DNA of 64,000 nt. It comes from Dehalococcoidia bacterium (GTDB lineage Bacteria; Chloroflexota; Dehalococcoidia; GIF9; UBA5629). The translations under genes were made by a program, and so were the position numbers. The stretch is taken from positions 320,001 through 384,000 of the forward strand of contig JBEKIW010000002.1 in the NCBI GenBank assembly GCA_050011565.1, given 5' to 3'. Below the pieces are notes generated by a model that did not search any database, was not told where the DNA came from, and saw nothing but the letters and a program-made list of their open reading frames with translations. Shown here in pieces: positions 1 to 64,000 of the stretch; within the stretch, counting starts at the first letter, position 1; every line of letters begins with the position of its first letter.

Positions 1-2
1 GC

Positions 3-1496
3 TATGCCACCGTCGACCTTTCAGGTTCCCTTCACTATGCCAGCTGGACGGGCACAGCCTGGATAAAGGAGACCGTGGACCCGGCTGTTGTATGGGACTG
101 CTCACTAGCGCTGGACAGCAATGACCGTCCCCACATCAGCTACTTTGTGGGCATCGGCGAAATTTTCCGCTTAATACCTGACGGAAGCGACAATATAATA
201 GGTGGTATGCTGAAGTATGCCAATTGGACGGGCTCAGCCTGGGACATACAGACAGTGGACCAGGAGACAACCACCTGGGAAGGGCCAGATGGTGCTCCCT
301 CACTCGTAGGCATAGGTGGCGGCAAATGGAGTTCGATAGCGCTGGACAGCAGCGATTACCCCCACATCAGCTACGGCAGTCTTGTCCCTTCTGTCAATCC
401 CACATCCCTCCACTATGCCCGCCTCATTCCGCCCGACACAGCCACAGTAAACACGGCCACGGGCACGGGCACGGCTACCTTTTCCACCAGCGCTGGCGGT
501 ATTGCCAAGCTGACTGCCACAGCCCCGGCCGAAATCACCTGTGTCGCGTTGGGTGTCGAGTTTCCGCATGGTTTTTTCTCCTTCAACATCCTTGGCCTCG
601 ACCCGGGTGAAACAGTAACTGTGACCATTACCTTACCTTCACCAATGCCTGCAGGCACACAATACTGGAAATGCCAGAATGGAACGTTTATAGACTGCAC
701 CTCCCTTCTGGGTGATAATGACGGCGATAATGTATTGACGCTTACGCTTACAGATGGAGGTTTGGGAGACGCTGACGGTATTGCTAACGGTACAATCATT
801 GACCCCGGCGGGCCGGCAATACCAGCAACCGCGGTTCACCCGAACTCCGGCGTGCAGGGACAAACGCTCAATACTACCATAACAGGCATCAACTTCACCG
901 GGGCTACAGTAGTAAGCTTCGGCGCCGGCATAACTGTTAATAGCTTCAAGGTTGACTCCGCCACACAGATAACGGCAAGTATCACAATCGCCCGTAATGC
1001 TGCCATAGGAGCCAGGAATGTCTCGGTGACCACTCCTTTCGGCACCGGAACACTAACTGGTGGTTTCACAGTGAATTCATCAGCACCACAAGCGAAACCA
1101 CGAGTGTCGCCACGTAACCCAGCCAGTATGTCAGTACAATATCTGGACATCAATCCGAAACAGGTATATACCAACCAGCCAGTGACCATCTCGACCAATG
1201 TGGTTAACACCGGTGACGAGGCCGGCAGTCTTTATGTCGTCCTCAAGATAAACGGAAATGTGGAGCAAACCAGGATGGTCAGCGTTGGTGCCCATGGCGC
1301 GCAGCCGGTGAAGTTCACCGTAGTCAAGGCTCAGCCGGGGACCTACACGGTGGACATCGGCGGGCAGCAAGGTAGCTTCACTGTACTTGGCGCCGGCGCC
1401 GCCACTGGCTCGAAAACTGATGGCATGATAGCTTTAGCGATTATAGGTATTTTAATCATCGGTACTCTGGTGGTGTTGCTCCTCCGCCTCGTCTAA
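3..1496 (+). CDS. Membrane-anchored surface protein (5'-truncated): beta-propeller-like repeats, choice-of-anchor U-like domain, IPT/TIG-like and CARDB-like Ig domains, C-terminal TM anchor
   Basis: Frame is open from position 3 (YATVDLSGSLHYASWTG...). Repeated S(L/I)ALDS.D.PHISY motifs; DGGLGDADG..NGTIIDPGGP; VVNTGDEAGS; hydrophobic C-terminus. Confidence 0.75.
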   Translation, partial: YATVDLSGSLHYASWTGTAWIKETVDPAVVWDCSLALDSNDRPHISYFVGIGEIFRLIPDGSDNIIGGMLKYANWTGSAWDIQTVDQETTTWEGPDGAPSLVGIGGGKWSSIALDSSDYPHISYGSLVPSVNPTSLHYARLIPPDTATVNTATGTGTATFSTSAGGIAKLTATAPAEITCVALGVEFPHGFFSFNILGLDPGETVTVTITLPSPMPAGTQYWKCQNGTFIDCTSLLGDNDGDNVLTLTLTDGGLGDADGIANGTIIDPGGPAIPATAVHPNSGVQGQTLNTTITGINFTGATVVSFGAGITVNSFKVDSATQITASITIARNAAIGARNVSVTTPFGTGTLTGGFTVNSSAPQAKPRVSPRNPASMSVQYLDINPKQVYTNQPVTISTNVVNTGDEAGSLYVVLKINGNVEQTRMVSVGAHGAQPVKFTVVKAQPGTYTVDIGGQQGSFTVLGAGAATGSKTDGMIALAIIGILIIGTLVVLLLRLV

Positions 1497-1517
1497 TAAG
1501 CAAGCCTTAGAAATATA

Positions 1518-1552
1518 AACAGGGGGGCGATTTTAGGAATCGCCCCCCTGTT
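1518..1552. terminator. Intrinsic terminator between convergent genes
   Basis: aacaggggggcgatt-ttagg-aatcgcccccctgtt: perfect 15-bp stem. Confidence 0.85.
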
Positions 1553-1597
1553 ATTTCATTCCGTTAGAATTCCACTACTACTGTCATTGACAAATTA

Positions 1598-1690
1598 TTC
1601 TCTCTCCCCTGATGGATGACGGGTGGGCAGGCATCCAGCGAGGATTTACTCCCGCTGAGATACGGGGAAGGGAGATAGTTAGAGTGAGGT
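1598..1690 (-). repeat. REP-like palindrome (cctcac..tctccc / gggagag family) with a second hairpin nested in its loop
   Basis: Minus strand reads acctcactctaactatctccc ...insert... catcaggggagagagaa, resembling the REP at 27824-27853/31242-31262. The insert contains the hairpin cagcgggagtaaatcctcgctg. Confidence 0.55.
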
Positions 1691-1693
1691 AGA

Positions 1694-2725
1694 TTAAAGG
1701 GAATACTTATTTCTAACCCTGGCTGAAAGCTCGGCGAGCAGTTCCAGAGCGCGTACGGAAGCTTCAACGGACAGAGATGCCAGCGTGCAGGACGGAGTCA
1801 GCAAGCTTTGAGCTGCGAGCTGCCTGAAAGACAGGCCGTCACGGGTGAACGGCGCCATGGCTTCGCCCAGCCGGTCATTAAGGCTGCCCAGAGATTCTCG
1901 AGCTACAGCCTCCTCTTCGTTGGGTATGATGCCCCAAGCGATGCTGCCGCCTTTCTCCAGGAAAGCTTTCACCTCAGCCGGATAGCAGCCAAGCGAGTCG
2001 GCGTAGTTATAAGCATCGAAGCTCAGTATGTCGGTCGAGCTTTTTAAAAGTAGTGACCAGTCGGTGCTGCCGCAGCAGTGCACTCCCTTAAGCCCTGTAA
2101 TGCCGCTCAAGACTACTTCGAGTAAAGTTGTCACCTGCTCATTGGGAACGGCGACGAAGGCCGTGCCCAGTGAGGTCAGGTAGGGCTCGTCGACGAAGAT
2201 GATAGTGTCCGGCGCAATTTGCTTTAAGAACCTCTCCTGCCACATAGCTTTAAGCCGCAGGAACTTGGCCAGCGCCTCGGCCAGAAGGTCGTCATAAAGT
2301 ATGCCTCGCTGCTCCCTGTCGGTGACCATAAGCCCCCAGGTGATGGGCCCCGTTATCTGCCCCTTGACCATCCGGGGATGGCGTTCCTTTAGCGCCAGAA
2401 AGGCATGCAGTCCGGCGGCATAGTCGGCGCTGATGCCGTATTTATCCGGGTCATTCTCCGCATCCGCGTTGTAAAGCTGCTCCAGCCGGCTGTCGAAATC
2501 CGCCGGACGTTCCACATAGGCTTTAGCTCCCTCGAGCACAATGCCCGGGAAGCCTTCGCTGAACTGGGCATACATATTTTCCTGGCTGGAGCGTTTCGGT
2601 AGTTGCGGCCAGGCGGGCAGGTCAGGCAGGTATTTAGCCACCAGTGAGCAAGCCTCCTTGGGGTCGGTCTGAGGCATGCTGCCTATAATTGTGGGCAGAC
2701 AGTTGAATTCGATTTTGGGTGCCAT
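1694..2725 (-). CDS. Core (catalytic-domain-only) methionine synthase, MesB-like, folate-independent
   Basis: MetE C-terminal-like motifs KGQITGPIT and FVDEP; Zn ligands GVHCC, SFDAY (Asp) and TPSC; 343 aa with no N-terminal MetE half. Start reset to ATG 2725, just downstream of mtnP. Confidence 0.8.
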   Translation of the reverse strand: MAPKIEFNCLPTIIGSMPQTDPKEACSLVAKYLPDLPAWPQLPKRSSQENMYAQFSEGFPGIVLEGAKAYVERPADFDSRLEQLYNADAENDPDKYGISADYAAGLHAFLALKERHPRMVKGQITGPITWGLMVTDREQRGILYDDLLAEALAKFLRLKAMWQERFLKQIAPDTIIFVDEPYLTSLGTAFVAVPNEQVTTLLEVVLSGITGLKGVHCCGSTDWSLLLKSSTDILSFDAYNYADSLGCYPAEVKAFLEKGGSIAWGIIPNEEEAVARESLGSLNDRLGEAMAPFTRDGLSFRQLAAQSLLTPSCTLASLSVEASVRALELLAELSARVRNKYSL

Positions 2726-2733
2726 TAATTTCC

Positions 2734-3597
2734 CTACTTTATATACTTGCCGATTATTGGTGCCAGGTCCTTCTTGACCTGCTCCGGTATGAGCTCCCGG
2801 GAGGTGATTATGGCATTTTGGAGTGCGGAAGCACAAATACAATTCCTTTTTTGAGGTAAGCAAGTTACTGCCTGCCTCAGAAGCCTTTTGACGTTTTCAA
2901 CACCTCTCCTCAGATTGTCAATGACCATATCCACAGTCACCACCTCGTAGGTCTCTTTCCAGCAGTCGTAGTCGGTGACCACGGCCATGGTGGCATAGCA
3001 GATTTCCGCCTCACGTGCCAGCTTAGCCTCCGGCAGACCGGTCATGTAGATGACATCGGCTCCCCAGGAGCGGTACAGCTCGGATTCAGCCCTGGTGGAG
3101 AACTGAGGACCTTCCATGACGACGCAGGTACCGCCGTCATGCGCCCTTATTTCGAGCTTACGCGCTGAGTTGTGGAGTATATCGCCGAGAACGGGGCAGA
3201 AGGGGTCGGCAAAGGGTATGTGCCCGACGATGCCCTTGCCGAAGAAGGTATCCTGCCGGAGGAAGGTGCGGTCGATAATCTGGTCTGGTATAACTATGTC
3301 CAGTGGTCTGATTTTCTCCTGGAGGCTGCCGACGGTGGCTACGGAGAATATCCATTCCACGCCGAGAGTCTTCAAGGCGTAGATGTTGGCTCTTGACGGC
3401 AGTTCGGTGGGGCTGATGCGATGTCCTTTACCGTGACGGGGCAAAAAGGCGACGTTCACACCTTCCAGCTTGCCCAGCGTAATAACATCGCTCGGGTCGC
3501 CGAAGGGCGTCTTAATTTTTATATCTTTTGTTTCGGTCAAGCCCTCTATCTGGTACAGGCCGCTGCCGCCGATAATACCGACTTTCGCTTCAGCCAT
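2734..3597 (-). CDS. mtnP: S-methyl-5'-thioadenosine phosphorylase
   Basis: GIIGGSGLY, FLPRHG, EGPQFSTRAES, PEAKLAREAEICY, VTDYDCW. Confidence 0.95.
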   Translation of the reverse strand: MAEAKVGIIGGSGLYQIEGLTETKDIKIKTPFGDPSDVITLGKLEGVNVAFLPRHGKGHRISPTELPSRANIYALKTLGVEWIFSVATVGSLQEKIRPLDIVIPDQIIDRTFLRQDTFFGKGIVGHIPFADPFCPVLGDILHNSARKLEIRAHDGGTCVVMEGPQFSTRAESELYRSWGADVIYMTGLPEAKLAREAEICYATMAVVTDYDCWKETYEVVTVDMVIDNLRRGVENVKRLLRQAVTCLPQKRNCICASALQNAIITSRELIPEQVKKDLAPIIGKYIK

Positions 3598-3636
3598 TAT
3601 TCAATCTCCACACTAAAATTTTCGTCATTTTGGTTT

Positions 3637-4314
3637 TTAACTCTCCTCCATTGTCTTCTTGATCTCCTCCGTATGACCGTAATATATCAGGTGGTCTCCG
3701 GCCTGCACAATCTCCTTGGCTTCAGGGTAAAACATAACCTTATCGCCTCTCTCGATAGCCAGAACCCTGACATCGGCCTTTGCCAGGCTGGTATCGCTGA
3801 TTTTAGAGCCGACCTCCGGTGCCGCCTTGCCAACGGTCAATCGCGCCAGGCTGTGGTCGCCCGCCTGGTAAATTATCTCAGTATTCGATAGCTCCGGCTT
3901 GAAATACGGTGTCCGTTTCAACCAGTTGACTATTACCGTGGCCAGCTTATCCAGTACGCCTAACCAGAACAGCACCAGCAAAACAACCGCCGGTATCGCT
4001 GAAAGGATGTATACAAAAGGTGAGGTCGGTTTCGATGGTTGTGTGCCGATTACGATCAGTATGAACAGCAAAAGCAAGAATAGTATGATGCCGACGCTGC
4101 CCAGAAACATCATCCAGCTGACTATCATCCGGCGTCTGGGGTGGCCGACGATGTTCTCTGCTTCCCGTGTGGTGAAGCCCGTACCGGTAAGCGCTGAAAT
4201 CGCCTGAAAGCGGGCTCTCGACCGCTCCATGCCGGTGGCTTCCAGTGCAATCGAGCCGAACCACAATATAAACAGCCATACCGTTATCACCACTAGCATC
4301 AATTCCGGTTGCAT
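3637..4314 (-). CDS. Membrane protein with K+-channel-like pore motif and TrkA-C (RCK_C) domain
   Basis: ARFQAISALTGTGFTT.EAE motif, several TM helices, C-terminal VLAIERG...P....AGD. Confidence 0.8.
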   Translation of the reverse strand: MQPELMLVVITVWLFILWFGSIALEATGMERSRARFQAISALTGTGFTTREAENIVGHPRRRMIVSWMMFLGSVGIILFLLLLFILIVIGTQPSKPTSPFVYILSAIPAVVLLVLFWLGVLDKLATVIVNWLKRTPYFKPELSNTEIIYQAGDHSLARLTVGKAAPEVGSKISDTSLAKADVRVLAIERGDKVMFYPEAKEIVQAGDHLIYYGHTEEIKKTMEES

Positions 4315-4441
4315 GTCATCCCTCCGTATTTAGATGTTCGTATCCTGCCACACCACGATGGAAACGCCAAGATTATACTTGGAAATCGAGGTGGTGACAA
4401 TGATTGCCTGCCGGGATTGATTTTCTACGATATGGGCGCCT

Positions 4442-4507
4442 GGATTCCTAATCCATTGTCCAGCTAATACCTAAAGTATTCTATTTAGCTTTGGATGGGT
4501 GTATAAT
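4442..4507 (+). repeat. 66-bp leader repeat, copy 1 (ends in -10 TATAAT)
   Basis: 55/66 ungapped identity to 7479-7544, counted by hand. Confidence 0.9.
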
Positions 4508-4526
4508 CGAAGCTACAGGTGGGGAA

Positions 4527-5489
4527 GTGTCTTTAACAGGCTTTGTGGAGTGGGTGAAGCCAACTCTAAACCAGTTATTCGATATGCCTACCTTTGGGAT
4601 GAAAGGTGAGATGAAGGCTGCACCCCTATCTATGCATTATGGGTTTATAGGAACATCTTTCGATTACGTTCTCAGATTACAGGTAGCTAAAATAAATAAG
4701 AATTTGGTTACTGATTTCCCCATAGTTGGTCGAATAGCTGCAAAGGGTAACAAGTTTCGTGAACAAATAATCACTGATTTTGAGTTAGCTAAAACAAGAT
4801 ATCTTAATGATGAATTAGAACTAAGCGACCTTTTGCCTAACTGTATTTACTTGGCTATTTTGGACACGTTAGCCAGAACTGGAACAGACTCCCAACCATC
4901 GACAGACGAAGATATTAAGTCATTAATGCCAAAGAAGTTACGTAATGACAGGGATGCCTTTAAGAAATATAAGGAATTGCATGAGGAATTTCTTCCACCC
5001 CCTCTTACTTGGACACCTGACCCTAAAGATATAGCTGATTTAGCAAGCCTAACTGATATAGTTGACACTAAAATGTGGCAAGCCAAAACACGGTGTATTC
5101 TAAACCCCACATTTGGCCAAAGTAGTTCTTATATCGGTGGGGCTGATGCCGATTTGATAATTGATAACAAACTGATAGATATTAAGACAACAAAATACTT
5201 GAAATTTACTCGTCCTTATTTTAGGCAGCTAATAGGATACCACCTTCTAAACTGTAGAGAACAGGAAATGTATAAGGGATTAGAACATCTAGGCATATAC
5301 TATGCTCGACATGGCCTACTATTTACATTCCCAATACCTAATATGCAGAGGAACATTAAATTTGGGGATGAAGTTATAGACGAGGAAGTGATTGAATCCT
5401 GGATACAGATATATCACGAAGAGATTAACAAAGTCCCTCCTTGGCGTATAATCCCACAAGTACTTGATTTTCTGAAACCGAATAAATAA
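4527..5489 (+). CDS. Putative PD-(D/E)XK nuclease-family protein
   Basis: NPTFG...ADADLIIDNKLIDIKTTK...RQLIGY resembles the D..(D/E)xK..Q...Y core; AT-rich codon usage; GTG start after the -10 box. Confidence 0.65.
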   Translation: MSLTGFVEWVKPTLNQLFDMPTFGMKGEMKAAPLSMHYGFIGTSFDYVLRLQVAKINKNLVTDFPIVGRIAAKGNKFREQIITDFELAKTRYLNDELELSDLLPNCIYLAILDTLARTGTDSQPSTDEDIKSLMPKKLRNDRDAFKKYKELHEEFLPPPLTWTPDPKDIADLASLTDIVDTKMWQAKTRCILNPTFGQSSSYIGGADADLIIDNKLIDIKTTKYLKFTRPYFRQLIGYHLLNCREQEMYKGLEHLGIYYARHGLLFTFPIPNMQRNIKFGDEVIDEEVIESWIQIYHEEINKVPPWRIIPQVLDFLKPNK

Positions 5490-5508
5490 TTCCTAGGGGA
5501 AATTTATT

Positions 5509-6711
5509 ATGGGAATCTTTAGTAGCAAACCAAAGGTTGATATGGAATCTTTTTGCAGAGACTACTACGACTCTCAAATGTTCCATGCTGTTGTCGATGG
5601 CGAGGATGGTAGTCAGAAGATACTTGATGCTGCATTTAAACTACTAACAGATTCTGCCCCATCCTTCTTAAAGGTTGCCCCTGCACTTTTTGAATTAGAA
5701 ATGATTGCTATGCATCTTGAGCTTTTTGCCCTAGCCTTCTTTAAACGCCTCTCAAACTTTGAGCAAGCAGTCCAGCATAGCATATTTACACTACGCTATC
5801 TACAAAATAAGGGTAGGAGCGATATATGGGAAGCCATGGGTAAATACAATACAGCTATTGCCCAAACTGCTACTATGGATGCCAGCGGTCAAAAAATGAG
5901 CGGAGACACTGCTATTGGGCGAATGAGAATTACTAAGGTTAATTTTTCTAGATTCGAGACGTTCAAGAAATGGGTGGAACCCCGCTTTAGCGACCCTGAC
6001 AACCTTACCGCAAATGAAAAGGAAATAGTTGGTTGTGTTACCCGTGTCTGCAATCGTATTGAAGTTGACATCATGCGCGATACGCAGATAGGTAACCGCA
6101 TGATTGCTGGATTGTTTCTTGAGCGACTTGGCATGGAAAATATTTGTGGAAAGGACTGGCAACCAAGTAAGGACTTAGGTCTGAGGATTGCATCTCAACC
6201 ATTGTCCATGTACGAATTTTCGACCCAAGCGTTAAAGACTGTGGATTTACAACCCTCACTTGTACTATTGAAAGACAAAGAGTGGAGTCAGATTGATGGA
6301 GAGGCTTGTCGGGTTACCGATTTTACACCGTTGGGTTCAGTTGTGGACAAAGATGGTAAAGTCAAGGCGATGGATATGACCACACCATACGCTTCCATCA
6401 CTATAGAGTGCAGGAAGCTCGGGAAGAATATAACAGGATATATAACTCACAAGATAGACTTTGGCCATTTATGGGCAGCGTTCAAAGAACGGACAGTTAG
6501 AGAAGACGAAGAGGTGATAATCTTTTGGACTACAAAGAACTATAAACGTTTCGTTGCTTCTTTTGGGATGCCAAAGTTGTTGGTATGGGTCTGTCCTAAA
6601 GGGGCATTTGAGTTGATGACCAACAATGACTACAAGCCGGAATTGACAGGCGAAGCAAGGTGGAATGCAATGAGCCCAATTATTGAGTGGAAACCAGAGG
6701 TAATGGAGTGA
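5509..6711 (+). CDS. Hypothetical protein, apparently two domains
   Basis: 400-aa ORF 19 nt after the nuclease gene; no recognised motif. Confidence 0.75.
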   Translation: MGIFSSKPKVDMESFCRDYYDSQMFHAVVDGEDGSQKILDAAFKLLTDSAPSFLKVAPALFELEMIAMHLELFALAFFKRLSNFEQAVQHSIFTLRYLQNKGRSDIWEAMGKYNTAIAQTATMDASGQKMSGDTAIGRMRITKVNFSRFETFKKWVEPRFSDPDNLTANEKEIVGCVTRVCNRIEVDIMRDTQIGNRMIAGLFLERLGMENICGKDWQPSKDLGLRIASQPLSMYEFSTQALKTVDLQPSLVLLKDKEWSQIDGEACRVTDFTPLGSVVDKDGKVKAMDMTTPYASITIECRKLGKNITGYITHKIDFGHLWAAFKERTVREDEEVIIFWTTKNYKRFVASFGMPKLLVWVCPKGAFELMTNNDYKPELTGEARWNAMSPIIEWKPEVME

Positions 6712-6742
6712 TATGCCTTAGCGTGTAGGAGATAGTGAGGAT

Positions 6743-7285
6743 ATGTCACTGTTCAAAAAGGAGATTACTGAAGAAGAAGCATCCCGTCAATTTGTTTTAG
6801 CTAAACTACAGGAAGGCAATGAGTGGTGGCAACAGACTTATGCAGGCTTGAAGGATACATTTGGTGAGAAGTTCATAATACAAGACGAAAACATGGGTAT
6901 CTTTGACTTACTTTTGGCTAAAATAGCATTGCATATTAACTCCCTGAGGAATCTGTTCCCTTCAGCGCAATCCAAAAGAATACGTGGGCATATCCTAAAG
7001 TATGTGACCTCACTAGAACATGCAGATTACACAATAAACGAGATGCAGGAATACGAAAGAGTCTACAATGAAAGTGTCAGGTTGACAGAAAATCCAATCG
7101 ATGCTATAGCTGCAAGACTTTTGCGTAAATGGCTTGGGGAACGTATTGTAGACTTCGAATTCGAATTTTTTGACAAAAAGACCGGAGCTATCTCACCAAT
7201 GCTGCTTTTTTTTGTTGATAATATTGTCACAGAGGGTAGTGGATGGAAAATCATCAAGGACAACTTCAATATTATAGAAGGTTGA
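6743..7285 (+). CDS. Hypothetical alpha-helical protein
   Basis: 180-aa ORF with GAGG RBS, co-oriented in the island. Confidence 0.75.
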   Translation: MSLFKKEITEEEASRQFVLAKLQEGNEWWQQTYAGLKDTFGEKFIIQDENMGIFDLLLAKIALHINSLRNLFPSAQSKRIRGHILKYVTSLEHADYTINEMQEYERVYNESVRLTENPIDAIAARLLRKWLGERIVDFEFEFFDKKTGAISPMLLFFVDNIVTEGSGWKIIKDNFNIIEG

Positions 7286-7478
7286 AATAACGACCAAGAT
7301 ATCTCAACTACTGACTCGCTTATAGTGTTCTAAACAATCATCAAACGTGACACTTTTTGTGTATTATCCCAATGGTGCTTTATAGAACTTCAAGCTATCC
7401 TGAAAAAGTAACTGACCTGGTATATGTCTGCCCCGCTTAACACCTAGTCTCAGCCGCTTAACAGTTAGCTTCACTAAC

Positions 7479-7544
7479 GGATTCCTAGTCCATTACCTTG
7501 CTAATAACTAAAGTATTTTCTTTAGGTTTGGGTGGGTGTAAAAT
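7479..7544 (+). repeat. 66-bp leader repeat, copy 2 (ends in TAAAAT)
   Basis: 55/66 identity to 4442-4507. Confidence 0.9.
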
Positions 7545-7609
7545 ATATTAGTTTAGTCTATTTCGTTTTTCATTAGTTGGATATATTATCGAGATGATAG
7601 GAGACTAGT

Positions 7610-8116
7610 ATGAACTACGAACGCATAGTGGTACTCTTTATCGTTCTAGTAATAGCCTATTCAATTCTAGCCCCAATATTTCAGCCCTATTTGCTTTGGA
7701 TAAGCCTTGTATTTGGAATACTGTTGATAGTTTTCATTTGTTGTATATTAATGTTTCCAAGATTTCGGCAAGGTGTATTTTCTGCACTAAAATCCATTTT
7801 TACCAAATTGTTAAGCTGGCTTAGGACGGAGCGAGAGAAACAATCCCTAACTTCAACTAAACCCCAACGTACACCAATTCCTGAAGAGATAAAGAAGCAA
7901 GTATTCAGCAGAGCAGGGGGGCGATGTCAAATCCCAGGCTGTAAAGAATTGGAATCTCCTGTAATACACCACATAGACCAAGACAGAACAAATCATAGAT
8001 TTGATAATCTAATATTGCTTTGTAGCAACCACCATACCACGGCTGACCATAGAGGCTTTCGAAAAGAGCAATTGCATCTATGGAAAGAGCATAAAAACCT
8101 ATCGCAGAATTATTAA
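7610..8116 (+). CDS. HNH endonuclease with two N-terminal TM helices
   Basis: Hydrophobic aa 6-50; RTPIP..IKKQVFSRAGGRCQIPGC...HHID.....N..DNLILLCSNHH; AGGAG RBS. Confidence 0.85.
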   Translation: MNYERIVVLFIVLVIAYSILAPIFQPYLLWISLVFGILLIVFICCILMFPRFRQGVFSALKSIFTKLLSWLRTEREKQSLTSTKPQRTPIPEEIKKQVFSRAGGRCQIPGCKELESPVIHHIDQDRTNHRFDNLILLCSNHHTTADHRGFRKEQLHLWKEHKNLSQNY

Positions 8117-8202
8117 TATGCTACTGTGATTAGACGGCAGTGCTTGGAATCTCTGCGACTTCCCAATCCTTGACGGATTGTTAGTCCTATCCTCTAAGTA
8201 GA

Positions 8203-9231
8203 TTACCTGCTAACTAACTTCTTCAATCCAAGGCTGTACGGCTTCCTAACGATGCCCTTCTCGGTGATGATGGCGGTGATGTATTTGTGGGGGGTGACGT
8301 CGAAGGCGGGATTGGCGGCGGCCACGCCTTTGGGCGCCAGGCGAACTCCCCTAATGCTGGTTACTTCTTCAGGATTGCGTTCCTCGATGGGGATTTCAGC
8401 GCCGGACTTTAAAGAAAGGTCGATGGTGCTGGTGGGCGCTGCCACGTAAAACGGGACGCCGTTTTCTTTAGCCAGCACAGCCAAAGTGTAGGTGCCGATT
8501 TTGTTGGCGGTGTCGCCGTTGGCGGCAATACGGTCGGCGCCGACGATGACGCAGGATACCTTGCCACGGCTCAAGAAATAGCCGGCCATGGAATCGGTAA
8601 TCAATGTGACCGGTATTTTCTCTTGCATCAGCTCCCAGGCGGTGAGGCAGGCGCCCTGAAGCAAGGGGCGCGTCTCGGTGGCGATGACCTCGATTTTCTT
8701 GCCCTGCTCCCAGGCGGCTTTGATGACGCCCAAAGCTGTGCCGTAGCCGGCAGTGGCTAAAGCCCCGGCATTGCAGTGGGTCAAAACGGTGAAGCCGTTT
8801 TTAATAAGCCCGGCGCCGAGCCGGCTGAGCCGCCGGGTGGCTGCTTCTTCTTCGGCATGAATTTTCTTAGCTTCGTCGATGAGCGCCTGCTTTATCTTCG
8901 GCACATCGCCGGAGGTTTCTGCCGCCTTTTTCATCCGGTCGATGGCTCGAAATAGATTTACGGCGGTGGGACGGGCGGCGGCGAAAGACTGCAAGATTTT
9001 ATTGAACTGGCTGAGAAACTTTGCCTTATTATCTGCCTTTATATCTCCGGCACCGAGGGCGATGCCGAAGGCGGCAGCCACACCGATGGCCGGCGCGCCG
9101 CGCACCTTCATCTGTTTGATAGCGGCGACGACTTCGGTGTAGTTTCGGAGGTCAAGAAAGACCAGCTTGCCAGGCAGTTGCGTCTGGTCGATGATTTTGA
9201 GTTTGTTGCCGAGCCATTCAACAGGTTTCAT
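8203..9231 (-). CDS. mtnA: S-methyl-5-thioribose-1-phosphate isomerase
   Basis: [51 protein letters not shown]. Confidence 0.95.
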
Positions 9232-9235
9232 ATTA

Positions 9236-9284
9236 AGTTAAAAGTCAAAAGCCAAAAGCCAAAAATGCAAGTCAAAAGTTAAAA
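9236..9284 (+). repeat. Intergenic heptamer tandem repeat (AAAGYCA/AAAGTTA)
   Basis: aaagtca aaagcca aaagcca aaaatgc aagtca aaagtta. Confidence 0.7.
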
Positions 9285-9746
9285 TTAATTGCCTACTTTT
9301 GAGGCGCTTCGCTTCCAGTCATAAACCGCTTTATTGAGGTTCTCAAGGAACAGGTCGAGGTCGCTCGGGGTTATATTCACATTCATGCCCTTTTTTCTTT
9401 TTATCTCCACGACGTGCTGGCTCACGAAGGTGGTGGCGAAGTTTATTCCCAGGCTTATTCCTTCGGGTTTACCGGCAGTCTCTAAAGTATCGAAGGGAAC
9501 GTTAAAAGAGAACTGGCCGCCGAGTACTATTCTAATTTTGCTATCGAGTATCTGGTATTTTCGGGGGAATACAGCCCAGTAGATGGCGCCCATAAGCACA
9601 CCGGTGGCAAACAGGCCGATAGCCGACTCGACCTGGGCGGTGAATAGGTAATACAAGCCAATGAGGATAAAGAACACCGGCAGCACCATAATGCCTTTGA
9701 GCCAGACATCATAGTGCGGGTTGTCTTCGTAAATTACCGAGTCCAT
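9285..9746 (-). CDS. Membrane protein with bacterial PH-like domain
   Basis: Two TM helices, then a beta-rich segment ending V.ITPSD...F. Confidence 0.65.
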   Translation of the reverse strand: MDSVIYEDNPHYDVWLKGIMVLPVFFILIGLYYLFTAQVESAIGLFATGVLMGAIYWAVFPRKYQILDSKIRIVLGGQFSFNVPFDTLETAGKPEGISLGINFATTFVSQHVVEIKRKKGMNVNITPSDLDLFLENLNKAVYDWKRSASKVGN

Positions 9747-10022
9747 CCGGCAAATTCTCTATGGTTTCTTTGGCATACATATTAACCCAAAATGACCTGT
9801 ATTGCTAGACGGCGGGATGGCCGGTTATTTAAGTACGTGTCACTCGCCTTCGAGTTACCGTACGCAGGGTCATCTGTGGGTAGATGACACCTATGAAGTT
9901 TGGATTTAGAATTTCTATTCAGCTGGCGAGGCTAAAGCCTCACCACTACATGTTCTGTCGACCTTGAGGACCTATTGTTGTAAAATGGTCAACGTGATAC
10001 TTAGAAACAAGGAGGCTATCGA

Positions 10023-10847
10023 ATGCCTACTGTAAAGGTTGGCGATATAAATATCTACTACGAAATACATGGTGATGGAGAACCATTGCTGTTAATCAGT
10101 GGCTATGGCCAGTACTCCGGGCACTGGGCGGCCTTAATTCCCGCACTTTCTCTGGCCCACCGGGTCATTATTTTTGACAACCGCGGTACGGGGAGGAGCG
10201 ACAAGCCGGACATGCCTTATTCGGCTAAGATGATGGCTGCCGATGCTAGGGGACTGCTCGACGCCATCGGCGTGGACCGGGCACACGTTTTCGGCATTTC
10301 CATGGGCGGCATGATTGCCCAGGAGTTTGCCATTAATTACCCGGAGAGGGTTATCAGCCTCATATTGGGCTGCACCGAATGCGGAGGTAAAAATGCGGTA
10401 CCTCAGACTAAAGAGGCTTTGAACTTCCTTTTCGGTCCGGAAATGGCAAAATTATCGGCAGCAGAGAGGGCCAGGCAGACACCGCCCTGGCTTTGGAATC
10501 AGGAATTCATAGATAAGCATCCAAAAGCAGTTGAGTTTTATATCGAAACCACTGCGAAGTTCCCCACACCGCCTCACGGCTACGCCAGCCAGTCACGTAC
10601 CATCAGGAGCCAGGATACCTATGACCGGCTGCCGCAAATCAAGGCTCCGACGCTGGTCATAGCCGGCGACGCCGACAGGATTATTCCGGCCGGTAACTCG
10701 AAGATTCTAGCCTCCAGGATACCGGGTGCCGAGCTGGTTATGCTGAAAAATTCAGGCCACGGCTTTTTCGGCGATGCCGCCCGCGAGTCTATCGGGGCAA
10801 TAGTCGATTTTCTGAAGCGACACCAGAAGGATAAGAAAAAAGTCTAG
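10023..10847 (+). CDS. Alpha/beta hydrolase (paralog 1)
   Basis: FDNRGTGRS, nucleophile elbow GISMGG, GD.D, GH; AAGGAGG RBS. Confidence 0.9.
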   Translation: MPTVKVGDINIYYEIHGDGEPLLLISGYGQYSGHWAALIPALSLAHRVIIFDNRGTGRSDKPDMPYSAKMMAADARGLLDAIGVDRAHVFGISMGGMIAQEFAINYPERVISLILGCTECGGKNAVPQTKEALNFLFGPEMAKLSAAERARQTPPWLWNQEFIDKHPKAVEFYIETTAKFPTPPHGYASQSRTIRSQDTYDRLPQIKAPTLVIAGDADRIIPAGNSKILASRIPGAELVMLKNSGHGFFGDAARESIGAIVDFLKRHQKDKKKV

Positions 10848-10922
10848 AAGTTGAATGCTTTGTTTATCTGTACAGGCTATGTGCCTACTAATGTGGTAAT
10901 TTAAAAACAAGGAGGCGCTGAA

Positions 10923-11735
10923 ATGCCCACGGTAAAAGCTAACGATATAAATATCTACTACGAAATCCACGGCGACGGGGAACCACTGTTAATGATACAG
11001 GGCTACGGCCAGTACTCCGGACACTGGACAACTCTGATTCCTCCGTTTGCTAAGGAGTACCGCGTCATTATCTTTGACAATCGCGGTACCGGGCGGACTG
11101 ATAAGCCGGAGACGCCTTACACCATGAAGATGATGGCTGCCGATGCCAAAGGTCTTCTCGACGCCATCGGCATTGACAAGGCGAATACTTTCGGCGTTTC
11201 CATGGGCGGCATGATTGCTCAGGAGTTTGCGCTCAACTATCCCGATAAGGTAATCAACCTGGTACTGGGCTGCACCAATTGTGGCGGAAAACAATCCGTA
11301 ATACCCACCCCGGAAGCGCTGGCATTTCTTTTTAATCCGGAGATAGGGAAGTTGCCGGTGGCAGAGCGAGCCAGGCAAACGGCGCCCTGGTTGTGGACCA
11401 AGGAATTTATCGATAAGCATCCTGAGGCTGTTGATAGCTATGTGGACATAACTATGAAATATCCCACGCCGCCTCACGGCTTTTCAGGCCAGGCACAAGC
11501 CATAGCGGGCCACGACACCTATGAGCGGCTGCCCCAAATTAAGGCGCCAACTCTGGTTATAGCCGGCGATGCCGACAGGCTGATTAATCCCGATAACTCG
11601 AAGATTCTGGCTTCCCGAATACCCGGTGCGGAGCTGGTCATGGTGAAAAATGCCGGCCATGGCTTCACTGAATCGCCGGAAGCTACCACAGCAATACTCG
11701 ATTTTCTGAAGCGGCACTCCAACGGCAGAAAATAA
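10923..11735 (+). CDS. Alpha/beta hydrolase (paralog 2)
   Basis: FDNRGTGRT, GVSMGG, AGH; highly similar to the upstream paralog. Confidence 0.9.
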   Translation: MPTVKANDINIYYEIHGDGEPLLMIQGYGQYSGHWTTLIPPFAKEYRVIIFDNRGTGRTDKPETPYTMKMMAADAKGLLDAIGIDKANTFGVSMGGMIAQEFALNYPDKVINLVLGCTNCGGKQSVIPTPEALAFLFNPEIGKLPVAERARQTAPWLWTKEFIDKHPEAVDSYVDITMKYPTPPHGFSGQAQAIAGHDTYERLPQIKAPTLVIAGDADRLINPDNSKILASRIPGAELVMVKNAGHGFTESPEATTAILDFLKRHSNGRK

Positions 11736-11742
11736 TCTTCCC

Positions 11743-12330
11743 TTATCTCCGGGGACGTGGGATGATTCGGCCTGTTCGGTTGATGTATAAACGGTATTCT
11801 TCTCCAAATTGCTCAAGCATCATCCGTTCCTCACGTGGAACCCGTAACAAGTATAGGGGTATAAAAAATGCCAGATAAGTTAAACCTGCAATCCAGTTTT
11901 GTATCAATAGCGCTTGAGCAATTCCCCACAGCCAGTATGCCGCATACATCGGGTGGCGAATGTATTTAAAAACACCGTTGGTTATGAGCGTTTGCTCCTT
12001 CTTAATTTCTGTAGTTATAGACCAGTTATGTCCTAAATCAGCATGTGACCTCCAGAGCAACCACAATCCCAAGGCAAAAATAGCTGTGCCAACCCACCCA
12101 GTCCAGGTTGGCAGGTCGTAATTGGCGAAATCCAGCCAGGACGTAAACATATAAAGCAGAGGCATAAGCATGGCTAATGGCGCTAAGTATATCAGTAAAC
12201 CCGTAATAAACCCTTCTGTACGAAAGATAGACTTTCTATCCTGCCAGTATTTCATCTCATACCATACACGGATAGCTGAGTACACGATTAAACCAATTAA
12301 ATAAAAAATCGGAAAAATATTGTCGAGCAA
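11743..12330 (-). CDS. Isoprenylcysteine carboxyl methyltransferase (ICMT/Ste14) family membrane protein
   Basis: LG.NWS......LITNGVFKYIRHPMY...R...EE.M....FG..Y..Y. Confidence 0.85.
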   Translation of the reverse strand: MLDNIFPIFYLIGLIVYSAIRVWYEMKYWQDRKSIFRTEGFITGLLIYLAPLAMLMPLLYMFTSWLDFANYDLPTWTGWVGTAIFALGLWLLWRSHADLGHNWSITTEIKKEQTLITNGVFKYIRHPMYAAYWLWGIAQALLIQNWIAGLTYLAFFIPLYLLRVPREERMMLEQFGEEYRLYINRTGRIIPRPRR

Positions 12331-12364
12331 AAGTAAACCTCCTGTTCTCTTATGACAGTCGGGG

Positions 12365-12937
12365 TTACGTGGAAAGTCGTGAGTTTTTTCTGTTTCTTCC
12401 TAACCTGGGAATGAACATCGGCACCTTTTCCTTGTATTCCAGGTAATCCCGGCCAAACTTTTTCTCCATTTCCTTCTCTTCTATAGCTTTTATATAGAGG
12501 ACATTAATCACGATGAAGAGAGGAGTGAAGATGAAAATGAGGGACAGCGAGCCGAACAGTAGTCCCAGCCCGAGCATAAAGATAAACATGCCCAGTAGCA
12601 TGGGGTTCCTGATATAGGCATATAGGCCGGTGGTGATGAGCTTCGGCGGCGGGTTGAAGGGGACTGGCGTGCCCCGGGTGCTGAAGAAGGCTATGACCGG
12701 CCAGAACATGATAAGCCAGCCGACAAACATAATGAACCAGGCTAGCCCCGCGCTCCACAAAGTCGAGCCGAAATGGAGGAAGGTAAGCCATTTGTCCAGC
12801 CATAAAGAGGCGAAGACGAATAGTACGATGATGCCGAAGAAGATAACCAACGCTATGGGCAATAAACGCATTCTACGCTTCATGCCTCCGGTGGCTACTC
12901 TGTAGACATAATCGGCATATCTATCCCAGACGCTCAT
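12365..12937 (-). CDS. ICMT/PEMT-family membrane methyltransferase
   Basis: GTPVPFNPPPKLITTGLYAYIRNPM...EEKEM..KFG..Y..YK..VP.FIP. Confidence 0.85.
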   Translation of the reverse strand: MSVWDRYADYVYRVATGGMKRRMRLLPIALVIFFGIIVLFVFASLWLDKWLTFLHFGSTLWSAGLAWFIMFVGWLIMFWPVIAFFSTRGTPVPFNPPPKLITTGLYAYIRNPMLLGMFIFMLGLGLLFGSLSLIFIFTPLFIVINVLYIKAIEEKEMEKKFGRDYLEYKEKVPMFIPRLGRNRKNSRLST

Positions 12938-12939
12938 TT

Positions 12940-13485
12940 TTACCTCCTGAACTTTGGAATGAACATCGGCACCTTCTTCTTATATTCCAGGTATTCTTTG
13001 CCGAACCTGAGCTCCAACTCCCGTTCTTCAACAGCTTTGAGATAGAGGAAGCCAAGCAGAGTGAGGAGAGGTATAAAGATGAGAATTAGCGAAAGCGAGC
13101 CAAACAAGAACCCCAGCCCTTCTCCGATTAGGATACCAGCTGTAGCCATTGGGTTCCTGACATGGGCGTATATCCCGGTGGTGATAAGCTTAGTCGGCGG
13201 TTTGAAGGGCATGGGTGTGCCACTGGCTCTGCGAAACGTTACTATTATCCAGGCATCGATGACAAAGCCAAGTAAAAGAAGGAGAGCGAATAGGCCGATT
13301 CCCCACCACGTGAAACGAAAAACGGGGAGAGCGAGCCACCTGTCTACCCAGAAGGAGGCAAGGATGAAGAGTGCAATAATGACGTAGAGGATGAGAGGCA
13401 TTAGCGCTTTGACGAAGGTTCTGCGTCTCTTGTCCCCAGTAGCGGCCGCATTGATAGACACTGCCCATCTATCCCAGATGCTCAT
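12940..13485 (-). CDS. ICMT/PEMT-family membrane methyltransferase
   Basis: GTPMPF.PP.KLITTGIYAHVRNPM...EEREL..RFG; start reset to MSIWDR, matching the paralog's MSVWDR. Confidence 0.85.
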   Translation of the reverse strand: MSIWDRWAVSINAAATGDKRRRTFVKALMPLILYVIIALFILASFWVDRWLALPVFRFTWWGIGLFALLLLLGFVIDAWIIVTFRRASGTPMPFKPPTKLITTGIYAHVRNPMATAGILIGEGLGFLFGSLSLILIFIPLLTLLGFLYLKAVEERELELRFGKEYLEYKKKVPMFIPKFRR

Positions 13486-13629
13486 TACTGCTATCCTTTC
13501 AGCGTTGTCTCGATGTGCAGTATAGATTTGTTTGAGACTTGTGTCCAGTTCGCCTGTCCCTATATAAATTTGTTTGACAGCCATGTAACGCGGGCGTATT
13601 ATCGGGAGGCTAATCATCAAGGAGGTAAT

Positions 13630-14181
13630 ATGGCACGCGTTAAATTAGTCGAGAAAGAACAAGCCGACCCAATAATTAAAGAGATGTTCCAGAAATTGGA
13701 TGACCGTAAAGTTCCCGTACTCAATTTATTCAAGGCTGTAGGCAATAGCCCCAAAGTAGGCCGCAATTTCGTCAGATTGGGCAATTCGATACTCAATCCG
13801 GATTTACTAGACCCGAAGCTAAGAGAACTGGCTATACTGAGGGTCGGCAATCTGCTGCGGTCGGAATACGAGTTCACCAAACATGTAGCCATCGGCACGG
13901 AAGCCGGTGTCACCAACGACCAGATTAACGAGCTTCCCAACTGGACATCTTCGAAGAGATTTACCGATATTGAACGGGCCGTGCTGCAGTATACCGAGGA
14001 GGTCACGCTTAATGTTAAGGTCAGCGACAGCACATTCGCTAATCTGAAGCGCTTTTTCGACGACCCGGCAATCGTCAAGCTTACGGCAACTATCGGCTAT
14101 TACGGAATGGTATCCAGGATACTGGTGGCTTTGCAGATAGAGCTGGAGCCCGGCGAAAAGGCTTTCATACCGAAATACTAA
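13630..14181 (+). CDS. Carboxymuconolactone decarboxylase / AhpD-like family protein
   Basis: LDPKLRELAILRV......YE...H; GGAGG RBS before ATG 13630. Confidence 0.85.
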   Translation: MARVKLVEKEQADPIIKEMFQKLDDRKVPVLNLFKAVGNSPKVGRNFVRLGNSILNPDLLDPKLRELAILRVGNLLRSEYEFTKHVAIGTEAGVTNDQINELPNWTSSKRFTDIERAVLQYTEEVTLNVKVSDSTFANLKRFFDDPAIVKLTATIGYYGMVSRILVALQIELEPGEKAFIPKY

Positions 14182-14220
14182 GTCGCTTGGAGGCCGAAAA
14201 CATCCACGGAGGTTGATTCT

Positions 14221-14982
14221 ATGCTCAGATTAAAGGATAAGGTAGCAGTTGTATCAGGCGCCGGCTCCTCGAGGCCCGGCATGGGGAATGGCAAGGCAAC
14301 GGCTATTTTGTTTGCCCGGGAAGGAGCCAGGGTAATTGCCGTGGATAAAAATCTGGAAGTGGCTGAAGAAACCGTCAGTTTGATTACCGGTGATGGCGGC
14401 AAGGCAATGGCGATACAGGCCGACGTCACCAAAGAAGCGGAGGCTAAAAAAGTTGTCGACGCGGCAGTCGCTAATTACGGCAAGCTGGATATATTGTTCA
14501 ACAACGTCGGCATCGGCCTGGGTGGCGGCGGCCTTAAGGTGACCGAGGAAGAATGGGATACTATTATGGACACCAACCTCAAGAGCATATTATTCATGTG
14601 CAAATACGCCGTACCGGAGATGAAGAAAATCGGCGGTGGTGCCATCGTCAATAATGCATCCATGGCGGCATTTTACGGTCACCGCCTCTATGCTTATGCC
14701 ACTTCAAAAGCCGGCGTTACGGCATTGACCAGGTCTCTGGCCGTGGGACTGGCCAAGGACAATATCAGGGTGAACTGCGTGGCGCCCGGCTTCATAGCCA
14801 CTCCGATGGTCCAACCCATTATGAACGAGAAACGTGAGCAGGGTGTCCGAGAGCGGGTGCCAATGCGCAGGCACGGTAAAGCCGAGGAGATAGCTTACAC
14901 AGTGCTTTTTCTGGCGTCAGACGAAGCTTCGTATATAACCGGGCAAACTATATGCGTTGACGGCGGCCTGTCCGTGATGTAA
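14221..14982 (+). CDS. Short-chain dehydrogenase/reductase
   Basis: SGAG.....G.G, NNVG, YATSK, IRVNCVAPG, TGQTICVDGG. Confidence 0.92.
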   Translation: MLRLKDKVAVVSGAGSSRPGMGNGKATAILFAREGARVIAVDKNLEVAEETVSLITGDGGKAMAIQADVTKEAEAKKVVDAAVANYGKLDILFNNVGIGLGGGGLKVTEEEWDTIMDTNLKSILFMCKYAVPEMKKIGGGAIVNNASMAAFYGHRLYAYATSKAGVTALTRSLAVGLAKDNIRVNCVAPGFIATPMVQPIMNEKREQGVRERVPMRRHGKAEEIAYTVLFLASDEASYITGQTICVDGGLSVM

Positions 14983-14984
14983 AC

Positions 14985-15017
14985 GAAAGTAAAAAGTAAA
15001 AAGCCAAAAGCTAAAAA
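14985..15017 (+). repeat. Intergenic heptamer tandem repeat
   Basis: aaagtaa aaagtaa aaagcca aaagcta; same family as 9236-9284. Confidence 0.65.
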
Positions 15018-15023
15018 TTCGGG

Positions 15024-15368
15024 TTATTTCTTTTTCCTGATTTTTTCCAGCGTTGCTTTGGCGTGCGGCACCATGGCGATGAACTTGGTCAGCTTTTTGC
15101 AGCCGTAGTCATCGCAGTAGGCGCAGTTAATAACCGCTTTGCCCTGTCCGCATTTTCTTATTTCGCAGACGTTACAGTAGCCGATAAGCCTTTTGCCCTC
15201 GGACTTGCAGCCGTCGCAGTTGATATCCTCCGGTTTAACGGACATCTTGTACTGCTTGGACCACATCTCAGCCACCTGCTTCCTTTTGGCATCATCGTTT
15301 TGCTGGGTGGCTATAAATGCCGGGCATTCGGTGCAGACTATGCCGCAGTAGGCAATCATCTTGTCCAT
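15024..15368 (-). CDS. Cys-rich DUF3795-family protein
   Basis: IAYCG..C..CP, CDGC, C..C.IR.C, NCAYCDDY.C. Confidence 0.8.
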   Translation of the reverse strand: MDKMIAYCGIVCTECPAFIATQQNDDAKRKQVAEMWSKQYKMSVKPEDINCDGCKSEGKRLIGYCNVCEIRKCGQGKAVINCAYCDDYGCKKLTKFIAMVPHAKATLEKIRKKK

Positions 15369-15401
15369 GGTTTCCTCCTTTTTCGAAGATCGCTCTGAAC
15401 T

Positions 15402-15435
15402 ATAAAGGGGCGGATTTGAAGTTCCGCCCCTTTAT
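15402..15435. terminator. Intrinsic terminator after the DUF4349 gene
   Basis: ataaaggggcgga...tccgcccctttat: 13-bp stem. Confidence 0.8.
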
Positions 15436-15447
15436 TTTTAGTTGGCG

Positions 15448-16332
15448 TTATTTTCTGGAAGTCCTGGCTTTGGCGTGGCGCCACCGTGTGAAATAGAGTA
15501 CTACCAGCAGTATAATAATCCAAACCGGGCTGAATACCGCCACCCAGATAAGTATGATTGCCAGTACCTTGCCGAAGCTGACCAGGCCGCGGGCTGCCGA
15601 CTTCAATGTTTCGAGTACGCTCCAGGCAGTCCCGCCTATGGGCTTTACTTTCTGCAGGTTTACGTCGATGAGCGCCATATCCGAGGTGCGCTCAATATAC
15701 AGGATACGCCCCTTAACCTGCTCGATTTGGCCGCGTACGTTAGATAGCTCCCGCTGCACGGCCAATATATCTTCTACCTTCTCTGCCTTCTTGAGCAGCT
15801 CCAGGTATTGAGCTTCGGTCGCCTCGAGGTTGCGAAGCTGTGCCTGCAGGTCGGTGTACTGCTCGGTTACATCCTGGCTGTTGGTGCTCTCATTAGGAAC
15901 GTTGACTGCTAACTTGCGGAGTTCGTCGAAGGCTTGGTCGAAGCGGTCGGACGGCACTCGAATGGAACTTTGGCCGTAGGTTGCGTCTTTATCTCCCGAC
16001 TTATTTGAGGACACCACATAGCCGTTCAAGTCTGTGGCAATTGCAGCCACGCCGGTCAGAGCCGCTGTTATATCATTTACCTCCAGAGTCATGTTGCCGT
16101 TCTTCACGATTTTGCGGTCCATGTCCGTGGTGCTAACCTCGCCGGCGACGGAGTGGGATGCGGTATCGTAGGTGTTGCTCTTAAGCATTTCTTGCGGTGC
16201 TGGCGGTGCTGGTACGGCTCCGCCCTCGAATGGCGGCGCTGTTACTGAGGTTTGTTTGGTGGCGCAGCCTGCAGCCAGTATCAGCCCCAGGATAACGAAT
16301 ACGGGAATCAGAATTTTGAGCAGTTTATTCAA
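15448..16332 (-). CDS. DUF4349-domain lipoprotein
   Basis: Lipobox LAAGC; RKIVKNG, IRVP, DVTEQY.DL..., coiled coil, C-terminal TM. Confidence 0.85.
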   Translation of the reverse strand: MNKLLKILIPVFVILGLILAAGCATKQTSVTAPPFEGGAVPAPPAPQEMLKSNTYDTASHSVAGEVSTTDMDRKIVKNGNMTLEVNDITAALTGVAAIATDLNGYVVSSNKSGDKDATYGQSSIRVPSDRFDQAFDELRKLAVNVPNESTNSQDVTEQYTDLQAQLRNLEATEAQYLELLKKAEKVEDILAVQRELSNVRGQIEQVKGRILYIERTSDMALIDVNLQKVKPIGGTAWSVLETLKSAARGLVSFGKVLAIILIWVAVFSPVWIIILLVVLYFTRWRHAKARTSRK

Positions 16333-16366
16333 TCGTTTACCTCCTTTTATCCGTTTCTATATGTAA

Positions 16367-16394
16367 TATACGGCTAATACCTAAAAGTATTACA
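16367..16394 (-). promoter_or_regulatory. Putative ECF-sigma (SigW/SigM-like) promoter of the DUF4349 gene
   Basis: Minus strand TGTAAT-N16-CGTATA upstream of the AAGGAGG RBS. Confidence 0.45.
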
Positions 16395-16503
16395 TAATAA
16401 GCATGTCCCAGAGACGAATCTGATATAATATTTGAATATTGAGCGAGCTTTGCAGTAATCATTCACTTTTATCCAAGAATAGTATATCAAAGAAGGAGCA
16501 TGA

Positions 16504-18204
16504 ATGGTTCAATCTATAGTCGAAAGTCTGGAGCCGTTATTCAATCCCAAATCGGTGGCTGTAGTAGGGGCCACGACTAACTGGAACAAGTGGGGATATT
16601 CAACATTCACCAGCGCTCTTAACGGATTCCGAGGGCCGGTGTACCCGGTGAATAATAAAGAAAGTGAAATCCTGGGCCATAAAGCCTTTGCCCGGGTGAC
16701 TGATATTCCGGACCCGGTTGACCTGGCTATTGTCGTCATCCCGTCGACCGGTGTGGCTGCAGTCATGGAGGACTGTGTGGCTAAGGGCGTGAAATCGGCC
16801 GTAATTATTTCGGCCGGCTTTGCTGAGATAGGGAAAGAGGGTAAAAAGCTGCAAGACGAAGTCTTGAATATTGCCAGGGAAGGCAACATTCGTTTCATAG
16901 GACCTAACTGCATGGGGTTCTGGAGCGCTTCGTCCGACTTGAGGGGATTCATGTTTCCCTTGCCGGTTAAGGATGGGCCGCTGGCTTTTGTATCGCAGGG
17001 CGGAAATGTCGGCGGTGCCGTGGTAACTTCCGGTTTTATGCGCGGAGTCGGCTTCCATCGCTATGTGAGCTGTGGCTGTGCTGCAGATATACAGATTGAG
17101 GACTATATCGAGTATTTCGGTCAGGACCCGGAGGTGAAGGTCATACTGGCATACATCGAAGGCCTGGTTGACGGTCGTCGCTTCATGGAGAAGGTAAAAA
17201 AGGTGACGCCGACAAAACCTGTAATTGTCCTGAAACCGGGTAAAACAGACGCTGCTGCCAAAGCCATAACGTCGCACTCCGGGGCGCTGGCAGGCTCTGA
17301 CGAGGCCTATGAGGCCGCGTTCAAAAGTATCGGTATCACCAGGGTGGAAAGCCCTGAGGAGCTGCTGGACGTGGCCATTGGATTTCTGACCCAACCGCTG
17401 CCCAAGGGCAGAAACGTGGCTATACTGACCCCAGGCGGCAGCTACGGCATTCTATGTGCCGAAGCTTGTGCCACAGAGGGCCTGGAAGTGGTCAAATTGC
17501 CTGATAGGGTTATTGCGGCGCTGGATAAGGTTTTTCCGCCGCGGTGGAGCCATGGCAATCCGGTTGACCCGGCCGGGGACAGGAACTTACTTACATATCT
17601 GACCGCTCCGGGCAAGCTGTTAAAGGTGGACGAGATTGACTCTTTGATTTTCATGGGATTCAGCGGTTTCTCAATTTTTGCCTCGCTGTTCATTTCCAGG
17701 GACTCCGGTGAGCCGGCTCCCTGGGTTTCCTCACGCGAGGCATTCCGTGAGATAGCCGCGGAATTTACCAGTGCGATCATTTCCAAAGATACGGTGAAAA
17801 TCGGCAAAACCGTATTTCCTATCGTTTCCGGTATGGCTTCGAGGATGGGAATTTATCACGAGGAAGACGTGGCTGAACTAACGGAGATAATTGCCGCTGC
17901 CATTGTCTCCGGCCGTCTCAGAGTTCCATTCCTGGTTAGCGCCTTCCTGCCGTCCGGTTCTGAGGCTCTGACCGAGATGGGAGTTAAAACCCCACCGACA
18001 GCTAATGAAGCTTCAGCTCATTTTTTGGTGGCGCTCGCCGAGCAGTGGGTGGCAAGTTACAAGAAGCCTGTGCTAACCACCACCTTTTTTACTGTAGACC
18101 AGCCGAGACTAGAGGGTACTCACTACGCTTACCCATCTGGCAGACATGCCGCCAGGGTCCTGATTAAGATGGTGGAATACAGAGAGTACCTGGACGCAAG
18201 TTAA
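16504..18204 (+). CDS. ADP-forming acyl-CoA synthetase alpha-subunit-like (CoA-binding) protein
   Basis: FNPKSVAVVGA, ISAGFAE, IGPNCMG, catalytic SHSGALAG, NPVD; no ATP-grasp domain. Confidence 0.85.
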   Translation: MVQSIVESLEPLFNPKSVAVVGATTNWNKWGYSTFTSALNGFRGPVYPVNNKESEILGHKAFARVTDIPDPVDLAIVVIPSTGVAAVMEDCVAKGVKSAVIISAGFAEIGKEGKKLQDEVLNIAREGNIRFIGPNCMGFWSASSDLRGFMFPLPVKDGPLAFVSQGGNVGGAVVTSGFMRGVGFHRYVSCGCAADIQIEDYIEYFGQDPEVKVILAYIEGLVDGRRFMEKVKKVTPTKPVIVLKPGKTDAAAKAITSHSGALAGSDEAYEAAFKSIGITRVESPEELLDVAIGFLTQPLPKGRNVAILTPGGSYGILCAEACATEGLEVVKLPDRVIAALDKVFPPRWSHGNPVDPAGDRNLLTYLTAPGKLLKVDEIDSLIFMGFSGFSIFASLFISRDSGEPAPWVSSREAFREIAAEFTSAIISKDTVKIGKTVFPIVSGMASRMGIYHEEDVAELTEIIAAAIVSGRLRVPFLVSAFLPSGSEALTEMGVKTPPTANEASAHFLVALAEQWVASYKKPVLTTTFFTVDQPRLEGTHYAYPSGRHAARVLIKMVEYREYLDAS

Positions 18205-18298
18205 AAGTCGAAAACACCTTTGAGTCTTTTGATATTGCTCAGGGGCTCGAGCCCCTGGCCATGACAACTTGTCAGCCTAAGGTTGAAGGAGGTGGGCT

Positions 18299-19057
18299 AT
18301 GATTACAAAATATAAATATGTTTCTTCTGTGGCGCTTGTGTTTTTCGCTGTGCTCATGATTGGCGCCGTGGGATGTGCACCAGTTTCAGAAAGTGCGCCA
18401 ATTGCACTGCAGACAGAGCTAGATAAGGCTAACGCCGAATTGACTAAGCTTAGGGCTGAATTGGAGAAGGCGCGAACTGAGGTTGCGGATACAAAGACTG
18501 CTCCTCTCGAGGAACTACTGCGTCAGCGGCGGTCAACGAGGGAGTATGCGGATTCACCTCTAACCAAATACGAAGTAATGAAGCTGTTGTGGGCTGCGCA
18601 GGGGATAACTGATGGCCGCGGTTTTCGAACTGCACCTTCGGCTGGCGCGCTTTACCCTCTTGAGATATATCTAGTAGCTGGCAATGTGGACAACATGGCA
18701 CCTGGCATCTATAAATATAATCCGGTGGAGAACAACCTGACACTTGTCAAGGAGGGAGATGTCCGGGCTAGCCTAGCAGCGGCATCGCTTGGTCAGGGAA
18801 GTGTGGCGAATGGAGCTATAAACATTGTAATCACTGCCGTCTATGAGCGGACAGAAGTCAAATATGGCGCCAGAGGCGAAAGATATGTTCACATCGAGGT
18901 TGGCCATGTTGCCCAGAATATCTGCCTTGAGGCAACCGCTTTAGGGTTGGGGCTGGTGACAATCGGTGCCTTTGATGATGCTGCGGTATCCAAGGTTATC
19001 AGTATGTCTCAGGGTGAATCGCCTGTATATGTGATGCCGGTGGGCAGAATAAAATAG
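18299..19057 (+). CDS. SagB/ThcOx-type nitroreductase-family protein with lipoprotein signal
   Basis: RRSTREY, LLWAAQG, RTAPSAGALYP, E.GH.AQN..L.A; N-terminal hydrophobic stretch ending AVGC. Confidence 0.88.
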   Translation: MITKYKYVSSVALVFFAVLMIGAVGCAPVSESAPIALQTELDKANAELTKLRAELEKARTEVADTKTAPLEELLRQRRSTREYADSPLTKYEVMKLLWAAQGITDGRGFRTAPSAGALYPLEIYLVAGNVDNMAPGIYKYNPVENNLTLVKEGDVRASLAAASLGQGSVANGAINIVITAVYERTEVKYGARGERYVHIEVGHVAQNICLEATALGLGLVTIGAFDDAAVSKVISMSQGESPVYVMPVGRIK

Positions 19058-19078
19058 GGCGACCTTTTGGGTCGCCCT
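19056..19078. terminator. Hairpin terminator/REP-like
   Basis: agggcgacc-ttttg-ggtcgccct. Confidence 0.7.
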
Positions 19079-19224
19079 CGATATATACGTGTTACTGTAG
19101 AGAGCTTCGCAACTTTCATCTCCGCCTCCTGGAGCTGATTGGTTTATCCCAGGCTGGGCTGTTAGCGATTATCCAGGATTGCTTGAATTGGAGATTTAGT
19201 TAATGCTTCGTTGGCTGGCTGTAC

Positions 19225-20454
19225 TCATCTATGGTTACTGCGCCTATTTGAGGTAGAAGGCTTATTTTGGCTGGGGCTGGCAGGGCTTGGGGCCGTATTG
19301 TTATCGCTTTGGATGGTAGTCTGGCTGGTACCTCCGGTACCTGTATTTCCCTGGTTCTGAGTTACATTATCGCTCTTGGAGGTGGTGTCCTTATCGCCCG
19401 ACCAGCTTTTTATGTTATCGAGAGCTTTCTGCCAATCATCTTTAGCTGGCTCCGCTGCCTTTTCCTTGGCACCTTGCAAAGCTGTTACGCCCTTTGAGGT
19501 GCTTTTATTTAAAGATATTATCAGTTTTTCAGTCTTGGCAGATTTACCTTTATCACGCGTGGCAGTTGGCGGCGGCTGCGTTTCCGTGGATGGGGGCGTA
19601 GTAATCGCAGGCGGCGTGGTATTCTCGGTCGGCGTTATAACCGCAGGCGGCGTAGTAGTTGTAGTCGGCGTGGTATTCTCGGTCGGCGTTATAACCGCAG
19701 GCGGCGTAGTAGTTGTAGTCGGCGTGGTATTCTCGGTCGGCGTTATAACCGCAGGAGGTGGGGTAATCGCAGGCGGCGTAGTAACCACAGGCGGCGTAGT
19801 AACCACAGGCGGCGTGGTAACCACAGGCGGCAATGTCGCGGTAGGAGGTACAATAACTGGCGGGGGCTCGGTACCTTCTGTCTTGATTATGGCGGCCATA
19901 GCCTTTTCAAACTGGTCATTATACCTGTCGGCTGCCTTGGCAGCCTCCTCGGTCTTACCCGCATTGGCCATGGCTTCCAATTCGGCAGCCCTAATATTGG
20001 CCAGTTCGGTTTCAACTTGAGCTTTTTGGGTATCGGAAACCGCAAGTGCCACCCGCACCTGTTCCGTTGCCAGCTTTACCGGGTAGAGTGGTTGGTCAGG
20101 TAACGCCTGTGACGAGGCCGCCATAGTGCTGCCGGTGGTCAGCAGGAGTACAATGCCAGCACTTACAGCTACCGCCCAGCCATGCCGCAGCCATGTGGAA
20201 GCGGCGGGAGTTTCGGCCCTGGCTTGTTGCCGTGGATAACGCTGCGCTGATTCAATACGTACTTGCGCCCAGTGTTTAAATTCAGGGCGAGGGTGGATAT
20301 AGGAAATCCTCCGGCCTATGTCGAAGGTGGTTCTAAGCAGCGGCTCGAGCTGCGCACGATATTGCGGATAGCTCCTGAGGCAGCTCTCAAGGCTTTCGCC
20401 CGAGCGTATCCGCTCATAGCATTCATTGAATATATCGTCTAATTTACTAGCCAT
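19225..20454 (-). CDS. Putative anti-sigma factor (DUF5667-like) with Pro/Thr-rich repeats
   Basis: Overlaps the ECF sigma stop; N-terminal LESCL..YP.....LEPLL; one TM; ALPDQPLYPVKLATE. Confidence 0.8.
   Translation of the reverse strand: MASKLDDIFNECYERIRSGESLESCLRSYPQYRAQLEPLLRTTFDIGRRISYIHPRPEFKHWAQVRIESAQRYPRQQARAETPAASTWLRHGWAVAVSAGIVLLLTTGSTMAASSQALPDQPLYPVKLATEQVRVALAVSDTQKAQVETELANIRAAELEAMANAGKTEEAAKAADRYNDQFEKAMAAIIKTEGTEPPPVIVPPTATLPPVVTTPPVVTTPPVVTTPPAITPPPAVITPTENTTPTTTTTPPAVITPTENTTPTTTTTPPAVITPTENTTPPAITTPPSTETQPPPTATRDKGKSAKTEKLIISLNKSTSKGVTALQGAKEKAAEPAKDDWQKALDNIKSWSGDKDTTSKSDNVTQNQGNTGTGGTSQTTIQSDNNTAPSPASPSQNKPSTSNRRSNHR
19612..19830 (-). repeat. Coding tandem repeats (54-bp unit ~2.7x; 18-bp unit 3x)
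   Basis: PPAVITPTENTTPTTTTT with 54-bp period (attctc at 19621 and 19675); PPVVTT x3. Confidence 0.85.
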
Positions 20455-20989
20455 CTAATTTTCCGTAAAGTGCCTTTCTTAATGAAGCCGTGGCATTGAA
20501 CTGCAATGCCTTGACTGTCCCCTCGCTTTTGCCCAGTGTTCTGGCTACCTCGGCAATCGATAATTGCCCTATAAAACGCAGGGTGGCAACATCTCGCTGG
20601 GCCTCCGGCAACTGTTCCAGTGCTACTTTCAGCTGATAAACTTCATAATCCCTTTCTGTCATCTGTATCGGGTCTTCCACACTCCTGGTATAAGCTTCCT
20701 CGAGTGGGGCTCTTTTCTCCTTTGACTGTTTCCGTACATGGTCAATTACCCTGTTATGAGCGATCTTGAATAGCCAGGCGGCAAATGGCAGATCGCGCCA
20801 TTTGTAAGTATTAATCGATTCCAGGGCTCTGATGAATACATCTTGAGTTAAATCCTCAGCCTCGGCTCGATCTCTGACTTTAATATAGATGTATCGATGT
20901 ATTCTGTCAAAGTTCTGGTTGTATAGCTGGGTAAAGGCCGCTTGATTACCATTTACTGCCTGCTGTACTAAATATTCTTCACTTAACAC
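20447..20989 (-). CDS. ECF RNA polymerase sigma factor
   Basis: AF..LY, AEDLTQDVF, FAAWLFKIAHN, L.E.QR...L.IAEVA..LGKSEGTVK; start set to GTG 20989. Confidence 0.92.
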   Translation of the reverse strand: MLSEEYLVQQAVNGNQAAFTQLYNQNFDRIHRYIYIKVRDRAEAEDLTQDVFIRALESINTYKWRDLPFAAWLFKIAHNRVIDHVRKQSKEKRAPLEEAYTRSVEDPIQMTERDYEVYQLKVALEQLPEAQRDVATLRFIGQLSIAEVARTLGKSEGTVKALQFNATASLRKALYGKLDG

Positions 20990-21162
20990 CAGGAGGACCT
21001 CTGGCCTGGCGTCTATTATAATAGAACGTAATATATAAGGAAAACGTTTAGGTGAATTCAGCTTTGAACCAAGGACTTTTGTTCGGAAGCTGGTGGCTCC
21101 GACGAAGCTGGTTGACATACGGGAATATTTTCTGCACAATTCGCGCGAAGGGAGAGGTCAAA

Positions 21163-21930
21163 ATGCATGATTGGGCTGAGCTAGGTACAGAATTGGAGAA
21201 CAAATTGCGTCTCAAGACAAAGATTATTGCCTACCGAAGATTCGATAAAGCTGAGGAACTTGACACAATAAAGAACGTTATAAGAATCGATCGGTTTTTC
21301 ACCTTCTGCCAGGTTCCTTTTATGGTGAGGGTTAATGGCATTACGGTGGGCATCACCAGGGAGGATAAGATACAAGATCGATGCTCCAGGCTTTTCGGTC
21401 TGAAGCAAGCTACTGAGAAAAGCATGAATGCCGAGGCAGCTATGCTGTCCACCACCTGGTTTCGCTCACCTGAAGAAGCTTTGCAGCAACAGGGCGATTA
21501 TTATCGTATTCCTGTCGGCGGCGCTGTAGTCCTGGCTCCTTTGACGAAGCAGAAATTTGAGCCAGAAGTTCTTCTCATCTACGGTAATCCAGCCCAGATA
21601 ATGATGATTCTGTGCGGTCTCCAGAAAGTAAAGTACGAACGCTTCTCGTTCTCGTTCATCGGCGAAGGGGCTTGCACCGATTCACTGGCCCAATGCTATG
21701 TCACCGGCAAACCAGCGGTGAGCATACCATGCTATGGTGAGAGATCCATGGGTGGTGTGTCAGATGATGAGATAGCGATAGCCCTGCCCCCTAGCGAGTT
21801 AGCGCGGACCATTTCAGGATTGAAGGAACTTGCCAAAATAGGGTTCAAATACCCGATTAACTCCATAGGACCTTTGCTCGACCCTACTCCATTACTGAGT
21901 GGCATATATTCTGAGACTGCTAAGCGCTGA
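21163..21930 (+). CDS. DUF169-family protein
   Basis: TFCQ, PL....FEP.V..IYGNPAQ.M, GAC, S.PCYGER. Confidence 0.8.
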   Translation: MHDWAELGTELENKLRLKTKIIAYRRFDKAEELDTIKNVIRIDRFFTFCQVPFMVRVNGITVGITREDKIQDRCSRLFGLKQATEKSMNAEAAMLSTTWFRSPEEALQQQGDYYRIPVGGAVVLAPLTKQKFEPEVLLIYGNPAQIMMILCGLQKVKYERFSFSFIGEGACTDSLAQCYVTGKPAVSIPCYGERSMGGVSDDEIAIALPPSELARTISGLKELAKIGFKYPINSIGPLLDPTPLLSGIYSETAKR

Positions 21931-21979
21931 TAAAACAAGCTTAAACGTCAGCGATACATGCTGTGTCCGGTTGGCTACT

Positions 21980-22993
<1,014 letters not shown>

Positions 22994-23021
22994 TTATTCC
23001 TCCTGCTTTTATTGTAATACG

Positions 23022-23432
23022 TTAGCCATTTTTCTTCTTATAACTGGCCGTGATTTTCGTGCCAATGCCGCCTCTTACATTCCACGCTGCCGTTATCTCC
23101 ATCCCTTTCGGCTTCACGGCATTGACCAGTTCGTCAAGTATCCGGTTGGTCGCCTCTTCAAAAAATATTTCCACCATCCTATAGCTGGCCAGATAGAATT
23201 TCAGCGACTTTAACTCGATTATCTGCTTATCGGGGACATATTTTATGGTAAGCGTGGCATAGTCGGGCTGTCCCGGATTAAGCGGGCAAAGAGTGGTGAA
23301 TTCGCTGGTAACCATTTCCTCCTCATACGACCTGTCGGGGTAAGGATTGGGCATGGCTACCAAAAGCTCTTTTTGAGGATAAGATTTATATTTGAGCTTG
23401 AGGCTTCGAACCTTCTTTTTAACGTCGTCCAA
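23022..23432 (-). CDS. queF: PreQ0 (7-cyano-7-deazaguanine) reductase, monomodular
   Basis: EFTTLCP...QPDYA, ELKSLKFYL, RGGI; TTG start after GGAGG. Confidence 0.85.
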   Translation of the reverse strand: MDDVKKKVRSLKLKYKSYPQKELLVAMPNPYPDRSYEEEMVTSEFTTLCPLNPGQPDYATLTIKYVPDKQIIELKSLKFYLASYRMVEIFFEEATNRILDELVNAVKPKGMEITAAWNVRGGIGTKITASYKKKNG

Positions 23433-23436
23433 TGTT

Positions 23437-24429
23437 CTAACCTCCTGCCCAATAGAGGTCGACATTCTCTTTGACTACTTTCTCCGCCTTGCTTTCGATC
23501 ACAAGTAGCTTGAGGTGAGCCAGTGTCTCCATAACGGCCAGTCGCTTATCAAAGGCGGATAGCTTGTTAAAAGGAACTGACTCGCCGCCTGGCATCCACG
23601 GGATCTCGGTAGCTATCTGATAGGCGCTCTTGGTGTCGTTCTCTATGATTCTAATTATGGCCCGCTGCCGCTGTTCGTGATAATAGTATAATTCGCCGAG
23701 CCTTAGCTTGAAGCCGCTGAAAACAGAACCGTGGCCGGGGAAAATAAAGTTGACCTCCAGCTTACTCAGCGCCTCTAATGATTTAAAAAAGTCGCCCAGC
23801 GGATTGTCTCCTGATTGCGGATGAAAACCGACGTGAGGAAATATATCCGGCAGTATGTGGTCGCCCGAAAAGAAGAGCTTTCGTTTCGGCTCATAGAGGC
23901 AAATATGTCCCGGCGAATGTCCCGGGGTCAGCACTACCTTGAACTCTGAAGAGGCAACTGTGATTTTGTCGCCGTCTTTCAGTATGATATCGGGCTTAAC
24001 CACTCCTACGAATTGCTTCACCGCCATGGAGGCTTCGGCCAGTTCAGTTAAGTCTGCCTCAGGTACACCATTGGATACCAAAAGCTGCTTTACCTGCTTT
24101 ATCAGTGCATCGGTTTTTCCGTACCGCGAATCAATAAATTTTGCCTCAATATCGCTAAGCGCCACCTTGGCGCCGGACATCTGTTTAAGCTTATCCACCA
24201 GGCCGTAATGGTCAGGGTGGACGTGAGTAGCTGCAATCACGGTGATATCTTTAAATCCGAAGCCGCTGAATTTGAGGGCATCTCTCAAAGCGCCAAAGGC
24301 CTCAGGCGTGTCAAAGCCGGTATCAATCAGCAAATTACCCTGGGTGCCTTCTATCAGGTATATGTTCATGTGGTCTAAGGCTCCCGGTAGCGGTACTTTT
24401 ATCTGATGGACTCCCTGGACTATTTCCAT
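23437..24429 (-). CDS. Metallo-beta-lactamase-fold hydrolase with C-terminal winged helix
   Basis: THVHPDH, TPGHSPGH, SGDH, PGHG, ETLAHL. Confidence 0.88.
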   Translation of the reverse strand: MEIVQGVHQIKVPLPGALDHMNIYLIEGTQGNLLIDTGFDTPEAFGALRDALKFSGFGFKDITVIAATHVHPDHYGLVDKLKQMSGAKVALSDIEAKFIDSRYGKTDALIKQVKQLLVSNGVPEADLTELAEASMAVKQFVGVVKPDIILKDGDKITVASSEFKVVLTPGHSPGHICLYEPKRKLFFSGDHILPDIFPHVGFHPQSGDNPLGDFFKSLEALSKLEVNFIFPGHGSVFSGFKLRLGELYYYHEQRQRAIIRIIENDTKSAYQIATEIPWMPGGESVPFNKLSAFDKRLAVMETLAHLKLLVIESKAEKVVKENVDLYWAGG

Positions 24430-24438
24430 TTTGCCCCC

Positions 24439-26275
<1,837 letters not shown>

Positions 26276-26400
26276 TATATCATTGGAGTCTGGCAGCGGC
26301 AAAGAGGCTGCACCACAACCGGGAAATTGCTAATCAGTTAATGGAGGAGTAAAATTCGGCAGTGCCTGAATGGCGCTTGATGCAGAAATTGGAGGGTAAA

Positions 26401-26913
26401 GTGTTTAAATTTGGCCGTATTACGTTGATAGTTATCTTGCTTATGGCCGTGGTTCTAACGGGATGCAATTCGGCATCCACTGGCGGCGGAGCCAAGAACG
26501 GCGATACCGTTCAGGTGAACTATACGGGAAAGCTGGCAGACGGCACCGTATTTGATTCATCGGTGGGACGTGACCCCTTGGAGTTTACTTTAGGTGCAGG
26601 TAATATGATTCCCGGGTTTGAAAAAGCTGTCCTGGGAATGAAAGTCGGGGAAAAGAAAACCGTTACCATCCCATCGGATGAGGCTTATGGGCCACATCTT
26701 GACGAGCTGGTGATAGGAGTGAGCCGGGACAGACTTCCCGCCGACACAGAGCCAAAGGTCGGCCAGATGTTGAGTGCGACCGGACAGAATGGCGAGGCAA
26801 TTAGATTTACTATCACCGGCATCTCTGACAACGGTACAGTCACCCTGGATGCTAACCATCCTCTTGCCGGCAAAGACCTGACTTTTGATATCGAGCTGGT
26901 GAAGATAAAATAA
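26401..26913 (+). CDS. FKBP-type peptidyl-prolyl isomerase (SlyD-like) with lipoprotein signal
   Basis: VNYTGKLADGTVFDSS, IPGFE, DANHPLAGKDLTFDIE; lipobox VLTGC. Confidence 0.9.
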   Translation: MFKFGRITLIVILLMAVVLTGCNSASTGGGAKNGDTVQVNYTGKLADGTVFDSSVGRDPLEFTLGAGNMIPGFEKAVLGMKVGEKKTVTIPSDEAYGPHLDELVIGVSRDRLPADTEPKVGQMLSATGQNGEAIRFTITGISDNGTVTLDANHPLAGKDLTFDIELVKIK

Positions 26914-27053
26914 AGCCAACATAAAAGATAGTGAATAAACAAAACGATTTGCTGTTTTGTTAGCATAGCCAGTTAATGCTATTTTCACGATGCTTTGTCT
27001 GTATGCACTCTAAAAAACATTAATTTTTGAGGTAATACGGAAGGAGTCATTAA

Positions 27054-27221
27054 GTGACGGAAGAAAGCAAACATAGTGTGCATCATACGGCATCGAGCCT
27101 TGCTGGAACTGTTTGGTTCATGGGCTGGCTATTCACTATTGGTTATGCCAATCTGATTTGGTGGAAAATTATACTGGCTGTGGTTGTCTGGCCATACTAC
27201 CTGGGGCTAGCAATACGATAG
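27054..27221 (+). CDS. Small two-TM membrane protein (55 aa; not in ORF track)
   Basis: AAGGAG RBS + GTG; MTEESKHSVHHTASSLAGTVWFMGWLFTIGYANLIWWKIILAVVVWPYYLGLAIR. Confidence 0.75.
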   Translation: MTEESKHSVHHTASSLAGTVWFMGWLFTIGYANLIWWKIILAVVVWPYYLGLAIR

Positions 27222-27232
27222 ACAGCTCGTAT

Positions 27233-27814
27233 TCAGTTAAACTTGTTCATGGCGGCGGTTATGCCGTCGGTCAGGATGGACTGGATGGCTTTGGCTACCT
27301 GGGCGATGGCGGCCTTGATTATATCGTCTTCTCGAGGGGTGAAGTCGCTGAGCACGTAGTTGACAATAGCGTCCTCATCGGTGATTGCCGTGCCGTCTTC
27401 TTCGGTCGGGCGGCCGATGCCTACCTTGATGCGGCAGAAATCTTTGCTTCCCAGAGCCGAGATTATCGAGTTTATCCCTTTGTGTCCCCCAGCGCTACCA
27501 CCGGGGCGGAGGCGCAGCCTGCCCAAGGGCAAATCGAGGTCATCACATATAACAATCAGGTCGTTTACCTGGATTTTGTATTTGCGCATCAGTCGCCCAA
27601 CCGCCTCACCGCTTAGATTGACGAAGGTCTTGGGTTTAGCCAGCAGTACTTCCACGCCGGCTATTTTACCGCTGCCGACTTGAGACTGGCACTGGTGCCC
27701 TTTCATGGATATGGAATGGAGCCTGGCCAGATGGTTTATGCAGCGGAAGCCGATATTGTGGCGGTTACCGGCATAAATGCTGCCCGGATTGCCCAGACCT
27801 ACAATTAGTTTCAA
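27233..27814 (-). CDS. pth: Peptidyl-tRNA hydrolase
   Basis: LIVGLGNPG, RHNIGF, KPKTFVNLSG, GGH.G. Confidence 0.95.
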   Translation of the reverse strand: MKLIVGLGNPGSIYAGNRHNIGFRCINHLARLHSISMKGHQCQSQVGSGKIAGVEVLLAKPKTFVNLSGEAVGRLMRKYKIQVNDLIVICDDLDLPLGRLRLRPGGSAGGHKGINSIISALGSKDFCRIKVGIGRPTEEDGTAITDEDAIVNYVLSDFTPREDDIIKAAIAQVAKAIQSILTDGITAAMNKFN

Positions 27815-27823
27815 TTTTGTGCA

Positions 27824-27853
27824 CCCCTCACCCTGCCCTCTCCCCTTGTCAAG
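27824..27853 (+). repeat. Left half of REP-like palindrome including target duplication CTTGTCAAG (27845-27853)
   Basis: acccctcaccctgccctctccc-cttgtcaag; the right half cttgtcaag-gggagaggg is at 31242-31259. Confidence 0.85.
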
Positions 27854-28207
27854 TAGCCCCGTGCATAATGTTATGTCAATAATACCTGAAACGAGGAGAG
27901 AAGATGATTAATAATACCAGATGTTGCCGACTTTGGGCTAGGTTCTCAATACAATAGCTTAGGGATGTGCGAAACTACATTCGAAACTCACTTATGATCC
28001 ATATTAGTATTACGTACCTCAATACTTTCGATAGTATATTTGAGCGTTCTATAAAGCATATCTAAATCCTCTATAAATTCATTCACCTATTGTAAGATAC
28101 CTTTATTTGACATTATGTAAAGAGTACTCTTGACTTATGCCAAATCTTAATTTACTATAGACTCTAAATCAAAGCCACAAAAAGCAATTAAGCTGAAGAG
28201 ATCATAC

Positions 28208-29872
28208 ATGGTAGAACAGTTCTCGGTTTTCCAAATGCGCAGCACTACAGACTGGGAAAGTCTAGTAAGGTTCTTATTGAAGAACGGGACACCCGCCGTC
28301 TCAACTAACCTAAGACCTGCTATTGAGATCTTTAATCTTTTACGTCTTCGTGGGTGTCTCTCAGTTATAATTGAAGATCCTTATTTGGATGAAGATCACC
28401 GACGGTGTCATGCTCGGCTGCATAATCTTGCCCAGTCAGCCATGTCGCGATATTGTAGGCGACTGCATTTTTTCTCCAAAGAAGTGCAACTATCTGACCT
28501 AAGAAATCTACCTGAGACTTGTCACAAACAATACATGGGGATGTGTGTATGGAGACCCATCAATGCTTTCCCCGTTGGACGTACAATCTTATCTGCCAAA
28601 AACGTAATTGCACCAGTAGGCAAAAATTGGGAACCATACCTAACGTGTAGTACGAAATATGAAATAAATATGGCAGGCAACATATTGGCAGTAAATGGAT
28701 CGCCGTTTATCCAACAGGATCACATGGTTGCAGCTTGTGCTACTGCAGCTATATGGATGGCAAACTGGTATATGAGTACTCAGTATGATGAGTTCACTAC
28801 ATACTATAGCCCACAAATAACCGAAGCAGCGACACGCTATGATCTCTCTTTTGGGCGGGCTATTCCTTCGGAAGGGTTACATAATGGACAGATACTAGAA
28901 GCTTTCAGGGCACTTGGTTATGATCCTATTGCATATGATTTACTCAAAACTTCCGCTACTGTTTCTAGACGTCTACTCTATAGATTAGTGGAAAGCGGAA
29001 TCCCCACGGTAGCTGGGCTTGTTGAACCGGAGGGTGGGCATGCTATCACCGTTTTCGGACATGCATTAGACATGGATATTGACCCGCCACTCCATACGTT
29101 TCCCGAAAGATCACGTTCAATTAGGGCTGTAAAATATATTGACTCATCTGACTATAGCCAAGCCTTCCTAGTTAACGATGATGCAATGGGGCCTTATCGT
29201 TGGATGGAATTAAAAGATACAAACGAGATAACGGAAGAGAACTTAAGAGGGATTTACCCAACTAGTCGTAGCCTCAATGCAGCAAAACGTTTCCTCGATG
29301 AGCTTGCTAGTAGAGACATCACTACTACTGCGATATTCAGTAACAGCTCCGGTCAACCGGAATTCATTGCGGGGATTGATTTTCTTGCTGCACCATTGCC
29401 GACTGCTATTACATTATCACCAAAGGACGCCCAAGATAAAGCGTTAGCAGTATTTCACACTCTAATACCTAGTGATTCGGGAACCCTTCCGACGCTTGCT
29501 GTACGCACCTATCTTACAGAATCCAATACATTCAAAGAACACATCGGCAAGGTAGCCAACCCGAACTCAGATTTTGCATGGTGGTTACGTAGCTTGTATT
29601 ACCCAAAATGGATCTGGGTCACGGAATTCAGCACTTATCAAAATAATAGAACCCCAATAGGCCGACAGGTGGTTGCATCTATCGTGATAGATTCCTCTGC
29701 ACCACGTGACACCTTGCATTTTGTTTTAGTGCATATTGGTGGCTGGGTTATTCATATAAGCAAAGATCAACAGAATGTGATACAAGTTGTTAAAGATATG
29801 GCAATGAATAGGCTTCCACTTTTAATTGACAATAACTTCGTCCCTTACGTTCAACTAGAGAGAAAAAATTAG
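28208..29872 (+). CDS. Large papain-like (C39-like) cysteine peptidase, uncharacterised family
   Basis: PFIQQDHMVAACATAAIW (Gln/Cys), GGHAITVFGH (His), FLVNDD (Asn/Asp) in papain order. Confidence 0.7.
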   Translation: MVEQFSVFQMRSTTDWESLVRFLLKNGTPAVSTNLRPAIEIFNLLRLRGCLSVIIEDPYLDEDHRRCHARLHNLAQSAMSRYCRRLHFFSKEVQLSDLRNLPETCHKQYMGMCVWRPINAFPVGRTILSAKNVIAPVGKNWEPYLTCSTKYEINMAGNILAVNGSPFIQQDHMVAACATAAIWMANWYMSTQYDEFTTYYSPQITEAATRYDLSFGRAIPSEGLHNGQILEAFRALGYDPIAYDLLKTSATVSRRLLYRLVESGIPTVAGLVEPEGGHAITVFGHALDMDIDPPLHTFPERSRSIRAVKYIDSSDYSQAFLVNDDAMGPYRWMELKDTNEITEENLRGIYPTSRSLNAAKRFLDELASRDITTTAIFSNSSGQPEFIAGIDFLAAPLPTAITLSPKDAQDKALAVFHTLIPSDSGTLPTLAVRTYLTESNTFKEHIGKVANPNSDFAWWLRSLYYPKWIWVTEFSTYQNNRTPIGRQVVASIVIDSSAPRDTLHFVLVHIGGWVIHISKDQQNVIQVVKDMAMNRLPLLIDNNFVPYVQLERKN

Positions 29873-29896
29873 CAGGAGACAATTGTCTCCTGCTAA
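29869..29896. terminator. Perfect 28-bp palindrome, bidirectional terminator
   Basis: ttagcaggagacaattgtctcctgctaa between convergent ORFs. Confidence 0.85.
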
Positions 29897-29924
29897 AAGG
29901 TTTCTGCTAATCGCCGTTTGTTTA

Positions 29925-30095
29925 TTACTTTGTGTTAGGACGTCCTAGTGTCTTTGCAGAAACGCCTGTACGTTCTGCTTCTTTGCCCTTATTTGCCACA
30001 CTTAGAGCTTTTAATGCCTTCGTTGCTCTCCTGTCAATTCCCCGCACAATAGCTTTTGGGTCTGGACGATTTAAGACCATTGTAGTTAAAGCCAC
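29925..30095 (-). CDS. Small basic peptide (56 aa; not in ORF track)
   Basis: GAGGTGA RBS + GTG; MALTTMVLNRPDPKAIVRGIDRRATKALKALSVANKGKEAERTGVSAKTLGRPNTK; tandem TAA TAA stops; promoter upstream. Confidence 0.7.
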   Translation of the reverse strand: MALTTMVLNRPDPKAIVRGIDRRATKALKALSVANKGKEAERTGVSAKTLGRPNTK

Positions 30096-30152
30096 AACTC
30101 ACCTCTTTCTGATTTGTTCCTTATTGCCGCTGCCGACACAATTTGCTTTCGT

Positions 30153-30180
30153 ATTATACACCCATTTGTCAAGAGGTCAA
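30153..30180 (-). promoter_or_regulatory. Sigma70-type promoter for the 56-aa peptide
   Basis: Minus strand TTGACC-N16-TATAAT. Confidence 0.6.
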
Positions 30181-30435
30181 GCCCTTCAAATTTGCCAAAA
30201 TCCAAATCTTGTACTTTAGTACTATATTCATGAAATAGGCCAAGGTATTTTACTATTATACACAATAAAATTACAAAAATAATATTTTTTCAAGACTATC
30301 TAATCATACATTGAAGTTGACAAACAACTGATAAGGTGGTAATCTATTATTCTAACCATCTAATATTATATATTAACAAAAAATCATACTTTTGTCAATA
30401 TACACTGGTATAAACGTAAACTGATAAACGTCAAG

Positions 30436-30642
30436 ATGGACAGACTATCTGCCGAACAATCCCAATCAGACAAATTTTCCAAAGGGTCAAGGCGTCCACA
30501 GACTTTTAAATTGTCAATGGGTTTAATAAAACGACTAGGACATTACGTAGTAGACCGTAGCAGCAAAGATAGTCGCCGCATAGAGAAGTCTGAAATAGCA
30601 GAACAGGCGATAGGCGAGTTCCTAAATAAAGAAGGTTATTAG
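30436..30642 (+). CDS. Putative ribbon-helix-helix DNA-binding protein
   Basis: Alternating strand PQTFKL, a helix, then KSEIAEQAIGEFL, typical of RHH helix 2. Confidence 0.65.
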   Translation: MDRLSAEQSQSDKFSKGSRRPQTFKLSMGLIKRLGHYVVDRSSKDSRRIEKSEIAEQAIGEFLNKEGY

Positions 30643-30674
30643 GGTTTATCTCGTTCAAATATCGTACTTAGCCA

Positions 30675-31189
30675 TTAACCAACCTGCCTAACACATTCTC
30701 TTATATCCTCTACTCGGCCATCTTTTGCTTTGGCTAGGGCTAGCGCTTGCATAACCAGTACCGACAAAGTTGTATGAGCATTCAGCCGGTCAAAACCCCG
30801 GAAACAGTGCTCCTCTAATCTACGTGTCTGTTTCAGCCTGGAAAAGACACGTTCCGAAGAAGAGCGCTTGCGGTAAAGTGTAGTCCATTCATCTGTTCCA
30901 CGTTTAACTGTATGGCCAAATCGGCGATAATCTTGCCCCTGATTAAGCCAGATCATCTTAAGCCCACATTTCTCAGGCAAAGGGCAAGTGGCTCTCCCGG
31001 CCTTTTCAGGACATTGGTATTGATACAACCCTTTTTTATTATCCCTGCTTCTAAATATGAGCGGTAATCCCGCTGGGCAGCATGGTTTTGATGAGGACCC
31101 TGTCAGCTCTGGCATTGTCCCTTTTGATCTTGCTGATAATGGAATGACCGGGGATGCCCCAAACTCGTCAACATCTGGTATTATTAATC
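30675..31189 (-). pseudogene. Truncated DDE transposase (IS4/IS5/IS1182-like), C-terminal part only
   Basis: Cys-rich insertion CCPAG..YQCP..C....C and Y.KRSS.ERVFSRLK (catalytic Glu); the frame is closed just inside the inverted repeat and the N-terminal Asp region is missing. Confidence 0.85.
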
Positions 31190-31270
31190 ATCTTCTCTCC
31201 TCGTTTCAGGTATTATTGACATAACATTATGCACGGGGCTACTTGTCAAGGGGAGAGGGAAAGAAGTATG

Positions 31271-31295
31271 TTGAAAGGGGCTACGCCCCTTTCAA
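31271..31295. terminator. Hairpin (REP-like/terminator) downstream of ligA
   Basis: ttgaaaggggc-tac-gcccctttcaa. Confidence 0.7.
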
Positions 31296-31331
31296 TCCCC
31301 ATTAAGTCGCGGAGGTAGCCGATGTCCCCTG

Positions 31332-33389
<2,058 letters not shown>

Positions 33390-33515
33390 TCAAAAGGGCA
33401 TAGAAACTGTTGTTCACCTGTAGTGGTAAACGTCGGCAAAACTTGTTTATTTGCTATAATGAAGCCTCTTGATTTCAATGGCGGAAGATAAATTAAACGG
33501 CGAGGAGAATGAGGA

Positions 33516-34451
33516 ATGGAAAAGTTGATTATAACCGCTGCCCTGACCGGCGCGGTAACCATGCCTACCCAGACGCCTTATTTACCGATTACTCCGCAGC
33601 AACTTGCAGACGAAGCGGTCAAGGCAGCTGAAGCCGGCGCTGCCTCGGTGCATATTCATGCCCGGAATCCCAAAGATGGCATGCCCACCTCCGACCTGGA
33701 AGTTTATGGCGAAATCGTCTCCAGTATTAAGCAGCGAAGTAATGTAATCGTCTGCATAACCACCGGTGGTGCAGTAGGTGCCGACAGGGAAAAAAGGATT
33801 GGCGTCGTACCCAGGTTTAAACCTGAGCTTGCCTCTTTCAATATGGGGTCGATGAATTTCTCCATTCACCCTATAGCCGAGCGATATGAGGATAAAGATT
33901 ACAAATACCCCTGGGAAAAGGGATTCATACTTGGAACCAAGGAGAATGTCTTTCGTAATACCTTCTCCGATATAGAATACTTCTGCCGGACGATGAAGCA
34001 GAATGGCACCAGGCCGGAGTGCGAGGCTTATGACGTCGGCCACATTTATAACATCGCTTATCTGGTCAGGGAGAAACTACTACAGGTACCTCTCTGGATG
34101 CAGTTCGTTACCGGAGTGCTGGGAGGCATCGGCTCGTCTCTTGAAGATATAATGTACATGAAACAGACTTCAGACAGGCTGTTCGGTACACAAAACTATA
34201 GGTGGTCGGTAATAGGGGTGGGTTATCCGGATGAGTTTAAGGCAGCCGCACTGGCAATTATGATGGGCGGACATGTACGGGTAGGTCTGGAGGATAATAT
34301 CTTCGTGAAGAAAGGGAAGCTGGCTAAGAGCAATGCGGAACTGGTGGAAAAGGTCGTCAGGATAGCCGCAGAGTTTGAGCGCGATATAGCTACACCTGAT
34401 GAAGCCAGGAAAATCCTGAACCTTAAGGGCATGGATAAGGTGGGCTTCTAG
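33516..34451 (+). CDS. Beta-keto acid cleavage enzyme (BKACE/Kce family)
   Basis: IITAALTG, VHIHAR, ASFNMGSMNF, HVRVGLED, ATPDEAR. Confidence 0.92.
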   Translation: MEKLIITAALTGAVTMPTQTPYLPITPQQLADEAVKAAEAGAASVHIHARNPKDGMPTSDLEVYGEIVSSIKQRSNVIVCITTGGAVGADREKRIGVVPRFKPELASFNMGSMNFSIHPIAERYEDKDYKYPWEKGFILGTKENVFRNTFSDIEYFCRTMKQNGTRPECEAYDVGHIYNIAYLVREKLLQVPLWMQFVTGVLGGIGSSLEDIMYMKQTSDRLFGTQNYRWSVIGVGYPDEFKAAALAIMMGGHVRVGLEDNIFVKKGKLAKSNAELVEKVVRIAAEFERDIATPDEARKILNLKGMDKVGF

Positions 34452-34469
34452 ACATAGTTTTCGAATCGG

Positions 34470-35249
34470 ATGAAAGAGGCAGCAAAGATGGTAAAGATTC
34501 TAGATTTGAGTGTGCCGCTGGAAGAGAGCCCCAGCGAACCGCTGCCGGTTAAGGTAACCCACGAGCCGCACAAACAAGGCGTCAATAGAATGAAAACCTT
34601 CTTCGGCTGCAGCGAGCAGGACTTACCGGAGGGGCTGGGATGGGCTAACGATAGCTTGACACTGGGTGCCCATGCCGGGACGCACGTTGACGCACCCTGG
34701 CATTACTTTCCGACATCAGAAGGGAAAAGAGCCAGGACGATTGACGAGATGCCACTGGAATGGTTTTATCACGATGGCGTAGTGCTGGATATGAGGCACA
34801 AGCCGCGCGGTTCCGGCGTCACCGTCGAAGACCTTAAGGAAGCTTTGGCGAAGATAGACTATCAGATTAAGCCCTGGGACATTGTCATGATACAGACCGG
34901 CGCTGACAAATTGTGGGGTAAGGAGGAGTATTTTGATGCCGGCTGCGGCATGACTCGCGAGTCGACACTGTGGCTGATAGGGCAAGGCATCCGGGTCATG
35001 GGAATTGACGCCTGGGGGTGGGACCGGCCGTTCTGGGCGATAAAAGAGGAGTTCGCTAGGACAGGTGATAGAAGCCTGCTGTGGGGTGCGCACTTTGTCG
35101 GCAGAGATAAGGAATATTGCCATATAGAGAAGCTGGCGAATTTAGACAAGCTGCCCAAACCACTCGGCTTCAAAGTGGCCTGTTTCCCGGTGAAGCTCGC
35201 CGGCGGTAGCGCCGGATGGGTACGTGTTGCGGCTATAATAGAGGGCTGA
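34470..35249 (+). CDS. Cyclase-family (kynurenine formamidase-like) metal hydrolase
   Basis: HAGTHVDAP.H, GID, HIEKL, FPVK. Confidence 0.88.
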   Translation: MKEAAKMVKILDLSVPLEESPSEPLPVKVTHEPHKQGVNRMKTFFGCSEQDLPEGLGWANDSLTLGAHAGTHVDAPWHYFPTSEGKRARTIDEMPLEWFYHDGVVLDMRHKPRGSGVTVEDLKEALAKIDYQIKPWDIVMIQTGADKLWGKEEYFDAGCGMTRESTLWLIGQGIRVMGIDAWGWDRPFWAIKEEFARTGDRSLLWGAHFVGRDKEYCHIEKLANLDKLPKPLGFKVACFPVKLAGGSAGWVRVAAIIEG

Positions 35250-35405
35250 CCAGGCTTGCCTTTTACCCTCGATAACAACTCACGAAAACTCAAAATGTCA
35301 TCCCTTATGTTAATTATTTGTCTTGAGATGTAGTCTACAAACGGCTAAAATTGGTATTGTTTTTAAACGCAATATGGGTATATACGAGTATGGAGTACGC
35401 CTGAC

Positions 35406-35687
35406 GTGGTAGAAACATTTCTCTGCCCCAAGTGCGGAGAAGAGAATATTATGGGCTACCGGTTTTGCATGGTTTGCGGGACACGGCTGGCAGCAGCGGC
35501 GCAGCAGTCCGAGAAGACCTGCCCGAAATGCGATTCAAAGAACCCTGCGGATTATAAGTTCTGTGGTACTTGTGGCTCAAAGTTAGACACCAGCTGTCCG
35601 AATTGCGGTGTTGATGTGCCTGCTGACTCGAGATATTGTCCTAACTGTGCCTTTCTCTGTGGTGAAGGACGGCATAGCGAGGAGTAG
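35406..35687 (+). CDS. Double/triple zinc-ribbon protein
   Basis: Three CPxC...(F/Y)CxxC units. Confidence 0.8.
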   Translation: MVETFLCPKCGEENIMGYRFCMVCGTRLAAAAQQSEKTCPKCDSKNPADYKFCGTCGSKLDTSCPNCGVDVPADSRYCPNCAFLCGEGRHSEE

Positions 35688-35703
35688 AGGTGGTGCTCAT
35701 CAG

Positions 35704-36114
35704 ATGAAATCCAGACCGCCCCTGTGGTATACGCTGCAAGCCGTTTTAAGCTCGATATTGGAAGAAATTCTACTTGCGGCTGTTGTACTGTGGCTGCTGC
35801 CACATTTCAATGTAAATATACCGCTGTGGGGTCTGGCTATTTTTATGATAGCCCTGGCTGTATATTCCGGTGTGATGTACCGGGTGGGCAGGCAGACCTT
35901 CTTCATAAGGCCGAAGGTGGCGGCGGAAAATATTATCGGCAGTGAAGGCAGGGTGACTAAGCCACTGGCACCAGAGGGTTATGTTAAAGTCCAGGGTGTG
36001 TTATGGAAGGCGATATGCAACGAGTTGGAGCTGGGAGTGGGTGATGAAGTTGAGGTTATCGGCATGGAAGGCCTGAGGCTTGTGGTCAAGCCTAAAAAAG
36101 GCGATTCCGAATAG
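35704..36114 (+). CDS. NfeD-family membrane protein (short form)
   Basis: TM helices, then IG.EG.V..PL.PEG.V.V.G.LW.A OB-fold. Confidence 0.85.
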   Translation: MKSRPPLWYTLQAVLSSILEEILLAAVVLWLLPHFNVNIPLWGLAIFMIALAVYSGVMYRVGRQTFFIRPKVAAENIIGSEGRVTKPLAPEGYVKVQGVLWKAICNELELGVGDEVEVIGMEGLRLVVKPKKGDSE

Positions 36115-36121
36115 AAAAACC

Positions 36122-36171
36122 TTGACATTTGAGAATTTTGAGGTATAATTCAATTAACGATAACTATTACT
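36122..36171 (+). promoter_or_regulatory. Sigma70 promoter plus Fur/Per-box-like operator upstream of perR
   Basis: TTGACA-N16-TATAAT (36122-36149); attaacgataactattact (36153-36171) matches the Fur consensus at 12/19. Confidence 0.6.
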
Positions 36172-36180
36172 AATAAAGAG

Positions 36181-36576
36181 ATGAGGAAAACAAAACAGAA
36201 GGCAGCCATACTCGAGGTTTTAAGGGGCACGACCTCTCATCCGACGGCCGATTGGGTTTATAACGAGGTAAGGAAAGAGATACCTAATATCAGTTTAGGG
36301 ACGGTGTATCGGAACCTCAGACTGTTATGCGAGAGTGGCGAGATATTGGAGTTGGTCTTATGCGGTAGCTTAAGCCGGTTCGATGCCAGAAGCGATAATC
36401 ATTATCATTTTCGCTGTGAAAAGTGCGGTCAGGTGTTCGATGTCGATGAGACGGTGAATTCTGAGATGGATAAAATAGCTGCGCGGCGGACGGGTTTCCG
36501 AATAACGTATCATCGACTGGAATTTTACGGGCTGTGCCTGGAATGTCAGTTAGTTGAGGCTGTAGGAGGAAGTTGA
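36181..36576 (+). CDS. perR: Fur-family regulator, PerR-like
   Basis: HPTADWVY, SLGTVYRNL, RFD....HYHF.C..C, YGLC..C; heads peroxide-defence genes. Confidence 0.8.
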   Translation: MRKTKQKAAILEVLRGTTSHPTADWVYNEVRKEIPNISLGTVYRNLRLLCESGEILELVLCGSLSRFDARSDNHYHFRCEKCGQVFDVDETVNSEMDKIAARRTGFRITYHRLEFYGLCLECQLVEAVGGS

Positions 36577-36746
36577 TGCCCAAAGCAGTAATTACATTGG
36601 ATGAGCAGCAGGTGATCAGACTGGAACAGGCCATCATTGACCAAGACGAGAAAGCGGCATGGGAGCTTCTAAATGAGATAAGGGCCAAGGTTAAAGCGAC
36701 TCAGAATACACAATGCGGCGTGGAGAAACTGAGAAAACAGGTTTAA
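36576..36746 (+). CDS. Small helical protein (56 aa; not in ORF track) translationally coupled to perR
   Basis: TGATG overlap, AGGAGG RBS; MPKAVITLDEQQVIRLEQAIIDQDEKAAWELLNEIRAKVKATQNTQCGVEKLRKQV. Confidence 0.75.
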   Translation: MPKAVITLDEQQVIRLEQAIIDQDEKAAWELLNEIRAKVKATQNTQCGVEKLRKQV

Positions 36747-36891
36747 GTCAAAGTAATTGAATAACCGCTGCAAAATGTTATAAGTTTTTAACTTTTGGGC
36801 TATTGATTTTACGACTATTTTACGATTGACGGGGCATAATATCCTAAATTGAATCGGGAGAGGTCACAGAAGTAAGATTAGAGGAGGCGAA

Positions 36892-37131
36892 ATGGCAAAA
36901 GAGGTTAAAGTATATTCTACCGCTACCTGACCCTGGTGCATTAAAGTCAGGCAGTTGCTGGACGAAAACAAAATCCTTTATAAATATCTTGATGTTGCCA
37001 GAGACAAGGTTGCCCGCGATGAAATGGTAAACAAGACCGGTAAATTTGTGGTGCCGGTTATTGACATCGATGGCGAGGTTTCTGTCGGCTACAACGAGAA
37101 ATGGCTGAAGGAAAAACTGAACCTCTCATAG
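36892..37131 (+). CDS. Selenocysteine-containing glutaredoxin/NrdH-redoxin (UPWC active site)
   Basis: GAGGAGG RBS; VKVYSTAT-TGA(36928)-PWC...VP...G.....G continues in frame to TAG 37131; 79 aa. Confidence 0.9.
36946..36963 (+). promoter_or_regulatory. Putative bacterial SECIS hairpin
   Basis: gtcaggc-AGTT-gctggac; the loop starts 22 nt after UGA and has G at its second position. Confidence 0.7.
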
Positions 37132-37212
37132 ATCTGTCGTAATAGCTGAAAAGGTATATTGAGTTTGCTTGATTTTGAGTAACGATATATCAGTCAATAC
37201 GAGGAGAAAATT

Positions 37213-38079
37213 ATGAGGCTGAAAGGAAGCAGGACCGAGGATGCCTTACGCAAGGCGTTTGCCAGAGAGGTACACGTTCATGCCGCCTATTCATACTTCT
37301 CCAAGGCTGCCAGAGAAGCCGGCCTGGGCCAGATAGCCGATATGTTTTTGGCTACGTCACAGAATGAGGCTGAACATGCTGAGCATGAGTTTAAATTCCT
37401 GGGTGGCTTAGGTGATACAGCGGCCAATCTAAAGCTGGCTATCGGTCGTGAGCATGAAGAAGCCAGCAGATTGTATCCCGAGGCGGCGCAAATATCTGAG
37501 GAAGAAGGCTTTAATGACGTCGCTGATTTCTTTAAGCGGATGGGTAAGGTGGAACAGAGGCATGAAGAGAATTTTAAGCAGCTAATAGAGGCGTTGGATG
37601 GAAAGAAGGAGTTGAAGGGCAAGACTGTGGGGCATTCAGCGGTTGAGATGGCGGAGCTTATGTTACCGCATCACAGCAATCCAGCCGGTGTGGTTCATGG
37701 CGGCGAATTAATGAAAATGATGGATAATGCCGCCGGTGTGGTAGCTGCCCGGCACAGTCAGGCTAATCCGGTGACTGGCACGGTGCACAATATCCGCTTC
37801 CTTAACCCGGTTCACGTCGGTGACCTGGTGCTAATTCATGCCAGGCTGACTTTCGTAGGGCACACATCTGTGGAGGTATGGGTACAAATCGATGCCGAGA
37901 ACCTTAATACCGGAGAACGGCGCCCGGCTATGACGGCCTACTATATAATGGTGGCCACCGATAACAAAGGGAAACCCGTGGGCGTTCCACCGCTTATTGT
38001 GATTACTGAAGAAGAGGAAAGATTGTTTAGTGAGGGGCTGGCCAGATATGAGATGGTCAAGAAGCAATCTAGTAGTTAA
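37213..38079 (+). CDS. Rubrerythrin (diiron) domain fused to hotdog-fold acyl-CoA thioesterase
   Basis: LKGSRTE..L..AFA.E, E.EH, E..E, E..H; then [19 protein letters not shown] and F..PV.VGD. Confidence 0.88.
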
Positions 38080-38093
38080 TAGGAGATACGTTA

Positions 38094-39296
38094 ATGGGGA
38101 ATGAGAAGAAGCCGGAAAGAATGGTTTATCTGGATAACATGGCTACCACGCCCGTATTGCCCGAGGTGCTGGAGACGATGTTGCCCTATTTTCGGGAGGT
38201 CTATGGAAATCCGCAATCAATCCATTCCTGGGGCGACGAAGCCAGGGAAGCCATCGAGAAAGCCCGAGAGCAGGTGGCCGCCTTAGTCGGCGGCAATGCT
38301 GAAGAAATAATTTTCACGTCCAGCGGCAGTGAGGCTAATAATCTGGCGCTCAAAGGGCTTTCTCAGGGTCAGATGGCAAAGGGGAAGCACATAATTGTCT
38401 CGGCGGTCGAGCATTTTTCGGTGCTACATGCTGCCAGAACTTTGGAGAAAGCTGGTTTTGAGATTACCGAGGTGCCGGTGGATAAATACGGAATGGTCGA
38501 CCCCGATGAAGTGGCCAGAAATATTAAGAAAGAAACCATACTGGTGTCGGTGATGCATGCCAACGGAGAAGTAGGCACCGTAGAGCCAATTGCCGAGATA
38601 GCTAAAAAGGTTAAAGAGGCCGGCGTGCTATTTCACACGGATGCTGTTGCCAGCGCCGGCAGCATACCCGTTGATGTCAACAAACTGGGAGCAGACGCCT
38701 TGAGCCTGGCCGGGAATGAATTTTATGGGCCTAAGGGATCAGGTGCCCTCTGGGTACGTAAGAGGGTCCGTCTTATTCCGTTAATGGACGGTGGGGTGCA
38801 GGAAGGTGGACGCAGGCCGGGCACGGAAAATGTGCCGGCTATTGTGGGTATGGGAAAAGCTGCTGAAGTGGCGTCGAGAGACATGCCGTCGCGCATGGAA
38901 AAGCTGTCCCGCCTGAGAGACAGGCTAATCAAAGGTCTACCGGCGGCAATTGACCATGTATTTCTTACCGGTCATCCAACTCAGCGTCTTCCCCAAAACG
39001 CCAGCTTTTGCGTTGAGTTTATTGAAGGCGAAGGCATGCTGCTGCTGCTTAACAGCCAGGGCATAGCTGTCTCCAGTGGCTCAGCCTGCACCTCCAAAGC
39101 CTTGAAAGCCTCCCATGTGCTTATTGCCATGGGTATTCCGCACGAGATTGCCCAGGGCTCTTTGCTTTTTGGCCTGGGGGTGGACGATGACGAGGCGGAT
39201 ATAGATTACGTATTGGAGAAGTTGCCTCCTATTGTTGATAGATTGAGGCAAATGTCTCCCTTATATGCTAAATTTATGAAAGAAAAGAGGGGGTGA
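38094..39296 (+). CDS. iscS: Cysteine desulfurase (IscS/NifS type)
   Basis: [34 protein letters not shown]; note that the usual PLP-binding S.HK motif reads AGNE here. Confidence 0.85.
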
Positions 39297-39742
39297 GTTA
39301 TATGCCAGCATATAATGAAAAAGTTATGGACCATTTTATGAACCCCCGCAATGTCGGGGAGATTAAAGATGCCGATGGCATCGGTGAGGTAGGCAACCCG
39401 GTGTGCGGTGATATGATGACGTTTTACATTAAGGTAAAAGATAACCGTCTTGAGGATGTCAAATTTCAGACCTTCGGCTGTGGGGCTGCGGTGGCCGTTT
39501 CCAGCATTACCAGCGAGATGGCAAAGGGTAAAACGCTGGAGGAGGCAGTAAAAATTACACCCAGTCTGGTAGCTAAAGAATTAGAAGGTTTGCCCAAAAA
39601 CAAATATCATTGCTCTAATCTGGGAGCTCAAGCCCTACAACAGGCAATTCGTGATTATGCCAAGAAGAAGGGAATTAAAATCGAAGGTCTAGAAGAGAAA
39701 GGAGAAGGTGATGAAGAAGGAGAAGAGTGTGAAGTCTGCTAA
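39293..39742 (+). CDS. iscU: Fe-S scaffold protein IscU/NifU-N
   Basis: [28 protein letters not shown]. Confidence 0.93.
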
Positions 39743-39944
39743 TAAATCCAGTAAAGCTAAGAAGGAGCATAGCTGTCTCTGCCCTTACTGCGAAGAGGAA
39801 CTGGTTATCGCTAGCTGTCCCTTTTGTGGGGCTTGTGGATCAGTCATCAGCTATTGTGTTAGCTGCCAGATAATGGTGCCGGATGAGAAAGCGACTAAGT
39901 GCCCTGAATGTGGCGCGCCGCTGAAGAAAGGGCGAAAGAAGTAA
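39729..39944 (+). CDS. Small Cys-rich zinc-ribbon protein
   Basis: CPYC, CPFC..C, C..C, CPECG; overlaps the iscU stop. Confidence 0.7.
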   Translation: MKSANKSSKAKKEHSCLCPYCEEELVIASCPFCGACGSVISYCVSCQIMVPDEKATKCPECGAPLKKGRKK

Positions 39945-39974
39945 GATAGAGATTACTATTCAGGAGAGAAAAGG

Positions 39975-40205
39975 ATGAAAGCAGACGAGACTCTGGATTG
40001 CTTGGGACTTTATTGTCCCATGCCTATTGCTAAAACCGCTCAAAAAATAAAGCAGTTGAAACCGGGGCAAGTGTTGGAAGTCCTGGCTGATGATAAGGGT
40101 ATAAAAGAGGATATCCCCAACTGGTGCAAGACTACCGGCAACGAATGCTTGGGCGTAGAAGAGGAAGGCGGTGTCTTTCGCGCGTATGTAAAAAAGACAA
40201 AATAG
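39975..40205 (+). CDS. TusA/SirA-family sulfur carrier
   Basis: LDCLGLYCPMP, GQVLEVLADD, DIPNW. Confidence 0.9.
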   Translation: MKADETLDCLGLYCPMPIAKTAQKIKQLKPGQVLEVLADDKGIKEDIPNWCKTTGNECLGVEEEGGVFRAYVKKTK

Positions 40206-40218
40206 GGTGGTTGTGTAA

Positions 40219-40755
40219 ATGACAATTAGGGAAGAACAAAGCCAGACTTTAGAAGCCATTAAGTTCGCTATTCAGATGGAAATAGATGGCAAGGAATACT
40301 ATCAGAAAGCCAGTCGACAGAGTGATAACAAGGTGGGAACGGAGCTTTTTGAGTGGCTGGCGGCTGAGGAAGATAAGCACCGGCGTATATTTGGGGGCAT
40401 TTACAACGCTATTAGAAAACAAAAGGCTTGGCCTGAGGTTGGCATGCGGCCTCGGCAGGCTGCCATACTTGACACCATATTTTCCAAGGAGATGAAGGTG
40501 GCCGCCTCTACTGTGAAAGCAACCGGTACTGAACTTGATAGCATAGCCAAGGCTATGGAAATGGAGAACAAGACTCGGGAATTCTACAAAAGCCAGGACC
40601 AGAAAACGGCTTATGATGCCTTGAAGAAACTGTATTCGGCTCTGGCTGCCGAAGAGGAAGGTCACTATCTGACTCTGGTTGACTACCGTGAATACCTGAT
40701 TGACCCGGCAGGCTATTTCCGTAAAGCAGAACACCATTCGCTGGATGGCGGCTAA
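40219..40755 (+). CDS. Ferritin-like (rubrerythrin-family) diiron protein
   Basis: AIQME.DG..YY, LA.EE..H, AM.ME...FY, LA.EE..H. Confidence 0.85.
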   Translation: MTIREEQSQTLEAIKFAIQMEIDGKEYYQKASRQSDNKVGTELFEWLAAEEDKHRRIFGGIYNAIRKQKAWPEVGMRPRQAAILDTIFSKEMKVAASTVKATGTELDSIAKAMEMENKTREFYKSQDQKTAYDALKKLYSALAAEEEGHYLTLVDYREYLIDPAGYFRKAEHHSLDGG

Positions 40756-40840
40756 ATAGCATCCCGAAAAACAATTTTTTGATGGATCCCTGACAGATTG
40801 CAGTTCTTTGGACGCTGCAAAATAGGAGAGGAGTTAAACT

Positions 40841-41527
40841 ATGAATCTGCAAGCGCTTCACAAGGTTAGTTACGGTTTGTATGTGGTTTGTTCCAAAAAA
40901 GATGGTAAGTTCAACGGACAAATAGCCAATACAATCTTTCAGGTTTGCTCCGAACCACCTATTATAGCGGCGGCGTTGAATAAGCAAAATCTGACCAACG
41001 AGTTTGTCTCGGCAAGTAAAGTATTTACGGTGTCGATTCTTTCTCAGGACACACCTCTGAGTTTTATCGGCAACTTTGGTTTCAAGACAGGTCGGGATGC
41101 GGACAAATTCAAAGGCGTAAACTACAAGATGGGGGAGACCGGTGTACCTATAGTGCTTGACAATACACTGGCCTATCTCGAGGCTAAGGTGATTAATCAA
41201 ATGGACGTTAGCACCCATACTATTTTTGTAGGAGAAATTGTGGCAGCCGACGTAATCAAAGAGGGCGAGTTGATGACCTATGCCTATTATCAGCAGGTCA
41301 AGAGGGGCACCACGCCGAAGACGGCACCGACTTATATCGAAGAGAAGAAGGAGGCAGCAACGAAAATGACGAAATACAAGTGTTCAGTTTGCGGGTATAT
41401 TTATAATCCTGAGCTCGGAGACCCCGATGGCCATATTAAGCCCGGCACGCCTTTTGAAAAGCTACCTGACGATTGGGTATGTCCCGCATGTGGCGCTAGT
41501 AAAGACCAGTTTAACAAGCTGGATTAA
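40841..41527 (+). CDS. Flavin reductase-rubredoxin fusion (high-molecular-weight rubredoxin type)
   Basis: SYGLYVV, TH.IF.GE; C-terminal [14 protein letters not shown]...PGT.F..LPDDW.CP.CG. Confidence 0.92.
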
Positions 41528-41619
41528 TTGGAAGACCGTAGAAATAAAGAGATGTGCGCTACGGACATAAAGAAGATTAAAGGTGAAAGGAGACTTCTCG
41601 AATATTAGTGGAGGGTGAT

Positions 41620-42804
41620 ATGAAACCGAGAGAAATAAAGCACGGCATTTATTTTGTAGGAGCTGTCGACTGGGACCGACGACTTTTTGATTCGCTCATA
41701 CCGCTTCCGGATGGCACCAGTTACAACTCATATCTAATACAGGGGAATGAAAAAACGGCTCTTATTGACACGGTTGACCCGACTATGGAGCAAGTGCTGG
41801 TAAATCATCTGGACGAGCTTAAAGTTAAAAACATAGACTATGTTATTGCTAATCATGCTGAGCAGGACCATTCCGGGACTATTCCGCGTGTACTGGAAAA
41901 ATATCCTGAGGCAAAACTGGTGTGCACGCCCCGATGCAAGGGGATGCTCATAGACCTGCTTTTGGTTGCAGAAGACAGATTCATAACCGTCGAAGACAAG
42001 GAGGCCATTTCGCTGGGAAACAGGACGCTCGAGTTCATTCATGCTCCGTGGGTCCACTGGCCGGAGACAATGCTTACCTATCTAAGAGAGGACAAGATAC
42101 TGTTCCCTTGTGATTTATTCGGCTCGCATCTGGCCACCTCCAATCTTTATGTGACCGATGAAGGGCAGGTGTATGAGGCGGCTAAAAGGTACTACGCTGA
42201 AATAATGATGCCCTTCCGAACTAATATCCAGAAAAATCTGGACAAGATTAAGGACTACCCGATAGCTATCATCGCGCCCAGCCACGGGCCCATGTACGAT
42301 AAACCGGAATTTATTATCGAAGCCCATCGTGACTGGGCCTTCTGTGAGCCTAAAAATATTGTCGTCCTCCCCTATATCTCGATGCACGGCAGCACACGCA
42401 GAATGGTAGCTTATTTTGTCGAGGCTTTAGCCCAGAGAGGGGTGACGGTGAAACAGTTCGACCTGACGGTCACCGACCTGGGTAAACTGGCAATGGCCCT
42501 GGTGGATGCGGCGACCATTGTTATTGGTACGCCCACCGTGCATGCCGGCCCACATCCCGGCGCTGCTTACGCTGCTTCACTGGCGAATGTCGTCAGAGCG
42601 AATGTTAAATTTGCCTCAATAATAGGTTCCTATGGCTGGGGTGGTAAGACCGTGGAACAACTGGTGGCCATGATACCCAACTTAAAGGTGGAATTGCTGC
42701 CGACGGTGATTGTTAAAGGTTATCCCAGGGAAGCTGATTTTAAGGCTCTGGACAATCTGGCTGAGACCATTGCGCAGAAACACAAGGAGAAGGGCTTTGT
42801 TTAA
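41620..42804 (+). CDS. fprA: Flavodiiron protein (FprA, O2/NO reductase)
   Basis: GTSYNSYL, HAEQDH, HWPE, PSHG; flavodoxin domain S.HGST, GSYGW. Confidence 0.92.
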   Translation: MKPREIKHGIYFVGAVDWDRRLFDSLIPLPDGTSYNSYLIQGNEKTALIDTVDPTMEQVLVNHLDELKVKNIDYVIANHAEQDHSGTIPRVLEKYPEAKLVCTPRCKGMLIDLLLVAEDRFITVEDKEAISLGNRTLEFIHAPWVHWPETMLTYLREDKILFPCDLFGSHLATSNLYVTDEGQVYEAAKRYYAEIMMPFRTNIQKNLDKIKDYPIAIIAPSHGPMYDKPEFIIEAHRDWAFCEPKNIVVLPYISMHGSTRRMVAYFVEALAQRGVTVKQFDLTVTDLGKLAMALVDAATIVIGTPTVHAGPHPGAAYAASLANVVRANVKFASIIGSYGWGGKTVEQLVAMIPNLKVELLPTVIVKGYPREADFKALDNLAETIAQKHKEKGFV

Positions 42805-42807
42805 CTT

Positions 42808-42886
42808 GTCATTGCGAGCGAAGCGAAGCAATCTCACCGCCTCTCCGTCACCGAGATTGCCACGGCACATCGTGCCTCGCAATGAC
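42808..42886. repeat. Palindromic intergenic element of the gtcattgcgag...gcaatct / agattgc...ctcgcaatgac family (RPE-like)
   Basis: Terminal inverted repeat gtcattgcgag / ctcgcaatgac and internal gcaatctc / gagattgc. Confidence 0.85.
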
Positions 42887-42926
42887 GAGGAATAATTTGG
42901 GAATCTCGGATGTGCGGAGGTATCAA

Positions 42927-43232
42927 ATGGAAAAGAGTTACAAGGTGACGCTTTGGGTGAACAAAAAGCCAATCCCGATGAACCGCTTTGTCGAGGAGTT
43001 TTTATCTCATACTACCATAGGCGCTGTTACTTCACTCAAAGATGCAGAGAACATACGAAAATTGGAAATACATCAGAAAAAGGGTAATGTCGAAATCACC
43101 GTCAACGGCGGTGAAATTCCTCTTACTCCTTTCCCTAACGATATTATTTCCAATACTTTGTTGGGGATGGTCTCTTCATTGAAAGAGGTAGAGGATATAG
43201 AAAGCATAGATATCAGCGTTGAAATACAATAA
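42927..43232 (+). CDS. Hypothetical protein made of two internal repeats
   Basis: VN.K.IPMN.FV.......GAVTSLK and VNG.EIPL..FP......LGMVSSLK; GGAGG RBS. Confidence 0.75.
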   Translation: MEKSYKVTLWVNKKPIPMNRFVEEFLSHTTIGAVTSLKDAENIRKLEIHQKKGNVEITVNGGEIPLTPFPNDIISNTLLGMVSSLKEVEDIESIDISVEIQ

Positions 43233-43268
43233 CTCACGTCTTGTGAGAAATTAATGTAGGACTTAAGA

Positions 43269-43601
43269 ATGAAGCATGGAGATAAAGCATTTAAGACTAA
43301 GATGGCTAAACTGACTGATTTAGTCGACTACCAGGATGGAGCTGTGGTGAGCCGGGAGATTATTAATCAGAAGTCAGGGTCGGTAACTTTATTTGCCTTT
43401 GATGAAGGGCAGGGGCTGAGTGAGCACATGGCACCGTTTGATGCCATGGTTTACCTTCTTGACGGCGAAGCTGAAATTGCCATTTCAGGCAGACCTCTTC
43501 AATTGAAGCAAGGTGAGATGGTTATAATGCCGGCCAATCAACCCCATTCTCTAAAGGCAATTAAGAGATTCAAGATGGTCCTCACCATGATTAAGGCTTA
43601 A
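43269..43601 (+). CDS. Cupin-domain protein
   Basis: TLFAFD.GQGLSEH.APFDA, MPANQPH. Confidence 0.88.
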
Positions 43602-43620
43602 TACTAGGAGCTGCTGCAAC

Positions 43621-46113
43621 ATGGTTGAAAAGACAAGTAGTAAGAAATCCGAGAAAGCTCGCCTTCATGTAACGGGCATGACCTGTACTACCTGTGCTCG
43701 GACCATCGGAAAGGGTCTGTCGGAGACACACGGGGTGAAGCAGGCGAATGTCAACTTTGCTTCAGAGGAAGTGTCACTGGATTATGACCCTAATAAGGTA
43801 AACCTGGCCAAAATTAAGGATACTATCCAGCAACTAGGCTACGGGGTAGCCACCAAGAAATCCATTTTCCCCGTGAGTGGTATGACCTGTGCTTCATGCG
43901 TCGCTCGTGTAGAAAGTGCTCTGTCCAGTGTGCCCGGGGTGGTTTCAGTCAGTGTCAATCTAGCTTCTGAAAAGGCAACTGTGGAATATACTGAAGATAT
44001 GCGCGTAGCCGACCTGCAAAAGGCGGTAAGAGAGGCTGGCTACGAGCTTGGTCCGGAGGCAGAGACCCTGGAGGATGTGTCCACAGCCTCCCAGCGAGAC
44101 CTCAAGGTTGTAAGGAATCGATTCATAGTCGCCGTCGTTCTCGGTTTGTTAATTATGACTCTGGGCTTTATACCTGCAGTGATGATGCAGCCCTATATGC
44201 CTTACATACTGTGGGCATTAGCCACGCCGGTACAGTTCTGGGCAGGCTGGCGGTTCTATCGAGGCGCGTGGGGAGCGTTGAGACACCGGACCACGGATAT
44301 GAATACCTTGATTGCTGTAGGCACATCAGCGGCATATTTTTACAGTGTGGTGGCAGTATTATTCCCCAGCCTCTTCACTGCTGCGGGTGTGGAACCTCAC
44401 CTATACTTCGATACTTCGGCTCTGATTATTGCCCTGATTTTGCTGGGTCGGTACCTGGAAACCAGGGCTAGAGGGCAGACTTCAGAAGCGATAAAACGGC
44501 TAATAGGTCTCAATCCTAAGACTGCTGTGGTCATACGTGACGGCGAGGAGAAAGAGATTTCGGTAGAAGAAGTCCAGGTCGGTGATATTATCCTAGTACG
44601 CCCCGGGGGGCGCATACCCGTTGATGGTATAGTCAGGCAGGGGTATTCCAGTGTTGATGAATCGATGATTACCGGTGAGAGCATTCCGGTGGATAAGAAA
44701 GTGGGTGATGAGGTTATCGGCGCTACTATCAACAAAACGGGTAGTTTTCAATTCGAGGCGACCAGGGTGGGCAAAGACACCACGCTAGCGCGCATTATCC
44801 GGCTAGTAGACGAGGCACAGGGTAGCAAAGCTCCCATCCAGCGCCTGGCTGACGTCATTGCCAGCTATTTTGTGCCGGTCGTAATCGGTATTGCTTTGGT
44901 AACCTTCGTAATCTGGTATTTTGTTGGCCCGCAGCCGGCTCTAACTTTGGCCATACTGAACTTTGTCGCCGTGCTCATAATTGCCTGCCCCTGTGCCCTG
45001 GGACTGGCCACGCCCACCGCCATAATGGTAGGTACAGGTAAAGGGGCCGAGAACGGGATCCTTTTCAGGAGCGGAGAGTCGTTAGAAAGAGCTCACCAGA
45101 TAAATATCGTGTTGCTAGACAAAACAGGCACGCTGACCCGCGGTGAGCCAGCGGTGACAGATGTGCTGGCTGTTGCCTCTTCCTCAGAAGAAGAAGTCCT
45201 CCGGCTGGCGGCTTCGGCTGAACGTGTCTCGGAGCATCCACTCGCACAGGCGATAGTCAAAGCAGCTTCTGAAAAGAAGCTGAAGACGTCCCGCGTTTCA
45301 GATTTTGTTGCCTTACCTGGTCTGGGAATAGAAGCTTCTGTGGGCGGCAGGAAGATTATGTTAGGCAACCTCAGATTGATGAAAGAGAGAGGTATTTCGT
45401 TGAACGGCCTTGGTGAAAAAGCCGATAAACTTTTTAGTGAAGGTAAAACAGTAATGTTCCTCAGCCTGGCTAACAAAGCCATGGGAATAATTGCGATGGC
45501 TGATACCCTGAAGCCAAATGCCAGGGAGGCAGTGCGGGCGATACAGCAGATGGGCATTGAGACTGTGATGATAACCGGGGACAATCGACGTACTGCTGAG
45601 GCTATTGCCCGTGAGGCCGGCATTGAGCGCGTTTTAGCTGAAGTTCTCCCCGAGCATAAAGCCGCGGAGGTCAAGAAATTGCAGGATGGCAGGGTGGTGG
45701 CGATGGTGGGAGACGGCATCAACGATGCACCGGCGCTGGCTCAGGCAGATGTAGGCATAGCCATAGGTACCGGTACCGATGTGGCCATGGAAACCGGAGA
45801 AGTTACGTTGATGCGGGGAGATTTGATGGGAATTGTAACCGCCATATCGCTTAGTAAGAGCACTATCAGGATAATTAGACAGAACCTTTTCTGGGCTTTT
45901 GCTTATAATGTGGCTCTTATCCCCGTGGCAGCCGGTGTGTTATATCTTGTCTTCTCTCATACCGGCGTCCCGGTGGGGCTGCGCTTTATATTCGGCGACT
46001 ATGGTTTTCTCAACCCTATCATGGCAGCGGCGGCTATGGCGGCCAGTTCCATTACTGTGGTATCGAATTCACTTCGCCTGAGGAGGTTCAAGCCAGCCCA
46101 GGTCGGCAAATAG
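43621..46113 (+). CDS. copA: Cu(+)-exporting P1B ATPase
   Basis: Two GMTCxxC HMA domains, [32 protein letters not shown]. Confidence 0.95.
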
Positions 46114-46130
46114 TCGAAGGAGGTGACACG

Positions 46131-46286
46131 ATGGCAATAGACCCGGTGTGCAAGATGCAGGTGGACGAAAAAAATGCTCCGGCTACTTCGGAGTACAAGG
46201 GTAAGAAATATTACTTCTGCGCCATGGGCTGCAAGAAGGCTTTCGACCAGAATCCGGAGAAATACATCGGTAAGAAAAGCAAGTAA
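46131..46286 (+). CDS. YHS/TRASH-domain metal-binding protein (51 aa; not in ORF track)
   Basis: AAGGAGG RBS; MAIDPVCKMQVDEKNAPATSEYKGKKYYFCAMGCKKAFDQNPEKY. Confidence 0.9.
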   Translation: MAIDPVCKMQVDEKNAPATSEYKGKKYYFCAMGCKKAFDQNPEKYIGKKSK

Positions 46287-46367
46287 GGTTGAAACGTTTC
46301 TCCGGGTGGTGATTGGCTTGTAAGCCGCCGTTAGCGGTGCCGTAAAATAAATTTATACGGGGTAAGA

Positions 46368-47210
46368 ATGAAAAAAGAAGAAATCATTGCTTTACTCAAT
46401 GAAGACCTCCAGGCTGAGCATGGTGCCATTATTCAATATCTGAGCCATGCGTATGCTATGGGTGAAGGCGAGTTAGCCTGTGAAATCGAAGCCATTTCCA
46501 GGGAGGAGATGCGGCATCTTGATTGGCTGGCTGAGACCATAGTTGAGCTAGGCGGCAAGCCAAGTATGAAAAGAGGCAAGATGCGCATGGAAGGCAAATC
46601 AACCAGTGATTGGATGAAAAACGATGTGCTGCTAGAAGAAGACGCCATAACCATGTATAAAGAGCACATTGAGGCTATCGGTGACCGCAAGATAAAGCGG
46701 TTGCTGAAACGCATACTGTCAGACGAGGAGTCTCATCACGGTGATTTTGCCCACTTTATCGAGAAGGCCAAGAAGGAAGGCACCAGGGACCTGAGGGGTG
46801 ACCGCAAGGATGGGATAGCTCAGATTCTCAATTGGGGCATCGAACATGAATATACGGTTATTCTGCAATATCTACTTCACTCATATCTGGCGACAAATGA
46901 GGAAATGAAGCTGGAAATGGAGGACCAGGCTATAAATGAGATGCAGCATATGGGCTGGCTGGCCGAGAAGATGGTCAGCGGCAAGGGGAATCCCAGGCTG
47001 GAGCATACTGAGATTGATAAATCCACCAAAGTTGGTGATATGCTCCGCGATGACATCAAAATAGAAAAAGAGGTGGCTGCCGAGTATAACCGAGCTGCCA
47101 AAGAAGTCAAAGATGTCGGCTTGAAGAAGTTGCTTACTCGGATAAGAGACCATGAAATCTATCACGTAGAAGTATTCGGCGACCTGCTAGAGAAAGTAGA
47201 GAAATCTTAA
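46368..47210 (+). CDS. Tandem two-domain bacterioferritin-like protein
   Basis: Two copies of L...E...I.QY..H / EM.H..WL.E / D..LE(IE) / I..(D/H)E..H. Confidence 0.85.
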   Translation: MKKEEIIALLNEDLQAEHGAIIQYLSHAYAMGEGELACEIEAISREEMRHLDWLAETIVELGGKPSMKRGKMRMEGKSTSDWMKNDVLLEEDAITMYKEHIEAIGDRKIKRLLKRILSDEESHHGDFAHFIEKAKKEGTRDLRGDRKDGIAQILNWGIEHEYTVILQYLLHSYLATNEEMKLEMEDQAINEMQHMGWLAEKMVSGKGNPRLEHTEIDKSTKVGDMLRDDIKIEKEVAAEYNRAAKEVKDVGLKKLLTRIRDHEIYHVEVFGDLLEKVEKS

Positions 47211-47260
47211 AGCCAATGAATATTGCGGGTTACCTGGTTTTTAATTTTGGGAGGTAGACG

Positions 47261-47785
47261 ATGTCATTAAAGGGAAAGCGTATTGCCATACTGGCAGAAC
47301 AAGATTTTGAAGATGTTGAACTTACTGAGCCTTTAAAGGCAATGAAGGAAGCAGGTGCTCAGATATTTATCGTCGGCAGTGGCTCTCAGACAAGCTATCA
47401 GGGGAAGAGAGGCAAAGCGACAATCAAGGTCGATATCGATGCCGATAAGGTTAGAGCCGAGGACTTTGATGCCATCATTATCCCGGGTGGCTATGCACCG
47501 GATAAGATGCGGCTGCATCAGCCTATGATTGACCTGGTAAAAAAGGCGCACGATTTAGGCAAGGTGATTGCTGCCGTTTGTCACGGGCCACAACTTCTTA
47601 TCTCAGCTGGTATTGTGAGCGGGCGACGTCTAACTTCCTGGCCTTCAGTGGCCATAGACCTCAAGAACGCGGGTGCAATCTGGGTTGATGAGCCCTTAGT
47701 TAGGGATGGGAATATTATTACCTCTCGCCGACCATCCGATTTGCCGGTATTTAATAGCGCTATAATTCAGGCGCTGGGTGGATAA
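47261..47785 (+). CDS. PfpI/DJ-1 family protein (glyoxalase III/protease)
   Basis: FEDVEL, IPGG..PD, AVCHGPQ, VRDGNIITSR.P.DL. Confidence 0.92.
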   Translation: MSLKGKRIAILAEQDFEDVELTEPLKAMKEAGAQIFIVGSGSQTSYQGKRGKATIKVDIDADKVRAEDFDAIIIPGGYAPDKMRLHQPMIDLVKKAHDLGKVIAAVCHGPQLLISAGIVSGRRLTSWPSVAIDLKNAGAIWVDEPLVRDGNIITSRRPSDLPVFNSAIIQALGG

Positions 47786-47924
47786 ATTGTAAGCGGGAAA
47801 ACTGCGCATATCTGCGAAAGGGATGCATATTGTAATGTTTCTCACCGTGGGATTTTTCAGTAATATTTTGTCTGGGCGTGCTTAAACCGGATGTGATTCT
47901 ATCGAGTTTGCAGGGAGGCTAGAA

Positions 47925-48638
47925 ATGAAGAAGTTTTGTTTTGCTCTGCAGAGATGGGGCCGTAACGGAACTAATAGGGGTTTTGGTAATATCGCTTTTC
48001 TCGCAGTCTTTTTGATTAGTCTAGTAGCAACAAGTAGTTGTGGAGTTAATCAGAGTAAGAGTCTGGAACCGGTACAAATTAGGGAATACCAGGGAGAGAA
48101 ACTTTCATCGATTAATGATTTTCGAGAAAACTCAATTAGCGGTCCTCAGCATGTGGATTTAGGACGCTACAGGCTGAAAATCTTGGGCCTTGTCGAGAAC
48201 CCCAAAGAGTACACCTACGACGAGGTCATTAACAATCACCAAAGTTATGAGAAAGTTGTCGGGCTGGACTGTGTGGAAGGATGGAGTGTGGTCATTCTCT
48301 GGCAAGGCCTGCTGGTTAAAGATTTACTGGCGGAAGCTAAAGTTAAGCCGGAGGCAAAAGTGGTTATATTTCTCGCCTATGATGGATACACTACTTCTCT
48401 TCCACTCGACTACATAACGAACAACGATATACTAATGGCCTACAAGATGAATGGTGTTACCCTTCCTCCGGAGAGAGGGTTTCCTTTTGAATTGGTAGCC
48501 GAAAGTAAATGGGGGTACAAATGGGAAAAGTGGGTTACACAAATAGAGCTGTCTGACGACGTTAATTATCGGGGCTACTGGGAAAGGCAGGGCTACTCCA
48601 ATAGTGCTGACCTTAATCAAGACTTCTTTGAAAAATGA
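47925..48638 (+). CDS. Sulfite-oxidase-family molybdopterin oxidoreductase (MsrP-like), putative lipoprotein
   Basis: CVEGWS, GYTTSLPL, AY.MNG..LP...GFP, GYK..KW, GYWE..GY. Confidence 0.85.
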   Translation: MKKFCFALQRWGRNGTNRGFGNIAFLAVFLISLVATSSCGVNQSKSLEPVQIREYQGEKLSSINDFRENSISGPQHVDLGRYRLKILGLVENPKEYTYDEVINNHQSYEKVVGLDCVEGWSVVILWQGLLVKDLLAEAKVKPEAKVVIFLAYDGYTTSLPLDYITNNDILMAYKMNGVTLPPERGFPFELVAESKWGYKWEKWVTQIELSDDVNYRGYWERQGYSNSADLNQDFFEK

Positions 48639-48877
48639 GAAATATATTAAAGCAGAACCTGGCCAAACAAATTGTGCACTGGTCGCTGCTGGCTGTGCTG
48701 GTGCTTTATGTTTTAACTGGTTTTGGCATTACGGCATACCGTACTGTTGAGTTTTTAACATTTGGACTGCTAAGCAAAGCGCTGGCCTTCAAAATTCATG
48801 ACGACCTGATAATTCCGTTTATAGTTCTGATAGGCTTACATATCTACCAGCAAATCAAGAAGAAGTCTACAGAGTGA
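48635..48877 (+). CDS. Small His-containing membrane protein (cytochrome b-like fragment)
   Basis: ATGA overlap with the Mo enzyme; VHW...LTG.G...IH.........LH. Confidence 0.65.
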   Translation: MRNILKQNLAKQIVHWSLLAVLVLYVLTGFGITAYRTVEFLTFGLLSKALAFKIHDDLIIPFIVLIGLHIYQQIKKKSTE

Positions 48878-48956
48878 TTGGGGTGGTCTTGAACATGGAG
48901 AGATACATGCTACAATTATTGTAAAGGCAAGCTGGAACCTGGGTTTGGAGGTATAG

Positions 48957-49424
48957 ATGAGCGAAAAATTACAGCGGATTTTCTCGATAGCTTTGTGGAC
49001 CTCGACTCTCGCGATTCTCGTGGTTATGACCATACAAGCCTTGAGTGGGAACTGGATTACTTTCTTTCTTATTTTACCCGACGGTCCAGCAAATTTAAGC
49101 CAGAGTTTCATTGGTGCTTTGATAAAGTTAGCTATCTATCATAAATTAATGGGATTTGTGATAGACGGCATTTCCATTCTGGTCCTTATTTTCGCTTTCA
49201 TTCGCCGCTCCAGTATTTACGTCCGCATTTTTGCTGTCCTCGGGTTCATCATAACTGTTTCAGCGGGCATTGGCGGGTTCCTATTTGTGAAGTCAGGACT
49301 TCAGGACCGATGGGCACTGGGCCAGATGGCGGACAGCTTTGTCGGCGCGTACGCAGCCTATTTCCTACAACTTTTCTTCATGAATAAGACTCCCAGGTTT
49401 CCCTGGACTTCGCAAAACCACTAG
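48957..49424 (+). CDS. Hypothetical four-TM membrane protein
   Basis: GGAGG RBS; four hydrophobic segments. Confidence 0.65.
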   Translation: MSEKLQRIFSIALWTSTLAILVVMTIQALSGNWITFFLILPDGPANLSQSFIGALIKLAIYHKLMGFVIDGISILVLIFAFIRRSSIYVRIFAVLGFIITVSAGIGGFLFVKSGLQDRWALGQMADSFVGAYAAYFLQLFFMNKTPRFPWTSQNH

Positions 49425-49601
49425 AACAAACCATTCCCCGGCATCTGTCACAGCTCAATTCGTCGTTTAGTCGATAAATTCGCCGTTCCATATCTTAAAG
49501 CAGAAAAACTCTTGACATCGGCGGTGAAAGGTAGTAGAAATAGCGAGTGCAATTAATCCCGGTAGCTAAGAAGTAGTTATTCCTCTTTTAGGAGGTGGGA
49601 G

Positions 49602-52600
49602 ATGAAGGGAACCCACAAGACAAAAAAACAACTCATAGATGAATTGAACTCCCTGAGTCAGTACGTAACTGAGTTGGAGGCAGCGGAAGCCGAACACAAG
49701 CGCGTAGAGCATGATGTGAGGCTGCCAGAGCAAATTTTGGAGAAAATTATCCAGATTCTGGAGAGTACCATAGACCTCATATTTATTCATGATGCCGAAG
49801 GTAACTTTATTTACGTTAATGAAGCAGCTGCCCGGTCGCATGGCTACACCAAGGAAGAATTACTTAAAACAAATCTCCGCAAGTTGAAAATTCAGGAGTC
49901 TTCAGAACTGTTCGAGGGACATATCAAGAAAGTTCTGGAAAAGGGCGATGCCGTTTGCGAGATAGGGCACTATCGAAAGGATGGCTCAGTCTTACCACTT
50001 GAAATTCATACCAGAGCGATTGAAATAGACGGGAACATGGTTCTTGTCAGTGCGGCTCGTGACATCACTGAGCGCAAGCGAGCTGAGGAGGCATTGCGAG
50101 ACAGAGAAGGAAGATACAGGTATCTTTTTGAGCACAGCCAGGTGGCTAACGCCTTAGTCGGATTTGATGGAACAATCATTGATGCCAATCAATCGGCTGC
50201 AGAGCTTTATGGATATAACAAGAGTGAGATAATCGGTAAAAGTTTGCTAGAATTTTTCACCGCAGAGAGCCGGGAAAAAGTAGCCGAGGCCTTTGCTCGC
50301 GGTTTACAGCGTAACTATGCTGAACCTGTGGATGTTGATGCCATTACCAAAGCGGGCACCAAAACCTTCTTCTACCCGGGAGGTTATCAGGTGGTATTTG
50401 AAGGGGGTAAGGAGATAGGATTTTTAATTAGCGTAGTCGATATCACCGAGCGTAGGAGGGCAGAGGAGGCCTTGAAACAGTCGGAGGAGAGGTACCGCAC
50501 CATCCTGGAAGAAATGCAGGATGCTTACTTTGAAGTTGACCTTGCTGGTAATTTCACCTTCGTGAACGATGCCAACTGCCGCCAGTTGGGGTATTCGAGG
50601 GAAGAGTTGATGGGTATGAATAACCGGACAATCACCGCGAGTGACGATATAGAAAATGTATATAAGGTCTTTAATCAGGTCTACCGGGAAGGTCAACCAA
50701 TTAGAGTTTTTAATTTTAAAACCGTTAGAAAAGATGGCAGTATAGGGCAGGGTGAGCTAGCAGTTTTCCCCTTACGAAACGAGAAAGGTGAGATAATCGG
50801 CTTCCGGGGAATCGGACGTGATATCGCCGGACGCTTGCAGATGATTGAAGATTTAAAACGGTCAGAGGAGAGATATAGAACTGTCCTGGACGAAATGGAA
50901 GAGGCCTATTATGAGTTGGACCTTGACGGCAATTTAACCTTTTTCAATGACGCTCTATTCCGCAAGGGAGGCCGTTCCAGAGAAGAGTTGATGGGTATGG
51001 GATATAAGGATTTCACGCCGGCAAAGGACATGGGGCGTGTATACAATGCATTCAATCAGGTCTATAAGACGGGGAAGCCGCTCAAAGGCATTCCACTGCA
51101 GGCTATCAGAAAGGATGGAACAATAATATCCAGCGAGGATACAATTTTACCCGTGAGAAACAAGGCGGGTGAGATAATTGGATTCCGTGGCCTTAGTCAC
51201 GATGTTACCGAGCGCTTGCAGATGATGGAAGCTTTGAGGCGGTCAGAGGAGAGATATCGGACAATGCTGGATGAAATGGAAGAAGCCTACTACGAGGTGG
51301 ACCTAACGGGCAACTTCACTTTCTTTAGCGATGCATTGTGTCGCCAGTTAGGTTATTCCAGAGAAGAGATAATGGGGATGAGCTACCAAATTTACATACC
51401 CCCTGAGAACGCCAAGAAAGTATTTGAGGTCTACAATACCGTGTATCGTACGGGTGAACCATTTAAATTGTTTACTTCGTCACAGATTAAGAAAGACGGA
51501 ACGCGAGTATATACCGAGGACTCAATTTTTCCTATGCGGGATGACGAGGGGAAAATTATCGGATTTAGAGGTATTAGCCGCGACATTACCGACCGCAAAC
51601 AAAGGGACGAAGAAAGGAAACAATTGGAACAGAAGGCCCAGTTTGCCAGCCGCCTGGCTTCTGTCGGCGAGCTGGCTTCGGGTGTCGCCCATGAGATAAA
51701 TAATCCCCTCACCGCAGTAATCGGTTATGCCCACCTGTTGCTGGACAGAAAAGACATACCCGTGGATATAAAACGCGATGTCGAGGTTATTAACGAAGGC
51801 GCCCAGCGTGTGGCGGGGATTATTAAGAAATTGCTTGTCTTTGCCCGCCAGACCAAACCGGAGCGGACATATGTTGACATTAATGAAATCATAAACACCA
51901 CGCTGGAACTGCGAGCTTATTCTCTGCAAAGTTCTAATGTAAAGGTTATACTTCAGTTCGACCCCGATTTACCTATGACTGTTGCCGACCCGGGTCAGCT
52001 CCAGCAAGTTTTTCTCAATTTGATTATGAATGCCGAAACAGAGGTGAAGCTAGTCCAAGGCGGGGGCAAGCTGTCAATCAAGACGGAACAGATAGGCGAT
52101 AACATACTGGTGTCTTTCAAAGACAATGGTCTGGGGATAGCCAAAGAAAACCTGGAGAGAATATTTAATCCCTTCTTCACTACCAGAAAGGTGGGCCAGG
52201 GGACAGGTCTGGGTTTGAGTGTCTGCCATGGAATAGTGACCGAACATAAAGGCAGGATATGGGCTGAAAGCCAGTTGGGCAGGGGAGCTACTTTCATTGT
52301 GGAATTGCCCATAGTCAATGAGAATAAGCAGTTGGAGATGCCTGAGCCTATCGTCCGAGAGACTCGGAAGGCGGCTAAAGCAAGAATACTGGTGGTAGAC
52401 GATGAGACAGTGATACGCCAATTCGTGAGCCAGATATTAACCGAAGAAGGACATGAGGTGGAAGCCGTGGATAGCGCGGAAGATGCCTTAGAAGAGGTTA
52501 ACAACAAGAAATATCAGGCTATTATGTTGGATATAAAGATGCCAGGCATGAGTGGAATTGAATTATACAATCATTTTCAGAAGGTATCGCCGGCACTGGC

Positions 52601-52745
52601 GGAGAAGGTAGTTTTCATTACCGGCGACGTAATGGGAACGAGCACTATGGCCTTTCTTTCCAAGACCAAAGCGCCGTATATTATAAAACCTTTTGATGCC
52701 ACGCAATTGAAAGCAGAGATAAATCGCGTATTAGCCAGCGGGTGA
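49602..52745 (+). CDS. Hybrid sensor histidine kinase with five PAS domains and a receiver
   Basis: PAS/PAC repeats (RDITER); HEINNPL; QVFLNL, DNGLG, PFFTT, GTGLGL; ILVVDD...DIKMPGMSG...KPF. Confidence 0.93.
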   Translation: MKGTHKTKKQLIDELNSLSQYVTELEAAEAEHKRVEHDVRLPEQILEKIIQILESTIDLIFIHDAEGNFIYVNEAAARSHGYTKEELLKTNLRKLKIQESSELFEGHIKKVLEKGDAVCEIGHYRKDGSVLPLEIHTRAIEIDGNMVLVSAARDITERKRAEEALRDREGRYRYLFEHSQVANALVGFDGTIIDANQSAAELYGYNKSEIIGKSLLEFFTAESREKVAEAFARGLQRNYAEPVDVDAITKAGTKTFFYPGGYQVVFEGGKEIGFLISVVDITERRRAEEALKQSEERYRTILEEMQDAYFEVDLAGNFTFVNDANCRQLGYSREELMGMNNRTITASDDIENVYKVFNQVYREGQPIRVFNFKTVRKDGSIGQGELAVFPLRNEKGEIIGFRGIGRDIAGRLQMIEDLKRSEERYRTVLDEMEEAYYELDLDGNLTFFNDALFRKGGRSREELMGMGYKDFTPAKDMGRVYNAFNQVYKTGKPLKGIPLQAIRKDGTIISSEDTILPVRNKAGEIIGFRGLSHDVTERLQMMEALRRSEERYRTMLDEMEEAYYEVDLTGNFTFFSDALCRQLGYSREEIMGMSYQIYIPPENAKKVFEVYNTVYRTGEPFKLFTSSQIKKDGTRVYTEDSIFPMRDDEGKIIGFRGISRDITDRKQRDEERKQLEQKAQFASRLASVGELASGVAHEINNPLTAVIGYAHLLLDRKDIPVDIKRDVEVINEGAQRVAGIIKKLLVFARQTKPERTYVDINEIINTTLELRAYSLQSSNVKVILQFDPDLPMTVADPGQLQQVFLNLIMNAETEVKLVQGGGKLSIKTEQIGDNILVSFKDNGLGIAKENLERIFNPFFTTRKVGQGTGLGLSVCHGIVTEHKGRIWAESQLGRGATFIVELPIVNENKQLEMPEPIVRETRKAAKARILVVDDETVIRQFVSQILTEEGHEVEAVDSAEDALEEVNNKKYQAIMLDIKMPGMSGIELYNHFQKVSPALAEKVVFITGDVMGTSTMAFLSKTKAPYIIKPFDATQLKAEINRVLASG

Positions 52746-52785
52746 TTTGACTAGATTTCCGACCCAGACATTGCAGGCCATGAGC

Positions 52786-53556
52786 CTATTTGTGCGTGAT
52801 TTCGCTCTTTAGCCTGTCCAGCCAGGCCGTTGATTTGAGCTGTTTCTCCAAGAGGTACCTGATATATTCCCGCATCACCTGTTCCAACTCTATAGCCAGC
52901 TCGCGGTTTATTCTTACGCGCCTGGCGGCTGCGAAATCACAATTCTGCCACAGCCGCAGTACCTTTAAGGCGTTCAGGGAAAGAGGGCGTGCCACCGGCT
53001 CGTTGAGACCGCACTTGTAACACAGGACACCACCCAGACTGGAGCTGAAAAAATTGCTGTCAGGTTTCAATTGCGAATTGCAGCCTGTACAATGCTGAAG
53101 CTGGGGACGGTAGCCTAGATGGTCGAGCAGATGCAGCTCGAAATAGCGCAGGATTGGCTCGTAGTCCTTGGATTGGGACAACTGTTTCAGTGTTTCCAGC
53201 AATAAGTCAAAAAGCTGCCGGTCTTCGATATGCTCGCCGGTGAAAGAGTCAACCAGTTCTGCAATGTAGAGACCCCGAGAAATACCTTCTAAATCATCCT
53301 TTATCGGCAGAAAGTTATCGATTGTCTGTGCCTGCGTGATGATATCGAGGTTGCGGCCGCGGGCGAGCATCAGACGGCTGTGGGTGAGAAGTTCTACGTG
53401 GCCGCCAAGCTTGCTTTTAGGACGGCGTGTCCCTTTGGCTACCGCTTTAAGCTTGCCCAGTTCAGGCGTATAAAGGGTAAGGATTCTATCGGCTTCGCCC
53501 AGCTTGATTCGTTTGATGATAATAGCTTCTGTTTGGTAAGTCTTAGGTGCTGTCAT
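52786..53556 (-). CDS. recO: DNA repair protein RecO
   Basis: GEADRILTLYT..GK...AKG, FEL.LL..LGY.P, C..C...C..C. Confidence 0.95.
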   Translation of the reverse strand: MTAPKTYQTEAIIIKRIKLGEADRILTLYTPELGKLKAVAKGTRRPKSKLGGHVELLTHSRLMLARGRNLDIITQAQTIDNFLPIKDDLEGISRGLYIAELVDSFTGEHIEDRQLFDLLLETLKQLSQSKDYEPILRYFELHLLDHLGYRPQLQHCTGCNSQLKPDSNFFSSSLGGVLCYKCGLNEPVARPLSLNALKVLRLWQNCDFAAARRVRINRELAIELEQVMREYIRYLLEKQLKSTAWLDRLKSEITHK

Positions 53557-53569
53557 GGCCTGCGTTTGT

Positions 53570-54181
53570 TCACATTTCCTGCCTGCCTTCTAAGGCACGG
53601 CTGAGGGTGACATCGTCGGCATATTCCAGGTCGGCACCATAGGGCAAACCGCGGGCCAGACGTGTGATTCTAATACCAAGGGGGGCAATCAAGCGCTGGA
53701 TATACATGGCAGTGGCTTCACCTTCAAGGTTCGGATTGGTTGCCAGTATCACCTCAGTCACCAGGCCGTCATTAAGGCGTGACAGCAGCTCCTTTATTTT
53801 CAGCTCGTCAGGTCCTATACCGTCAGTAGGAGCGATGACGCCGTGAAGTACGTGGTAAAGCCCTTGGTATTTCTTGGTGCGTTCTAACGGCGGGATATCT
53901 ATAGGCTCTTCGACGATGCAGATTTTTGTGTGGTCGCGTTCTTCGTCTCGGCACGTAGCGCAGGGGTCAGAGTCGGTGATATTGAGACAAACGGAACATA
54001 ACGCTAGTTTTTCTTTTAAATTTCTGATGGCGTCGGCCAAGGCACCGACTTCGCCGGCAGGTGCCCGGAGCAAGTAGTAAGTAAGCCTCTGGGCGCTTTT
54101 TGGCCCTATGCCCGGCAGCTTGTTGAATTCTTCTATCAGCCTGGTTATGGGCTCGGCAGTGTGGATTGAATCTGCACTCAA
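53570..54181 (-). CDS. recR: Recombination protein RecR
   Basis: LPGIGPKSAQRL, C4 finger, YHVLHG, EGEATA, LEYAD. Confidence 0.96.
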   Translation of the reverse strand: MSADSIHTAEPITRLIEEFNKLPGIGPKSAQRLTYYLLRAPAGEVGALADAIRNLKEKLALCSVCLNITDSDPCATCRDEERDHTKICIVEEPIDIPPLERTKKYQGLYHVLHGVIAPTDGIGPDELKIKELLSRLNDGLVTEVILATNPNLEGEATAMYIQRLIAPLGIRITRLARGLPYGADLEYADDVTLSRALEGRQEM

Positions 54182-54194
54182 ATATTTTGCCCCC

Positions 54195-54500
54195 TTAAAA
54201 CATACCCGGGATTTTGAGGCCGCCGGTTAAGCCGCTTAAGTGGCTGGCGGCGAGCTCCTGTGATTTCTGGATAGCTTCATTCACGGCTGTCATCACCAGG
54301 TCCTCGAGCATCTCAGCGTCTTCAGCGTTAATGACTTCCAGCGATATGCTCACAGAGCGAATTCTTTGCTGGCCGTCAATTACTATCTTGATAGCTCCAC
54401 CTCCGGAGCTTACTTCAGTAGTCATATCGGCCAACTCTTGCTGGGCCTTGAGCAGCTTGGCCTGTAAATCCTGTGCCTGGCGAAGTACAAACTTGTTCAT
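54195..54500 (-). CDS. ybaB: YbaB/EbfC nucleoid-associated protein
   Basis: SGGG, D.EMLEDL...AVN.A; lies between dnaX and recR. Confidence 0.93.
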   Translation of the reverse strand: MNKFVLRQAQDLQAKLLKAQQELADMTTEVSSGGGAIKIVIDGQQRIRSVSISLEVINAEDAEMLEDLVMTAVNEAIQKSQELAASHLSGLTGGLKIPGMF

Positions 54501-56143
54501 TCCTCCTCCATTCTGGGCTTCCTGCCGACGATAGTAGCACCATAGCTTTCCTTAGCCGCTTTTACCAGAGGGCTCTCTCCTTCCGATTTGCCTTTGGCTT
54601 TCCCTGCGGTCAGAACGCAACGCACCTGGTAAGAACGGCCGAAGACTTCTCGCAGCTTCTTTTCCACCAGATGCTTATACTTCGGGTCTTCAATATATTC
54701 CTTGTGAAATTTATGATAAAAACCCAGTGTCAGCGTATTATCTTCAATGGAAAGAGGTTCGCAGGAGCTGCGTAAAAAGGCATCCAGGTTGCCTTTGGAG
54801 CCCTCGCCGCGCATAGCGTTGACAAAGTCTTTCCAGCGGTCGCGTATGTCGTTCATCTCCGGAGAAGATGCTATTTCCAGAGTCTTTACGGGTTCGATTG
54901 GCTCCGCCTGGGTCTCGGCGCTTTTAGCCGGTGCCGGCGCGTTAGCTTCGGTTTTAGCCTGGATTTTAGCTTCCGGAACCGACCTGGTTGGTTTGGCAGG
55001 CCGGCTAGTCACCGCAGCCGGTTCTTTGGGCTCAGGTTGTTCGGTTTTGATTGGCTCCTTAGCTGCGGTAGAAGCTAAAATACAGTCAACGAGGGCCAGT
55101 TCTAAGGGCAGCGATGAGTAGTTGTCCAGGCGGAGGTCTATCTCGCCAAAGCGCTTGACTGCTATTAGAAGGTAATCTAGGCTGGCGCCGGTTGCCAGCT
55201 CTTTTATCTCAATTAAGTCGTCACTGGTAACATCTAGGACTTCTTCCGAGCCAGACTTGACCAGGAGTAACTCCCTTAGATAGTCTACCAGTTCACGATT
55301 GAATTGGCGGAGGTCGAGACCGTCACTGGCGACGCTGTTAATTGTCTTAAGGCCGGCAGTGATATCCTTATTGACGATATGTCTGGCTAGCTCTCTAATG
55401 CGCATGTCGCCACTGATGCCTAGCATCTCCTGCACCTGGTGCAGTTTAATCTCGTGTCCGTAATAGGTAACCAGTTGCTCAAGTAAATTTTCTGCATCGC
55501 GGAGGCTGCCGGTAGTGACTTTGGCAATGAGCCTCAAGGCCTCAGACACAATATTAATGCTTTCTTTGTCGCAGATAAGGTTCAGCTTGGAGATAACCGA
55601 TGATTGGGACAATCGATGGAAATCGAATCTCTGGCAGCGCGACATTATGGTTGACAGGACTTTGTGTGGTTCCGTAGTTGCCAGTATGAATATAGCGTGA
55701 GGCGGCGGCTCTTCCAGGGTCTTAAGGAATGCATTGGACGCTTCCTTGGTTATCATGTGGACCTCGTCTATGATATAGACCTTATAGCGAGCCAGGTTGG
55801 GGGTATAATTGACCTTTTCTCTCAGGTCTCGAATTTCATCGATGCCCCGGTTACTGGCGGCGTCTATTTCTATAATGTCGGGAGCGCTGGCTTCGTTTAT
55901 TGCTTTACATAAGGCACAGCTATTGCACGGCTCGCCCTGTTCCGGATTCAGGCAATTTATGGCTTTAGCCAGTATGCGTCCGGTACTGGTCTTACCGGTG
56001 CCTCTGGGACCGCAGAAGAGGTAGGCATGGGCTACCCGCCCACCGGCTACAGCATTACGTAGTGTTTGGGTAACGTGCTCTTGTCCCACTACTTCCGATA
56101 GGTTTTGGGGGCGCCATTTGCGGTAATAAACCTGGGAGGCCAT
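54497..56143 (-). CDS. dnaX: DNA polymerase III subunit gamma/tau
   Basis: YRKWRP, GPRGTGKT, EIDAASN, DEVH, LKTLEEPP, SRC. Confidence 0.96.
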   Translation of the reverse strand: MASQVYYRKWRPQNLSEVVGQEHVTQTLRNAVAGGRVAHAYLFCGPRGTGKTSTGRILAKAINCLNPEQGEPCNSCALCKAINEASAPDIIEIDAASNRGIDEIRDLREKVNYTPNLARYKVYIIDEVHMITKEASNAFLKTLEEPPPHAIFILATTEPHKVLSTIMSRCQRFDFHRLSQSSVISKLNLICDKESINIVSEALRLIAKVTTGSLRDAENLLEQLVTYYGHEIKLHQVQEMLGISGDMRIRELARHIVNKDITAGLKTINSVASDGLDLRQFNRELVDYLRELLLVKSGSEEVLDVTSDDLIEIKELATGASLDYLLIAVKRFGEIDLRLDNYSSLPLELALVDCILASTAAKEPIKTEQPEPKEPAAVTSRPAKPTRSVPEAKIQAKTEANAPAPAKSAETQAEPIEPVKTLEIASSPEMNDIRDRWKDFVNAMRGEGSKGNLDAFLRSSCEPLSIEDNTLTLGFYHKFHKEYIEDPKYKHLVEKKLREVFGRSYQVRCVLTAGKAKGKSEGESPLVKAAKESYGATIVGRKPRMEEE

Positions 56144-56340
56144 GCCGTCACTATTATACTCCATAATGAGTTGATTGCTAAAGTTCGGTGACAATCTTTG
56201 AACCCTGAGGAGCCGTCTATCATTTACATTTATCTTATTCAATTAGGAGGAAAAAAACTAAGCAGTAAAGTAATTGTGCATTGATTTTGAACCTATGTTA
56301 TAATTGTGCGTTACGGACATATGTTAGAAGGAGTATAAAT

Positions 56341-56604
56341 TTGGATAAAGAGAAGAAGAGCGCTATCATTTCGGACTTCAAAGTTCACGATGGTGATACC
56401 GGCTCCACTGAAGTCCAGGTAGCGCTGCTTACGGAGAGGATAAATCAACTCTCTGAGCATTTGAAGGCGCATCCTCATGACCAACACACCCGTCGCGGAC
56501 TTCTGAAGCTCATAGGACAGCGAAGGCGCTTGCTTGCCTATGCTTCCAAGAGCGACATTAAGAACTATCGCAGTTTAATTTCCAGGTTGGGCCTGAGGAA
56601 ATAA
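56341..56604 (+). CDS. rpsO: 30S ribosomal protein S15
   Basis: [20 protein letters not shown]...G.RRRLL; TTG start after AAGGAG. Confidence 0.97.
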
Positions 56605-56627
56605 ACTCAGAAGTGTTTGGGTAGGTT

Positions 56628-58835
56628 ATGTCTGAGTCTGTCCAGGATGAAATTGGGGGTAGGCGCCTAACTATCGATACAGGCAAGCTGGCAGCACAAG
56701 CTGACAGCGCTGTTACCGTTAGCTATGGCGATACTGTTGTTTTAGTCACCGTTTGCGTTAGTGATGCGCCACGTGGAAATGGTGATTTCGTCCATCTGAC
56801 CATAGATTATGAGGAAAGGCACTATGCTGTCGGCAAGATACCCGGGAGCTTCATCAGACGAGAGGGACGTCCCAGTCAAGAGGCAACTCTGGCCGGGCGG
56901 CTAACCGACCGCAGTCTACGTCCGCTTTTTGATAAAAATCTGCATAACGATGTCCAGATTGTGGTCACTGTCCTTTCCACGGACCAGGAGAATGACCCCG
57001 ATATACTAGCGGTCAGCGGAGCTTCGGCTGCGATGACCCTTTCTTCCATCCCGTTCTATGGTCCGATAGGTGCGGTGCGTGTCGGCTATCTCGACGGTAA
57101 CCTCGTACTAAACCCCACATTGCCTCAGTTGGCGGACAGCCTGTTGGACCTTGTTATCGTCAGCACCAAAGAAGCCATAGTCATGGTGGAAGCGGGAGCC
57201 AAGGAAGTTTCCGAGGAGATAGTTCTGGAAGCCATTATATTTGGGCACAAGGCGAACCAGGATATCATAAAGCTCCAGGAGAGTTTGCAGCAGACTTACA
57301 ACAAGCCCAAAATGGAAGTGAAAGCGTCTGAAACCGGGGATGAATTGTCAACAGCTGTATCTTCAGAATTCGGGGGCAGATTGAGTGAGGCAGTCAAATT
57401 AGCCGAGCGGGCTGAACGGGAAAAGGCGATTGAAGTAGTAAAACATGAAGCCCTGGAAAAGTTTAAGGAGACATTTACTGAAGCTGATATTAATGCTGCG
57501 CTTGAAAACCAAATTAAAAAGGCAGCCAGAGCATATATTTTGGAAAAGAGGCAACATCTCGACGGCCGCCAACCAAAAGAGATACGTCACCTTAGTGGTG
57601 AAGTCGGTTTCCTGCCGCGCACTCACGGCTCAGGCCTATTCAGCAGAGGGCTAACTCAGGTATTGACCATAACCACCTTGGGTTCTCTTCGACAAGAGCA
57701 ATTGATTGATGGCCTGGGATTGGAAGAGACAAAACGTTTTATGCACCATTATAACTTTCCCCCGTTTTCTACCGGTGAGGTGAAGCGTCTCGGCTCACCC
57801 GGGCGGCGTGAAATAGGACATGGCGCGCTGGCGGAAAGAGCTTTGACGCCGGTGATACCGTCTAAAGACGAGTTCTCCTATACAATACGCCTGGTGTCCG
57901 AAGTGCTTAGCTCTAATGGCAGTACTTCGATGGCGAGTGTCTGCAGCTCGACCCTGGCTTTGATGGATGCCGGCGTGCCGATTAAAGCTCCGGTGGCGGG
58001 GATAGCTATGGGGCTGGTTACCGGTGATAATAATGACTATATCGTCCTGACTGATATCGAAGGCATGGAGGATGCCTATGGCGATATGGATTTCAAGGTA
58101 GCGGGTACCGACAAAGGAATTACAGCTCTTCAATTGGACATTAAACTTAGAGGCGTAAGTTACGACATTTTAGCTGAAGCGATAAAACAGTCGCGTGAAG
58201 CATATACCGAGATACTGGACAAACTGAGACAGATTATCAGCACCAGCCGCCCTGAACTTAGCCCTTATGCGCCGCGAATGTACAAGATGACCATTGACCC
58301 GGGCAAAATCGGCGCCGTAATCGGCCCCGGGGGCAAGACTATCCGGTCCATAATTGAAGAGGCTAAGGTGACCATAGATGTTGAAAATGATGGTACGGTG
58401 ATTATCGGTTCACCCAGCCAGGAAGCAGCTCAGAAAGCAATCGAAAAAATAGAGAGCCTGACCCGGGAAGTGGAAGTCGGCGGCATTTATACCGGGAAGG
58501 TAACTCGTTTGACAAACTTCGGCGCTTTTGTCGAGATTCTGCCCGGAAAGGAAGGCCTGGTTCATATAAGTGAGCTAGCCGACTCTCATGTTGCCAAGGT
58601 CGAGGATGTGGTGAAGGTGGGCGATGAGATTATGGTTAAAGTTATTGAAATCGACCACCTGGGAAGGGTAAACTTGTCACGGCGGGCAGTTTTTTCAGAT
58701 TCGCCGACAGCTCGGACAGGTGAGACTACAGAATCTACCGGAACACATCGTCCTCCGCCCAGGCAGCAAAAATATCGTCCCGGTGGTCAGCAGAGCGATA
58801 GAGACAACCCACGCCGCACTCCTAAGTGGCGTTAG
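56628..58835 (+). CDS. pnp: Polyribonucleotide nucleotidyltransferase
   Basis: RREGRP, RREIGHG, SNGSTS, GDMDFK, KH and S1 domains. Confidence 0.97.
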   Translation: MSESVQDEIGGRRLTIDTGKLAAQADSAVTVSYGDTVVLVTVCVSDAPRGNGDFVHLTIDYEERHYAVGKIPGSFIRREGRPSQEATLAGRLTDRSLRPLFDKNLHNDVQIVVTVLSTDQENDPDILAVSGASAAMTLSSIPFYGPIGAVRVGYLDGNLVLNPTLPQLADSLLDLVIVSTKEAIVMVEAGAKEVSEEIVLEAIIFGHKANQDIIKLQESLQQTYNKPKMEVKASETGDELSTAVSSEFGGRLSEAVKLAERAEREKAIEVVKHEALEKFKETFTEADINAALENQIKKAARAYILEKRQHLDGRQPKEIRHLSGEVGFLPRTHGSGLFSRGLTQVLTITTLGSLRQEQLIDGLGLEETKRFMHHYNFPPFSTGEVKRLGSPGRREIGHGALAERALTPVIPSKDEFSYTIRLVSEVLSSNGSTSMASVCSSTLALMDAGVPIKAPVAGIAMGLVTGDNNDYIVLTDIEGMEDAYGDMDFKVAGTDKGITALQLDIKLRGVSYDILAEAIKQSREAYTEILDKLRQIISTSRPELSPYAPRMYKMTIDPGKIGAVIGPGGKTIRSIIEEAKVTIDVENDGTVIIGSPSQEAAQKAIEKIESLTREVEVGGIYTGKVTRLTNFGAFVEILPGKEGLVHISELADSHVAKVEDVVKVGDEIMVKVIEIDHLGRVNLSRRAVFSDSPTARTGETTESTGTHRPPPRQQKYRPGGQQSDRDNPRRTPKWR

Positions 58836-58871
58836 GGAACCAGTACTTGACTCAAATATTGGGGGTGGGAA

Positions 58872-59690
58872 ATGGAACCGATAACAGTATTGGTACATGG
58901 GGCTTTAGGCAAAATGGGGAGGGAGGTGGTGGCTGCGATAAGTCGAACTCCCGAACTTGAATTGGTTGGAGCTGTCGACATTAAAGCGACTCAAGGGGAG
59001 CTGACTTTACCGGACGGTTCAAAGAAGGTGCCTCTTTCTTCCAATCTGAGTTCGCTTCTTGAAGTCTGCCATCCAAAGGTGCTGCTAGATTTCACCATTG
59101 CTGAGGCCGCAATGTCGGCGGCTCGTATTGCCCTTAAACAGGGCGTTAACGTTGTTATAGGCACATCCGGACTTTCAGAAGACAATCTCAAAGAGATTGC
59201 CCAACTGTCTGAAGCTAATAAGGTAGGTGCCGTAGTAGCCCCTAACTTTACCATTGGGGCAGCAGTCCTATTAAATGCGGTTAAGGCGGCAGCCAAATTA
59301 TTCGACTACGTGGATATAGTTGAGATGCATCATCATGAAAAGGTAGACGCCCCATCGGGGACTGCGATGGCTACAGCAAAGGCTATGCTGCAGTCGCGCG
59401 GCAAGCCCTTCCTTTATTCCAAAACCAAAAAGGAAACGCTCAGCGGCACTCGTGGTGGGGAGGTTGACGGTGTGGCTATCCATAGCGTAAGATTACCTGG
59501 ATTTGTTGCCAGTCAGGAGGTTGTGTTTGGGGGGCAGGGGCAAACGCTTAGCTTTCGCCATGATACTATAGGGCGTGAGTGCTATGTACCTGGCGTTATC
59601 TTAGCCATAAAAGAAGTTGTGAATCGGAAAGGATTGGTTTACGGACTGGATACCCTGTTGAATTTAAGGGGGAGCAATGAAATCCTATAA
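58872..59690 (+). CDS. dapB: 4-hydroxy-tetrahydrodipicolinate reductase
   Basis: GA.GKMG, GTSG, E.HH..K.DAPSGTA. Confidence 0.96.
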   Translation: MEPITVLVHGALGKMGREVVAAISRTPELELVGAVDIKATQGELTLPDGSKKVPLSSNLSSLLEVCHPKVLLDFTIAEAAMSAARIALKQGVNVVIGTSGLSEDNLKEIAQLSEANKVGAVVAPNFTIGAAVLLNAVKAAAKLFDYVDIVEMHHHEKVDAPSGTAMATAKAMLQSRGKPFLYSKTKKETLSGTRGGEVDGVAIHSVRLPGFVASQEVVFGGQGQTLSFRHDTIGRECYVPGVILAIKEVVNRKGLVYGLDTLLNLRGSNEIL

Positions 59691-60702
59691 TGTGGCTATC
59701 GTAGGCGCCACCGGAATGGTGGGACAGGAATTCATCAAGGTACTGCAGCAGCGAAATTTCCCGGTGGCATCTATAAATCTCTACGCCTCCGACCGGTCGG
59801 CAGGTAAGAAGCTGTATGTTGGCCATCATGAGATTGAAGTTAAGGAGACCGCCCCCGAATCTTTTCAGAATATTGATATTGCGCTCTTCTCAGCCGGGTC
59901 TGAGATTAGCCGCTATTTTTCACCTATCGCTGCCAAGTCCGGAGCACTTGTCGTTGACAACAGCGCGGCTTTCAGGATGGAGCCCAAGGTGCCTCTCGTT
60001 GTTCCTGAAATAAATCCCGAAGACATAAAGTGGCACGAAGGAATTATTGCTAATCCGAATTGCTCCACCATTCAAATGGTAGTAGCTTTATATCCACTTC
60101 ATAAGGTAAACCCTATAAAGCGGGTAGTTGTTTCTACTTATCAATCGGTTTCCGGTACCGGTGCCGCTGCTATGGAGGAATTGACCACTCAAGCTAAGTT
60201 GGTATTGGAAGGGCAGAACGTGGTTCCACATGTATATCCTCACCAGATAGGATTTAATTTATTACCGGAGATAGATGTTTTCCTGGATAACGGCTATACC
60301 AAGGAAGAATGGAAGATGGTCGATGAGACTCGAAAGATAATGCATGCTCCTGATATGGCTATCTCTGCAACTTGTGTCAGAGTGCCTGTTTTCATTGCAC
60401 ATAGTGAAGCGGTGAACATTGAATTTACCGACCCTATGAGCCCCGAGGAAGCGAGACAGATATTGGCTAAGGCTCCGGGTGTGAAGGTGCTCGATGACCC
60501 CAGTGTTAGCCTTTATCCCATGCCCTGGCTGGCTGCCGGCTCAGATGATGTTTATGTGGGACGTATCCGCTCTGATGCATCTCATCAGAGGGGTTTGGTG
60601 ATATGGGTGGTAAGCGATAATTTGCGTAAAGGTGCTGCCCTCAATGCTATCCAGATTGCCGAGGAAGCTACACGACGGGAATGGGTTAAAAGCGGCAAAT
60701 AA
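59677..60702 (+). CDS. asd: Aspartate-semialdehyde dehydrogenase
   Basis: VGATG.VG, ANPNCST, TCVRVP, DNLRKGAA. Confidence 0.97.
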   Translation: MKSYNVAIVGATGMVGQEFIKVLQQRNFPVASINLYASDRSAGKKLYVGHHEIEVKETAPESFQNIDIALFSAGSEISRYFSPIAAKSGALVVDNSAAFRMEPKVPLVVPEINPEDIKWHEGIIANPNCSTIQMVVALYPLHKVNPIKRVVVSTYQSVSGTGAAAMEELTTQAKLVLEGQNVVPHVYPHQIGFNLLPEIDVFLDNGYTKEEWKMVDETRKIMHAPDMAISATCVRVPVFIAHSEAVNIEFTDPMSPEEARQILAKAPGVKVLDDPSVSLYPMPWLAAGSDDVYVGRIRSDASHQRGLVIWVVSDNLRKGAALNAIQIAEEATRREWVKSGK

Positions 60703-60724
60703 ATCATCTGTAAGGAGGCTGGTG

Positions 60725-64000: not shown

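What the first reader, a model, noticed from the sequence alone, without database searches (positions are those of the whole stretch)
27845..31250. REP-targeted, collapsed composite transposon built from two copies of the same IS end
Seen: 73-bp perfect inverted repeats and a 9-bp duplication (CTTGTCAAG); removing the element restores the hairpin ccctctccc-CTTGTCAAG-gggagaggg. Both repeats include an inward-facing GAGGAG RBS and ATG, so they look like the transposase-start (left) end of an IS, and no copy of the repeat follows the transposase stop at 30675. Established: some IS target REP loops (e.g. IS1397). Inference: two inverted IS copies captured the cargo and were internally deleted; the unit then moved in trans, recently enough to keep perfect ends.
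Basis: partly seen in the sequence, partly recalled or inferred. Interest (0 to 1): 0.75.

Follow-up and report, generated by a model that had tools for sequence, protein, structure and literature searches.

The report
Collapsed transposon in a BoxC hairpin
A 3.4-kb broken transposon sits in the loop of a BoxC-type DNA hairpin repeat, and an intact 10.8-kb relative in another Chloroflexota genome sits in the same kind of loop, which points to a little-known group of cargo-carrying transposons that aim at this repeat.

Summary
In detail: perfect 73-nt inverted arms (27854-27926, 31169-31241), a 9-nt duplication, and an interrupted hairpin. The explanation changes. The one relative held with both ends (L001, 10.8 kb) is a single unit transposon. 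It has the same 26-nt end motif at both ends, an IS1182-like transposase in the middle (4.2 and 5.3 kb from the ends), restriction-modification cargo, and a 6-nt duplication in the same kind of hairpin loop. So the repeat is not a transposase-start end, and two IS copies are not needed. The target fits the three-block BoxC/PIT motif with relaxed spacers, not a classical REP. It is the only such motif in 60.6 kb (window) and 10.5 kb (L001). A second relative's one visible end is not in BoxC. The right arm joins the transposase at codon ~253 through a 13/15 microhomology with the left arm's interior. Most likely one end was copied over the other by template switching, which deleted the catalytic half. 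Movement in trans is unshown. The cargo is a 554-aa papain-fold protease of no named family. New variant of hairpin-targeting IS1182-like elements; targeting rests on two insertions.

The parts
27824..27844 (.). Left part of the BoxC/PIT-type target (third block, 2-nt spacer, one stem arm)
   Evidence: consensus in PMC4666352
27845..27853 (+). 9-nt target duplication, left copy
27854..27879 (+). Family end motif (26 nt), transposase-downstream end; 4-5 mismatches to the three ends seen in L001 and L002
27854..27926 (+). Left arm of the perfect 73-nt inverted repeat; holds GAGGAG (27893-27898) and ATG (27904) opening a 17-codon frame
27923..27937 (+). 15-nt stretch that matches the transposase junction at 13 of 15 positions (microhomology)
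28208..29872 (+). Cargo: 554-aa protein with a papain-like domain (invariant Q170, C177, H278, D325); predicted cysteine protease, no named family
29869..29896 (.). 28-nt perfect palindrome between convergent frames, terminator-like
29925..30095 (-). Possible 56-aa gene with GAGGTG ribosome site and an 11/12 promoter match at 30180-30153; no Pfam match
30436..30642 (+). 68-aa probable ribbon-helix-helix protein (lead only: atlas score 0.91 to a cluster with RHH_1 on 22% of members)
30675..31172 (-). 3' remnant of an IS1182-like DDE transposase: 165 codons, open, 82% identical to residues 253-416 of P0001; lacks the two conserved aspartates
31169..31241 (-). Right arm of the 73-nt repeat (transposase-upstream end); its inner 4 nt overlap the first remnant codons
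31242..31250 (+). 9-nt target duplication, right copy, in direct (not inverted) polarity at its central base
31251..31259 (.). Other stem arm of the BoxC-type target
31271..31295 (.). Second GC hairpin next to the target; a similar one lies next to the L001 target; terminator-like for ligA
27233..27814 (-). Host flank: peptidyl-tRNA hydrolase
31332..33377 (-). Host flank: NAD-dependent DNA ligase

Best explanation
The element is the collapsed remnant of ONE unit transposon of a Chloroflexota group that carries an IS1182-like DDE transposase internally, cargo on both sides, and a ~26-nt end motif at both ends. SHOWN by comparison: this layout in L001, the shared end motif, insertion in a BoxC-type hairpin loop in the window and in L001. 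INFERRED, step 1: the transposase engages the two stem arms (hairpin or cruciform) and joins each end 5' of CTT, so the duplication is as long as the loop region (9 nt here, 6 nt in L001). INFERRED, step 2: during replication or gap repair, a nascent strand entering the upstream end switched to the homologous downstream end, copied about 47 more bases, and returned at a 13/15 microhomology inside the transposase gene. One event then yields the 73-nt perfect arms, the loss of upstream cargo and of 252 codons, and a non-autonomous element. It can have happened in place, so no later move in trans is needed. Sub-probabilities: family and layout about 0.85; hairpin-loop targeting about 0.85; this route of collapse about 0.5.
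For: L001 element 5774-16537: ends 23 nt perfect, 6-nt direct repeat, transposase 4,230 and 5,271 nt from the ends. End motif matches in L001 (4 mismatches) and L002 (5) were reached by 0 of 200 shuffles each. The relaxed three-block motif occurs once in the 60,603-nt emptied window and once in the 10,493-nt emptied L001, each time at the insertion. The flanking genes differ (pth/ligA against peptidase M54/Rossmann-DUF2520), so the insertions are independent. The third block lies on the transposase-downstream side in both. Both duplications begin CTT and end AAG. Homology to P0001 starts at 31172, residue 253, exactly where the arm ends. The 15-mer has no other match at up to 2 mismatches in the window; the chance of 9 or more of 10 matches is 3e-5. 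The remnant frame is still open, so the event is recent. IS1182-family IS1272/TnSha1 target hairpins.
Against: Only one relative was obtained with both ends, and it is distant (55% identical to the remnant). L002's single visible end is not in BoxC, so 1 of 2 relatives fits the targeting. The direct parent was not found, so its repeat length is unknown. Base 24 of both arms matches L001's upstream end, not the two downstream ends, which is the opposite of what copying the downstream end predicts. The microhomology is explained equally well by a simple deletion if the parent already had this sequence at its upstream end. No empty site in a close relative was seen.
Confidence: 0.5

Rival explanations
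1. Same single parent, but its terminal repeats were already 84 nt or longer; a plain slippage deletion between direct microhomologies removed the upstream cargo and the 5' part of the transposase.
For: Needs one ordinary event. The 13/15 microhomology would be in direct orientation.
Against: L001's repeats are 23 nt perfect and fade by about 34 nt. The deletion end point would have to fall within the first 84 nt of a multi-kb arm.
Confidence: 0.22
2. One reading: two inverted copies of the parent (for example in neighbouring BoxC loops) gave two upstream-type ends; deletions collapsed the pair, which then moved as a unit.
For: Base 24 is C in both arms, like L001's upstream end. BoxC-like units occur in arrays in L001. 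The microhomology would be direct. IMU-type elements with two identical ends move in trans.
Against: Needs two insertions, at least two deletions and another transposition. The ATG is not a transposase start. No second transposase remnant and no internal end motif.
Confidence: 0.2
3. Orthogonal rival on targeting: the transposase recognises any GC-rich stem-loop (as IS1272 does), and BoxC is hit because it is a common strong hairpin in these hosts.
For: L002's end is outside BoxC. IS1272 and TnSha1 targets share structure but not sequence.
Against: Both full insertions chose the BoxC loop although another strong hairpin lies about 10 nt away. The orientation is the same, and both duplications have CTT/AAG borders.
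Confidence: 0.35
4. Assembly or amplification chimera: an inverted copy of the left end was joined to the transposase in vitro or in silico.
For: Inverted chimeras joined at microhomologies are a known amplification artefact (own knowledge). No reads were available.
Against: The duplication's central base is in direct polarity and the right flank runs on into the second hairpin and ligA. A record 100% identical to the remnant's last 93 aa lies on a 3,302-nt contig, exactly the length of the unique k=31 unitig between the arms, 27897-31198. This is an inference from length, and may rest on the same reads.
Confidence: 0.04

Closest known systems
IS1272 / TnSha1 (IS1182 family, staphylococci; PMC5678879, PMC4923244, passages read)
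   Same: IS1182-related DDE transposase; inserts in hairpins; a single transposase moves a passenger gene using a further end. Loop-only duplication is drawn as a possible pathway in PMC5678879 Fig 13c.
   Different: IS1272 and TnSha1 delete the stem-loop, make no duplication and show no sequence preference. Here the loop is duplicated (9 and 6 nt) in one repeat type, and the transposase lies kilobases from both ends.
REP-targeting IS: IS1397, ISKpn1 (IS3), IS621, ISPa11, ISPpu9 (IS110), ISRm22 (IS4) (PMC1525189, passages read)
   Same: Insertion into a repeated extragenic palindrome; ISRm22 makes 6-nt duplications.
   Different: Other transposase families, simple IS without cargo, and classical REP targets rather than BoxC.
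BoxC / PIT / TM(ECO) triplex repeat (PMC4666352, passages and section 16 read)
   Same: All three 9-nt blocks match in both targets. An E. coli intergenic copy with a 2-nt second spacer matches the relaxed pattern.
   Different: Spacers are 9/2 and 4/4, outside the E. coli 3-6/3. The paper reports the motif in proteobacterial genomes and says it found no link to transposons, phages or plasmids.
IMU, TIME-composites, mobile insertion cassettes (PMC3184786, PMC4133298, passages read)
   Same: Non-autonomous cargo unit between identical ends.
   Different: IMU ends are whole 288-bp Tn3-type MITEs, shown to move in trans. Here the ends are 73-nt arms around a transposase remnant, and trans movement is unshown.

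Membership tests
IS1182 family | Transposase reaches the NF033551 cut-off (270 bits) | tested here: not met
   6 of 6 full-length relatives have NF033551 as best match, but at 132-151 bits; remnant 49 bits
IS1182 family | DUF772 plus DDE_Tnp_1 / DDE_Tnp_1_6 domain layout (feature recalled) | tested here: met
   PF05598, PF01609 and often PF13751 on full-length relatives; remnant below Pfam cut-offs
IS1182 family | Compact IS with terminal repeats directly flanking the transposase | tested here: not met
   L001 ends 4.2 and 5.3 kb away; L002 downstream end 5.9 kb away
IS1182 family | Some members target palindromes | tested here: met
   Window and L001; L002 end not seen in a BoxC hairpin
IS1182 family | Placement among ISfinder members | not testable with these tools
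   No ISfinder collection; best plasmid relatives are 21-30% identical
Composite transposon (two IS copies) | Two IS copies or their remnants flank the cargo | tested here: not met
   One transposase remnant, two end motifs, no inner ends; total loss of the second copy cannot be excluded
Composite transposon (two IS copies) | Outer ends are ends of a stand-alone IS | tested here: inconclusive
   No stand-alone IS with this end among the 2 loci found
BoxC/PIT/TM repeat (target) | Three blocks CCCTCNCCC, GGGNGAGGG, GGGNGAGGG | tested here: met
   both emptied sites
BoxC/PIT/TM repeat (target) | Spacers of 3-6 and 3 nt | tested here: not met
   9 and 2 (window), 4 and 4 (L001); strict pattern 0 hits in both
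BoxC/PIT/TM repeat (target) | Dispersed, multicopy, intergenic | tested here: inconclusive
   Intergenic; 1 copy in the 64-kb window; degenerate related units at L001 5487, 5622 and 20237
BoxC/PIT/TM repeat (target) | Forms an intrastrand triplex | not testable with these tools
   Needs CD, NMR or footprinting
Papain-like (C39-related) cysteine protease (cargo) | Gln/Cys...His...Asp catalytic set on a papain fold | tested here: met
   Q170, C177, H278, D325 invariant in 42 sequences; model pLDDT 90.5; all 5 Foldseek hits at E<=0.001 are papain-clan proteases by name; atlas TM 0.88 over residues 110-330 to a cluster with Peptidase_C39_2 on 17% of members
Papain-like (C39-related) cysteine protease (cargo) | Pfam C39_2 match | tested here: inconclusive
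   Window protein none; 5 of 42 alignment members match at E<=0.01
Known defence system (cargo) | PADLOC model match | tested here: not met
   0 of 42 members

The most novel reading that the evidence does not exclude
An undescribed group of multi-kilobase defence-cargo unit transposons in Chloroflexota, with an internal IS1182-like transposase, inserts with fixed orientation into BoxC/PIT repeats. It cuts at sites fixed by the stem, so duplication length follows loop length. This would be a direct link between BoxC and a mobile element, and possibly a DDE transposase that reads a non-B DNA structure. The window shows how such elements give non-autonomous derivatives by copying one end over the other.
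Probability: 0.4. Interest if true: 0.72.

Novelty: new variant of a known kind. Interest (0 to 1): 0.55.

Why it matters
BoxC has had no assigned function, and the paper that surveyed it found no link to mobile elements while linking it to local genome instability (PMC4666352). A transposase that aims at it would offer one cause for that instability and a testable case of structure-guided target choice with variable duplication length. The intact relatives carry restriction-modification and toxin-antitoxin genes, so the group may shuttle defence genes to harmless intergenic sites in Chloroflexota. That makes the unnamed papain-fold cargo a candidate defence protein. Hairpin targeting and passenger genes are each already known in IS1182-like elements, which limits the surprise.

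Tried and rejected
The 73-mer as transposase start: rejected (0 of 38 N-termini; L001 layout). A structured RNA in the element: 3 Rfam matches at E 0.27-0.98, all below gathering score; the arm itself does not fold (z +1.0). IS200/IS605-type end, considered from a recalled resemblance of the first bases: dropped, since the transposase is DDE and there are duplications. End sequence in plasmids and phages: 2 weak Bacillus records (E 0.3) and none. Transposase relatives on plasmids: 58 records, all under 60% identity and the 30 listed at 21-30%, so none was opened. A helper transposase in the window: none. No solved structure for the transposase profile. The profile search gave 288 clusters at E<=1e-30 but no context. 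DUF559 link to this repeat (recalled): 2 irrelevant papers. Papain-defence literature search: 0 papers. IS186-BoxC link (a recalled suspicion): 1 paper, which only lists both. The cluster look-up could not be made, so accessions of the closest relatives are unknown. The genome scan gave 2 loci from 22 candidates and no second scan was available. Metagenome and viral contigs were not searched, so siblings with the same 73-mer and the empty site stay unchecked.
Full report
Observation. The element runs 27854-31241 (3,388 nt) between pth and ligA. Its GC is 41% against 50-51% in the flanks. The arms are 73 of 73 complementary, and 82 of 84 with the inward extension. CTTGTCAAG is repeated directly at 27845 and 31242, and removing the element restores a 12-bp-stem hairpin. 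The 9-mer is a near-palindrome, so the duplication length cannot be fixed from the window alone. The L002 end, which begins at TAG without a preceding AAG, supports the 9-nt reading. The host is probably a Chloroflexota (Dehalococcoidia-like) bacterium. This is an inference from the names of relatives.

Transposase. The frame 31172-30675 (minus strand) is 165 open codons, 82% identical to residues 253-416 of a 416-aa protein, P0001. Thirty-eight longer relatives were found among 1,793 candidates. Their best NCBIfam model is IS1182, but at 132-151 bits against a cut-off of 270 in 6 of 6 tested, so they are IS1182-like, not filed members. D151 and D240 (nearly invariant) and E358 (invariant) are, by established DDE knowledge, the catalytic triad. 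Only the glutamate is left here, so the element cannot move itself. None of the 38 relatives starts with the peptide that the arm's ATG would give. On the right arm that ATG stops after 7 codons, out of frame with the remnant.

Relatives with context. The one genome scan gave 22 candidate stretches and 2 confirmed loci. L001 (OY970123.1) holds a complete 10,764-nt element, 5774-16537. Its ends are 23 nt perfectly inverted and differ from the window's first 26 nt at 4 and 5 positions, and it is flanked by a 6-nt direct repeat. Its transposase begins 4,230 nt from one end and stops 5,271 nt from the other. Its cargo includes a type IIG restriction-modification enzyme. L002 shows one end motif 5,919 nt downstream of its transposase (5 mismatches; 0 of 200 shuffles reach it). 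It carries RmrT/RmrA-like and methyltransferase genes, and no second end motif was found in the 2.3 kb held upstream, where the contig ends. So the end motif is native to both ends of a unit transposon with an internal transposase. A composite of two IS copies is not required.

Target. Both complete insertions split the loop of the same kind of hairpin, with a second GC hairpin about 10 nt away and the third pyrimidine block on the transposase-downstream side. The flanking genes differ, so the events are independent. The three blocks are those of the BoxC/PIT/TM consensus in PMC4666352. The strict E. coli spacers are not met (9/2 and 4/4). A pattern relaxed to 3-9 and 2-4, chosen after seeing these sites, occurs once in the 60,603-nt emptied window and once in the 10,493-nt emptied L001, both at the insertion. 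It also matches both copies in a 322-nt E. coli intergenic stretch. Both duplications begin CTT and end AAG but measure 9 and 6 nt, which suggests cutting positions set by the stem (inference). Against this: L002's visible end is not in BoxC, so 1 of 2 relatives fits. L002 is the more distant one (46% to P0001, against 53%).

How the 73-nt arms arose. Transposase homology begins exactly where the right arm ends, and the left arm continues with a 15-mer that matches the transposase junction at 13 of 15. No other site in the window comes within 2 mismatches, and the chance of the 9-of-10 extension is 3e-5. The junction is therefore microhomology-mediated. Three routes fit. (A) The downstream end was copied over the upstream end by two template switches; one event explains the arm length, the deletion and the microhomology (about 0.5). 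(B) The parent had repeats of 84 nt or more and suffered a plain deletion (about 0.22); L001's short repeats speak against it. The parent itself was not found, so these are not separated by a test.

Artefact check. The central base of the duplication has direct polarity, and the right flank continues into host sequence. A record identical to the remnant's last 93 aa lies on a contig of 3,302 nt. A simulated unique unitig between the arms is 3,302 nt at k=31 (27897-31198); the other 12 k values tried gave other lengths. This suggests the inner junctions were assembled the same way by another method, but it is an inference from length and may rest on the same reads.

Cargo. The 554-aa protein has 47 relatives among 7,997 scored candidates, of which 41 were aligned. 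Q170, C177, H278 and D325 are invariant. The model is confident (pLDDT 90.5) and its best structural matches are papain-clan proteases, covering only part of the chain. No Pfam, NCBIfam or PADLOC model matches the window protein; 5 of 42 members match Peptidase_C39_2 and 0 of 42 match PADLOC. All 4 plasmid relatives have a 52-60-aa ORF just upstream, and 2 of 4 lie beside multiubiquitin and ThiF genes, which I recall as Bil-type defence operons. A defence role is an inference from this and from the relatives' cargo.

Comparison and novelty. IS1272 and TnSha1 of the IS1182 family target hairpins and carry a passenger, but delete the target and make no duplication (passages). IS1182-type transposases are described as varied in these respects (passages). 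REP-targeting IS are known in five families (passages). IMU shows trans movement of identical ends (passages; for TIMEs). [quoted passage not shown] Searches listed no paper on an element that targets BoxC or on this Chloroflexota group. I saw only listings for most hits, plus passages of PMC5172473 and PMC2267715. The library lacks most subscription papers, ISfinder and the Siguier 2015 review were not seen, and no supplements were read; Table S1 of PMC4666352 could bear on the host range of the motif. Verdict: real, a new variant of a known kind, interest 0.55. The most interesting part, BoxC targeting by large cargo transposons, rests on two insertions.

Noticed in passing
L001 9794-9940 and L002 2133-2279: A 49-aa zinc-ribbon-like ORF (55% identical between the loci; weak DUF7129 match) precedes the transposase in both relatives. 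It is followed by an AAGGAG site and a non-ATG start, and in L001 by a strong hairpin; possibly a regulator of the element.
   Followed up: partly
L001 5330-5773 and 19945-20461: Arrays of 134-135-nt units that combine a degenerate BoxC-like hairpin with a second GC hairpin, plus a separate 100-nt repeat family; the element sits in the most perfect copy.
   Followed up: partly
L002 131-1989 and 3686-8922: RmrT/RmrA-like toxin-antitoxin pair upstream of the transposase; a methyltransferase, a PIN protein and an 843-aa methyltransferase-containing protein downstream.
   Followed up: partly
L002 9523-9553: The end motif is flanked by sequence unlike BoxC, with a short palindrome about 20 nt away; the target type is unknown because the other end is not on the contig.
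   Followed up: partly
L003 4740-4922, L004 4744-4902, L005 4590-4763, L006 4607-4774: A 52-60-aa ORF lies just upstream of the papain-fold gene in 4 of 4 plasmid relatives. No such ORF precedes it in the window, but a 56-aa ORF converges on it (29925-30095); any relation is untested.
   Followed up: partly
window 27877 and 31218 (base 24 of each arm): C, as in L001's upstream end; T in both downstream ends seen. It gives an outward TTGACA on the other strand.
   Followed up: partly
window 27893-27957: A good ribosome site and ATG 40-50 nt inside the end open only 17 codons; perhaps the start of a lost cargo gene. Unexplained.
   Followed up: partly
window 4001-8000: A second low-GC stretch (38-44%) with ORFs at 4491-5489, 5509-6711 and 6743-7285.
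   Followed up: no
window 18241-18256: A lone GC hairpin like the second hairpin beside the target, without BoxC.
   Followed up: no
protein P0039: An 85%-identical, same-length copy of the cargo protein on contigs up to 9.3 kb; the best lead to an intact parent.
   Followed up: no

Follow-up and report, generated by a model that had tools for sequence, protein, structure and literature searches.

A papain-like peptidase gene with a small basic companion in an IS1182-derived cassette of a Dehalococcoidia bacterium: a possible two-part conflict module

What is the function of a short element, bounded by insertion-sequence ends, whose intact genes encode a cysteine peptidase, a tiny basic peptide and a putative regulator? 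The question is raised by a 64,000-nucleotide stretch of DNA (the window) from a Dehalococcoidia bacterium of peat, in which three open reading frames lie at 28208-29872 (plus strand), 29925-30095 (minus strand) and 30436-30642 (plus strand). A first-pass annotation made from the letters of the sequence had placed them at these positions, where all three were recovered, and had read them as the whole cargo of a transposon carrying a protease-based toxin-antitoxin or anti-phage module. Here we define the carrier, characterize the three genes and their relatives, and weigh what the cargo may do.

The element is a non-autonomous cassette (27853-31242) derived from an IS1182-family insertion sequence. 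Its left terminal inverted repeat (27853-27937, plus strand; beginning GTAGCCCCGTGCATAATGTTATGTCAATA) is 97% complementary to the right arm (31158-31242, minus strand), and identical 7-nt target-site duplications, TTGTCAA, flank the pair at 27846-27852 and 31243-31249. Outside these, the host sequence between ligA and pth forms a hairpin, whose stems are CCCTCTCCCC on the left (27836-27845) and GGGGAGAGGG on the right (31250-31259). Three genomes of the same genus have empty sites, which read CCCTCTCCCC-(TTCGAA/TGTCGAA/TTTCGAA)-GGGGAGAGGG; by this comparison, the outer 10 nt of the supposed 102-nt inverted repeat are the host hairpin stems and lie outside the element. Insertion of the cassette took place in the loop of this hairpin, a terminator. 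Besides the three genes said to make up the whole cargo, which are indeed present, the cassette carries what is left of an IS1182-family DDE transposase, 146 aa from its C-terminal part (30675-31115, minus strand; matches to NF033551 and PF13751). The remnant covers positions 366-482 of the 488 in NF033551 (E = 3.5e-12; 46 bits against a cut-off of 270). The element therefore has the terminal inverted repeats and target-site duplication of an IS1182 element and lacks its full-length DDE transposase (about 488 aa). It is a dead transposon remnant incapable of self-mobilization, which qualifies the earlier label of transposon.

Neither the inverted repeat nor the transposase was found a second time in the window's genome. 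The terminal 28-45 nt or so of the cassette ends recur as the boundaries of other cassettes in two further genomes (G012 and G019), and at the same site in the sister genome G012 the same ends enclose a different cargo of radical SAM, deaminase and NUDIX genes. Mobile insertion cassettes and other non-autonomous insertion-sequence derivatives carry passenger genes between IS-type ends without a working transposase. The window's element resembles them in that its passenger genes sit between terminal inverted repeats of IS type, with the target site duplicated outside; it differs in having IS1182-type ends that target a hairpin loop, and in the other cargo held at its site in the sister genome. 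Read depth over the element equalled that of its flanks on the contig in two peat runs, and a fraction of 0.90 of its sampled words was present in a third study. No RNA datasets were among the listed holders of the element sequence, and no Rfam family scored above threshold over 27500-31600.

The largest gene (28208-29872, plus strand) encodes a 554-aa protein that its ORF, profile and alignment identify as a putative cytoplasmic, papain-like cysteine peptidase related to C39_2. A promoter-like site, TTGACT-17-TACTAT (28130-28158, plus strand; 9/12, a consensus match only), precedes it. The N-terminus is not hydrophobic, as judged by eye from the translation, and a signal peptide is therefore unlikely, in line with the first-pass annotation. 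The papain order of residues that it had described is likewise real: an alignment of 39 members shows no variation at Q170, C177, W183, H278 or D325. Among 171 full-length members, C177 and H278 are present in all, Q170 in 168 and D325 in 170, so that the clan CA arrangement of catalytic Gln, Cys, His and Asp in papain order runs across the family. Aligned with hhalign to nine bona fide C39_2 domains, residues 130-345 gave a probability of 89.5 (E = 2e-6, 108 columns), with Gln, Cys and His in register and the alignment ending before the Asp. Weak matches to Peptidase_C39_2 (PF13529) occur in 9 of the 39 members (best 3.7e-5); the window's own peptidase did not match PF13529 even at E <= 10, the Pfam gathering score was not reached, and the profile similarity with aligned catalytic residues is that of the family-level hhalign comparison. 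The ESM Atlas has a model of the exact 554-aa protein (pTM 0.87); its stretch 110-330 aligns to a cluster with a 17% share of C39_2 (listed TM score 0.88).

By profile comparison, the family is a distant relative of Peptidase_C39_2, and the window's protein is probably an active, conserved, cytoplasmic enzyme of clan CA. The family shares with PF13529 and clan CA the order Gln, Cys, His, Asp, in the motifs QQDxxxxxCAxAAxW, GHA(V/I) and (N/H)DD. In contrast to PF13529, the catalytic core has a conserved region on either side, one of about 130 residues at the N-terminus (about 1-130) and one of about 210 at the C-terminus (about 345-554), with invariant positions of their own (R85, H87, G111, R433, W470 and E473); moreover, the window's peptidase is predicted to be cytoplasmic and is paired with a small gene.

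Relatives of this protein are numerous, with 3,373 cluster representatives (50% identity) at E <= 1e-3 and 2,158 at E <= 1e-10. Searches of Pfam, NCBIfam, PADLOC and PDB sequences with the 554-aa peptidase returned no match, PDB sequence searches with the single protein and with the family profile gave chance-level rows only, and all three cargo proteins matched 0 families of PADLOC-DB v2 at E <= 1. A description of the family was not found in the literature searched either, and the earlier statement that the cargo fits no named system is borne out within these sources. One relative, the peptidase P0001, is 85% identical to the window's. The spread is sporadic: among relatives the peptidase occurs in 3 of 60, and among genomes of the class in 9 of 400. 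Of four plasmid matches, two lie on conjugative plasmids. A search of 50,697 phage records gave no match, nor did one of viral contigs with an alignment as query; these blanks are neutral for the reading we favour below. One relative (L010) is truncated to 214 aa, cut by another gene, and hence yields no downstream context.

We then considered the small convergent gene (29925-30095, minus strand), which has a GTG start and encodes a basic peptide of 56 aa. Its promoter, TTGACC-16-TATAAT (30153-30180, minus strand; 11/12), is the best consensus match of the region in a promoter scan, and a GAGGTGA Shine-Dalgarno sequence lies upstream of the start; the claim of an own promoter and ribosome-binding site thus holds. 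A perfect 28-bp palindrome (29869-29896, minus strand) forms the intrinsic terminator of the gene. It had been described as shared with the peptidase, whose stop codon it does overlap, but it was scored as a terminator on the minus strand only, where a T-run follows. The peptide matched nothing but the window's own product in a collection of 5.8 billion proteins; scanning 185,579 species genomes with a degenerate motif gave no homologue, and tblastn and a two-sequence profile across all loci found one in a single locus, L009. There (L009:7707-7871, minus strand), a 54-aa homologue with 52-56% identity occupies the same convergent position beside a peptidase 50% identical to the window's, and the promoter core CTTGACAnAATGnnGTATAATAC is common to both. 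Codon differences between the two peptide genes number 21, 22 and 38 at positions 1, 2 and 3, and at the L009 locus the antisense frame is closed and only the peptide strand is open. The peptide gene is therefore present in the sole other readable locus of the same clade. With its promoter match, Shine-Dalgarno sequence, terminator and this homologue, the 56-aa ORF has the look of a genuine gene.

Between the peptide gene and the third gene lies an AT-rich control region (30096-30435) with several promoter-like sites; GC content is 0.35 across 30000-30499, as the earlier description of the region implied. The third gene (30436-30642, plus strand) encodes 68 aa and is assigned by pattern only as a putative ribbon-helix-helix (RHH)-like regulator: its product matched no Pfam or NCBIfam model at E <= 1, and the beta-strand/helix/helix pattern was recognized by eye. 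It has one homologue, 82% identical and unannotated, whose longest contig is of the same length (9318) as that of the 85%-identical peptidase P0001. The RHH-type companion named by the first-pass annotation is kept in the closest relative only; at other loci, an XRE-type HTH gene is found instead.

A small neighbouring gene is a family-wide feature. Of 66 dereplicated loci, 59 have a small same-strand ORF that ends no more than 130 nt upstream of the peptidase gene; 118 of 205 control genes do so too, and the background of this mechanical count is thus high (58% of controls). A profile built from 23 alphaproteobacterial partners recovered 45 ORFs at E <= 0.022, 43 of them at E <= 1.1e-6, with no match away from peptidase genes (loci cross-checked), and by our own collation about 40 of the 66 partners have a conserved counterpart in one or more further dereplicated loci. 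These upstream partners have in common a helix and, after it, a short tail at the C-terminus in which hydrophobic residues alternate. The conserved adjacent short ORF anticipated for the family does exist, yet the window's 56-aa peptide is not detectably related to it: in the rest of the family the partner is as a rule acidic and encoded upstream in the same orientation, whereas the 56-aa peptide is basic and convergent. We considered, and rejected, the idea that the peptide is a relocated upstream partner, since the alphaproteobacterial partner profile misses it at E <= 10, and its local alignment to the seven upstream ORFs of the sister clade does no better than that of shuffled sequences (in the best case, 63 of 500 shuffles reached the score). 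Because the two differ and are not detectably related, the analogy between peptide and partner may be false.

The surroundings of the family were as suspected, typical of mobile elements and defence islands. AbiEi/AbiEii, restriction systems, integrases and XRE HTH genes are common neighbours, and restriction or ATPase defence models match 4 of 10 large neighbours. The first-pass annotation had overlooked a further recurrent association, with E1/multiubiquitin genes of the kind found in Bub operons. E1 (ThiF)-like genes adjoin the peptidase gene at 17 of 67 dereplicated loci and multiubiquitin-domain genes do so at nine or more; the E1-linked loci fall in at least six separate clades of a FastTree tree, which gave long-branch warnings. 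On pMspAR07b of Mesorhizobium, a small gene and the peptidase gene face, in convergent orientation, ThiF together with genes for a 130-aa protein and for multiubiquitin, without DUF6527; on p4782_002 of P. aeruginosa, multiubiquitin, ThiF and DUF6527 genes come first, and after them a small gene and a relative of 726 aa. The other 50 of the 67 loci, among them the window's and all 10 that represent Chloroflexota in the tree, have no E1 gene nearby. A 378-aa convergent neighbour at five loci was tried as a divergent E1 and rejected (hhalign probability 0.2); it had no Pfam, NCBIfam or PDB match.

The Bub (6E/DUF6527) operons treated in the available text of PMC11601596 share several traits with these loci: relatives of the peptidase adjoin E1 (ThiF), multiubiquitin and sometimes DUF6527 genes, and both settings have HTH or ImmA/IrrE-type regulators and mobile-element contexts. 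In that text, Bub is defined by a Ubl, an E1, an E2 and the DUF6527 serine protease, none of which is in the window or was found in its genome. The cassette itself has no member of this set. The window's genome gave no match to PF20137 (DUF6527) and none to PF14452 (Multi_ubiq), the latter a weak blank because the PF14452 control matched in no control genome. The same text states that the targets and biological role of the Bub pathway are unknown. The portions available of two Bub preprints make no mention of a papain-like peptidase, and supplementary Table S1 (544 operons) may name neighbouring genes relevant to the E1 link. That link, seen at 17 of 67 loci, points to another primary role, as a peptidase of ubiquitin-like conjugates, and weighs against the conflict-module reading given next.

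Taking these results together, we tentatively read the cargo as a two-part conflict module of the abortive-infection or toxin-antitoxin type, consisting of a peptide-gated peptidase with an RHH-like repressor, and rate its chance a little short of even. The cytoplasmic clan-CA cysteine peptidase (Gln170/Cys177/His278/Asp325) would be the enzyme of the module; the separately transcribed 56-aa basic peptide would bind it as inhibitor, pseudo-substrate or substrate and thereby gate its activity; and the small RHH-like repressor would act on the AT-rich control region. We infer that peptide and peptidase bind, that the ungated peptidase does harm and that phage or stress is the trigger. That some undescribed conflict system is involved is probable, given the large unnamed family, the tiny partner gene and the ubiquitin-like and anti-phage neighbours. 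As in type II toxin-antitoxin and protease-based abortive-infection modules, a small protein gene adjoins a larger enzyme gene, with a small DNA-binding regulator (putative here) and with mobile DNA beside toxin-antitoxin or defence genes. Unlike in those modules, the window's small gene is convergent and has its own promoter, rather than lying upstream in one operon, and no known toxin or antitoxin family matches the window's proteins.

The E1 association permits another view, in which the family supplies a processing or deconjugating (DUB-like) peptidase, or a regulated target, of Bub-like systems; the upstream small protein would be a mini ubiquitin-like protein or adaptor with its tail in the cleft, and the window's copy an orphan without E1 or Ubl, working alone or not at all. 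We consider this doubtful. It would account for the E1 and multiubiquitin neighbours across separate clades, for the annotated plasmid examples and for the many partners that end in ...G-x-h-h-h-G, like the ubiquitin tail, and it would fit the statement in the available text of PMC11601596 that Bub targets and role are unknown. It sits poorly with the 50 loci without a nearby E1, the window and all its Chloroflexota relatives in the tree among them, and with the lack of DUF6527 and (weakly) Multi_ubiq matches in the window's genome. Partner C-termini at E1-linked loci vary (G, R, L, I), so that adenylation of the partner itself is unsupported, and a simple DUB is hard to square with a 530-aa three-region protein always kept with a small gene, even where E1 is missing. 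A separate proposal, which we judge unlikely, is that the 56-aa ORF is independent of the peptidase, acting as a small nucleic-acid-binding protein or regulator or, less likely, as a non-coding counter-regulator of the convergent peptidase mRNA, while the peptidase alone acts on host or phage proteins. The strongly basic peptide, transcribed towards the peptidase gene from its own promoter (with a core conserved in L009) to its own terminator and unrelated to the family's usual partner, is what one would expect on that proposal; against it, the gene is co-inherited with the peptidase at similar divergence (52-56% and 50% identity), third-position differences dominate (38 against 21 and 22), the antisense frame is closed in L009, and a strong terminator separates the peptide gene from the peptidase ORF.

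Two further explanations carry little weight. The distant relation of the enzyme to C39-type peptidases, the adjacent small ORF that is the rule in the family and the capacity of ThiF-like enzymes to modify peptide C-termini (the MccB precedent in the available part of PMC11118369) would suit a module that matures a ribosomal peptide, in which the C39-like enzyme cuts a leader off the product of the small gene, a step of bacteriocin and RiPP pathways. C39 domains of bacteriocin ABC exporters do resemble the window's peptidase in that the catalytic cores are distant relatives and a small gene lies close by. They differ from it in that the peptidase has no transporter, fused or neighbouring, and that a double-glycine leader and an immunity gene are lacking; nor does the element hold any other tailoring gene. 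The absence of an ABC transporter, read from the ORF list, agrees with the first-pass annotation, double-glycine leaders are lacking in the partners across the family, and the contexts are those of regulators, toxin-antitoxin, restriction and integrase genes, not of biosynthetic clusters. We therefore regard peptide maturation as very unlikely. Most unlikely is that the cargo is decaying passenger DNA without present function, a view that could draw on the truncated transposase, the lack of a second inverted-repeat or transposase copy in the genome and the truncated peptidase relative in L010; all three ORFs and their signals are intact, the catalytic residues are all kept, and the element matches its flanks in depth in both peat runs and has most of its sampled words in the third study.

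A large family that has no Pfam, NCBIfam or PADLOC model keeps an intact Cys-His site and a tightly linked partner gene, and its carrier here is a hairpin-loop hotspot at which same-ended, IS-derived cassettes bring different cargos to sister genomes. Beyond the gated conflict module that we favour, a wider and rather unlikely reading is that peptidase and small partner form a widespread, undescribed module of two genes that would be the missing output arm of Bub-like systems and could also act autonomously. If this were true, the C-terminal tail of the partner would sit in the papain-like cleft as a ubiquitin tail does, and the peptidase would be set free once infection led to the partner being conjugated, cleaved or displaced; in the window's clade, a new and unrelated basic peptide would have taken over the gating, as swappable cargo of a hairpin-targeting cassette. 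Its repeated adjacency to Bub-like operons makes the family a specific candidate for the component on which, or through which, those systems act, and the window offers a minimal form, a clonable 3.4 kb with peptidase, peptide and regulator.

The 554-aa protein (28208–29872, plus strand) drew a blank against Pfam, NCBIfam, PADLOC and PDB sequences; the first three give it no named system, and the first-pass annotation likewise could not match it to one. A word-indexed protein search retrieved 47 relatives, and an exhaustive search 3,373 cluster representatives at E ≤ 1e-3 (2,158 at ≤1e-10; 184 at ≤1e-30), mostly 500–560 aa long. Positions invariant in a 39-sequence alignment include Q170, C177, W183, H278, G284, D325 and G328. 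A larger alignment of 171 sequences (the window protein and 170 of 193 fetched proteins, the 23 outside 450–700 aa being dropped) retained C177 and H278 in all 171, D325 in 170 and Q170 in 168, which bears out the papain-order Gln, Cys, His and Asp first read from the window. Peptidase_C39_2 matched 9 of 39 members weakly (best 3.7e-5), and C70 matched one member. Residues 130–345 of the family alignment were compared by hhalign with an alignment of nine genuine C39_2 domains drawn from members of the same class. The probability was 89.5 (E 2e-6, 108 columns), and Q170, C177 and H278 coincide with the Gln, Cys and His of C39_2, the alignment stopping before the Asp. An ESM Atlas model of exactly this protein exists (pTM 0.87); its residues 110–330 align to a small cluster partly annotated C39_2, which may be taken as a lead only. 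Catalytic-residue conservation together with the C39_2 relation makes the protein, which is intact, a probably active clan-CA cysteine peptidase. The large N- and C-terminal regions remarked on earlier are conserved and have no assigned function; residues invariant among the 39 sequences include R85, H87, F89, Y109, G111 and P117 in the former and R433 in the latter. At one fetched locus (L010:6001-7776), a 61%-identical peptidase gene ends after 214 aa, and a 400-aa ORF of an unknown family overlaps it on the opposite strand.

The peptidase gene is paired with a small protein gene across the family. Loci from metagenomes, species genomes and relatives, with ORFs called mechanically, were dereplicated at 85% peptidase identity to 67 loci. 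By a permissive mechanical test, a small same-strand ORF lies directly upstream in 59 of 66 loci, and 118 of 205 control genes (≥300 aa) taken from these loci also pass; because this background is high, sequence conservation is the stronger evidence for pairing. A profile from 23 alphaproteobacterial partners matched 45 ORFs at E ≤ 0.022 (43 at E ≤ 1.1e-6), directly upstream of the peptidase gene in the loci cross-checked against gene maps. Further clades have conserved partners of their own (e.g. ...DYAIQINA.., ...FAFR, ...VVLL), and for about 40 of the 66 partners our collation shows a counterpart in another dereplicated locus. In the partners, a helix leads into a short C-terminal tail where hydrophobic residues alternate, and the last residue is often Gly. 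Two longer relatives (719–726 aa) are carried on large plasmids, Shewanella baltica pS19501 and P. aeruginosa p4782_002, each preceded by a 52–55-aa ORF; a TrlF-family AAA-like ATPase adjoins one of them.

A conserved short neighbour had been expected among homologues, and it exists as this upstream partner; the 56-aa type of the window (29925–30095, minus strand) recurs in one other locus only, L009. This is the only readable locus of the window clade (peptidase 49–50% identical; contig's protein named Dehalococcoidia by one source), and both it and the window are without a small ORF directly upstream of the peptidase gene. The 56-aa gene indeed has promoter-like and ribosome-binding signals of its own: a minus-strand promoter-like site at 30180–30153 (11/12, the best sigma-70-like match in the whole 3.5-kb region) and GAGGTGA upstream of its GTG start. 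A palindrome at 29896–29869, followed by TTTTTT, scored as a minus-strand terminator. In the equivalent convergent position, L009 carries a 54-aa ORF with 52–56% identity to the peptide, its own AGGAG and the same promoter core, CTTGACAnAATGnnGTATAATAC. Over 54 aligned codons the two differ at 21, 22 and 38 of positions 1, 2 and 3, a count that alone cannot tell the strands apart because the antisense frame has the same third positions; that frame is open in the window only, not in L009. The small ORF is a genuine gene, specific to its clade and coupled to the peptidase. The protein collection returned only the window's own product, a motif scan of genome contigs gave no match, and the fetched loci held none beyond the window and L009. 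The convergent peptide is not detectably related to the upstream partners: the alphaproteobacterial partner profile missed it at E ≤ 10, and its local alignments to seven sister-clade upstream ORFs did not beat shuffled sequences.

The 68-aa protein (30436–30642, plus strand) matches no Pfam or NCBIfam model, so its ribbon-helix-helix reading rests on pattern, and it is a putative small regulator. Its one homologue (82% identical) comes from the same source as an 85%-identical peptidase, with a longest contig of 9318 for both, and the two probably adjoin each other there as well. In L009, a 141-aa XRE-type HTH protein occupies this slot.

An ORF listing returned these three genes where they had first been placed; they are not the whole cargo, since it also contains a 146-aa transposase remnant (30675–31115, minus strand). 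This matches PF13751 (E 2.7e-5) and positions 366–482 of 488 of the IS1182-family model NF033551, the C-terminal quarter only, scoring 46 bits where the cut-off is 270. GC content falls from about 0.50 outside the element to 0.35–0.46 inside, and the housekeeping flanks are pth (27233–27814, minus strand; PF01195, 2.8e-67) and a gene taken from its translation as the DNA ligase gene ligA (31332–33377, minus strand). A 102-nt, 97% inverted repeat bounds the region (27836–27937 and 31158–31259); the 2.0-Mb genome contains one such pair and one copy of the transposase remnant. In three same-genus genomes the empty ligA–pth site reads CCCTCTCCCC-(TTCGAA, TGTCGAA or TTTCGAA)-GGGGAGAGGG, and in a fourth the spacer is shorter, without this sequence. 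Because empty sites carry them, the outer 10 nt of each arm are stems of a host hairpin. This conserved GC-rich hairpin (window 27836–27845/31250–31259; empty sites L130, L131 and L132) has its loop as the insertion point. The element proper is 27853–31242, inside the loop, flanked by a 7-bp duplication, TTGTCAA. At the same hairpin in another same-genus genome (G012:C17:83600-89300), a 4.5-kb element (locus 587–5146) shares the terminal ~28–45 nt, has its own duplication, TTCAAA, and contains no transposase. Its cargo differs: radical SAM (281 aa) and dCMP-deaminase-like (204 aa) proteins, a NUDIX fragment and two unknowns (202 and 325 aa), which could be a nucleotide-modifying defence set. 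A further genome, G019, has one such end; next to it lie what resembles a transposase remnant and additional small genes. The differing duplications suggest repeated, hairpin-directed insertion. The element was found in three peat metagenome runs, with contig depth equal to that of its flanks in the two that may be its source (15.6 vs 14.9/14.4; 45.3 vs 41.1/39.8). In runs X2 and X3, peat contigs leave the terminal repeat at window position 27878 for unrelated sequence, so other members of the cassette or IS family exist in that community. Shared ends, target duplications, the hairpin site and the transposase remnant show that the carrier belongs to a cassette family that is non-autonomous, derives from IS1182 and targets the hairpin loop; the first description as transposon cargo is right, though the element lacks mobility of its own.

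The peptidase family recurrently adjoins ubiquitin-like conjugation and defence genes. Of the 67 loci, 17 have an E1 (ThiF)-like gene next to it (profile matches in 13, weaker Pfam matches in 4) and at least 9 a multiubiquitin-domain gene. On a FastTree tree with long-branch warnings, E1-linked loci spread over at least six clades, and the window clade clusters with further Chloroflexota lacking E1. On the annotated Mesorhizobium plasmid pMspAR07b (L134), the small gene and the peptidase gene converge on genes for ThiF, a 130-aa protein and a multiubiquitin protein. On P. aeruginosa p4782_002, also annotated, ImmA/IrrE, HTH, multiubiquitin, ThiF and DUF6527 genes precede the small gene and 726-aa relative; in the accessible text of a Corbett-lab preprint (PMC11601596), that set constitutes a type II bacterial ubiquitination-like (Bub) operon. 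Operons of E1, small E2-like or unknown and multiubiquitin genes run convergent to and overlap the peptidase gene in L134 (4740–8747), L046, L063, L068 and L071. DUF6527 was not detectable in these operons, which may be a Bub-like type with a papain-like enzyme in place of the serine protease. AbiEi/AbiEii are present at four loci, and the neighbours also include integrases and XRE HTH regulators; PADLOC matched 4 of 10 large neighbours (a type I restriction enzyme, a type IIG enzyme and two mad3/AbiL/AriA-kind ATPases). The family is patchily distributed, with a match in 3 of 60 relatives and in 9 of 400 genomes from the class, and searches of phage records and of viral contigs turned up no peptidase relative. 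In five loci from Acidobacteriota, a haloarchaeal bin and others (L013:2900-4042(-), L045:7439-8575(-), L048:7364-8491(-), L053:8120-9187(-), L032:4679-5833(+)), a convergent gene for a conserved ~378-aa protein overlaps the peptidase gene; the invariant Trp, His, Asp and Cys residues of this protein are numerous, and it has no Pfam, NCBIfam or PDB match.

We tentatively favor a peptide-gated conflict module, at somewhat below even likelihood. Ubiquitin tails sit in the substrate cleft of papain-like deubiquitinases; here, we infer, the small protein would bind the peptidase, plausibly with its tail in that cleft, and release of the peptidase would harm the cell or an invader. The E1 and multiubiquitin neighbours also fit a peptidase of a ubiquitin-like system, orphaned in the window's genome, where Multi_ubiq and DUF6527 gave no match; this is possible, if rather unlikely. 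That the peptidase works alone beside an unrelated small gene accords with the lack of detectable relation between the 56-aa peptide and the family's usual partner; the similar divergence of peptide and peptidase between the window and L009 speaks against it, and we regard this reading as unlikely. The same small genes could reflect peptide maturation, which seems very improbable. Decay of the cargo might be read from the truncated transposase; the peptidase keeps its catalytic residues, and we give this the slimmest chance.

Neither the peptidase family nor its small-gene pairing is described in the literature searched or modelled in the databases searched. The searched text of two Bub preprints, their supplementary tables lying outside the search, does not mention a papain-like enzyme. 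In the accessible portion of a survey of ubiquitin-like systems in prokaryotes, published in 2006, E1/E2 operons are linked with JAB peptidases, and the sole papain-like link is with NlpC/P60 domains in phage tail clusters. The peptide-gated module would belong to the protease-plus-small-partner kind of conflict system, here with a clan-CA enzyme, and there is a real chance that it represents a new arm of bacterial ubiquitin-like systems.
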